Source: a virus
Direction: 5' to 3' (one strand)
DNA length: 44,997 nt
IMG/VR virus record: IMGVR_UViG_3300045988_058486
Location: 1 to 44,997 of that record
Shown here in pieces: positions 1 to 44,997 of the stretch (position 1 is its first letter; each line of letters starts with the position of its first letter). The notes under the pieces are model-generated. The model saw only the letters and a list, made by a program, of their open reading frames with translations. It did no database searches and was not told the DNA's origin. Both the position numbers and the translations under genes were made by a program.

Positions 1-55
1 GGCCCTGGACAGGCTGGCCCCGGACAGGTTGGCCCCGGACAGGTTGGCCCCGGAC
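1..55. repeat. Terminal direct repeat: nt 1-55 are identical to nt 44943-44997 (assembly overlap of a circular molecule)
   Basis: Both ends read ggccctggacaggctggccccggacaggttggccccggacaggttggccccggac. Joining them keeps the minus-strand pentapeptide ORF in frame. Confidence 0.8.
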
Positions 56-300
56 AGGTCGGCCCCGGACAGGTTGGCCCCGGACAGGTTGGCCCTGGAC
101 AGGCTGGCCCCGGACAGGTTGGCCCCGAACAGGTCGGCCCCGGACAGGTTGGCCCCGAACAGGTCGGCCCCGGACAGGTCGGCCCAGGACAGGTTGGCCT
201 GCATACCCGCCCAACCATCAACGTCCTTATCCAACCAATGCTGGTGATTGCGCAAAATCTCGCTCAGCTGCGCTTGCGTGTATGTTTTTAAGTTAGCCAT
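1..300 (-). CDS. Pentapeptide-repeat protein, N-terminal part (ATG at 300; continues across the circular junction into 44430-44942)
   Basis: Minus-strand translation from 300 gives [34 protein letters not shown], then tandem A(N/D)L(S/F)(G/W/R) pentapeptides running to nt 1. 300 nt is exactly 100 codons. Confidence 0.8.
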
Positions 301-490
301 TGTCAATCATCCTTTCCAGATTCAGCAGCTCCTGCCGCAGCATGATGATTTTGCGTTTCATGGCGGTCTTGCTGTGGTTTTTGTCCAGGTAATTTCCGTT
401 ATAGCCATCCCCGCCGTTCGCTATATAGAGTGTGACGTTCTCCTTCAGGTCCTCAAAGAGGAGGGTTACAAACTGTAACTGCCTTTTCAT
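293..490 (-). CDS. Hypothetical protein (65 aa)
   Basis: ORF with an ATG start, packed tightly between neighbouring genes. Its stop overlaps the start of the pentapeptide gene. Confidence 0.5.
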
Positions 491-493
491 CGG

Positions 494-775
494 TCACACC
501 CCCAGCCCCTTGCTGATGCTGTCCAGCTCCTCACAGATGGTTCTCAGGTCGCCAACGTGCTTTTCCACCGCATCCCGCATACACATTGGGTCTTTGGTAT
601 TCATATCCGGCATGGGGCTTCCAAGGACCTGGCTGCTGATATGCAGGGCCATATCCATGGCTTTCAGCGTCAGATCATTTGCCATGCTCAGCATTGAGGC
701 AATCGGTTCAGCAGAGGCCGGTATCGCAATACAGGGCTTGCCGTCATCAGGTGTGCATCCGTAGTTGTTAATCAT
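494..775 (-). CDS. Hypothetical protein (93 aa; start moved to the internal ATG)
   Basis: ATG at 775 is preceded by GGAAAGGAAAG and overlaps the upstream stop (ATGATTAA). Confidence 0.5.
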   Translation of the reverse strand: MINNYGCTPDDGKPCIAIPASAEPIASMLSMANDLTLKAMDMALHISSQVLGSPMPDMNTKDPMCMRDAVEKHVGDLRTICEELDSISKGLGV

Positions 776-995
776 TGCATTTACTTTCCTTTCCGGCCTG
801 TACCACAATCACAGGCCCGTTCAAATCTTCCGGTTTTTCGCCGTCGTGCGGCATCCGGGCAGGTTCCAGGATATGGTCCTTCGCCCGTGGGAAACTCTCG
901 TCCCCGTAATCGTCCTCTGCTGCACCGATTCCGGCTTTTCTGCCTCCATTCCGGAGGGCGGTATTCCGGTACAGACGGCCTGTAAAGTTATTCAT
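768..995 (-). CDS. Hypothetical protein (75 aa; internal ATG of the 131-aa ORF)
   Basis: ATG at 995 overlaps the methyltransferase stop (ATGAATAA). The longer ORF would overlap the methyltransferase by 176 nt. Confidence 0.4.
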   Translation of the reverse strand: MNNFTGRLYRNTALRNGGRKAGIGAAEDDYGDESFPRAKDHILEPARMPHDGEKPEDLNGPVIVVQAGKESKCND

Positions 996-1677
996 TGTCA
1001 AGCCCTCCCCATTGTTCTGCCATTGCAGCAGCGATGCCTGGAAATGTTTTGCTTCGTACTTTCCCTGACGTGGAAACGGAATCCTCCCAAATTCTTGCTC
1101 TGCCATTCGGTCGAACCCCAAATAACTCCGCATTATTTGGCTTTGGGAGACTGTTTTTCCCAAGTTTCGGCAAGTTTTTAAGCCACAGACACGTTGCTTT
1201 TGTCACATAGTTTTCTCTATCGTCAGCCCCGGAGGCGAACATATAGGGGTGTATCGTCTGGTCCGGCTTTCTGTACGCCGTGTTCATAAAACCGATCGGG
1301 TTCTCGATTGCGATTCTTTTTGCGTTCGCAGTTAAAAATCGCATAAAGAAAACGGCACCTTTTGCTCTATCTTCCCATCTTTTCACAACTTTTTCCGCCG
1401 GTGTGCAGCGGAGGGAAAAGCTGCGTGTAGCTACGTTACTCAGGTATGTACACGGCGGATGTGCAATAAGCAAATCCCATTTGCCGATGTCATGTATTCG
1501 TCCGTCCATCGTAGTCACTTGCCCACCATCAATCGCCTTTAGGGCATCACCCAGAATGTGCCATTCTGGTTTCCCACCGCTGGGTTCCTGGATGTCGCAT
1601 GAGTATGCTTCATGCCCAAGTTCCCGGAAAGCTTTGCATACGGTCTGCGATTCTTCGCAGGCTATTAAAACTTTCAT
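988..1677 (-). CDS. DNA (cytosine-5)-methyltransferase, short phage type
   Basis: MKVLIACEES N-terminus, catalytic HPPCTYLS (PC motif) and IENP (ENV-like motif). Start forms an ATGA overlap with the upstream gene. Confidence 0.8.
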   Translation of the reverse strand: MKVLIACEESQTVCKAFRELGHEAYSCDIQEPSGGKPEWHILGDALKAIDGGQVTTMDGRIHDIGKWDLLIAHPPCTYLSNVATRSFSLRCTPAEKVVKRWEDRAKGAVFFMRFLTANAKRIAIENPIGFMNTAYRKPDQTIHPYMFASGADDRENYVTKATCLWLKNLPKLGKNSLPKPNNAELFGVRPNGRARIWEDSVSTSGKVRSKTFPGIAAAMAEQWGGLDNE

Positions 1678-2558
1678 TTGCCTGTCACCTCCAAATAATC
1701 CTCCATGCTGGTTTGTCCCGGAAGCACATCGTACTCCATCCACCAGCGGAATACATCTTCTGCGTTGTTCCAGGTTGTTTCTTTGCCACGCCGCTTGCGT
1801 TCCTCCAGCATCCGGTCAAAGGCGTTTAGGTAGAGCTGCTTGTACTTTGGCCACCGAGCAAACTCTGCTTCCCGGTTTTTCCGGTCGGCCAAAGGGCAAC
1901 CAACGCAGCCAACACGGCGTCGTCCCTCTGCGTAAAGCGGATTCGTGGGGACTTTTGCATCCTCCAAAAAACCGTACACATCCTTGTCCGCCCAGTCGAT
2001 AATGGGATTTACCACCCGTTTTGCCTTCAAACGGCAGTTTTCAAAAAGCATTCGTTTTTCATCATTATCGTTGGCAAGGATGATTTTTTTATCCTTAGTT
2101 GCACCCAGTTTTTCGTAGATTCCACGGTTGTTTTTTCGGGATGAAGATTCGTCCCAGCGAGCTCCGGTGCAAATGAACCGCCCCGCCCCGCCTGTTTCCT
2201 TTAGGATAGTACAGCAGTAGCGAAGAAGCCGTGTTGGCGGCATCAGCTTTTGTGGAATCAAGCCCCACATGGAGGTGCGCTGCCCCTTGTAAGTGGGCAT
2301 ATTCACGGTGCATTTGTAGCCCTTTCCCTCCAGCCGTGCCATTTCCGAGCGCACGAACCGCACCGTTTCAGGGGCATCCGCTGTTGTGTGGTTGTGTTGA
2401 AACTCACAGGGGATTCCCGCCCGAATGGCAAGCTCGGTGATAGCGCTGGAATCTTTACCACCGGAAATGCAGATCACAAGGGGCTGCTGATACGCCATCA
2501 GAGCCATTTCTGAGGCGGCTTTCAGGCGTTCGATGGCAATTTGTTCTAAATCATTCAT
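1674..2558 (-). CDS. PAPS-reductase family / PP-loop ATP pyrophosphatase protein
   Basis: PP-loop ICISGGKDSS and a C-terminal Cys cluster GCVGCP. Starts at MNDLEQ with an ATGA overlap to the upstream gene. Confidence 0.8.
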   Translation of the reverse strand: MNDLEQIAIERLKAASEMALMAYQQPLVICISGGKDSSAITELAIRAGIPCEFQHNHTTADAPETVRFVRSEMARLEGKGYKCTVNMPTYKGQRTSMWGLIPQKLMPPTRLLRYCCTILKETGGAGRFICTGARWDESSSRKNNRGIYEKLGATKDKKIILANDNDEKRMLFENCRLKAKRVVNPIIDWADKDVYGFLEDAKVPTNPLYAEGRRRVGCVGCPLADRKNREAEFARWPKYKQLYLNAFDRMLEERKRRGKETTWNNAEDVFRWWMEYDVLPGQTSMEDYLEVTGK

Positions 2559-2908
2559 CCCTTGGCCGCCTTCCCCGCCCAGTATTTTTTTCTGGAAAAC
2601 TCCCTGGACCGTTCTCTTGCCGCTTTTTTGCAGCAGGTCGTAGAGCAATAGACCCGTCTGTGTCCTATCCGGTAAAACGGCTGACCGCAGACCGGGCAGG
2701 TGGCGTTCCCGGTAATGGCCTCCGGCCATTTCTCCGGCTGCGGCTCCTGATGCTGAACGGGCTGCATACGGTCTCTCTGTGCAACGTACTTGCCGTAGCT
2801 TGTCCCGGCCTCGACAGCCTCATAGCACAGGGTGCAAAAAGCGCAGCGGCCTGTCTCGTCCAGGTCTGTCACAACGTGGCAGACTCTGCATTGTTTTCGC
2901 ATTTGCAT
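2555..2908 (-). CDS. Cys-rich zinc-ribbon protein, function unknown
   Basis: Two CxxC pairs at the N-terminus (CRVC...CAFC) and CPVC...CSTTC at the C-terminus. Translationally coupled to the PAPS-reductase gene. An alternative ATG lies at 2902. Confidence 0.55.
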   Translation of the reverse strand: MQMRKQCRVCHVVTDLDETGRCAFCTLCYEAVEAGTSYGKYVAQRDRMQPVQHQEPQPEKWPEAITGNATCPVCGQPFYRIGHRRVYCSTTCCKKAARERSREFSRKKYWAGKAAKG

Positions 2909-2933
2909 TCTCTCCTTTTGCTTGTTTCCGTTC

Positions 2934-3524
2934 TCACGGCTTGTGCTTATTTCCCTGAGCCGTTGCTGGCGGCTCTCTGCCGGAAGAAATTGCCTTCTGG
3001 GTGTTGTTATCTACCGGCTTTGCAAAACTCTCCGTGAGTGCTTTCAGCGTTTCCCTGACTGGTAGCGGGATTTTATCCGTTTCCACCTTCCGCTTGGACA
3101 GGATTTCATACACCTGCCGGAAGTTTGCCCGGTCCGCCACCTGGTTCTCGCTCCAGCAGAGCGATTTGTAGCCAAGCCGTCGGACGGTCTCCCTCGTCAG
3201 CGGGGGAAGTGAGGCAAGCGCTCCGTCCTCGTCATAGCTGCCAAACCGGCGGATTGCATTCATGGCTTGGTCCCACGCCTCGCCCCAGTCAGGAGCCGGT
3301 CCGCCGTTCTGGATTTCAGCCACGCCGTCCCGAATGTCGGCAATGGACGGGGACCACTTGTTCGTGGCCACCCACTTGGCCAGAATAGCTTCCGCCACCG
3401 GGAAGGGAATGTCCTGCAACTGCCTGTACCAAAGCTCCATGGCCTGTTCATTCGGCAGGATGTTTTCCCGGGAGTAATACGTCCGGATTGCTGCGGCAAA
3501 TTGCCAAAACTCTTGCCTCGTCAT
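2934..3524 (-). CDS. Replicative helicase loader/inhibitor (SPP1 G39P-like)
   Basis: The pattern AIRTYY...LWYRQLQDIPFPVAEAILAKWVATNKWSPSIADI matches my recollection of the G39P loader family. It sits directly downstream of the replication organizer. Confidence 0.65.
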   Translation of the reverse strand: MTRQEFWQFAAAIRTYYSRENILPNEQAMELWYRQLQDIPFPVAEAILAKWVATNKWSPSIADIRDGVAEIQNGGPAPDWGEAWDQAMNAIRRFGSYDEDGALASLPPLTRETVRRLGYKSLCWSENQVADRANFRQVYEILSKRKVETDKIPLPVRETLKALTESFAKPVDNNTQKAISSGREPPATAQGNKHKP

Positions 3525-4327
3525 TCGCCGTTGCCTCCTCCGTTTGCCCATCGCTGGCCCATCTCGTAAAACTCGTTCAGTTCGTCAGCCTTGGTGTATT
3601 TCCCTGGGTTTCTTGCCTGCTGGTACTGGCTCAGTGCCCGGTTGTCGTAGTTCCCGTCCAGCACCTTCGCCATGTTTGCGTCTGCAACAAGCCAGTCAAA
3701 CGTTGCCGCCCAGTTCCGGTTATTCTGGCCTTTCAGGAACTCGCTGGCCTCGGCGTTTTCAAACAGCCGCCGGAAGTCACCCAGCGTGTAGCCGCTGCGG
3801 ATTCTTGCCTTGAGGGCTTTCTTCCGGGCATCGGACATGGCCGTGCATTTTGGCAGCGACGGACAGAGGCGGTTGTACAAAGCCTGAATCTCGTCATACG
3901 GGACGGCGGGAGAAGGGGGAGGGGCCGGACGCTGTGCGTCCGGTTTGCTTCCGGCGGAAAAATTTTCTTTTCCCTTTTCTTTCTCTACCTCTACCTCCCT
4001 CTCTCTCTCTTTCTCTTTCTCCCCCTCTTTCTCCTTTACGGTTTGTTCTTCTTTTGCTTCCGGTTTGCTTCCGGTTTGCTTGTCATCAGATTTTGATTTG
4101 CTTCCACCTTTTTGACCGTTTTCGGATTTTGCTTTTGCTTTGTCAAAAACAGGCCGGAGAAGGTCAAACACAATCGCAACAGCCTCAGGAGCGTCTGTCA
4201 GGTCAGGCTCTGTTTGGTTTAGAGCATAGGCGCAAATCATGTCGTAGGCCTTTACGCGGTCCGTGCCTTTTTTGATTTTGCTGATGGCATCAAAAAAGCT
4301 CCGATAAAAAGTGAACTGGCTTCTCAT
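3521..4327 (-). CDS. Replication initiation / replisome organizer protein (DnaD-like C-terminal region)
   Basis: MRSQFTFYRSFFDAI N-terminal domain, an EK-rich linker, and a C-terminal NWAATFDWLVADANMAKVLDGNY motif. Position in the replication module supports the call. Confidence 0.65.
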   Translation of the reverse strand: MRSQFTFYRSFFDAISKIKKGTDRVKAYDMICAYALNQTEPDLTDAPEAVAIVFDLLRPVFDKAKAKSENGQKGGSKSKSDDKQTGSKPEAKEEQTVKEKEGEKEKEREREVEVEKEKGKENFSAGSKPDAQRPAPPPSPAVPYDEIQALYNRLCPSLPKCTAMSDARKKALKARIRSGYTLGDFRRLFENAEASEFLKGQNNRNWAATFDWLVADANMAKVLDGNYDNRALSQYQQARNPGKYTKADELNEFYEMGQRWANGGGNGE

Positions 4328-4329
4328 GG

Positions 4330-4743
4330 TCAGCCCTCCATTTCTTCCAGAGCGACAACCACGCAAGGCGGGTAAGCGTATGATTTGCAGATAATCAGCT
4401 GCACGACGGCGGAATCATCGTCATATGCGATTCCATTCAGTGCGTCAAGCACAGCTTTTGCAACGTTGTCCAAGTCAGGCTTTACCGTCGGGAGGATTTT
4501 CCCGGACAGCGCCGCCTCCTTCTTTTTATTGGACCACGACATTGGGATACTGTAACAGGCGGTAATCTTTGCCCGGATAGGTCCGTTCAGGCACACGCCA
4601 GAGGATGCAGAGAGGTATGCTTTTTTGACAACACGCTCATATGCTGCTGTCTCCTTTGGAGTGTACGTCCGCCCGGTTTTGCTATTAAACCGGGGTCTCC
4701 CCTTTCCGGTTGGCTTGCCGGGGACTGTGAATTTTACTTCCAT
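4330..4743 (-). CDS. rusA: RusA-family Holliday junction resolvase
   Basis: GKGRPRF near the N-terminus, KPDLDNVAKAVLDALNGIAYDDD catalytic region, 137 aa. Confidence 0.85.
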   Translation of the reverse strand: MEVKFTVPGKPTGKGRPRFNSKTGRTYTPKETAAYERVVKKAYLSASSGVCLNGPIRAKITACYSIPMSWSNKKKEAALSGKILPTVKPDLDNVAKAVLDALNGIAYDDDSAVVQLIICKSYAYPPCVVVALEEMEG

Positions 4744-4755
4744 GGTGGGCCTCCC

Positions 4756-5160
4756 TTAAAACGGGAGGCCTTCATCAGGGGCATCCATCGGCATAAATCC
4801 GCTCTCGGAAGGCTCAGGGCGGCTCTCAGCGGAATCTTTTTTGTCTCCGCAGAAGTAGATGTGGTCAACCAGAATCTCAGCGTTGCGCCGTTTCTTGCCG
4901 TCCTTATCGGTCCATTCCCGGAATTGCAGGCGACCGGTAACAGCGGCCAGACGGCCCTTGGTGAAATACTTTGCTGCGCTTTCACCGGTGCCCCGCCAAG
5001 CCACGCAGTCAATAAAATCGACTTCCTTCTTCTCGGCATCCTTGGAGGCCACGTCCCGTTCACAGGCCAGCGTAAAGCTGGCCACTGCCGTCCCGTTCCC
5101 GGTTCGGCGAAGTTCAGGGTCGCGCACCATGCGCCCCATGACAACGATCTCGTTAAGCAT
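4756..5160 (-). CDS. ssb: Single-stranded DNA-binding protein
   Basis: OB-fold start MLNEIVVMGRMVRDPELR, and an acidic tail ending DEGLPF. Confidence 0.9.
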   Translation of the reverse strand: MLNEIVVMGRMVRDPELRRTGNGTAVASFTLACERDVASKDAEKKEVDFIDCVAWRGTGESAAKYFTKGRLAAVTGRLQFREWTDKDGKKRRNAEILVDHIYFCGDKKDSAESRPEPSESGFMPMDAPDEGLPF

Positions 5161-5968
5161 TGTCGGCTACCTCCTGGGGGATGACTTCGCCGGTCTCGCT
5201 GTCCACGTCAATGTAATCCGTGGTGTCGGGGATGCTGGTCATATCATCGGAGAGTTCCACCTTGGTGGTCTCATCCTGCATAACGCCCCGGACGAAATCG
5301 GATTTCAGCGGCGCATATTTCAGGACCTTTTTCAGAACTGTTTTCTTTGCCATTTCGTCGAAATTTGTCTGCCACGGGCCGTTTCCGAAACTTTTGGAAA
5401 ACTTCTGGGCGTGGGTGCGAACGTCCTCAATGCTCATCACCTGGAAGCCGTAGCCGCCGTCCTTGGTCTTGAACATGGCATAGTAAGCAACAGGATTGCC
5501 CCGGTTAGTCTTGGCGGGGACGTGGCGCAGCTTGGGGTCAAGGCCCAGCTCATAGACAAACTCATCGTTCTCATAGACCGTGTGGGCCTGGATGATGGAG
5601 ACCTCGCCGGACCGGTAGGCCAGATCGATGAGGCCCTTATATCCCAGCTGGAACTGACACTCCATCCGCCCGTGGTTTTTGAAGGGGATGAGGTAGGCCT
5701 GGCCAAGGGGAGTATTGGGTTCCAGGCCAAGCTGTGCGGCGGTCATCATCGCCCCAAGGAAACTCTGCGGGGTGCACTCTTTCAGCCTGGGGTTGGCACT
5801 CAGGGCGCTCATGGTGATGCGGGTAAACCGTTCAGGGGTCATCACGCTGGGCAGAGCGGCCTTGATGGCCGGACCCATGACCTGGATGTAATCCTGGATG
5901 CTGCTGGGTTTCTTGCTTTTTGCTACCGCCTGCGTGGAAGCGGCGGCGTTCTGAATCACGTTTGCCAT
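5153..5968 (-). CDS. recT: RecT-family single-strand annealing recombinase
   Basis: RFTRITMSALSANPRLKECTPQSFLGAMMTAAQLGLEP and GYKGLIDLAYRSGEV motifs. ATG at 5968 follows GAGGAGGAAG. Confidence 0.9.
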   Translation of the reverse strand: MANVIQNAAASTQAVAKSKKPSSIQDYIQVMGPAIKAALPSVMTPERFTRITMSALSANPRLKECTPQSFLGAMMTAAQLGLEPNTPLGQAYLIPFKNHGRMECQFQLGYKGLIDLAYRSGEVSIIQAHTVYENDEFVYELGLDPKLRHVPAKTNRGNPVAYYAMFKTKDGGYGFQVMSIEDVRTHAQKFSKSFGNGPWQTNFDEMAKKTVLKKVLKYAPLKSDFVRGVMQDETTKVELSDDMTSIPDTTDYIDVDSETGEVIPQEVADNA

Positions 5969-6149
5969 TTTTATTCTTCCTCCTCGATAACTTTCATTTT
6001 TTTTTGCTTGTAGCACATATGTGCCGCGTAGCTGATGGACTGCATGAGGTCAAGCTCCCGCGCCCCGCGGATGCTGCTCCATGCGTGAATGATTTCTTCC
6101 CCGTTGAAAAGGATCGCGAACCGTACCTTTTTGCGGTAGACGGCCAGTT

Positions 6150-6431
6150 TTACGGAGTATCCGATGGTTTCACAACCCGAAATGGCTTCCGCCTCCGCTT
6201 TTTGGGGATTGGTAACTGCCTTCTTTTCAGCAGGTCACCTTCCGATACGCCGAGGAGCACACACAGCCTGTGGAACGCATATTCCGGAATCCGCCCTTTA
6301 TTGACTACGAAGCTGAGATAGCTGGGGCAGCGCCCGATTTCCTCGGAGAGAACTGCCAACGTCTTTCCGGAATCATACACGGCTGCTCTTGTGGCAGAAG
6401 TGTCGATTTCTACCATATTTGTTTTTGCCAT
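6150..6431 (-). CDS. Small helix-turn-helix-like protein with a basic tail (see the frameshift finding)
   Basis: TLAVLSEEIGRCPSYLSFVVNKGRIP resembles an HTH. The start overlaps the exonuclease stop by 1 nt. Confidence 0.5.
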   Translation of the reverse strand: MAKTNMVEIDTSATRAAVYDSGKTLAVLSEEIGRCPSYLSFVVNKGRIPEYAFHRLCVLLGVSEGDLLKRRQLPIPKKRRRKPFRVVKPSDTP

Positions 6432-7363
6432 TATTGTTCATCCTTTTTGAACCGGAAAGTTCTGCTTTCCGAAGTTTTGAAGTAGTTCTGCGGGATTTCT
6501 CCGTGGTCTTTCTCCCATTTCTTCCGGTCGAAGGTCGCCCGTCTCTGAGACTTCCAGCTGACGGTGTAGCCACCGTAATAGCCCCGCTCTGCCGTTCTCA
6601 TGGTCTGCATGATGCGGTTCTTGGCAGCGGTCTTGCGTTCCTCAAGGTCCTTGATCTGCCGGTCGCATTCTTCCAGCAGCGCCAGGTCTGCGGCGTTGCC
6701 GGTCAGGTCAACCTCCTCGTCCGGGTCGCTCTGCGGAAACTCTGCGTTCAGGGCTTCCTCCGTGGACACAGAGCCATCTAATTCCGGTGGGGTGTCCGTC
6801 TCCACCATCTCCCAAAAGTCACGTTCTGCGGCTTCCAAAGCGGCGATCTCGTCCTCGTCCCGTTCGATGGTGAAGACCTTAAAATCAACACCGAGGACCA
6901 GAACGGCCAGGTACCAGCGTTCCAGGCCGGACACCATGAGATAATGCACCGCTTGGCAATAGTAGTTCGCCGGAAACTCTCCGTTCTTAAACTTGCTCAG
7001 GTGCAGAGCGTTTGTAGTCTTGATTTCCAGACCGGCCTTCTCGCCAACGACCAGGCGGTCGTAATTGGCATGGGCAAAAGGCAGATCGTCCCGGAAGATG
7101 GTGTTGTTCTCCCGCCGGACCTTCTTACCGGTGGCCTCCATAAACCGCTTGGCCACATAATCTTCCAGGTCGTTGCCCAGCCGGACGGCCTCCTTCCCGG
7201 AAACGTCCTCCGGAATGACCTTGCCGGTCTTTTCCATCCAAAGGGCATAAGCGGATTTGTAAGGGTTCAGCCCCAGGATGGCGGCGGCATCGGAACCGCC
7301 GATGGACTTTGCCCGTATCTGCCGCCACTCTTCTTCGCTGGCGGCGTGGACCTTGTGAATCAT
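6431..7363 (-). CDS. YqaJ-like viral recombinase exonuclease (partner of RecT)
   Basis: GGSDAAAILGLNPYKSAYALWMEKTG and LEIKTT motifs. Located in the recombination module with RecT. Confidence 0.85.
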   Translation of the reverse strand: MIHKVHAASEEEWRQIRAKSIGGSDAAAILGLNPYKSAYALWMEKTGKVIPEDVSGKEAVRLGNDLEDYVAKRFMEATGKKVRRENNTIFRDDLPFAHANYDRLVVGEKAGLEIKTTNALHLSKFKNGEFPANYYCQAVHYLMVSGLERWYLAVLVLGVDFKVFTIERDEDEIAALEAAERDFWEMVETDTPPELDGSVSTEEALNAEFPQSDPDEEVDLTGNAADLALLEECDRQIKDLEERKTAAKNRIMQTMRTAERGYYGGYTVSWKSQRRATFDRKKWEKDHGEIPQNYFKTSESRTFRFKKDEQ

Positions 7364-7650
7364 TCCTCAGCGCCTCCCATCAGGTCTTCCGTTTCCCGGC
7401 GGAACTTGTCCGCCGCACACTTCGGGCAGAACAGGGCTCCGTCAATCTCCCAGGTGTAGTCATCCTGGATGTACTGCCCACAGCACTCACACTGGGGGCG
7501 ACGGGTCAGGGATTCCTCCATGTCCCGTTCATGCTGCTGCCATAGGGCAAAATTATCTTCCATCGCTATGCGGTTCCTTTCTCTTAAAAATCTCGCCGTG
7601 TAGGCAAGACGCTCTTGCTTTTCGGCGTTTGTTGTGATATAATTATTCAT
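7360..7650 (-). CDS. Hypothetical zinc-ribbon protein (96 aa)
   Basis: CECCGQ...CPKC motif. ATGA overlap with the downstream gene. Confidence 0.55.
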   Translation of the reverse strand: MNNYITTNAEKQERLAYTARFLRERNRIAMEDNFALWQQHERDMEESLTRRPQCECCGQYIQDDYTWEIDGALFCPKCAADKFRRETEDLMGGAEE

Positions 7651-7700
7651 AGCATTTCTTTCCTTTTGCCGTCTCCGGTCTTGTCCACCGGAGGCGGATT

Positions 7701-7856
7701 TTATTTTTCTACCAGCTTGACCTCACCGGTGATGCGGTGACGGACGATCATGCTTTTGGGAAGGTCACGGATGACCACCCAAAACATAGGGTTCATCCCG
7801 ATTTTCTTCATGGCTTTGGCCTGCTCCTTCGTGGGGCTTGCATTCTTCTGCGCCAT
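7701..7856 (-). CDS. Small hypothetical protein (51 aa; start at MAQKN)
   Basis: Internal ATG chosen. The N-terminal extension of the 76-aa ORF runs into the upstream gene. Confidence 0.4.
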   Translation of the reverse strand: MAQKNASPTKEQAKAMKKIGMNPMFWVVIRDLPKSMIVRHRITGEVKLVEK

Positions 7857-7863
7857 GTCCGCC

Positions 7864-8172
7864 TCACTTGTTAAGCTTCTGCCAATACATGGCACCACGC
7901 CACACACCGACGATGAGACAGGCCAGAGCAATAGGACCGGAGACCTCCGGGGAAACCATGCCCCGTGCCGTGTAAACGGCCATCATCCCGGCCAGACACA
8001 GGCAGCTTCCGCATTCCAGGGCGGCCCGGCGGACAGTCCGCCAGAAAGCCCGCTTTGCCTTCTCATGGGCCACACGGGCCTGACACTTCCGCAGGGCCTC
8101 GGCCTTCTCGGCCTTGCGCCGGGCATTGATCTCATAGATCATTTCCATGTCCGGATCAGTGATGTACTGCAT
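7864..8172 (-). CDS. Hypothetical membrane protein (102 aa)
   Basis: Two hydrophobic stretches (CLCLAGMMAVY, IALACLIVGVW). Confidence 0.5.
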   Translation of the reverse strand: MQYITDPDMEMIYEINARRKAEKAEALRKCQARVAHEKAKRAFWRTVRRAALECGSCLCLAGMMAVYTARGMVSPEVSGPIALACLIVGVWRGAMYWQKLNK

Positions 8173-15624: not shown

Positions 15625-15666
15625 AAAAACCCGGCCCGCAGATTATCGTCTGCAAGTCGGGTTTTT
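15624..15666. terminator. Bidirectional terminator closing the lysis operon
   Basis: 13-nt imperfect stem CCCGGCCCGCAGA/TCTGCAAGTCGGG, flanked by A6 and T5 runs. Confidence 0.5.
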
Positions 15667-15688
15667 CTCGTTTTCTTCTCACCGCAAG

Positions 15689-15925
15689 TCAAAATTTCAG
15701 ATTTTCCGGGAGCAGTTTACTGTATTTCCGGCAGAAATCATACTCTTTTTTTAACTTTCGGATTCTCCGATTTAAGGTAGCAAGGGACATATTACAGGCG
15801 TGGCACTGCCTGATTTGGCTCCATCCTGCGGCACGGGTGCGGAGTATTTTTTCGTCCTCCGGCGAGAGAATCGCCAGGGAGATAAATTCCTCCAAAATCA
15901 CCCGGTTCCACGGGACGGAGTCCAT
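15689..15925 (-). CDS. Sigma-70 region-4-like HTH protein (78 aa)
   Basis: LSPEDEKILRTRAAGWSQIRQCHACNMSLATLNRRIRKLKKEY. Confidence 0.5.
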   Translation of the reverse strand: MDSVPWNRVILEEFISLAILSPEDEKILRTRAAGWSQIRQCHACNMSLATLNRRIRKLKKEYDFCRKYSKLLPENLKF

Positions 15926-16138
15926 TTAACCCTTGCCGACCTCCTTATTGTATGTGGCGCTGGAAATGCCAAGCAGAACGCCCAGGAAGGTGTCCACGGC
16001 GGTAATGGTGCCCACAATCTGCTCCCCATAAGGGAAGCCCCAGATAGAGCAGAGGGCAAAGTACAGGGTGCCCAGGCCGGGCAGCAGGATGGTGGCAATC
16101 CACTTGAGGATGTCATACGCACGGTTCGACAGTTTCAT
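15926..16138 (-). CDS. Holin (Dp-1-type)
   Basis: MKLSNRAYDILKWIATILLPGLGTLYFALCSIWGFPYGEQIVGTITAVDTFLG, 70 aa, two TM segments. Confidence 0.75.
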   Translation of the reverse strand: MKLSNRAYDILKWIATILLPGLGTLYFALCSIWGFPYGEQIVGTITAVDTFLGVLLGISSATYNKEVGKG

Positions 16139-16168
16139 AGTTGTTTCCTCCTTGTAATGATTTTGTAA

Positions 16169-16474
16169 TTAAATATTGTGCAGAGGCAGGCGTTTGACCT
16201 CCTCCATCACACGTTTTGCGGAGCCGTTGCCGCCAGCGGCGGCATACGGCACATACAGATAATCGTTCAGGTTTTCATATTCGTCCCGGGTTATATACCC
16301 CCGCTCGATGTACTTCATCCCCAGGTAAACGATACGGTCGTGAGCGAGGCCCACAAGCAGCTTGGTCTTTGCGTCGTGCTTTTCCCGCCGGGTGGAAATA
16401 AAATTCCACAGTCCGGTAGAGCCGATGATTGCCACCAGCACGGTAAGCGCCATTTCGACGAGTTTAATAGGCAT
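16169..16474 (-). CDS. N-terminally membrane-anchored protein (101 aa)
   Basis: TM segment LTVLVAIIGSTGLWNFI. Located in the lysis region. Confidence 0.5.
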   Translation of the reverse strand: MPIKLVEMALTVLVAIIGSTGLWNFISTRREKHDAKTKLLVGLAHDRIVYLGMKYIERGYITRDEYENLNDYLYVPYAAAGGNGSAKRVMEEVKRLPLHNI

Positions 16475-16495
16475 TCGGCCCGGTCCTCCCTTGTG

Positions 16496-16930
16496 TTATT
16501 CTGTTTCGGTATCCGTTGCGGCAATGCCGATTTTCAGGCTGTTTGGGTCAAACAGGGCCACCTCGCCGCTTGCACAGGTGACAGGGGTTTTCAGTTTGCC
16601 GTAAAAATACGGTGCGCCGCCGGTCTCTGCGGTGAACAAGCCAAAGCCTTTTGCCTGTTTCCAGTCGGCGGTAGATTTTGCCCAGGTGATCTGCTTGACG
16701 TTCTTGATCTCACGGGATGCCGCTGCGCCGATAACGTCAGGATATGTAGCCCCGCTGACGGATACCAGGACACGGGCATAATTGCCGCCGGTCAACTCCG
16801 TAAACGTGCCGTTGTCGGCTTCGGGGTCATTGGAGCAAAGTCCAATCCATACTTTGCTGTGGTTGGTCAGGCTGTTCTTGCCGAAAGCCCAGCCCAAAAT
16901 GTTGTTAGCGTAAGTGTTGGAAAATGGCAT
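16496..16930 (-). CDS. Hypothetical tail-fibre-region protein (144 aa)
   Basis: Starts at MPFSNTYANNILGWAFGK; ATG at 16930. Confidence 0.5.
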   Translation of the reverse strand: MPFSNTYANNILGWAFGKNSLTNHSKVWIGLCSNDPEADNGTFTELTGGNYARVLVSVSGATYPDVIGAAASREIKNVKQITWAKSTADWKQAKGFGLFTAETGGAPYFYGKLKTPVTCASGEVALFDPNSLKIGIAATDTETE

Positions 16931-16943
16931 AGTATTGTCCTCC

Positions 16944-17858
16944 TTAAAAATCAGGGTATTCACTCAACGGGCGAATGTAATCTGCGACAGGCTCAAATAT
17001 TGGGTACGCTTTCGCTGCTTCCACGTTTGCATCAGGGATGTAGATATACTCAGTTCCATACTGACAATTGTCCGTTTTTGCAGCGGTTCTCGGCATAGAC
17101 TGGTACACCATGCGAACTTTGTTTACTACAGTCTGTATTTTTGGCTGTTGAAAAGCAGATCCAACCGCGTAGAAATCTTTAAGACAATCAAGGCGGTATA
17201 CGGCCAGCGCACTTCTCGAAATATTGTAGGCAGCCTTCAATCTAGTCAATGACAGACAGTTTTTAACATTTGCAATAGCACCAGCAATGGTCTCTAATAT
17301 GGGGCAATCCGAAACAGTCTCAGCGCTGTCAATGACTTTTATCCTATACATGGATGCAAATATTGAATTACCACTCCAATTCGAGTTCTGAGAAACCCCA
17401 AGTAATTTATAATGGAACTCAGTATCTGGATTGTCATCGGGACTGTAAATCGCAGATCTTGAAACGTTATCAATGGTATTCCCCCATGATGCAACTAAAC
17501 TAGTAGAATACTCAGTTTGTGCTTCATTTGCTATCCCACGCATAGAGATTAGTTTAATTCCAGCCTTATAGTTGAGTGCCTCATCCGGCGTTGCCACATA
17601 ATCCGGAGGCTTGGGCCTGGGGACGATACGCAGAGTATAGCCACGGAGGGTGCCGTCCACATAGCAGACGTAGATATTTTGGTTTCCGGCGGTCTGGAGC
17701 CAACTGTCCGGGATGCGGACCCCACCGTCTGCTACGGCAATACGCAGCGGTTCCTCGCCGGTCCGGGCGAAGTCAACGTACACCGCATCCGCCTCCGGGA
17801 TGTCCAGATAGCGGTTGGTGTCCCATTGCCACAAAAAGGGATGGTCACGGATATTCAT
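16944..17858 (-). CDS. Hypothetical protein, possible receptor-binding or tail accessory protein with a low-GC C-terminal two-thirds
   Basis: ORF with an SD sequence. A sharp compositional break occurs near nt 17575. Confidence 0.5.
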   Translation of the reverse strand: MNIRDHPFLWQWDTNRYLDIPEADAVYVDFARTGEEPLRIAVADGGVRIPDSWLQTAGNQNIYVCYVDGTLRGYTLRIVPRPKPPDYVATPDEALNYKAGIKLISMRGIANEAQTEYSTSLVASWGNTIDNVSRSAIYSPDDNPDTEFHYKLLGVSQNSNWSGNSIFASMYRIKVIDSAETVSDCPILETIAGAIANVKNCLSLTRLKAAYNISRSALAVYRLDCLKDFYAVGSAFQQPKIQTVVNKVRMVYQSMPRTAAKTDNCQYGTEYIYIPDANVEAAKAYPIFEPVADYIRPLSEYPDF

Positions 17859-17894
17859 AAGGGCATCCTTTCGTTTGTGCCCAATTCGGGCACA

Positions 17895-18776
17895 TCAGCC
17901 ATACAGGGTGTTTACCCTGGTCTGCACGGCATCGTAGTCATACCCGGCAGCAGTGAGACGCTCCCGGCGCTCGGCCCCATTGCTCCATTCTCCCCGGATG
18001 ACCTCACGGGCCAGGTCCTCGATGGACTTCACAGGGGCTTCGGCGGTTCCGGGGATGCGGATTTTATCTCCCACATGGATGAGGTTGGGGTTTGCAATGC
18101 CGTTGTAAGCCGCCAGGGCCTGATAGGTAGTGCCGTACTCATTGGCAATACCGCTGAGGGTGTCGCCGTATTTCACGACGTAGACGGTCTCGCTGGGGGC
18201 CTCCGGGGGCATATCCGGCACTTCCGGCTCGGCAGGAGTAGCACTTTCCTCCACCCAGGCCGTGCCGTCGATTTTGCAGATGGCCTTCGCAATGGCACGG
18301 GCCGCATCCGCCCGGCGATCGACGATAAAATTTACGCCCTCGGCGGAATCGTGGAAGTCCACTTCCAGCAGGCAGGAGGCGGCCTTCATCATGCGGGTCT
18401 CATAGAGGTTCTGGTTCTGAACCACGCTCTGATAGCGGTTGCTCTTCTGGCCGGTTGCCCGCAGCTGCGCCACCAGTTCTTCCGCCAGTTCCTTTCCGGC
18501 GGCGTAGTAAAAGGCGATAGGCCCGTAAGCCGCCCCGCCACCCCCGGCGTTGGAATGCAGCGCCAGGTAGTAGTCTGCCCCCAGCCGGTCAGATTCGGCG
18601 GGCCGGTAGTCAATACCCAGGTCCCGGCTGGCCCGATGATAGCGCACGCCGCAGCGGTCCAGATGGGGCGTAATTACGTCCAGGAGGGCGTTCATCTGCG
18701 CCTCCTCCGTGCCGTAGCCGTTGATTCCGGTGTTGTCCGTCTGGTCAGACGGGCTGAGATACCAAAGATTTTTCAT
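17895..18776 (-). CDS. Endolysin: N-acetylmuramoyl-L-alanine amidase, LysM, CW_7-like repeat
   Basis: HSNAGGG and EVDFHDS amidase motifs; Lys[18 protein letters not shown]...GDKIRIP; C-terminal [22 protein letters not shown]. Confidence 0.9.
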
Positions 18777-18799
18777 AATGTTTACCTCCTTAAAGTTTG

Positions 18800-20554
18800 T
18801 TATTCTGTACGTTTCCACATATATACGGCCAAATATGGCGGCATATTGTTGTGAGCGTTCCCGCCTCCGGTAGCAAAAATCGTAGAACTATCGGAGTAGC
18901 CCTGTGCTTTATTGGCAAAGCTGCCGATGGTTGTCCGGTTTTGTCCGTAGCTGTCCGTACCGCCGTTAATGGCGGCGTAGTGGTTATGACTGGGCATTTC
19001 GTCCTTGGTCAGCGTGTGGGTGGCTTCGCCGCCGGTCGCCCCGGCAGAATAACTATCCCCAGCCGCCAGCAAAAACCGGTCTTTCAGTCGCTCCCAGGTT
19101 CCACCAAACAGGGTCTTCGGGTCCGTGGAGGATAGGGACATATAGATGCTTCCCACCGGGTAGACCTTGCTCAGGATGTTTTCACCGTTCAGCCGCAGCG
19201 GGACGTTCAGCTGGAAAAACTCTTTTGTCCAGTAAAAGGACGGCACACCGGCCATTATCTGGGCGGTATTGGCTGCCGTGAACAGTTTGTCCTCTGCCTG
19301 TACCGGGATGCCGAACGCCTGCCGGTAGTCCAGATCAGGCACGGTGATACTCGCCGTGTAGGTGTTCTTTGCCGTGTCGATGGTGGGCGTTACCTCCACC
19401 CAGTCCCCGGAGGGATTTTGATATTTCAGAGTCAGGGTGTTGTCCGCTGCCCCGAAGTTCCCGGCGAAATACTGCCCTGCAATCTCAATTTGCGCCTCGT
19501 TGGAGGACGGCACGGGCCGGTTTGCCCGAAGGATGTTACAGGTCAGCTGGACATAGGGGACCAGCGTTTTCTCAATGGTCTGGGTGGTGCTGTAACCTCG
19601 GCTGTCCGTGGCCGTGACCGTCACCTTGTTGGTCTCCACGTTGGTGATGGAGTAGGATGTGGCGTTCAGCGGGACCTCCCTACCGGCTACCGTGATGCGC
19701 TTGATGCTAGCGCTGTTCCTGGCTGCCACGCTCAGGCTCCCGGATGCCGTGGAGGCATACCGCACCAGAGCGTCAGCGTTGCCCGTCAGAGCAACGGTTT
19801 TCTCGTTGGTGTCCTGGCAAGTAGCGTTTACAGTCGGCGCACAGAGCGCCGCCGCAGCCGTCGCCGTGAACGTTGTGGTCTCCGGGTCAAAGTAGTGGTC
19901 CTTGTCCGTGTGGGTCCAGAGGGTCAGCGTCACCTTGCCGGTGGCTGAATTTGGTATCTGCGCATAAAAGCTATCCGGCAGCCGGAACGGAACCGTGCGC
20001 TGCATAAAGGTGACGTAGCTGCTGGATGGGTTGCCGTTGCCGTCCAGGTAAAAATTAAGGCTCCCGAATGTTACCAGCAGGCCGTGGGAAAAGGCGCTGC
20101 TCTTGGCGTTGATATAAATAGAGCTGACGCTGCCAATATTGGCATCCGTGGCAGACACCGTGGATGCTCTTGGGATGGTGGGCAGCGTGATGGTCTGGTC
20201 GCCGGAGATAGTGCCAATATACGTCCCGCCATAGTTGATGTTCAGGCGGTAGCTGGCCCCGATCTTCCCGGACCAGGTGCCGTCTGCGTTATGGGGTACG
20301 GTAAACTTGTGGGACCCCAGGGAGACGGTCCCGCCGCCGCTGGAATAGATGTCCGGGCCGGTCCATTTGTAGGTCTGGCTCCCGATGGTAAGGGCGCAGT
20401 CATCCGTACCGGCTCCCACGGAAAGCCCCGCATGGTGCAGGGACAGGGACATAGATACGGGAGTCGTATTGGCCACAACATCGTACTGGCCCACGGTATA
20501 GGTCACAATGAGGTACAGGCTGGACACGCCAGACGAAATGTTAAAAGATGGCAT
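18800..20554 (-). CDS. Tail fibre / receptor-binding protein with a C-terminal tail-collar-type domain
   Basis: C-terminus reads YPVGSIYMS...[18 protein letters not shown]...[18 protein letters not shown]...[21 protein letters not shown]. Confidence 0.75.
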
Positions 20555-20568
20555 ATCTTACCCTCCCC

Positions 20569-22062
20569 TCAGATGTAGAAGCAGGCGGTCCCTGCTGCGC
20601 CGTCATCGTCTGTGTAGTCCTCAAACCGGGCATGAGAACCGATGATGAGGTAATTCCGCACGGTCATATCCGTGCCGATCACGCCGTCCTTGTTTGCCTG
20701 GAGCATAATCTCGTTGCCTCGCATGACGTACATACCGGTTTCATCCAGCCGGTTTTCCATTTCCGAACCGGACCGCTGGATATGGACGAAGGATTCGTCG
20801 ATGGTCAAGCCGAAGGAGGTCGTCACTTTGTCCACGCCGTTCTCCACGATGGAGGTCACGGTGGCGCTGATCTCTTTGGAGGTCTGCTGCAACTGTGTGA
20901 TTGCATTGCCCTGGTCCGAAACGGATGTAGCGATTCGTTCGGCTGTCTGCTCGATCTCGGAGATGTTCCCTTCCAGGTCCTTTGCCGTTGCTTTCAGGCC
21001 GTCAATGGACTTTTTCAGGAGGTAATACCGGCCCTGCGGGTTCTGGTACTTCTCAGAGGACACGGCAGCTTTGTCGGAATAATTCTGGTCTCCGGTGCTG
21101 GAAACCTGCGTCCCGGAGGAATCTGTGTAGACGGACATGACGTAGACCGTCAATTCCCCTGTCTGCACGGTGTTAATTTTGATAATGTCCCCGGCATTCA
21201 CCGCACAGGTCGGGAACAGCTTGCATTCTGCCGGGGTATAGGATATATCCTTTACCTTCGCATAGAGGTCCTGGGCGATTGCTTCCAGCGTGGGCGTATC
21301 AAGCATGGACAGCATAAGGTTTCCGGATATTGCGAACACGTTTCCGTCTGCATCCGCCGGGTAAATAACGCCAACGTCATCATCCGCCTGTTTCAGCTGC
21401 ACCCGCTGAATAACGTCCGTCTGATACTGCTTGCAAGACAAGCTGTCCTGCATATACTGTATCGTTCCGGTGGCCTTGGAATCGCTTATGACGGTCTCCG
21501 TGGCTTTGTACCAGGCAAATTCAATCCCGCCGCTGGAAGTGCTTCGGCAGAAGCACCCGGCAATCTGAGCGGCCCAGGAGACGATTTGCCGGGCCGTAAT
21601 GCCGTCAGAATAAAAGGCCGGAACCTGTAAATCTTCATGAGAAAACGTTCCGGGCTTTCCTGTAATTCCCGCCAAGTCGCAAACGGCATCCACAATGGCC
21701 CGAAGGCTCATTGGGAAATTATCCTGATTCTCCATGAGCCAGGGGGACGCATCCACGCCCAGCTTGGCGATGCTGTCATAGGCGGTAAACCGGATGGACA
21801 CCTTAGAGGCTACGGTCGGGGCCTCGGCATAAAACACACCGACTTTTGTTTCCGTATTGCCGTCCACCTTGTAATATTCCAGGGCCTCCCCGGTGACAAT
21901 TCCCTTTTCAGGGTTCCGGATTTGCACGTCCACGGAATCCGCTGTCGTATCGCCGACGGTCAGGTTCGTGGAGCTGTTTACCCCGGAGGTCCACTTGCAG
22001 GAGATGATGTAGGCGGAATCAATCACCGTTCCGTCGCTTCTCACAAACTTATTTGACAGCAC
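20569..22062 (-). CDS. Tail-associated (Tal-like) minor structural protein
   Basis: Position after the TMP and Dit-like genes, 497 aa, C-terminal coiled coil. GTG start lies 8 nt after AAGGAGG. Confidence 0.65.
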   Translation of the reverse strand: MLSNKFVRSDGTVIDSAYIISCKWTSGVNSSTNLTVGDTTADSVDVQIRNPEKGIVTGEALEYYKVDGNTETKVGVFYAEAPTVASKVSIRFTAYDSIAKLGVDASPWLMENQDNFPMSLRAIVDAVCDLAGITGKPGTFSHEDLQVPAFYSDGITARQIVSWAAQIAGCFCRSTSSGGIEFAWYKATETVISDSKATGTIQYMQDSLSCKQYQTDVIQRVQLKQADDDVGVIYPADADGNVFAISGNLMLSMLDTPTLEAIAQDLYAKVKDISYTPAECKLFPTCAVNAGDIIKINTVQTGELTVYVMSVYTDSSGTQVSSTGDQNYSDKAAVSSEKYQNPQGRYYLLKKSIDGLKATAKDLEGNISEIEQTAERIATSVSDQGNAITQLQQTSKEISATVTSIVENGVDKVTTSFGLTIDESFVHIQRSGSEMENRLDETGMYVMRGNEIMLQANKDGVIGTDMTVRNYLIIGSHARFEDYTDDDGAAGTACFYI

Positions 22063-22077
22063 TGATTCCGCCTCCTT

Positions 22078-22458
22078 TTACTTCTCAATGACGTTGATGC
22101 TCACGTCGGTGTAGATGGTGTTCCCCAGAGCGTAGGAATACATGGTGTAAGAGCAGTTTGAGGAATACGCCTCCATCGTGTACTTTTGGCCACGGTCCAG
22201 GAACGTGAACTGATATTCTTTTCCCTGCATCAGGTCTACAATATAGTTCAGTTCAGCCTCGGTCATTGCCTTCCATTTCAGGCCGACTTTCCGAACGTCC
22301 CGGCGCACCCAGTCGATATGGATAACGCCGTCTTCGGTTCGTCCGCTGCTGGAACCGGCAATGTTTTCGTGTTGGATGGACACCCCGCCGCTGGGTTCGT
22401 AGATGGGCTTGTCGCCCACCATCCAGCGGTTCTGCGGGTCGAATCTGTTGATAGTCAA
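22078..22458 (-). CDS. Small tail protein directly after the tape measure (distal-tail-protein position)
   Basis: Synteny only. TTG start lies 7 nt after GGAGGTG. Confidence 0.45.
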   Translation of the reverse strand: MTINRFDPQNRWMVGDKPIYEPSGGVSIQHENIAGSSSGRTEDGVIHIDWVRRDVRKVGLKWKAMTEAELNYIVDLMQGKEYQFTFLDRGQKYTMEAYSSNCSYTMYSYALGNTIYTDVSINVIEK

Positions 22459-22474
22459 TCCGCATCACCTCCGG

Positions 22475-25400
22475 TCAAAATTCCAGCAGGGGGTTCGCAC
22501 CGGTACGAACGGTTTCGCCACGGGCATAATCCACCACAAACTCAAACAGGTTCTTTCCGTTGACGTTGGCGGACACCACCTGCGCCTGACCGCCGTTCTG
22601 GTTGTTCTCGCCGCCGGTAGCCGCAACAACAGCTTCGTAGACACCGGCTTTGACGGCTTCAACGATCTGGTCGTTGTTGGCAACGGCTGTTCTGCGTCCG
22701 ATGGAACCGACCATTTCCGGGACACCGTTTTCACGGGCAAGGAAGAACTGGCCGGGGTCCGGGAAACCGCCGGAAGCGTAGGCACTGAACGACATTCTGG
22801 CTGTGCCGCCGGATGTACTCATGGTCCCCTTCAAGGACGGGTAGGTAGCGTTCTTGATGGCCTGAGAGATGCCGTTCGCCAGGGACTGTCCGAAGGAGTA
22901 GCCGGTAGAATATCCGGTGCTGTTGTCAAACAGGGATGTGACAGAATCTGTAACAATCTTCGACACATAGGCCGTCTTGTTCTTGAACCCTTCTGCGATA
23001 CCCTCCATCATGTACTTGCCGTCTTCCGCAAAAAGCTTTGACGGGGAGTGAATCTTCGCAGCTTCTCGGACGGCGGTATCCATGCTTAAAATCGCTTTTC
23101 GGGCCGCTTCCGTACCGATTTTCAAATTGTCCGTAATGCCTGCGCCCAGCCCGGAAATAATCTGCTTACCGGAATCCTTTGCAGTGCCTTTTTGGTCTTT
23201 CCCAAGGTTTTCCAATGCGTGTTGGACGGCAGACCCGACATCTTCCTCAACATACTTGGAGACCTGAATAATCGACACATCAGTGGCATCGGTTCCATAC
23301 AACCCAGTGATGACTTGGTCCATAGCTTCAGTAGCCCACGCACCTCCGTCAATTCCAAGCGCCTCCATACTTTCCTGAATATTTTTGCTTATCGGCTCAA
23401 CGATATTCTTTTCATACTTTGTCAACGCTTTATTCCGGTATTCAGATAATGTTCCGCCGTTAAAAGCCTTTTCCAAAAAGTTCATCTTCTCCCACTCTTT
23501 GGCGGCTTCGTCGTTGACATTCTGCGTTTTCTCCAAAATGTCACGCTGGACATCGTCAAACAGGGTGTTTACTTGGGCATTGATTTCTTCCAGCTTCGTC
23601 TGCCGTTCGGAATCTGTGATTTTGATTACGGAATCAAGGAGTAACTTGCCGGATTCGCTCATCAGGGGATTGTCCCGCATGGTTTCAAAAGCCTGAATAA
23701 GCGCATTCGCAGATTCATTCACGGAATCCTTTGCCTCTTTTGCGGAACTTGCAATTTGAGTGAAGAAGTCGTCCTTCTTGCCTTCGTCCTCCCAATCGAT
23801 GTCACGCATAGTGGTTCTCAGGTCGTCGAAAATCCCCGCCGTGTCTGTTGTTGCGCCGGATACCTCCAGCATCTGTTTCGTAATTTCCTTAAAGCGGTTG
23901 GTGTATTCATCGCTGGTAATTGCCCCGTCAATGAGCTGCTGATCGATTTCGTCCAGTTCTTTTTGCAGAGAATCCAGCGTGTCCACCGTATCGCCCTTGA
24001 TTTGACGGATAAGCTCCATAATCTGGGGAACGGCATACCCGGCCTTTTCCAGGGCATCACCGAAGGAATCGCCCAATGCAAGGGTAATGGTGTCATACGC
24101 CGTGTCCATCTTGGTCTTGGTATCATCCGCAAGCTGACTGATCAGGCTCTTGATTTCCGGAATCTTTTCCTCAGCGGTGGCCGCACCGATTTCGATTGCA
24201 TGGGCAATCTGGCTCAAACTTGTGGTTGTCTTGTCAATCGATACGGTCATATCATCCATCGTCTTTTTGTTCTCGATGAATGGCTGATTTGACTCCGTTA
24301 TCGTCTCCATAAGGTTCACGAATTGGTCCGTAATATCGCTGATTTTCGCTCCGGCTCCGGAATAAAATGCGTCATTGACCATATTGTCAAGCATCTTGTC
24401 CTGTGCGCTGACCACGCCAGCAATAGCACCCGCAAGCGCTGTTGCCGCAGCAACTGCCAGACCGGCAGGGCCAAGCGCAACGTACATGGCAGCGGAAGCG
24501 GCTCCGGCAGCAACACCGATTTGTACGATTTTGCTTCCTGCGTTATCGCACCCAAGGGCAAGGTCCTCGACGCTGGACTTGATAACGCTAAATTCTGCGA
24601 ACCCGGCAACTGCGGTGATTGCACCTTTCTGCAACCCGCTCAGGCCCATACGGATATTGTCAATGCCGCCAACAATGGATTGCAGCGTATTACCGCCTGT
24701 AACCTTAATCAGCTGGAACCCGGTAACAAAAGTGTCAATCGTTCCTTTCAGGCCGGAGAACAGATTTGCCGCCTTTAAGGTGGTGATTATCTTGTTCACT
24801 TTTGTGTAGATAATGGCAAGCGCAGCCACACCGGCAGCAGCCTTTACGATGTCCTTGTACTTCTGCAAAAACCCAAGGATTTTCTTAATCGGCGTAATAA
24901 TTTTCTTGAGGCCTGCATAAATCTTGTCAACCCGCTTGTTGACCTCATCGCCCAAGAAATCATACCCCGGCAACGGAATATCCAGACCGCCGCCGCCGGC
25001 AGAAACGCTCCCACTTCCGGAATCGTTCTTTTCGGGCAGGACGTTCAGCTCATCGAAACCGGCAAGGTATCGCTTCAAATCTTTCGCCGCACCGGCAGCG
25101 TTTTCCATGTTGTCGTCAATTTCACCAGTTGCTCCGGCAGCGGTGGAGAACCCGCTGCTCCAGTCCACCTCACCGATTTCTATATTGAACAGGCGGGCAA
25201 TCTCAGCGACAATTTCACGGATAGCCTTTGCAATGGCAATCAGCCACGGGAGCGCCTTTGTCAGAATCGGGATAAACAGATTACCGATTGCACGGGAGGC
25301 CTGCTCCAGTTCGGCTTTCAGGACCCGCAGCATATTGGCAGGCTGGTCAATTGTCCGGGCCATATCGCCCTGAACCTTCGTGACCTGCGTAAGCATGGCG

Positions 25401-26545
25401 TAATAACGCAACTGTGACTTCTCAGCCTGCGTCATACTGGACACACTCTTGTCAATTCCCAGATTCAACCGCTCCTGCTCCAGACGGGCAACAGACAGGT
25501 CGTAGCCAAGCCGACGCAGAGGCTCCAATTCACCGGCAATGCCGGACTGCACCTTTTGCATGGCATCTGTAAAGCTGATGTTGTAGAAGGACGCAAGGTC
25601 GTAGCCCAACTGGGTCAGGTTCTTGGACATATAGGCCGCTTTGTCACCGGCCACGCCGAAGCCCGTGATGATGGTGTTGAAAACGCCCTGATTTTCCATC
25701 CATTCGGCAGGGTCAATACCCATAGCCTCGGAGACGGTCTGGGCGTATTCATAGGCTTCCTCTGCGTAATCGCCCATGGCCACGGAGAACAGGTTCAAAA
25801 CCTCCTGATAATCAGAGGCCTTACGGACAGCCCGTCCTAGCAATTGCGTGACTTTCCCGACTATGGCAGACAAGTTAATCTTCTTGAGCGCATTCTCAAG
25901 TGCGTTGGTGCGCTTTGTTGCCTTCTGCGTGGAAGCGCTATACTTCTCCGTAGAGGTTATCAGTTTCTGAATTTTGGACGGGAAAGCGGAAAAGCCGTTG
26001 GAAACCTTCTGCATTTCATCGGCAAACGGCTTCATTGCGTCCGCCAGCTTCGTCATTTGCTTCGTAAACTTTTCCATGTCCACTTTCGCCAGCGATTCAG
26101 TGACCTCCGGGATTTTCTGCAACTGCGTGATAAAGGGGCCAATCTTCTGTTTCCCAAGCTCCGAAAGAGGGCGAAGGCCGTCGGCCAGAGACTGCAATTT
26201 CCCACCGGGAATTTCCGGCAGCTGATTGATGGTATCTTTCAGCCGTGCGATCTGGTTCCCAATAGCCGGGGAAATCTTCATCCCGTCCGTTACCGTTTTC
26301 AGAGATTCCAAGGAATCGCTGATTCCCTTGATTTTTGCCTGAAAAGTGCCGGTATTCAGGTCAGACAGGGCCTTTTTAATCCGGCTCAGGCCGCTTGCAA
26401 TTCTGGACAGGCCTGTGGTAGCGCCGCCAACCTTATTTTCCAGGGTTTCAAGATTTCTGGACAGTTTTTCGATCCCGTCCGCCGCCTCATCACTGTCGTT
26501 GATGATCTGGAACTCGATTCCCTGCATTTCAACGTTGTCAGCCAT
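22475..26545 (-). CDS. Tail tape measure protein (about 1356 aa)
   Basis: Size, helical repeats, a central Gly/Ala-rich TM-like region (AGAASAAMYVALGPAGLAVAAATALAGAIAG), and position. Confidence 0.9.
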   Translation of the reverse strand: MADNVEMQGIEFQIINDSDEAADGIEKLSRNLETLENKVGGATTGLSRIASGLSRIKKALSDLNTGTFQAKIKGISDSLESLKTVTDGMKISPAIGNQIARLKDTINQLPEIPGGKLQSLADGLRPLSELGKQKIGPFITQLQKIPEVTESLAKVDMEKFTKQMTKLADAMKPFADEMQKVSNGFSAFPSKIQKLITSTEKYSASTQKATKRTNALENALKKINLSAIVGKVTQLLGRAVRKASDYQEVLNLFSVAMGDYAEEAYEYAQTVSEAMGIDPAEWMENQGVFNTIITGFGVAGDKAAYMSKNLTQLGYDLASFYNISFTDAMQKVQSGIAGELEPLRRLGYDLSVARLEQERLNLGIDKSVSSMTQAEKSQLRYYAMLTQVTKVQGDMARTIDQPANMLRVLKAELEQASRAIGNLFIPILTKALPWLIAIAKAIREIVAEIARLFNIEIGEVDWSSGFSTAAGATGEIDDNMENAAGAAKDLKRYLAGFDELNVLPEKNDSGSGSVSAGGGGLDIPLPGYDFLGDEVNKRVDKIYAGLKKIITPIKKILGFLQKYKDIVKAAAGVAALAIIYTKVNKIITTLKAANLFSGLKGTIDTFVTGFQLIKVTGGNTLQSIVGGIDNIRMGLSGLQKGAITAVAGFAEFSVIKSSVEDLALGCDNAGSKIVQIGVAAGAASAAMYVALGPAGLAVAAATALAGAIAGVVSAQDKMLDNMVNDAFYSGAGAKISDITDQFVNLMETITESNQPFIENKKTMDDMTVSIDKTTTSLSQIAHAIEIGAATAEEKIPEIKSLISQLADDTKTKMDTAYDTITLALGDSFGDALEKAGYAVPQIMELIRQIKGDTVDTLDSLQKELDEIDQQLIDGAITSDEYTNRFKEITKQMLEVSGATTDTAGIFDDLRTTMRDIDWEDEGKKDDFFTQIASSAKEAKDSVNESANALIQAFETMRDNPLMSESGKLLLDSVIKITDSERQTKLEEINAQVNTLFDDVQRDILEKTQNVNDEAAKEWEKMNFLEKAFNGGTLSEYRNKALTKYEKNIVEPISKNIQESMEALGIDGGAWATEAMDQVITGLYGTDATDVSIIQVSKYVEEDVGSAVQHALENLGKDQKGTAKDSGKQIISGLGAGITDNLKIGTEAARKAILSMDTAVREAAKIHSPSKLFAEDGKYMMEGIAEGFKNKTAYVSKIVTDSVTSLFDNSTGYSTGYSFGQSLANGISQAIKNATYPSLKGTMSTSGGTARMSFSAYASGGFPDPGQFFLARENGVPEMVGSIGRRTAVANNDQIVEAVKAGVYEAVVAATGGENNQNGGQAQVVSANVNGKNLFEFVVDYARGETVRTGANPLLEF

Positions 26546-26891
26546 TTTTTCCACCGCCCTTCTTTTCAAAACGCCTGTTGAAGGAGACCATAAAAATCTC
26601 CATCATTGTCTGTGCTTTTTTGTCCGATTTCCGCTCTGCCTGCTCAATGGCTTTCGGCTTTTCTTCCTCCGGCTTTTTATAGAGCGGGTACGGGGCATCC
26701 CGGTACGGAATCGGTTTTGTTCCCTTTTTCACAAAATCGTGGAGGACCGGGGACGCATTCAGAATCGCTTCGTAAACGTAAGCACCCATGAGCCAGAGTC
26801 CCTGATTCTTGGCCTCCTGATTCAATTTCCATGCTTGCCGGTAATACTTGACCAAATCAACATCCTGCTCCCAGAACTGTTCATAGGTCAT
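26538..26891 (-). CDS. Tail-assembly-region protein (117 aa)
   Basis: Position between the chaperone and the TMP. Overlaps the TMP start by 8 nt. Confidence 0.45.
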   Translation of the reverse strand: MTYEQFWEQDVDLVKYYRQAWKLNQEAKNQGLWLMGAYVYEAILNASPVLHDFVKKGTKPIPYRDAPYPLYKKPEEEKPKAIEQAERKSDKKAQTMMEIFMVSFNRRFEKKGGGKNG

Positions 26892-26946
26892 GCCGATTGC
26901 AAGATAATAAGGGAACGCCTTTTCAAAGGCCTTTGTGTAAGCGAAA

Positions 26947-26974
26947 GAGGGGACGGGGCAATCCCCGCCCCCTC
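26947..26974. other. GC-rich 12-bp hairpin in the 107-nt gap between the two chaperone-position genes
   Basis: GAGGGGACGGGG-caat-CCCCGCCCCCTC (one mismatch). Confidence 0.5.
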
Positions 26975-26998
26975 CGTTGCTTTCGGGAAATAACTCGC

Positions 26999-27334
26999 TT
27001 ACTCCGTCACTTCCCAGCCGGGGTTTCCCTCATCGGCCGCTTCCTCTTCGTCGTCAAAGAGGGTGTTGTATGTGTCCACATACATTTCCATAAGGGTTCG
27101 GACCAGTTCCTTCCGGTTTTTCAGGCTGTCGTAGATTTTCTCTCTGGTTGCACCCTTTACGGCAGGGTGGTTCGCTTCAAAAGCGCCGTTAAAGAGGGCC
27201 GTAACCATCGTCATGGGCATTTCATCAATGTCCATGATTCGGAACCCCTGTCCCTCCATGCGCTTCGCAACAGTGCGGGTGAATTCCAGCACATAACGTT
27301 TCCCGTTATACGGGATTGCAATTTTCTTAGCCAT
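26999..27334 (-). CDS. Tail assembly chaperone (gpG position)
   Basis: 111 aa with an acidic C-terminus DDEEEAADEG, directly downstream of the major tail gene. Confidence 0.55.
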   Translation of the reverse strand: MAKKIAIPYNGKRYVLEFTRTVAKRMEGQGFRIMDIDEMPMTMVTALFNGAFEANHPAVKGATREKIYDSLKNRKELVRTLMEMYVDTYNTLFDDEEEAADEGNPGWEVTE

Positions 27335-27371
27335 CGCTAAAACCTCCTAAATTCGGCCTTTCGCCGTGTGT

Positions 27372-27776
27372 TTACTCCGTAGTATCCAATGTGATGGGTG
27401 TGGAAGGGGCAATGGAAATGTTCAGGTCAACGACCTCATTCACACCGCCGCCGGTGGGATAGGCGGTCAGCTGCCCGTCGAACTTGAACTTGCCGTCAGA
27501 ACCGGTGGGGGTCAGAGTGTCCGCCTCGCCGGTGCCGCCGAACCAGACCGCAAAACTGGTCGTCTTGCCTTCCAAGGCCAGCAGCTTCTTGTAGTCCGCC
27601 AGGGTGTAGTTTGCCGTAAAGGAAAGCGCATCCAGGGACTGGATACCGGCGATGTAGGTCTGCATCTTGTCGGACAGGGTGGTTGTCTCAAGCATCTCAG
27701 GGTCGCCGCCCAGGTCGGGGAACTCCTTGATGTCGATGAGCTTTTCATACTCGGTGCCTACGTCCTTCTTCTTCAT
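27372..27776 (-). CDS. Major tail (tube) protein
   Basis: IKEFPDLGGDPEMLETTTLSDKMQTYIAGI...FTANY motif typical of siphovirus tube proteins, plus position. Confidence 0.7.
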   Translation of the reverse strand: MKKKDVGTEYEKLIDIKEFPDLGGDPEMLETTTLSDKMQTYIAGIQSLDALSFTANYTLADYKKLLALEGKTTSFAVWFGGTGEADTLTPTGSDGKFKFDGQLTAYPTGGGVNEVVDLNISIAPSTPITLDTTE

Positions 27777-27823
27777 GAGAAAGACTCGATAAGTAGAGAT
27801 AGCGATAAGTCATCAATCCTTTC

Positions 27824-27862
27824 TTGTAAAATAAAATGGGCCGTTTCTTTGCGAAACAGCCC
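27824..27862 (-). terminator. Intrinsic terminator immediately upstream of the major tail gene
   Basis: Minus strand reads GGGCTGTTTC-gcaaa-GAAACGGCCC followed by ATTTTATTTT. Confidence 0.5.
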
Positions 27863-27902
27863 ATCGGCTTTCATTCCGCCCTTGCGGAATGTTTTGCGTT
27901 AT

Positions 27903-28304
27903 TCAACGTCTAAATGTTGTTTTCCCGTCAGTTTCTGCTCTATACCGTGCATTCAGTCGGTAAATTGTGGCATTTTCCATGTTCGGAACTGGGTTCATGG
28001 AAATTCTGGTGAAATTCTTCCGGTAAAGCATTTCGTCAATGCAGCGAAGGATTTCCCGACAGGTAGATTTCTTTGCGCCGGCCTTGTCCGAATAGACGTT
28101 CACTTCGTACAGGATCGTCGCATACCGTTCCCGGTCGCTGCTGTCCAACCGGCTGACCGTCGTGTAATTGTCCTGTTCGACAATACTCACATACGGGAAC
28201 TTTGGAGGGGCCTTCACATACTCGCCGCTTACGGAAATCCCAGGGAACTTCTCCCGAAGCGCCGCCGCAATGGGGGTATATATCTGATTCTCAACGTCAA
28301 TCAT
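27903..28304 (-). CDS. Tail completion / terminator-position protein
   Basis: Synteny; ATGA overlap with the upstream gene. Confidence 0.45.
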   Translation of the reverse strand: MIDVENQIYTPIAAALREKFPGISVSGEYVKAPPKFPYVSIVEQDNYTTVSRLDSSDRERYATILYEVNVYSDKAGAKKSTCREILRCIDEMLYRKNFTRISMNPVPNMENATIYRLNARYRAETDGKTTFRR

Positions 28305-28795
28305 CTAAATACCTCCTTGACAATTCTCGGCAGCTCCTGTTCAATGGCTTTTCTGGCTTCATACATGGGCATGGCCGGTGGATTACCGAAGGTATGACCG
28401 CCACCGGCACTTTTGGGGAGATACCATCCTTTTGGGTCATCCCAATGGCCTTTCCCGTCAGGATATGTACCAGGTCCCATGCCGAACTCCCCTGCCTCCG
28501 GGTGGCCATAGCCGTATGTCACGCCGGACCCAAACTCAATGAACAGAACGGATTCACCATCCGCCTTCACCTTGTAACCGTTCGGCAGTTCCTCTACGGT
28601 TACGTCTACGTCCTTTGGCCCGGTGTAGACGGCTCTGGAAAATCGAATAGAAGCCACCGTTGCGCCAAGAGCGGCCAGGCGCTCCGCCAATTCCCGTGCC
28701 TTTTCCTCCTGCCATTTCCGGTAAACCATCAATTCATCCTGAATCTTCTGGATGCCGGATTCGGACAGCGGAACGACGATTTTCTTTCGGCTCAC
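28301..28795 (-). CDS. Head-tail joining region protein
   Basis: Synteny; GTGA overlap with the upstream gene. Confidence 0.45.
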   Translation of the reverse strand: MSRKKIVVPLSESGIQKIQDELMVYRKWQEEKARELAERLAALGATVASIRFSRAVYTGPKDVDVTVEELPNGYKVKADGESVLFIEFGSGVTYGYGHPEAGEFGMGPGTYPDGKGHWDDPKGWYLPKSAGGGHTFGNPPAMPMYEARKAIEQELPRIVKEVFR

Positions 28796-29169
28796 GACAC
28801 GCTCACCTTCGTTACGGCATAGGCAATGATGTTCAGGGACTTTGCCACCCGTTTGACGATATAATCGTACAGGGGCTTTCCGTCCGCTTCCCGGTATTCC
28901 GGCTCTTTGTCCACGAACAGAACGGTATTCTCGTCAATTGGGCAGGACATATCGTCCGTTACGATGACCTTATCATACCCGGCGAGGTTGCCGAACTGCT
29001 CTACCTGAGAGGACCCGGATGCGGGGGAAACATTCGCCCTGAGCGCTACAGCAGGCTTATAAACGATGATTTCTTCACCCGTCTCATTGCCTTTTGCGTC
29101 TACCGCAGGGGCCTTGCGGTCGTACAGCAGATACCAGAGAGGCCGCTTGTTGCGTTCCATGATTTTCAT
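28792..29169 (-). CDS. Head closure / head-tail adaptor-position protein
   Basis: Synteny; ATGA overlap with the upstream gene. Confidence 0.45.
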   Translation of the reverse strand: MKIMERNKRPLWYLLYDRKAPAVDAKGNETGEEIIVYKPAVALRANVSPASGSSQVEQFGNLAGYDKVIVTDDMSCPIDENTVLFVDKEPEYREADGKPLYDYIVKRVAKSLNIIAYAVTKVSVS

Positions 29170-29489
29170 GTTGTTGCCTCAAACACACCGACCATCGGCA
29201 CAATCCCCCGAAGCATAGAGGCTGGAACATCTCCGTTCTCATATGTCCGGGAAACGCCATTCTCGGAGTGGGCGGATTCCCCTTCCGCTCCCCGCTTGTT
29301 CAGCAGGTACACAGCGATTTCGACCTGTGTCATGGCGTACTGGTCCGGGACAATGTTCTGCGTCGGGTCAAACGGATATGCCTTGCGGCAGATTTTGTGA
29401 CCGGCCAAAGCAAGGTAGGCGGAGACCACGGCGGTATCCGATTCACCCGCCATAGCTTTCACCATGGAGATTTTTTCTTCTTCCGGCAT
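29166..29489 (-). CDS. Head-tail connector (gp6-like) protein
   Basis: 107 aa immediately after the capsid gene; the AYLALAGHKI...VEIAVYLLNKRGAEG pattern. Confidence 0.6.
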   Translation of the reverse strand: MPEEEKISMVKAMAGESDTAVVSAYLALAGHKICRKAYPFDPTQNIVPDQYAMTQVEIAVYLLNKRGAEGESAHSENGVSRTYENGDVPASMLRGIVPMVGVFEATT

Positions 29490-29509
29490 GATTTCCGCCT
29501 CCTTTCAAT

Positions 29510-30529
29510 TTAGCCGGTTACGGCCTTGGTATTCACGGGGTTCTTTGCGTCGTTGGCAATGTAGACGCTCCGGCTGTATGTGGGAGCCGTGAAGGTCTGG
29601 GCAATGCCGGTGAACTTGGCATGATACCATTCGGGGCCGTGGTCCAGGCCAATCTGGCCGAACAGCTGGTACTGCTCACCTGCGCCGGTCTTGGCCAGCT
29701 GCTCCAGGAAGAAGTTGCCCTTTCCAGGAACCGGCTGATACACCGGGGAGATAACGTCCAGGTTCAGCAGCAGAGCCGTACCCTTGGGCAGGAACTCGCC
29801 CAGATACAGGTAGACAACGCCCAGAGGGGTCACAACGCTGGACAGTTTGATGCCGTTGATCTCACGGGCAGCAGGGATAACGGTCAGACCGTTCTGCACA
29901 GCGTCGGCGTTGATCTGGAACATGGTGGTAGCATCGCACCACAGAACAAGGCCGTCCTGCGGAGCGTTTGCCTCATAGACCTTCTTCACGCCGTCAGCAA
30001 TGTTCCACAGGCCGAGAGGCTTGCTGGCCATAGCGATGACGTTGCTTTCGATGGCCTCGGTCAGGCCACGGGTCTTGTTGACGGTGGCATCGGTGGTGGC
30101 CTTGTTGTAGGTGCCCTGCACAAAGGTAAACTCAATGTCCCGGTTCACCTTCTGCATCTTTGCCGCCACCTGGAAATCCAGTTCGTTCATGGGGTTTTCC
30201 TGCTGGTTGGCGATGTTGATACCGCTCAGGGTGCCCATGTTGGACTGTTTGGCATAGGACACGCCAACAGATTCATGGAAAATCTGGGTGACGTTGGTCT
30301 TCTGGGTCCGGGTGACAACGGTCGCCTCAGGGGCCGTCAAAGATGCGGTTTCGGAAATGGCGGGCTGTTCGCCGCCTGCGGTGGTGTACTCCTGACCGGT
30401 CACAAACTCAACGTGATTGGTCGTCTTTGCTCTGCCGCCGATGATGGAACTCAGCGGGCAGCGGGTGTTGCCCTTGTTGAACAACATCCCGGAGTAGTTC
30501 AGTACGCCGAAACTGGTTGCAATTGCCAT
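29510..30529 (-). CDS. Major capsid protein
   Basis: 339 aa, follows the scaffold gene, strong SD. The sequence pattern resembles the SU10/DUF5309-type capsid family. Confidence 0.85.
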   Translation of the reverse strand: MAIATSFGVLNYSGMLFNKGNTRCPLSSIIGGRAKTTNHVEFVTGQEYTTAGGEQPAISETASLTAPEATVVTRTQKTNVTQIFHESVGVSYAKQSNMGTLSGINIANQQENPMNELDFQVAAKMQKVNRDIEFTFVQGTYNKATTDATVNKTRGLTEAIESNVIAMASKPLGLWNIADGVKKVYEANAPQDGLVLWCDATTMFQINADAVQNGLTVIPAAREINGIKLSSVVTPLGVVYLYLGEFLPKGTALLLNLDVISPVYQPVPGKGNFFLEQLAKTGAGEQYQLFGQIGLDHGPEWYHAKFTGIAQTFTAPTYSRSVYIANDAKNPVNTKAVTG

Positions 30530-30546
30530 AGGTTTATCAGTCTCCT

Positions 30547-31125
30547 TTACTTGTTATTGGATGCTTCTGCCTCTGCCTGGAGGCGGGTGTAATACGCAGC
30601 GGCAGCATAATCGCCGCTACCCTGGGCCTCTGTGATTTTCTTGGAGTAATCCATACCGACACCGCCGGTCCCGCCGTCTGCGCCTCTGGGGGTCCCCTTC
30701 AACTTCTCGGCGACAACACGCTTGGCGTAGTCCGTCAAAAACTTCTGGTTGTTGGTGAAAACCGTGGTCATATCGCCGGATTCCATGGCCGCAGCGGTTT
30801 CATTCGCAAGGGCTTCATCATAGCCCTGGGCCACCAGCTTTGCCTTGTACTCTGAAACGGTCTTCTCCTTGCGAAGCCCAGCCAGCTCCTTTTCCATGGA
30901 TTCCAGCTTGTCAGCCTGCTCCTGCTGCTTGCGCTGCTCGTCGGTGAGAAGGGCGTTGTGCTTCCGCTTCCACTCTGCGGCATCGGAATTTGCCTTGGAC
31001 ACCGCAGCCTTCTGCTTTTCCAGTTCGGCTGCGTGATCCTCGTACTCGAAGCCCTCCAAAGCGGCCAGCTTCTGCTCAGGGGTCATTTCTGCGTAACCTT
31101 CAATTTTGGACGTGTCGATTTTCAT
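30547..31125 (-). CDS. Scaffolding protein
   Basis: Highly charged coiled-coil protein (EKQKAAV...EQRKQQEQADKLESMEKELAGLRKEK) directly upstream of the capsid gene. Confidence 0.8.
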   Translation of the reverse strand: MKIDTSKIEGYAEMTPEQKLAALEGFEYEDHAAELEKQKAAVSKANSDAAEWKRKHNALLTDEQRKQQEQADKLESMEKELAGLRKEKTVSEYKAKLVAQGYDEALANETAAAMESGDMTTVFTNNQKFLTDYAKRVVAEKLKGTPRGADGGTGGVGMDYSKKITEAQGSGDYAAAAYYTRLQAEAEASNNK

Positions 31126-31231
31126 GTTTTCTCCTCCTGCGTTTGGTCAGGCGGTTCCCTCCGCCATGTTTTCCGTTTTTATGGGTTGTCTCCCGTTTGC
31201 GTTTTTGATATGGCAGCTTCCCTGCTGCCGT

Positions 31232-31882
31232 TTATGCGGTAATCGCCAGCTTTGAGTTGGTTTTACCGATAAATTCTTTGATTTGCGTATATTCCCACCC
31301 GCAATCAACAAGTCCGCTCACAAGCCGCTCCATGGACTGTACGGCGGCAAGTTCTTCCGGCGTGAATGCGTCCCGTAGATTGTCAGTTGATGCAATCCCG
31401 TAATCCCGGCGAAGTTGCGCTGCATCTTTGCCAAACAATGTCTTATAGATGCAGTTCGTATAATTGGAATACGCATGGCCGTGCATCCGGTCATCCTCTT
31501 TGGACTGCTGTAGAGCCTTAGTCAATGCTTGACGTACAGCAATTCCTTTTTCACGCTCAATCAGCTTGCCTTGCAAGGCGGCTTCCATGGCGTTGAACTG
31601 CTTGATGTACGCTTCCTTGAACTTCATAGCGAGTTCTCCGGTGTACCCCATGACCAGAAGAGTAAAACCGTCTCTGGTCATTATGAACATAGGTTGCTTG
31701 TGGCCTTGCGAATTCTCATAGCTTGACTGTCCAAAATTGGACAGCCGGAATTCCTCACTGCATCCGAGTTCACGAATGTCCCTGAGAACGTGTTGATGCA
31801 GCTTTCCGAAGGTATCCGCCACATCAAGACTTGTAACTGTTGGCCGTTCCTGCTTCCCGATCTTTGCGATTTCTACGAACAT
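31232..31882 (-). CDS. Rha-family phage regulatory protein
   Basis: VTSLDVADTFGKLHQHVLRDIRELG...FIMTRDGFTLLVMGYTGELAMKFKEAYIKQFNAME. ATG at 31882 lies 9 nt after GAAAGGA. Confidence 0.8.
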   Translation of the reverse strand: MFVEIAKIGKQERPTVTSLDVADTFGKLHQHVLRDIRELGCSEEFRLSNFGQSSYENSQGHKQPMFIMTRDGFTLLVMGYTGELAMKFKEAYIKQFNAMEAALQGKLIEREKGIAVRQALTKALQQSKEDDRMHGHAYSNYTNCIYKTLFGKDAAQLRRDYGIASTDNLRDAFTPEELAAVQSMERLVSGLVDCGWEYTQIKEFIGKTNSKLAITA

Positions 31883-31945
31883 TGTTATCAATCCTTTCTG
31901 TTGATTAAAATGTTTTGGATTTCAGCAGCATCCCTGCTGCCGTTA

Positions 31946-32021
31946 TGGCGGGCGGAGCAGGATTCGAACCTGCGACGTCGTGATTAACAGTCACGCGCTC
32001 TACCAGCTGAGCTATCTACCC
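31946..32021 (-). tRNA. tRNA-Asn (anticodon GTT), 76 nt with encoded CCA
   Basis: Hand-folded cloverleaf: D arm GCTC/GAGC; anticodon arm CGTGA-CTGTTAA-TCACG; T arm GCAGG-TTCGAAT-CCTGC. The acceptor stem has one A-C mismatch. Confidence 0.85.
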
Positions 32022-32103
32022 ATTGGCCCCGGTCCGCTGTTGAGCAGTAGCGAAAAAACAAGCAGCGTGCCGACACATGGTGCTCTCTGTCCGGGTTTTT
32101 GAT

Positions 32104-32179
32104 TGGAGCCGCTGGACGGGGTCGAACCGCCACCCTGCTGGTTACAAATCAGCTGCACCACCTGTTGTGCTACAACGGC
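32104..32179 (-). tRNA. tRNA-Thr (anticodon TGT), 76 nt with encoded CCA
   Basis: Hand-folded cloverleaf: acceptor GCCGTTG/CAGCGGC; D arm GCAC/GTGC; anticodon loop TTTGTAA; T arm GGCGG-TTCGACC-CCGTC. There is a mismatch at 31-39. Confidence 0.8.
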
Positions 32180-32184
32180 GAATA

Positions 32185-32228
32185 AACAAAAAATGGGCTG
32201 CTGATACCATTCCTGGTATCAACAGCCC
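32185..32228 (-). terminator. Intrinsic terminator 5 nt upstream of tRNA-Thr
   Basis: Minus strand reads GGGCTGTTGATACCA-ggaa-TGGTATCAGCAGCCC followed by ATTTTTTGTTTATT. Confidence 0.6.
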
Positions 32229-32259
32229 ATCGGCTCTTAGCTGCCACTTCAGGCAACCG

Positions 32260-32388
32260 TTATCTATTTAAGCATTTTCGGGTAATTGCAATGACCTTGA
32301 TCTCTCCGTGCTCCACGCGCAATTCAACAACCTTCCCCTGCCGGATCGTGTTATTGATAAGCTGAATCTGTTCATCCGTCAGATTCAT
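32260..32388 (-). CDS. Small ORF (42 aa) overlapping the portal gene 3' end
   Basis: Hand translation gives MNLTDEQIQLINNTIRQGKVVELRVEHGEIKVIAITRKCLNR. Confidence 0.35.
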   Translation of the reverse strand: MNLTDEQIQLINNTIRQGKVVELRVEHGEIKVIAITRKCLNR

Positions 32389-33814
32389 GCGGCACGCCGG
32401 ATTGACTTCCTGTTCCACCGGATACACCCCCGTTTTGATTGGCCCGCTGAGCGGCTTCCCGCTCCTGCTGGGCCATATATTCCATACTCATGCGATAAGC
32501 AAGCTGCGGATCGGAAAAGAGGCCGCTGTGCGTGAACGCAAGCTCCGGCGCAATTTTCTCACACCCGAGCATCATGGTCAAAACGCTTGCCTTCTGCGCG
32601 ATGTTCTCATAATTTCGGCGGGTAAACCGGATTTCCAGAGCAGACAGCTTCAGGCTGAGACCGCCCAGGTCCCGGCAGATACGCAGGACCAGCTTCAGGA
32701 ACTCTTTTTCGGACCGCTTGAAAACAAGTTCGCTGTCCTTGGCACGGGCTTCCGCAGCGGACCAGCCGTCCCGCATGATGACCGCAGAACCGGTATCGCT
32801 TGTGGAGGTTCCACCGTTCCGGTTCGGCATCCCGCAGATGGTCAGGACGGCATTATACATACTGTCCACCAGCTTCTGAACCTGCTCCTGGTTCATGTCC
32901 TTGGTGATGAGGTCAACGTCAATGTTTCCGCCCGTGTCATTCGGAGGGACCATGATTGCACCCAGTTCCTTGAACTGATTGAACAGCGGCTCGTCAATAC
33001 GGCATCCAACGAACTTCCAGTAGGCCTGGACGAACTGCTCAATGCCGTCAATCCGGTTGCTTTCCGTCATGTTGATGGCATCCAGCAGCGGAATGACAAT
33101 CTCAAAAGAGCCAAGCCGGGCCTGATTCGCCGGGTATTCGATGATGGGGATTCCGAGAATCTGGTCTTCGCTGCGAACCACAGCCCAGGTATTCCACACC
33201 TCGAAATACCGGTCCTCCGTCCAGCAGGAGAATACAATGGTTCCGTCCTCTTTCTTGACGTATCGAACACCCATCATGGGCTTGTGACCCAGCCCGACAG
33301 AGTAGACCACAAACGCATACCGGGGGTCCAGCGTGAAGATTTCAAACGGGGCTTCATCCGCTTCTATGTCTGCGAGTGCATCCGGCAGGACCATTCTGTA
33401 TGCTGTACCGCAGATATTCCCCCAATCGACAAGCTCCTTGTCCTTTGCGGGCTTATCCTCCGACAGCATATAATCGTTCAGGGTCAGAACCTCGGAAGAA
33501 ATGCGCTCATCCCCGCCTCGGCTCACATACTGGACGGGTTCGCCAACCTGGTAGCCTGTTTTGAAGGAGACGATTTCGTTCGCCCGGTTCTCCACGACCA
33601 TGTTATTGATTTCCGGTCGAATGTCCTTTTCCCGGTATAGGATAGGTTGATCTCCACGGTAGTAGCGATAGAGGTAGTCAATCTCGGCCTGGTTGGCAAT
33701 CTGCACGTCCTGGGCCTTCCGCAGAACGTCAACGATGTTTCCCTCATTGATTTCGGGAACCTCGGTATAAATGACCTTCCGCCCAAACAGTTTTCTGCTT
33801 CCCGTATCGTACAC
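32372..33814 (-). CDS. Portal protein (SPP1 gp6-like)
   Basis: 480 aa; IDYLYRYYRGDQPI motif; sits downstream of TerL. GTG start. Confidence 0.9.
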   Translation of the reverse strand: MYDTGSRKLFGRKVIYTEVPEINEGNIVDVLRKAQDVQIANQAEIDYLYRYYRGDQPILYREKDIRPEINNMVVENRANEIVSFKTGYQVGEPVQYVSRGGDERISSEVLTLNDYMLSEDKPAKDKELVDWGNICGTAYRMVLPDALADIEADEAPFEIFTLDPRYAFVVYSVGLGHKPMMGVRYVKKEDGTIVFSCWTEDRYFEVWNTWAVVRSEDQILGIPIIEYPANQARLGSFEIVIPLLDAINMTESNRIDGIEQFVQAYWKFVGCRIDEPLFNQFKELGAIMVPPNDTGGNIDVDLITKDMNQEQVQKLVDSMYNAVLTICGMPNRNGGTSTSDTGSAVIMRDGWSAAEARAKDSELVFKRSEKEFLKLVLRICRDLGGLSLKLSALEIRFTRRNYENIAQKASVLTMMLGCEKIAPELAFTHSGLFSDPQLAYRMSMEYMAQQEREAAQRANQNGGVSGGTGSQSGVPHESDG

Positions 33815-33962
33815 CCCCCTATAGCTATTATTTCACGCATATAATTATACAAGTTTCATTTGGTTTGTCAAGTACTTTTATGCTATATAACCATTCGCAA
33901 CAAAATGGTTAAAACGGTCTGCTGAAAACCTCCACAACCGCCCCGTTTAGGCTTTTGGCGAA

Positions 33963-34535
33963 TTATTTATAGCTCTCCTGATTCGCTCCTTTCCCTTTGG
34001 AAGGGGTGGTGATTGCTTTTTCGACACTCCATCCAAGAGAATACACTCGGTTATACACAGTGTTGTAGTTAATCCCTACTTTTTCGCACTTACTTCTGAG
34101 CGAATTTGAGTTTACTTTTAACGGCTCTGATAGTGCCTTTTCAACGCTCCACCCATGCTTAATGCGGAAGTGCACTTGCTTATATGGTAACCCGGCTATT
34201 TCTGCTGCCTCAGCAAGGGACATTGTTCTCCCTTGGTATTCCACCCACCTTGTTGTCCGCCGGTTTCTTGCTTGTTCCGCAAGTGGAATCCATGTACAAT
34301 TTTCTGGGCAGTAATTCCCGTTGACATCCTTTCGTTCTATCGTAAGCCCTTCTTTGTACCCATTTGCAAACGCCCAATCCCGGAAATTTTCAAATATTGC
34401 CCACTCCGTACACACGGATATACCGCGCTTCCCGTATTTTTCTGAATGAACATGGTTCGGATTACACCTGTTGTTCATGCCACACCATATATCATGAATT
34501 GGTGTATGGCTCATCCCGTGCCGTTTCCCAGACAT
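33963..34535 (-). CDS. AP2/HNH-associated-type DNA-binding protein (homing-endonuclease-like free-standing gene)
   Basis: IWCGMNNRCNPNHVHSEKYGKRGISVCTEW...LTIERKDVNGNYCPENCTW, plus two repeats of the GWSVEKA motif. Low-GC segment. Confidence 0.55.
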   Translation of the reverse strand: MSGKRHGMSHTPIHDIWCGMNNRCNPNHVHSEKYGKRGISVCTEWAIFENFRDWAFANGYKEGLTIERKDVNGNYCPENCTWIPLAEQARNRRTTRWVEYQGRTMSLAEAAEIAGLPYKQVHFRIKHGWSVEKALSEPLKVNSNSLRSKCEKVGINYNTVYNRVYSLGWSVEKAITTPSKGKGANQESYK

Positions 34536-34547
34536 AATAAAACCTCC

Positions 34548-36194
34548 TCAAAATGGTCTTTTCATAACTTCCACCTTTGCAAGCCGGAAAGACTCCGAGT
34601 AATCAACCAGCATTGCGATACTGTCAACCACATCATCATTTTTGTTCTTTCCAGCCATTGTGTAGCTGCAAAGCATACTCATAGCCAAGCGGTACTCCTT
34701 GTCTCCCTTATACGCGCTTTCGTCCTTGAAAAGGAAATGTTCTTTCGCATATCCGGCGGCAATAATAATGCGGGTCTCCTTATTCGTTGTGGAGAATTTT
34801 GTGGTGATCTTCGTTCTCCCGCCTTCTTCCTTTACCCGCTTTTGCACATCTGCGGCAATCCGTCCACCGGCGGAATTGCTCTCGAAGCGTGCGGCCTGAA
34901 CCTTGTGCTTCAGCAGCTTTGCCACGAGCCTCGCTTCGACGATCTCCGGGTTGGAATTATCGCAGATAAAATCGTCGATGTAGTAATCATCCCCGTATTG
35001 ATACGCAATCGGCATGGCGCAGTAATCCGTTCCCCTATCTTTCGTATCGCAAACAGCGATAATTGCGTCCGGCTCCTGCTCTGGGAGGTCAAAATAGCGC
35101 CGCAGTTCATTTTCCTGATAGAGCAATCCCATTCTTTCCACTGGTTCGTTCATATACAGCGCCTTCCAGCTTACCGGGTCCATAATGTCCCGCTGCTCCT
35201 GATAGAATTTCGTAGAAAAACCAACTCCGAACTCATAGTCAAAATTGCTCTCATCGTTTTCGTCCATGGCCGGAATGCGAATAAATTTTGCCCTTGGATT
35301 ATTCTCATATTCCCTTTCCAGCCGCCCTATTACGTCATGTACGCTCCACCGTGTGGCAATATGCAGTTCCTTACACTTATCGCCGATTTTCCGTTGCCGA
35401 AGGTCCGTTGTATAGGTCTCCCACAGCTTGTCAAGGCGTTCTTTCGATAGGGCCACTTCGATACCGGACACCAAATCATCACAGTACAGTAGATTCGCAG
35501 CACGGTACAAACCGGCGTTTCCGGTGCCGATGGACGTGAACTCAAGTGTTTCAAAACGCTGCCGCTTGTCAAGGTCAATCCGGCAATCCTTGGCGTTCGT
35601 GCTTGACACCTGAACGGTCGGAAACACGTCCCGCCACAGATATTCCCCTTTGGGGTCAAACAGCCGTAGGCACTCGTCGTAAACGCCTCTAACAAAGGAA
35701 TTGGAATGGCTGCCGGTCAGATTTGGATTGTTTGGGTCCCTACCTGCAATCCAAGTCAAAAGAAAGATTGCAAGCGTACTCTTACCGACACCGGGTGGGA
35801 GGCTCACGGCCAGCAAGTCCAGTTTATCATCCCCGCAAAGTGCCTGCAATGCGTCCGCCACCGGTTTCAGCTGCTTCCGACGGGGCCGGTAGAACCGCTT
35901 CTTCGCCTGCCGGTCCAACTCCATGTACAGCAAGTAGCTATCAAAATCATACGGAGCGTCAAACAGCAGACACCGCCGCCACAACGTATAAAACTTCCCG
36001 ATCGCTTCTTCCGGGACCTTCTCCATCATTTCGGCGCATTTGTCCCGAAGCTGTTTGCTCTCCCTGTGGGCCGCAGCGAAGTCATCCCCGGCCCAATTCA
36101 TGCAGAGCGATAACAGGTCCTCATAAGCCGAAACGTCCGCAGGGCGGCGCTCCATGGCCCCCAGAATGGAAGTTGATATTTCCTGATAATTCAT
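34548..36194 (-). CDS. terL: Terminase large subunit
   Basis: Walker A LPPGVGKST, 548 aa, upstream of the portal gene. ATG lies 6 nt after GGGAGGG. Confidence 0.9.
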   Translation of the reverse strand: MNYQEISTSILGAMERRPADVSAYEDLLSLCMNWAGDDFAAAHRESKQLRDKCAEMMEKVPEEAIGKFYTLWRRCLLFDAPYDFDSYLLYMELDRQAKKRFYRPRRKQLKPVADALQALCGDDKLDLLAVSLPPGVGKSTLAIFLLTWIAGRDPNNPNLTGSHSNSFVRGVYDECLRLFDPKGEYLWRDVFPTVQVSSTNAKDCRIDLDKRQRFETLEFTSIGTGNAGLYRAANLLYCDDLVSGIEVALSKERLDKLWETYTTDLRQRKIGDKCKELHIATRWSVHDVIGRLEREYENNPRAKFIRIPAMDENDESNFDYEFGVGFSTKFYQEQRDIMDPVSWKALYMNEPVERMGLLYQENELRRYFDLPEQEPDAIIAVCDTKDRGTDYCAMPIAYQYGDDYYIDDFICDNSNPEIVEARLVAKLLKHKVQAARFESNSAGGRIAADVQKRVKEEGGRTKITTKFSTTNKETRIIIAAGYAKEHFLFKDESAYKGDKEYRLAMSMLCSYTMAGKNKNDDVVDSIAMLVDYSESFRLAKVEVMKRPF

Positions 36195-36288
36195 GGCGTT
36201 CCCTCCCGATAAAGTAAAAAGGGCCACCCGTGCTTTCGCACAAGCAGCCCTTCGGCTAAGGCTCCCACCTATGGGAGCCTTTATTCAT

Positions 36289-36534
36289 TTACTGTGGTAT
36301 CCCCATGTGGTACAGCTCGTCACACGACAAATCAATGTCCTCATTCCAACTGATTCCATACCCGCCGGGGTCAACCTGAACCGTGTCAAATAGCGCTGGC
36401 TTTTTCAGAGCGAGGAACACCGGAAACCTCGGAAACAGCTGCGAAACATCATATCGTCTGACTTCTCCGTTGACGAACTCCACTCGAAGAAACAGCCCAC
36501 CGTCCGGCTTCACATTTGCGACCTTGTGGAACAT
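36289..36534 (-). CDS. DUF2442-family protein
   Basis: MFHKVANVKPDGGLFLRVEFVNGEVRRYDV...VDPGGYGISWNEDIDLSCDELY is the typical DUF2442 pattern. Confidence 0.7.
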   Translation of the reverse strand: MFHKVANVKPDGGLFLRVEFVNGEVRRYDVSQLFPRFPVFLALKKPALFDTVQVDPGGYGISWNEDIDLSCDELYHMGIPQ

Positions 36535-36544
36535 CAAGACCACC

Positions 36545-36799
36545 TCATTCCAACGGTTCCACCTTTTCAAAATTCTGCGTTTCCCATATTTCCATCAGTT
36601 TGTCTTGGTGCATGACTGCCCATTCCATCACAAGCAGTTTCGCTTTTGGCGGCAAACTGCCGTCGATCATTTTCAGCGTTCGAATATCAAATGCTGAGGC
36701 GTAACTGCCGTAGTAAGCATGAAAATGGGGCGGGTTGTGTTCACCCTGACGAAAATACATCTTAATGGATATGCCGTAAAATGTGGATATTATCGGCAT
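36545..36799 (-). CDS. DUF4160-family protein
   Basis: MPIISTFYGISIKMYFRQGEHNPPHFHAYYG is the hallmark DUF4160 N-terminus. Confidence 0.75.
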   Translation of the reverse strand: MPIISTFYGISIKMYFRQGEHNPPHFHAYYGSYASAFDIRTLKMIDGSLPPKAKLLVMEWAVMHQDKLMEIWETQNFEKVEPLE

Positions 36800-36840
36800 T
36801 TTCGTTACTCCCTTCGGCAATCCCTCCACCCTTGCGGAGG

Positions 36841-37161
36841 TTATTTATTTGTCGCTTTCCTGGCCCGACACTCCCGGATGCGCTGGGCATTCGCCGTCTG
36901 GCTCGGCTCTATCTGCATTCCCCGTTCGTATGGGCTGTTTGCGTTTACGCAGGAGTATGAGATGCCCAGCATCCCGCAAATCTCCTTCTGCGAACGTCCA
37001 TCTTTCAGAAGCGCCCCGATTCGCCTGGTCATCGCCGTCTCAATTTCGCCATGCGTAATCAGGCATTTCCGAACGGTCCCTTCCGATATATCCAGCTCCC
37101 GTGCCGTCTCCCTGATGCTCAGGCGCTTTCTGTATTCCTTCAAAACATCTTCGGTAGTCAT
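36841..37161 (-). CDS. Double-HTH DNA-binding protein (possible second small-terminase-like or regulatory protein)
   Basis: SIRETARELDISEGTVRKCL and SQKEICGMLGISYSCV. ATG follows AGGAGG. Confidence 0.5.
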   Translation of the reverse strand: MTTEDVLKEYRKRLSIRETARELDISEGTVRKCLITHGEIETAMTRRIGALLKDGRSQKEICGMLGISYSCVNANSPYERGMQIEPSQTANAQRIRECRARKATNK

Positions 37162-37246
37162 GGCTGGCCTCCTATTTGTGGTGGAGTAGTCTTTAATCCC
37201 CACTCCCCCGTAAAGGAGAGGGACTGAAGTGGAATGCGGGATGGGG

Positions 37247-37933
37247 CTAGAAATTCGCCATTATTTCATGGTATCGCTGTGATTTCTTGGACAACTCTTC
37301 TTCCTGATTGAGTCCGTTTGTGTACCTCGCAATGACGCGGACATTGGGGTTCCTTTTTGTGGTTATTGTTGCAGCGGTTGCCGAACGGCCAGCAGACGCT
37401 CCAATCAACGCTCCAACATCACCAGCAACAGCCCCGCCAAGAATCGCCCCTCCGATAGAAGGAGTATTCCTTGTTATTGCGGAATATGTGTATATGTCCG
37501 ACCCGTCCTGAACCTTCACCGTGTCAAAGCAGATTTTCCCAGGTTCTATGTTGGCTCCGCATTCAGGGTAGAGTGAAAGAAACATCCTGATAAATGCATC
37601 CCATACACGTTCTTCCGCAATCGGCTGGTGTTCTCCGACACATACACCAGTTGCTCTTGACGCTCTCAAAATAGCCCGAACCCCATTCTTTCCAACGTAG
37701 AAGTGGCATTTGCTCTTTAGAATCGTATGATATGCAGGCTTCCAGCCTTTAGGGATTCGGAATCTACCTACAAAATTACTGTCCGGGCCTTTCGTGCTTC
37801 CTCCGATTTGAAAGATTGTATTCTTGATCGCAGTTGCAGTTTCTTCCGGTGGCATATTCGTTGTGAAGGTAAATAGCATACTACTCATGTACTCAGCGTC
37901 TCCTCCCTTTACGGCCTCTTGGGCCTTTCCCAT
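37247..37933 (-). CDS. Hypothetical protein with a C-terminal glycine-zipper segment
   Basis: GGAILGGAVAGDVGALIGASAG. Low-GC DNA. Confidence 0.5.
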   Translation of the reverse strand: MGKAQEAVKGGDAEYMSSMLFTFTTNMPPEETATAIKNTIFQIGGSTKGPDSNFVGRFRIPKGWKPAYHTILKSKCHFYVGKNGVRAILRASRATGVCVGEHQPIAEERVWDAFIRMFLSLYPECGANIEPGKICFDTVKVQDGSDIYTYSAITRNTPSIGGAILGGAVAGDVGALIGASAGRSATAATITTKRNPNVRVIARYTNGLNQEEELSKKSQRYHEIMANF

Positions 37934-37997
37934 CGTAGTCCTTTAAGAGTTCTCGAAGGACAAATGCCGGTAGCATGATAATCAGTAGCCATTCCAT
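37893..37997 (-). CDS. 34-aa hydrophobic/basic micropeptide ORF
   Basis: MEWLLIIMLPAFVLRELLKDYDGKGPRGRKGRRR. ATG lies 7 nt after AGGAGG and 3 nt after the recombinase stop. Confidence 0.3.
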   Translation of the reverse strand: MEWLLIIMLPAFVLRELLKDYDGKGPRGRKGRRR

Positions 37998-37999
37998 GT

Positions 38000-38776
38000 T
38001 TATTCCTCCTTCAAAATTGGTTCATGCTGGCCAGGAACCCACTCAGCTTCTTTGTTCGACCGTTTCCCATACCGGTACATCCCCTGATAGACCTTCTTGT
38101 TCTCGTAAATCGTCTGAATGGTGCTGATGATAAATGGCTTCCCGCTGCGGTTTACCTTTCCTTCCTGGTTCAGTGCTTCCGCAACCGCCTGATAGGTGAA
38201 ACCTTCGCCATCCTTCAAGCGGAATATCTCTCGGACAACCTCAGCCTCCTCTGGCTCAATGACCATCTGATGGTTTTCAGCTTTGTAGCCAAACGGAGTT
38301 CTACCCCCGCTGTATCCGCCGTTTGCGGACTTTACCGCTCGGCCTCCGCTGGTTCGCTTCGTGATGTTATTCCGTTCCTGCTCCGCCACAAACAGCATCA
38401 GAGCCTTGTAAACATTCCCAAGTCCGGTATCATCATTGACAACTTCCTCTGTGGCGCTTACGAGTTTCATTCCCCGCTTTTCCAGCAGCATCATGAAGTA
38501 ATAGTACAGCTTGATGTCTCTTGCCATACGGTCAGACTTGGCAACTATCACTGCCTCTACAGGGGGATTCTTGATCTCACCGTACAGAATTGCGTCCAGC
38601 TGCGGCCGGTTCTCTTTAACCCCGCTCTCGCCCCGGTCAATGTACCAGTCCATAATGGACATATCGTGCTTTTCACAATATCCGGCAATAATTTCCTTCT
38701 GAGATTCAATGCCGAACTTATCATCCATAGCCTGAGCATCTGTGCTGACCCGGACGTAGGCAATTACGTTTTTCAT
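38000..38776 (-). CDS. Serine recombinase lacking the Zn-ribbon/coiled-coil domain (258 aa)
   Basis: YVRVSTDAQ catalytic motif, SDRMARD, and a recombinase domain. The ORF stops 5 aa after the HEPI motif. Confidence 0.8.
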   Translation of the reverse strand: MKNVIAYVRVSTDAQAMDDKFGIESQKEIIAGYCEKHDMSIMDWYIDRGESGVKENRPQLDAILYGEIKNPPVEAVIVAKSDRMARDIKLYYYFMMLLEKRGMKLVSATEEVVNDDTGLGNVYKALMLFVAEQERNNITKRTSGGRAVKSANGGYSGGRTPFGYKAENHQMVIEPEEAEVVREIFRLKDGEGFTYQAVAEALNQEGKVNRSGKPFIISTIQTIYENKKVYQGMYRYGKRSNKEAEWVPGQHEPILKEE

Positions 38777-38800
38777 ATTGTAGCCTCCGCTGCATTTGAT

Positions 38801-38849
38801 TTACGGTAACATATTATCATAATTACGGCTTAATGTCAATACCGTAATT
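38801..38849 (-). promoter_or_regulatory. Promoter of the recombinase gene with three TTACGG-type sites
   Basis: Minus strand reads AATTACGG..TTGACA-ttaaGCCGTAATTatga-TAATAT-g-TTACCGTAA. Confidence 0.5.
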
Positions 38850-38904
38850 AAAAAAATATGGATTTTTATTTTTGGTTAATTTTTAGAAATAGCTTTACGC
38901 ATCT

Positions 38905-38924
38905 GCGCCCGAAGGGCGCTTTTT
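38905..38924 (+). terminator. Intrinsic-terminator-like hairpin
   Basis: GCGCCC-gaa-GGGCGC followed by TTTTT. Confidence 0.45.
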
Positions 38925-39028
38925 ATAAAATTCATTTTGGGCCTTTTTTATTTTTGCGGGATTTTTTGAATGAAGACATAAGCAGCCGGTTTCCTTTGCC
39001 TGTTCTTTCTTAAATGTAGGCCATTTTA

Positions 39029-39079
39029 TTATCCAAAAATGAGTTCCCCACCTTCATCGTGGATAAATTATTATCCACC
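39029..39079. promoter_or_regulatory. Three TTATCCA(C/A) DnaA-box-like elements, two forming a palindrome
   Basis: TTATCCAAA (39029), TTATCCACG on the minus strand (39058-39066) and TTATCCACC (39071). Confidence 0.3.
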
Positions 39080-39250
39080 TTTTTGGGGAAAGGGGCTTTT
39101 TATTTGTTTGGGTGGTAGAGGGGGTTACTGCCCGGCCCTTGGAAGCCCCCATTCCCCCGCCCCCCGTGCGGTCAAGATCGGCCCGGCCTCAGAACCGGCC
39201 AACCGTGGCCCGGCTCCTGGCGTGCGTAAAATCGGGAAAAGTAAAAATAT

Positions 39251-39313
39251 TTACGGTAAATCTTGAATTTCCTATTGACATTTACGGCAAATCATGATAT
39301 AGTATCACCGTAA
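39251..39313 (+). promoter_or_regulatory. Rightward promoter with three TTACGG-type sites
   Basis: TTACGGTAA..TTGACA-tTTACGGCaaatcaTGa-TATAGT-atcaCCGTAA. Confidence 0.5.
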
Positions 39314-39343
39314 AGCAAAAGCAAGGCGGGAGGAAGTGAGGAA

Positions 39344-39445
39344 ATGAAAATCAAACGCTTAATAAATAGGCTGGTCCAGTGGCTGAAAGCCCACGGGATA
39401 ACCGCCGAACAGATCGCCGATTGCATCGACTACATCACAAAATGA
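39344..39445 (+). CDS. 33-aa ORF (MKIKRLINRLVQWLKAHGITAEQIADCIDYITK)
   Basis: ATG follows GGGAGGAAGTGAGG. First ORF after the promoter. Confidence 0.4.
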   Translation: MKIKRLINRLVQWLKAHGITAEQIADCIDYITK

Positions 39446-39578
39446 AAAGGCCGTCACGGTGCTAGCGTGACAGCCTAAACAAAACCAATAGACCATGGGA
39501 ACGGGCCTCCCGCCTGGCCTGCTCCCATTGTAACCGGCAGGCGGGGAAAAGTCAAGCGAAAATTTAGGAGGAATTACA

Positions 39579-40166
39579 ATGGCTAATCTTTACAATCTCG
39601 ACGGCATCGTCACCGAACTAAGCAAGCGCAACGCGCAGGACCGCGCAATCCTGGCGGCATGGGAAGCGGTAACCTTCCCCACCAAGAAGGATGGAAAGCC
39701 CTTCGCACGGATGGAGCGGAACATCAGCGGTGCGAAGTACGCCGCCGAGGCGTACACCCTGCAGCCGGGTGAAATGGCGGTAACCGTCGCCACCTGGTGC
39801 GCCGAATATGGCGTTGGCTACGTCTCCGACAATTTCCACGCCTACACCACCGCCGACCGCATGACGGACGACCAGAAGGCCAAGCCCGAAAACCTGCTTC
39901 CGAAGGTCCCCGGCCTCAAACAGATTTACTGTTTTGACCTGGACGACATCAAATCCGCCGTTGTGGCCCGGTGTGGCCAACTGCGGGAGCGGATCGCCAA
40001 CCGCGAAAACCAGATCAAGCAAGCGCACGCGGCCTATAGTACATTCTACGCGGCTTATGGGGCCGCCTTGGATCAGCTCGCAGCCATGACAAACAAGGAC
40101 TCCGACGGTGCGACGCTCTACCATGCTATTCTGGACACCGTCACCGCGCGGTATCCGCATTGCTGA
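39579..40166 (+). CDS. Hypothetical protein (195 aa), GC-rich
   Basis: ATG lies 7 nt after AGGAGG; strong GC3 bias. Confidence 0.6.
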   Translation: MANLYNLDGIVTELSKRNAQDRAILAAWEAVTFPTKKDGKPFARMERNISGAKYAAEAYTLQPGEMAVTVATWCAEYGVGYVSDNFHAYTTADRMTDDQKAKPENLLPKVPGLKQIYCFDLDDIKSAVVARCGQLRERIANRENQIKQAHAAYSTFYAAYGAALDQLAAMTNKDSDGATLYHAILDTVTARYPHC

Positions 40167-40182
40167 GAGGGGGCGCGTTAAT

Positions 40183-40389
40183 ATGGCAAGATATATTTGC
40201 ACCGTGCGCAGCCCGTCCACCTATGCGCGGGAGTACACCGTTACGACATCCAGCGCATACAAGGCCGCGCAGGACTTCGGGCGGGGTGAGGGCGGGGAGG
40301 TCGTCGAGATCGTCCGCCCCCGCTCCGGGCGTGTCGTGTCCGCTGCTATGTGGTCCGCTGAGGACCGGCGTTATTATCGGGTATATTGA
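40183..40389 (+). CDS. Hypothetical protein (68 aa)
   Basis: Starts MARYICTVRSPSTYAREYTV; a purine-rich GAGAGGGGG lies upstream. Confidence 0.5.
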   Translation: MARYICTVRSPSTYAREYTVTTSSAYKAAQDFGRGEGGEVVEIVRPRSGRVVSAAMWSAEDRRYYRVY

Positions 40390-40760
40390 TGGGGGGTGCG
40401 GATATGCTTATAACGGATATCGCATGGGCGTCTGTATGCGTCGGAAAAACATCGATAACAGTTAAGCGGCCCGACGGCAAGACTTGCGGAATGGTGCGGG
40501 GCGTGTCCCGTGTGTGCGATTTGCCGCCCCGTATCATGGCCGATATATGGCCCACTGTCAAGCGGTCCGGCGTGTGGGGTACTGCCTACAGTAGGCGGCT
40601 TTTGTATGTGTCCGGGGTGGTGTACTACCTTCACAACCTGCACGGGCTAGAGACACTCCGCAAGTGTGACCCCGGGTGCGCCGCAAAGCTGGACGGATAC
40701 GCAGAAGCAGCGGCGGCCGCCGGTGTCGTGGTTATCCCCTGCGATATAATCAGCGGCTAA
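40389..40760 (+). CDS. Hypothetical protein (about 118-123 aa; a better SD serves the ATG at 40404)
   Basis: In-frame ATGs at 40389 and 40404. GGGGGTG lies 6 nt before 40404. Confidence 0.45.
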   Translation: MGGADMLITDIAWASVCVGKTSITVKRPDGKTCGMVRGVSRVCDLPPRIMADIWPTVKRSGVWGTAYSRRLLYVSGVVYYLHNLHGLETLRKCDPGCAAKLDGYAEAAAAAGVVVIPCDIISG

Positions 40761-40764
40761 CCCC

Positions 40765-40793
40765 TTGACAGCCCGCCGGGCGTGGGCTATAAT
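40765..40793 (+). promoter_or_regulatory. Perfect-consensus sigma-A promoter
   Basis: TTGACA, 17 nt, TATAAT. Confidence 0.6.
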
Positions 40794-40821
40794 CTGTAAT
40801 GCAAGGAGGTGCAATGCTGCT

Positions 40822-40887
40822 ATGTACTGGCTGTTTTTCCTGTTAATCGTTTGTCCGATCATCTTTTTCCATGAGCTTCTCAAGTGA
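40822..40887 (+). CDS. 21-aa hydrophobic micropeptide (MYWLFFLLIVCPIIFFHELLK), type I toxin-like
   Basis: AAGGAGG lies 12 nt upstream. A 10-aa ORF (MLLCTGCFSC) starts at 40814 in another frame. Confidence 0.35.
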   Translation: MYWLFFLLIVCPIIFFHELLK

Positions 40888-40890
40888 CTT

Positions 40891-40924
40891 CGCCGCCTCC
40901 GGTTATTCCGGGGGCGGTGCTTTT
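40891..40924 (+). terminator. Intrinsic terminator 1
   Basis: CCGCCTCCGG-ttatt-CCGGGGGCGG followed by tgcTTTT. Confidence 0.6.
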
Positions 40925-40937
40925 ATATTCCTTCATG

Positions 40938-40969
40938 CTCCCGCCGTCGTGGCGGGGGCTTTTCTTTTT
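40938..40969 (+). terminator. Intrinsic terminator 2 (tandem)
   Basis: CTCCCGCC-gtcgt-GGCGGGGG followed by cTTTTCTTTTT. Confidence 0.55.
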
Positions 40970-41296
40970 CCTGCCTCGTGCCGTGTGGCGTCCTCTGCGC
41001 CTCTCTACGGCGTTTTTCTTTCCGGGTATATACTTTCATTCCCTTTTGCATTTCTTCCAGTGTGCGCCCCGTGTGGCGTTCGTGCGGTTATCCCAGCACA
41101 TTTCCGCCGGGTATATGGTGCTTTCAGCGGCTCTATATCGCACGTTTGCGCCGCTCAGGTATGCCCATAGCCGCCCCATATTGCAGCCCGTGCCGGGCCT
41201 CTGCAGCGCTGCACCGCTCAGGCCGTGGACCGGCTGCGCCCTGGCACCCGCCGCCCCGAAGGGGCCACGCCTCAGGCCGTCCCGGTTTCGGAGTGC

Positions 41297-41340
41297 AAAA
41301 AGCCGCCGATCTCCATTTCGGGGACCGGCGGTGAGTTTTT
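41297..41340. terminator. Bidirectional intrinsic terminator in non-coding DNA downstream of terS
   Basis: AAAAA-GCCGCCGaTCTCC-atttc-GGGGAcCGGCGGT-gag-TTTTT. Confidence 0.5.
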
Positions 41341-41507
41341 GCCTGAGCCTGTGGCAAAGTCGCTGGGGGTAAAATCAAGGCCCCGCCAACCGTTTTCACG
41401 GTCAGCGGGGCTGAATTATAGTCGCTCCAGCTCTGCGGACAATTCCGCAATTTTTCTTCTGGTTGATTCTTTTTTTGCGCTGCAACAAAGTCGAAAGTCG
41501 ATGAGGC

Positions 41508-42077
41508 TTATTCGCCCTTTTCGCCGTCAACTATAGTCGCTCCGCTCCCTCTCACGTCCTCCAGGTACTTCTTCCGCAGGTCCTCCGCCGAAGCTGCTTC
41601 GCCAAGCGGAGAGTCGGGCTTCAAAATCACTTCCTGCTGGTCCGTGTACCCCATGTTATTCTTCATCAAAAAGATTCCAGCCGTCGGATGAATTTTCCAG
41701 TTTTGCATATAATCCTCCATCTGGGCGTTAATAACATTTCGCGCCATTTTGATGGTGTCACGTGTAGAGTCGCTTAATTTCCTCCCCTCCGGGCTATTGG
41801 TGCACCATCTCCACAGGGTCATGCGGTCCACGCCGAATGCAAGCGCCAGCCCTGCGAACGTCGGTTTCATATCGTTTTTTTTGCACAGGGTAAAATAGTC
41901 GATGCAGCGTTGCTGCACTGCTTCCAGGCTGTCCATGTTGGGCTTGGGCCACTTCATGATTTCCAGGGAGTGGTTGATGTACTTGGTGTTGTCGCCGGGT
42001 TCCAGGTCAGGGATTTGATAGGGTTTTCTTTTGGGCTTTTCGGTGTTGGTCTGAGCGACCTCTTTTTTCTGCGCCAT
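41508..42077 (-). CDS. terS: Terminase small subunit
   Basis: CIDYFTLCKKNDMKPTFAGLALAFGVDRMTLWRW and AGIFLMKNNMGYTDQQEV match the common Firmicutes-phage TerS pattern. ATG follows AAAGGAGG. Confidence 0.8.
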   Translation of the reverse strand: MAQKKEVAQTNTEKPKRKPYQIPDLEPGDNTKYINHSLEIMKWPKPNMDSLEAVQQRCIDYFTLCKKNDMKPTFAGLALAFGVDRMTLWRWCTNSPEGRKLSDSTRDTIKMARNVINAQMEDYMQNWKIHPTAGIFLMKNNMGYTDQQEVILKPDSPLGEAASAEDLRKKYLEDVRGSGATIVDGEKGE

Positions 42078-42120
42078 AGTCGAATACCTCCTTTTACTTT
42101 CATAGTAATATTTTACTATC

Positions 42121-42192
42121 TTTTTTATAAATAAAACAGAAACACAAAAAGGGAATAGAATAATATATATATTATAATAATATAAGTACAGA
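42121..42192. repeat. AT-rich element, copy 1 (upstream of terS)
   Basis: About 70% identical by eye to 42928-42992. Shared core: ATAGAATA(A)TATATAT..TATA...TACAGA. Confidence 0.5.
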
Positions 42193-42200
42193 CTAATATA

Positions 42201-42895
42201 CTAGTCTGCCCCGGTGTTGCTGTTGAACAAGCATTGCTGGGCGGTGTATTGCTCCCAGGCGGCCTCTTGCTTATCAAAATACTCCTTGTCGATTTCCACG
42301 CCCAGGAAGTCCAGGTCAAAATCATAGGCGGCCCGACGGGAGCTTCCGCTGCCAAGGTGGGTGTCTAGGATTTTGTAACCGGGCTTTGTGTAGTGGGCGT
42401 ATATCCAGCGGTAAAGCTCCTCTGGCTTTTGCGTCGGGTGGAACCGGCCTGCTATGCCCGCAGACGACATTTTGATAACCTTTGCGTTATCATTGAAGCT
42501 GCACCAGGCGTATTCCGCCATCGCCATGGTAAAGTTTTCCGGTATGTTTGTTTTGAGCCAGACCAAAAAGCATCTGTTCGGCGGCAGCTGGAAATAGTTT
42601 CCTCCCCAGATGATTTGCTCTTTGGACACCCGGAAAAGCTCGTTGAAGTAATCCTCGCTGGGGGCATAGTCCCAGCTCACGATTTTTTTGCGTACTTTGC
42701 CGCCCACTTGCCGCCGGTCCTGGTTATCCTGTTTGTATCGATCGAACCGCCCGCCGAACCTTGTACCGTTGACATATGTACCCCCCCAGAACCATACGGA
42801 GGGTCCACAACGGCCAAATCAAAATACTTGTCCGGATACTGCCGCATAACGTCCATACAGTCTCCGTTGATTGCCGTACTTTCCGTTGCGCTCAC
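42201..42895 (-). pseudogene. N6/N4 DNA methyltransferase (beta class) split by a frame change in an A7 run; either a pseudogene or a -1 recoded/phase-variable gene
   Basis: The N-terminal ORF carries DPPYG and the C-terminal ORF carries HPTQKP and DTHLGSGSS. TGGKWAAKYAKK|IVSWDY is restored by a -1 shift at GCA AAA AAA TCG TGA (42683-42689). Confidence 0.8.
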
Positions 42896-42927
42896 TTCCC
42901 TTCTTATAGTTTAATGAATCTCTGTAT

Positions 42928-42992
42928 ATTTTTATATAACATAACACACATAAAAGAACATAGAATATATATTATATATACTCTATACAGAG
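42928..42992. repeat. AT-rich element, copy 2 (upstream of the methyltransferase)
   Basis: See copy 1. Also bracketed by the 9-nt inverted repeat CTCTGTATA (42920) / TATACAGAG (42984). Confidence 0.5.
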
Positions 42993-43006
42993 ATTATCTA
43001 AGTTAC

Positions 43007-43192
43007 TTAAATCTCCCCCGGAGCGAACGCCTCTCTGAGGCCGTTGTCGTACTTCACGACAGCGAATCTCCCCCGTGGGTGAATCCATACCACGGTAGCT
43101 TTTTCCTCCGAAGGATGCTCTCTCAGTCCGGCCTCACCGGCCCTGCCGAAAGACCAGGAGGGGATAATACTTACCCTGTCACCGATCCGCAT
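43007..43192 (-). CDS. Hypothetical protein (61 aa)
   Basis: ATG lies 8 nt after GGAGG. Confidence 0.5.
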   Translation of the reverse strand: MRIGDRVSIIPSWSFGRAGEAGLREHPSEEKATVVWIHPRGRFAVVKYDNGLREAFAPGEI

Positions 43193-43196
43193 CTTA

Positions 43197-43367
43197 TCAA
43201 CCTCCCAGCTCCGTGATCTTCCGCATCACATTCTCGGCCATGGCCCTTGCCCCGTCGATAAAGGCCAGATTCTCCCGTGCTTCCTGCTCCGTTTCTGGAT
43301 AGAGGTCCACATTGATCACGTCCATAAACAGCTCCCGCACATTATCCTTCGTCAACTGCTTTTCCAT
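43197..43367 (-). CDS. Small ORF (56 aa), below the ORF-track cut-off
   Basis: Hand translation gives MEKQLTKDNVRELFMDVINVDLYPETEQEARENLAFIDGARAMAENVMRKITELGG. ATG lies 6 nt after GAGGAGGG. Confidence 0.45.
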   Translation of the reverse strand: MEKQLTKDNVRELFMDVINVDLYPETEQEARENLAFIDGARAMAENVMRKITELGG

Positions 43368-43644
43368 CGTCAGCCCTCCTCTCTCCCTGGCTGCAAAAAT
43401 CGTCCTCCGTCGGACACCAGCCGATCTTTTTTCCGCTTACGCAGAGGTTATGTACTTTGCACCGGGCAAACCTCACGCCATCGGTCCTGACAGTTACGCC
43501 AGCCTCATCGCCCCAGTATTTGCAGTCCTTGCAACGCACCACCGGCACGCAGTTGTCCTCGATGGTCTTTACGGCTTTGAGATACTCCCGCAGTCCCTCA
43601 CCAGATCCATGCCTCAAAATCCAGAATGCTTGTTTGAGTTCCAT
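43342..43644 (-). CDS. Hypothetical Cys-rich protein (100 aa)
   Basis: RCKDCKYW...RCKV...WCPTEDDFC. Confidence 0.5.
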   Translation of the reverse strand: MELKQAFWILRHGSGEGLREYLKAVKTIEDNCVPVVRCKDCKYWGDEAGVTVRTDGVRFARCKVHNLCVSGKKIGWCPTEDDFCSQGERRADDGKAVDEG

Positions 43645-43648
43645 CTTT

Positions 43649-43858
43649 TTACTCCCCTTCGCTCCGCTGATAGGCTATAATGCGTTTGATTTTGTCGTAG
43701 CTTTCATCTGTTGTTGTAAAATCCTGTGACGTAGCATCAGGGCTGATAAACGCAAAATAAATCTTCGTCCCGTTCTCCGTTGGCCATATGTCCTCCACCC
43801 AGTCCAGGTTGACCAGCCGGGGCTTGCCCTGCTGATGCACCTCAATGAAATCAGCCAT
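43649..43858 (-). CDS. Hypothetical protein (69 aa)
   Basis: ATG follows GGAGGTG. The start overlaps the upstream stop. Confidence 0.5.
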   Translation of the reverse strand: MADFIEVHQQGKPRLVNLDWVEDIWPTENGTKIYFAFISPDATSQDFTTTDESYDKIKRIIAYQRSEGE

Positions 43859-44129
43859 TTTCCGCACCTCCGTCCATCTTCGCCCCGCAGTGAGGGCAGT
43901 ATGGCGGCTGATACTGCTTGTTTGGCTCATTACAAACAGTACAGTACGCCTTGTATTCCGGTCCGGTATCGGTCTCCATCCCAGTGGGCCTCATTTCCCA
44001 CCGCCCATGCCGCACCGGGGCAACGTCGGCGGCGGGGAACTCGTCAAATTCCTTCTCCGGCATTTCGGGCAAATACCCGCAGCAGAGATATTTCCCCTTG
44101 AACGCCTCCCGACTTATGTAATCATCCAT
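43851..44129 (-). CDS. Hypothetical zinc-ribbon protein (92 aa)
   Basis: CTVC...CPHCG. ATG follows GGGAGGACGGG. Confidence 0.5.
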   Translation of the reverse strand: MDDYISREAFKGKYLCCGYLPEMPEKEFDEFPAADVAPVRHGRWEMRPTGMETDTGPEYKAYCTVCNEPNKQYQPPYCPHCGAKMDGGAENG

Positions 44130-44437
44130 TTCCCGTCCTCCCATTTTACTTTTGCGCCGAAGTATATGCGCAGCCTCGGCTTAACATCCTCCGGCACGTC
44201 CGGTTTCAGGACGTTCGCCCACGCCAGCACCCGCCAGAACGGATTGTTCTCGCCAATGCTGTCAAAATACCGTCTTTTGGCATCGTACCATTCGGTTGTG
44301 ATCTCAATGTCGCCCTTGTGGATAAGCTCCCCACCGGAGGGCAGCGGGTCAATGTCCCGCATTGCCTCCAGGATGATGTAATAATCTCCGCTTTCCGGCG
44401 GGGCGATTGTGCCTTTAATCCAGTTTACCTCAGCCAA
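44114..44437 (-). CDS. Hypothetical protein (107 aa; TTG start, uncertain)
   Basis: ORF-track entry. Its only upstream-most start is TTG, 12 nt after GGAGG. Confidence 0.4.
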
Positions 44438-44997
44438 TGTACTCTACTGCCTCCTGTCGGTTGACGAAAAAGTGGATTCCTGCGGCGCATTCCAGGAAAC
44501 GGTTATCGCAGAAATCCGGGACGGAAACGGTCTCTCCGACCCTGTATAAAAACTCCTCGTCTCTGTCGCTGGTTACGACATCAACATCAGCCTTAGTCCC
44601 ATCCGGATTCTGGATTTCCAATACGATAGCCTTATCGCACCGGCACTTCCTGCCAGCGGACGAGCTGCGTTTTGCATCTTCTGGGATGAACAGCTTTACG
44701 ATATATCCACGGGCTTTTTTCCAGCCGGTAAAAGAGCCGTTATCCGGGCAAGCCATCGGGACATACGGGATGTTTTTTGCCCAAATCAGGTCGGCCCTGG
44801 ACAGGCTGGCCCCGGACAGGTTGGCCCAGGACAGGTTGGCCCCGGACAGGTTGGCCCCGGACAGGTCGGCCCCGGACAGGTCGGCCCCGAACAGGTCGGC
44901 CCAGGACAGGTTGGCCCCGGACAGGCTGGCCCTGGACAAGTTGGCCCTGGACAGGCTGGCCCCGGACAGGTTGGCCCCGGACAGGTTGGCCCCGGAC
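44430..44997 (-). CDS. Pentapeptide-repeat protein, C-terminal part (repeats plus a roughly 115-aa non-repeat domain); joined with 1-300 it gives about 270 aa
   Basis: [23 protein letters not shown] repeats are followed by [21 protein letters not shown]...[19 protein letters not shown]. The frame is continuous across the junction (44942 to 44430 is 171 codons). Confidence 0.85.
44943..44997. repeat. Terminal direct repeat (copy of nt 1-55)
   Basis: Exact 55/55 identity read directly. Confidence 0.8.

Follow-up and report, generated by a model that had tools for sequence, protein, structure and literature searches.

The window analysed here, that is, the whole 44,997-nt stretch of viral DNA, carries the genes of both terminase subunits on one strand, separated by 5313 bp (Table 1). 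The initial annotation had already placed them 5.3 kb apart and taken 41508-42077 for a small terminase gene. Both points hold: the TerS protein matches PF16677 (GP3_package; E 1.1e-12, 48.5 bits, cut-off 29.4) and phrog_606 (E 1.8e-11), and TerL matches phrog_38 (E 3.8e-61) together with PF22530. The start of terL is the ATG at 36194, preceded by the ribosome-binding site GGGAGGG. Between these two anchors, the sequence resolves into three predicted transcription units: a plus-strand cassette, a plus-strand micropeptide unit, and a minus-strand unit running from a recombinase gene to a DhiT/DhiA-like pair.

Table 1. Features of the terS-terL interval and its anchor genes
Feature	Position	Strand	Remarks
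terS, small terminase subunit	41508-42077	-	189 aa; left anchor of the locus
Terminator-like hairpin	41380-41411	-	14 pairs and T-rich tail, ~100 nt past the terS stop codon
Spacer	40960-41379	.	Non-coding, conserved; between two convergent terminators
Self-contained unit	40765-40959	+	Promoter, micropeptide, two terminator hairpins
Terminator hairpins (two)	40891-40919 and 40937-40959	+	
Hydrophobic micropeptide	40822-40887	+	21 aa, MYWLFFLLIVCPIIFFHELLK
Consensus promoter	40765-40793	+	12/12, predicted
orf118	40404-40760	+	Opposite-strand cassette
orf68	40183-40389	+	Opposite-strand cassette
orf195	39579-40166	+	Opposite-strand cassette
mp33	39344-39445	+	33-aa leader ORF, MKIKRLINRLVQWLKAHGITAEQIADCIDYITK; gene call in every assembly of the phage
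Cassette promoter	39249-39323	+	TTGACA-17-TATAGT with TG; three TTACGG/CCGTAA half-sites; inverted-repeat arm 2
G-rich 12-mer	39153-39164	-	GGGGGCGGGGGA; core of a ~70-nt conserved element between the divergent promoters
Recombinase promoter	38791-38860	-	TTGACA-17-TAATAT with TG; three TTACGG/CCGTAA half-sites; inverted-repeat arm 1
Short serine recombinase	38000-38776	-	258 aa; catalytic and Recombinase domains
Micropeptide, second copy	37893-37997	-	34 aa, MEWLLIIMLPAFVLRELLKDYDGKGPRGRKGRRR
orf213	37247-37888	-	C-terminal glycine-zipper segment
HTH protein	36841-37161	-	106 aa; two helix-turn-helix motifs
DUF4160 toxin, DhiT-like	36545-36799	-	Pfam, E 1.7e-20
DUF2442 antitoxin, DhiA-like	36289-36534	-	Pfam, E 1.8e-13
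Two hairpins	36218-36281	-	Directly before terL
terL, large terminase subunit	34548-36194	-	548 aa; right anchor of the locus

Promoters and terminators are here consensus matches only. Scored in this way, positions 36195-41507 hold 14 promoter-like and 19 terminator-like sites against 4.5 ± 2.0 and 6.7 ± 2.6 in shuffled sequence, about three times the shuffled density, and the structural region (14000-33900) shows no such surplus. These counts bear out the several terminators noticed initially, and the three near-consensus promoters reported with them were recovered at 40765 (12/12), 39275 (11/12, with TG) and 38839 (10/12, with TG). The two shifts in composition first estimated by eye also mark real genome extremes: among all 1.85-kb segments of the genome (mean GC 53.3%, sd 2.8), 37247-39100 is the minimum and 39101-41507 the maximum. 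The contrast had been overstated, the values being 46.2% and not about 44% for the former, and 57.7% and not over 60% for the latter, where 60.2% is found only within 39579-40760. That the non-coding DNA is repeat-rich was not confirmed. No tandem arrays were found, and the repeats detected are a cluster of six TTACGG half-sites and one 51-nt, 73% inverted pair whose arms are homologous promoters.

The opposite-strand operon described at the outset was confirmed as mp33, orf195, orf68 and orf118 (39344-40760). Its promoter is kept at 81-88% in relatives with the same recombinase type, and mp33 is 91% identical in the sister phage L090. The hairpin that follows mp33 (39448-39476) scores as a minus-strand terminator, and a minus-strand promoter-like site (10/12) lies at 39555-39527. 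None of the four products matched an anti-defence, defence or other family, and orf195, orf68 and orf118 have no family in Pfam, PHROG, PADLOC or NCBIfam. Homologues of orf195 (n=166) measure 181-209 aa, and its predicted model (pLDDT 93.7) has no analogue in PDB or BFVD. In sister phages whose flanking DNA is about 98% identical, the place of 39588-40383 is taken by a protein of 185-196 aa that has an AcrIC5 domain (E 2.6e-20). Because this protein lies exactly there, the unit read from the near-consensus promoter may be an anti-defence (acr-type) slot. A kinship of orf195 with the AcrIC5-domain protein was considered and rejected, as the two share no homology. Since, in addition, the cassette proteins match no family, orf195, orf68 and orf118 are candidate anti-defence genes by position only. 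The cassette resembles acr-aca loci in its strong promoter, its operator-like inverted repeats, its small and rapidly exchanged genes, and the AcrIC5-domain protein in the equivalent slot of sister phages. Unlike those loci, the window version has no Acr homologue, its cassette yielded no aca-type HTH gene, and a 33-aa leader ORF precedes the cassette genes.

Between the cassette and terS lies the plus-strand micropeptide unit. The frame of this micropeptide is retained in L090 and L094 with synonymous and conservative changes, whereas in L094 the overlapping MLLCTGCFSC frame is disrupted. Including the minus-strand copy, the window's gap holds two members of a family of hydrophobic 20-35-aa micropeptides that is present in 43 of 62 relatives, with 46 matches in the terS-terL gap and 0 outside. 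The ribosome-binding site of the second copy falls within a 47-nt junction, 37992-38038, that is common to other lineages and 85-88% identical in 13 relatives (including L004-L006, L011, L019-L021, L023, L032, L034, L035 and L051). A single occurrence of the G-rich 12-mer, or of the variant GGGGGAGGGGGA that differs from it by one base, was recorded in 47 of 62 relatives, in each case within the gap and on the terL-sense strand, with none elsewhere; no consensus RNA fold was found for its element. Next to terS, the spacer belongs to a block of 93% mean column identity (window, L090, L092 and L094), and the terminator-like hairpin beside it is retained in the sister phages. The spacer has no match in Rfam, and its fold z-scores are -2.2 on the plus strand and -3.5 on the minus strand. 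A 162-aa ORF reported there by gene callers (40884-41372) was rejected as non-coding because indels of 5 and 1 nt break its frame in sister phages, where a 6-nt indel also occurs.

The serine recombinase had been regarded as truncated, a view that our results contradict. The protein matches PF00239 (E 2.3e-27) and PF07508 (E 5.1e-14), keeps the catalytic motifs YVRVSTDAQ and SDRMARD intact, has neither zinc ribbon nor coiled coil, and terminates precisely where the Recombinase domain does. Its nearest cluster representatives in public databases do the same and are mostly 240-270 aa long, the family members sampled share a G.HEPIL-type terminal motif, and dN/dS is 0.02-0.05 in the three pairs with unsaturated dS. 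Judged from its sequence, the recombinase is not decayed and is a member of a large clade of proteins of ~250 aa that evolve under strong purifying selection. In 43 of 62 relatives, the gap contains an ORF of at least 180 aa for a serine recombinase. The catalytic and Recombinase domains match those of large serine recombinases (phage integrases, CcrA/B, XisF), the best NCBIfam match being CcrB (E 1.7e-36, residues 2-240); unlike them, this protein and its whole ~250-aa clade end where the zinc-ribbon and coiled-coil parts begin.

The recombinase and cassette promoters diverge and may be co-regulated through their common TTACGG half-sites. By analogy with the Tn3/gamma-delta resolvase at res, where a serine recombinase gene likewise adjoins a divergent promoter region with repeated half-sites, the arrangement would permit autoregulation and repression of the divergent genes, making the recombinase itself the leading candidate regulator. 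The half-site differs only slightly by recombinase lineage (TTACGG, TTACAG, TTACGA), so that a factor common to these lineages, and not the recombinase, may be the regulator. Unlike in Tn3/gamma-delta, DNA binding here would fall to a Recombinase domain of the large-serine-recombinase type and not to a small HTH, and the locus has no known second resolution site.

Further along the minus-strand unit, orf213 is probably a membrane protein; it has a weak precomputed match to PF27000 (PH_gly_zipper) and no match in a direct Pfam search, and its C-terminal half is exchanged in sister phages. The second HTH protein noticed near terL is supported by Pfam (HTH_23 E 2.2e-9, HTH_28 E 2.9e-9, Sigma70_r4_2 E 2e-7) and is present in the close relatives L008 and L090-L096, with 61% identity in L098. 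The DUF4160/DUF2442 pair was recovered as well, at the E-values of Table 1. In dhiTA of Dickeya dadantii, DUF4160 is followed by DUF2442, the toxin gene coming first (PMC8198452). The window's putative pair shows the same order and close juxtaposition, and differs in being phage-borne, in its Firmicute host, and in its score: against NCBIfam toxin_DhiT the DUF4160 protein reaches E 8e-25 and 87.3 bits, below the equivalog cut-off of 100. As a whole, the unit of recombinase, micropeptide, glycine-zipper, HTH and DhiT/DhiA genes may carry functions of lysogen maintenance or exclusion type.

Using terL, we retrieved 80 relatives from viral contigs and 26 from genomes. Both genes are present in 62 of the viral-contig relatives, and in every one of these terS and terL are 2806-6437 bp apart (median 4298); the same separation is seen in the 14 genome-derived relatives with both genes, at TerL identities down to 52%; in none of them does terS abut terL. 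A TerS homologue is present in 62/62 viral-contig relatives with enough upstream flank. The genome-derived relatives include prophages, on bacterial contigs of 89-224 kb, in which the order terS-gap-terL is unbroken, which places attP outside the gap. The phages with this gap form a large family of temperate siphoviruses whose hosts are gut Clostridia, with Oscillospiraceae as the closest genome matches. The content of the gap is hypervariable, in line with the accretion hotspot first suspected here. Coverage of the interior by blastn reaches at most 14/80 loci, against 80/80 for terL, and 39400-41500 is essentially devoid of matches among the 80 loci; the gap ORFs of the 62 relatives and the window form 155 clusters. 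In L090, L092 and L094, segments 39588-40383 and 37162-37439 are replaced and an extra 110-aa gene appears at 36195-36198, the flanks around swapped segments being 88-98% identical. Junctions common to otherwise different contexts were found at 37992-38038, 38902-38967 and 36199-36291. The interior is exchanged gene by gene between such short conserved junctions (promoter/leader, ribosome-binding-site and terminator sequences), and both edges are conserved, one formed by terS with its terminator and one by the covarying terminator hairpin that precedes terL. Altogether, we consider with a probability of roughly 70% that the DNA between terS and terL is an accessory-gene locus, a hotspot or 'moron' platform found at a fixed position throughout the lineage, and not a recent insertion. 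Its mosaicism would result from homologous recombination at these junctions, either when phages co-infect a cell or when a phage meets a prophage.

The interval had also been read as an integrated mobile or satellite-like element, which would have entered the packaging module by means of its own serine recombinase. Although the island does contain a recombinase gene, heterogeneous composition and its own predicted promoters and terminators, this origin is highly improbable. All relatives have the gap, even those with only 52% TerL identity, no direct repeats were found flanking the island, and presence or absence of the whole block is never seen among relatives, which exchange single genes instead. 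Moreover, the recombinase lacks the zinc-ribbon and coiled-coil domains of serine integrases and keeps the same place in 43/62 relatives whatever the cargo; exact copies of orf195 and the recombinase are restricted to phage-sized contigs (at most 50 kb) in the same context, and the phage's full-length serine integrase is located elsewhere, at 10807-12630. It is also very unlikely that the separation is an illusion of annotation, the GP3_package-like protein not being a functional TerS and the real one being either the HTH protein or c1, a small gene translationally coupled to terL in 28 relatives. The HTH protein has a small-terminase-like size and lies 0.65 kb upstream of terL, and none of the solved small-terminase sequences is a significant match for the terS candidate (best 2ao9, E 0.74). 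However, its PF16677 match is well over the gathering score, two PHROG small-terminase families match too, and it is kept in every relative, whereas the HTH protein is confined to close relatives. As for c1, it is missing from the window, has an HExxH motif, and matches solely phrog_1233, a family of unknown function.

On the other hand, four items recur family-wide (the recombinase, the hydrophobic micropeptide, the single-copy 12-mer and the terL hairpin), and a pure 'dumping ground' model leaves unexplained that the first three are each kept in about 70% of relatives. This conserved backbone, with the operator-bearing divergent promoters, might be a working device and not passive cargo, in which the recombinase acts on sites in the gap as a resolvase-like repressor of the cassette, or catalyses cassette turnover or a DNA switch. 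The strong purifying selection and intact catalytic motifs argue for it, as do a recombinase position that is constant across lineages only 35-90% identical, a divergent gene set upstream of short recombinases even in unrelated contexts, the 51-nt inverted promoter pair with six half-sites adjoining the recombinase gene, and the invariant orientation of the 12-mer. We nevertheless regard such a device as rather unlikely. The 12-mer, which lies between both arms, is on the same strand in 47/47 loci, so that no inversion is seen, and opposite-orientation matches occur only between distant lineages (63-83% identity). Furthermore, cassette boundaries share no motif beyond ordinary promoter, ribosome-binding-site or terminator sequence, the 12-mer and cassettes persist without a full recombinase in L002, L003, L013 and L031, and some members of the recombinase family (P0187, P0222) miss the catalytic serine.

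An accessory-gene locus of this sort belongs to a known kind, to which the window adds conserved parts inside a terS-terL slot. Like lambdoid morons and the P2/P4 anti-phage hotspots (PMC9122126), it occupies a fixed site between core genes, its cargo is highly variable among close relatives and of defence, anti-defence or toxin-antitoxin type, and each unit has its own promoter and terminator. Unlike those, it splits the two terminase genes, contains a conserved backbone (short serine recombinase, micropeptide, G-rich 12-mer), and has cargo that mostly belongs to no recognisable family. A precedent comes from Ca. Heliusvirales vSUBFAM7, where variable auxiliary genes have been described between the two terminase genes, in a lineage defined by HNH-TerS-TerL-portal-protease-MCP and with cargo described as metabolic genes (bioRxiv 10.64898/2026.05.11.724261). 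Those are also gut phages with genus-specific terS-terL inserts that vary in site and content. In the window phage, no HNH or protease gene was seen and the cargo types are anti-defence, toxin-antitoxin and recombinase.

The initial annotation had supposed that terL expression probably relies on promoters within the island. On the same strand, the promoter at 38839 is the only strong one, and its unit, with no predicted terminator on the way, runs into the hairpins before terL. Hairpin 2 (36218-36253) has 16 pairs, a GAAA loop and a T-run, and its end lies 24 nt upstream of the terL ATG. It shows compensatory changes in 7/16 pairs across 10 diverged relatives, and its G-U pairs are compatible with the terL-sense strand only. 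Where relatives have the additional gene c1, this element precedes c1-terL. The terminators may shield the accessory genes from the packaging and late genes, and late transcription would get to terL by antitermination, reading through this gate hairpin. As a sequence layout, the hairpin fits such read-through at least as well as it fits island-internal promoters. Hairpins with the same stem base recur in the late region, at 32231 and 27865.

The window is the genome of a phage of about 45 kb, recovered as a circular assembly. We found that the minus-strand ORF at 41508-42077 matches PF16677 GP3_package (E 1.1e-12, 48.5 bits versus a gathering score of 29.4) as well as phrog_606, and the small terminase identity proposed in the initial annotation thus stands. 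A misidentified terS gene is unlikely, as this gene encodes the only small DNA-binding protein kept family-wide. The large terminase ORF spans 34548-36227 on the same strand (phrog_38, E 3.8e-61). We place its start codon at 36194 (ATG), downstream of a GGGAGGG ribosome-binding site, in agreement with the gene callers of identical assemblies. The two genes lie 5313 bp apart, much as had been proposed, and the elements found between them are listed in the table. A 15-nt tandem repeat is present at both window ends (1-289 and 44703-44991) and marks the cut point of the circular assembly; it is probably located inside a pentapeptide-repeat protein gene seen in identical assemblies.

Coordinates of the terminase genes and of the features in the interval between them
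Feature	Position	Strand	Remarks
terS	41508-42077	-	small terminase
Strong terminator	41411-41380		predicted; 3' of terS
Conserved non-coding DNA			about 420 bp, between the terS terminator and the plus-strand micropeptide unit
Plus-strand micropeptide unit	40765-40959	+	12/12 consensus promoter, 21-aa micropeptide, two terminators
Micropeptide copy	40822-40887	+
Operon mp33, orf195, orf68, orf118	39344-40760	+	11/12 promoter at 39275
Spacer			430 bp, between the divergent plus- and minus-strand units
G-rich 12-mer	39153-39164	-	in the spacer between the divergent promoters
Minus-strand unit		-	10/12 promoter at 38839; recombinase (258 aa), micropeptide (34 aa), glycine-zipper protein (213 aa), then HTH protein (106 aa) and DUF4160/DUF2442 pair
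Micropeptide copy	37893-37997	-
Two hairpins			end of the minus-strand unit; stop 24 nt short of the terL ATG
terL	34548-36194	-	large terminase

A TerL query retrieved 80 viral contigs, together with 26 loci that come from bacterial genomes or MAGs. Of the viral contigs, 62 extend far enough upstream, and every one of them encodes a TerS homologue 2806-6437 bp (median 4298) upstream of terL. The same separation was found in 14 genome-derived relatives with a TerL identity of 52-81%, assigned to Oscillospiraceae, Eubacteriaceae, Erysipelotrichaceae, Faecalibacterium, Catenibacterium and Acutalibacteraceae. None of these 62 viral contigs and 14 genome relatives has an empty site in which terS abuts terL. 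Because the gap is present in every relative that carries both genes, the separation must be an old and fixed trait of the lineage rather than an event in this phage. Moreover, some of the genome-derived relatives are prophages on contigs of 89-224 kb, and the unbroken order terS-gap-terL in these integrated copies places the attachment site outside the gap. No GenBank phage matched the island in a near-identity search. One retrieved locus, L121, is 97% identical to the 3' end of terL, but this 465-nt remnant is uninformative. Contig ends were seen to cluster close to terS on its upstream side and near the spacer. Their reading as genome termini was rejected, as nine of the ten contigs come from one metagenome and breakpoints caused by strain variation account for the clustering equally well.

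The content of the gap is highly variable. When the island was compared by blastn with the 80 relatives, no position was covered by more than 14 loci and coverage of 39400-41500 was essentially zero, whereas terL was covered by 80/80. The gap ORFs of the window and the 62 relatives form at least 155 clusters, most of them without a known family. Exact-protein look-ups identified five sister phages (L090, L092 and L094-L096), which match the window at 88-98% identity over 36199-37161, 37440-39587 and 40384-41643 but differ from it at 37162-37439 and 39588-40383. Between the hairpins and terL they have an additional gene of 110 aa. In the 39588-40383 replacement, the left break falls 9 nt inside the orf195 coding sequence, and the right one coincides with the orf68/orf118 boundary. 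These positions indicate that the exchange involves whole genes, while the promoter, leader and ribosome-binding site in front of them are conserved. In addition, the junction at 37992-38038, comprising the recombinase C-terminus and the ribosome-binding site of the next gene, recurs in unrelated contexts, as do the terminator at 38902-38967 and the hairpin element at 36199-36291.

The initial annotation had offered two explanations for this DNA, an accretion hotspot or an integrated mobile or satellite-like element. The first is borne out by the relatives, in which a variable content occupies a fixed position between core genes with conserved flanks. As for the second, we detected no att-like direct repeats bracketing the island or its blocks, no empty site and no complete integrase in the island. 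A single integrated element is excluded by the universal gap together with the gene-by-gene exchange; the pattern fits recombination at conserved boundary sequences, not the insertion of one mobile element. Morons are well-known phage accessory genes found at fixed positions. Fixed-position accessory hotspots occur in P2/P4 phages (PMC9122126), and a 2026 preprint (bioRxiv 10.64898/2026.05.11.724261) reports that one Ca. Heliusvirales subfamily has variable auxiliary genes separating TerS from TerL. The locus described here is alike in kind to the latter, but it belongs to a different, uncharacterised lineage.

Base composition also sets the island apart. The GC content is 46.2% over 37247-39100 and 57.7% over 39101-41507, reaching 60.2% only in 39579-40760, with a genome mean of 53.4%. 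Among genome-wide windows of 1.85 kb, the lowest GC content starts at 37251 and the highest at 39601. Hence, the two composition shifts noticed by eye are real and include both genome extremes, although the original figures were somewhat exaggerated. By consensus matching, the island holds 14 promoter-like sites (4.5±2.0 in shuffled sequences) and 19 terminator-like sites (6.7±2.6), an approximately threefold enrichment, and several of these sites are conserved in relatives. No excess of either type was found in the 20-kb structural region. On the other hand, the description of part of the island as repeat-rich had to be dropped, as tandem arrays are absent from the island. Its only notable repeats are a 51-nt, 73% identical inverted pair (38791-38841 and 39273-39323) and six TTACGG/CCGTAA half-sites, all clustered inside the two arms. 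These arms are homologous promoters directed apart, and no other long inverted repeat was found in the window, for example around the tail genes. An inverted repeat of this kind could flank an invertible switch. We rejected this possibility because the enclosed G-rich 12-mer is on one strand in 47/47 loci; no recent inversions were detected either, opposite-orientation matches being restricted to distant lineages. The half-site variants (TTACGG, TTACAG and TTACGA) covary only partially with the recombinase lineage, so they do not identify the binding factor. A 10/12 promoter-like site at 39555-39527(-) is followed by a terminator hairpin at 39476-39448(-); judging from these signals, the pair would produce a transcript of about 75 nt that runs antisense to the mp33-orf195 leader.

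Regarding the non-coding DNA next to terS, ORF 40884-41372 (162 aa) was called by gene callers but rejected as coding, since indels of 5 and 1 nt in the sister phages break its frame; a 6-nt indel is present too. A structured RNA in the block 40960-41420 was also discarded, as the z-scores are modest and explained by the terminators. At the gathering threshold, Rfam returned only two tRNAs in the window, both outside the island, and at E values up to 1 the island gave only two sub-threshold sRNA matches, located on the terminators at 40890-40974. The terS 3' end lies between two copies of a 15-nt direct repeat, AAYTATAGTCGCTCC (41414-41428 and 41529-41543), and about 36 nt just past its first copy are absent in the sister phages L090 and L092. 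This repeat looks like an indel footprint.

The minus-strand unit begins with a serine recombinase gene that had been regarded as truncated. Its 258-aa product matches PF00239 (E 2.3e-27) and PF07508 (E 5.1e-14) and retains intact catalytic motifs, the presumed catalytic residue being Ser-12 when numbered from Met-1 of MKNVIAYVRVSTDAQ. The protein shares the Resolvase and Recombinase domains with large serine recombinases but lacks their zinc ribbon (PF13408) and coiled coil, neither of which was found in it. Unlike small resolvases and invertases, which have a short C-terminal HTH, it carries the Recombinase domain at that place. Its C-terminus (GQHEPILKEE) coincides with the point where large serine recombinases enter the zinc ribbon, and the retrieved members of its clade end at that motif or a few residues beyond. 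Of the 150 top-ranking cluster representatives out of 1.84 billion, most are 240-270 aa long, and full-length recombinases (460-630 aa) first turn up at about E 1e-33. Compared with orthologues of 84-90% identity, dN is 0.05-0.10 and dS is saturated; in the three pairs with measurable dS, dN/dS is 0.02-0.05. The shared C-terminus and the low dN/dS argue against truncation.

In 43/62 relatives, the same place holds, on the terL strand, a serine recombinase ORF of 180 aa or more. These 43 loci encode either the short type, in lineages that share only 35-49% identity, or a form of 190-202 aa in which the Resolvase domain is the only Pfam match. Short recombinases of 44-56% identity are also encoded just upstream of terL in four genome-derived loci (L099, L101, L107 and L111) and in L123. 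More distant ones have other gene neighbourhoods, in which the genes upstream are likewise divergent. We conclude that the short recombinase gene is not a relic but belongs to the conserved parts of the locus. We found no description of serine recombinases consisting of a catalytic and a Recombinase domain in the searchable literature, which is absence of evidence only. The window also encodes a complete large serine recombinase (Resolvase, Recombinase and zinc-ribbon PF13408 domains) at 10807-12630(+), and hence this phage has two serine recombinases. This integrase adjoins HTH_3 repressor-like genes (9463-9876(+) and 10278-10973(+)), forming a lysogeny module.

The plus-strand cassette offers few functional clues. 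The gene orf195 is genuine, having 166 homologues with lengths of 181-209 aa; its predicted model is confident (pLDDT 93.7) but has no structural analogue in PDB or BFVD. No known Acr homologue and no defence or anti-defence profile match was found for orf195, orf68 or orf118, and the glycine-zipper and HTH proteins had no such profile match either. Across all island proteins, PADLOC and NCBIfam gave only the DhiT and recombinase matches, and PHROG scans of the recurrent cassette proteins from relatives returned almost nothing. In the five sister phages, however, the orf195/orf68 slot is occupied by a 185-196-aa protein with a C-terminal AcrIC5 anti-CRISPR domain (E 2.6e-20), a domain restricted to these positional equivalents. 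The AcrIC5-domain protein is not homologous to orf195, so the only functional clue for the cassette is positional. Acr loci are typically operons with strong promoters and fast turnover. The cassette fits this description but lacks a recognisable aca repressor, no HTH family being detected in it.

Two further components are conserved within the gap. One is a family of hydrophobic micropeptides of 20-35 aa with the consensus M-x-x-LLIILFP-[IAL]-[FVM]-VL-[IA]-E-[LI]-[LM]-K, predicted to form a transmembrane helix with a central Pro, an E-L-L-K end and sometimes a basic RGRKGRRR tail. Members were found in 43/62 relatives. When the 20-kb loci of the relatives were searched with this pattern, 46/46 matches fell inside the gap, which makes up 21% of the searched sequence, and none outside. 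In many relatives a micropeptide gene directly precedes the terL hairpins. The transmembrane helix, central proline and charged tail presumably liken these peptides to Fst/Ldr toxins. Nevertheless, their identification as Fst/Ldr-type type I toxins was rejected for want of profile support, and they have no Pfam match at E values up to 10. The other component is the G-rich 12-mer GGGGGCGGGGGA, or its one-base variant GGGGGAGGGGGA, which occurs exactly once in 47/62 relatives, in those loci only within the gap and on the terL-sense strand. The conserved element built around this core is about 70 nt long and also holds GGGGTTAGCCCC; no consensus RNA fold was found for it. The 12-mer could be a protein-binding, packaging or Chi-like site.

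Upstream of terL, the hairpin at 36218-36253 is formed by 16 pairs. Across 10 diverged relatives, seven of these pairs show compensatory changes, and the G-U pairs suit the terL-sense strand only. Two hairpins of the late region, 32231-32192(-) and 27865-27835(-), share with it the stem base GAWGGGCTG...CAGCCCWTT and a T-run, and all three are strong and terminator-like. This likeness suggests that the gated terminators form a family and that the late genes are under antitermination control. No minus-strand terminator is predicted from the recombinase promoter to the terL hairpin. Some relatives carry an extra gene, c1, directly upstream of terL, and in these the hairpin element is located upstream of c1-terL. 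This gene (loci L002-L032, L037-L050 and L090, none in the window) encodes a protein of about 110-170 aa with an HEIIH (HExxH) motif and a phrog_1233 match, and it is translationally coupled to terL in 28 relatives. A 12/12 sigma-70 promoter (TTGACA-16-TATAAT) is present at 33844-33871(-), between the portal gene and a 190-aa ORF downstream of terL.

Altogether, the island contains three autonomous-looking units with conserved promoters and terminators. The accessory genes would be expressed from their own promoters, the divergent ones possibly co-regulated through their shared half-sites by the recombinase, by mp33 or by a prophage repressor; for the recombinase, the Tn3 resolvase acting at res provides a model. 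The terminators may hold accessory transcription out of the packaging genes, and late transcription would read through the gate hairpin and the related hairpins further downstream. This need for read-through would point to processive antitermination as the driver of terL, rather than to the island promoters put forward in the initial annotation. What sets the locus apart from known hotspots is its conserved internal backbone, made up of the clade of short recombinases, the micropeptide, the gated terminator and the G-rich site. We assign a probability of only about one in ten to a more ambitious reading, in which the gap is a dedicated platform, an integron-like or resolvase-repressor device within the terminase module that controls or renews exchangeable anti-defence cassettes. 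Under this platform reading, the recombinases of about 250 aa might act with the G-rich site, the transmembrane micropeptide and the gated terminator before terL, and cassette expression might be coupled to the switch into packaging.

Throughout this phage family, which is widespread in gut Clostridia, the two terminase genes never adjoin, and pipelines that assume terS beside terL will mislabel genes in it. The locus is also a compact and well-delimited place in which to search for new anti-defence or exclusion genes, and it exposes three conserved components, each directly testable: the short recombinase clade, the micropeptide family and the G-rich 12-mer.

As for the other genes, the DUF4160/DUF2442 pair matches the NCBIfam model toxin_DhiT (E 8e-25, 87.3 bits, below the equivalog cut-off of 100), and the two genes are adjacent, with the toxin first. 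The experimentally validated dhiTA system has this toxin-first order (PMC8198452). The order is thus common to both, but the putative toxin of the window scores under the NCBIfam cut-off. Two tRNA genes, 31949-32021(-) and 32107-32179(-), are located between the portal and pRha-like genes, inside the structural module. Finally, the protein encoded at 8156-8737(-) contains a Spo0A C-terminal DNA-binding domain (E 1.2e-23), which hints at interference with host sporulation control.
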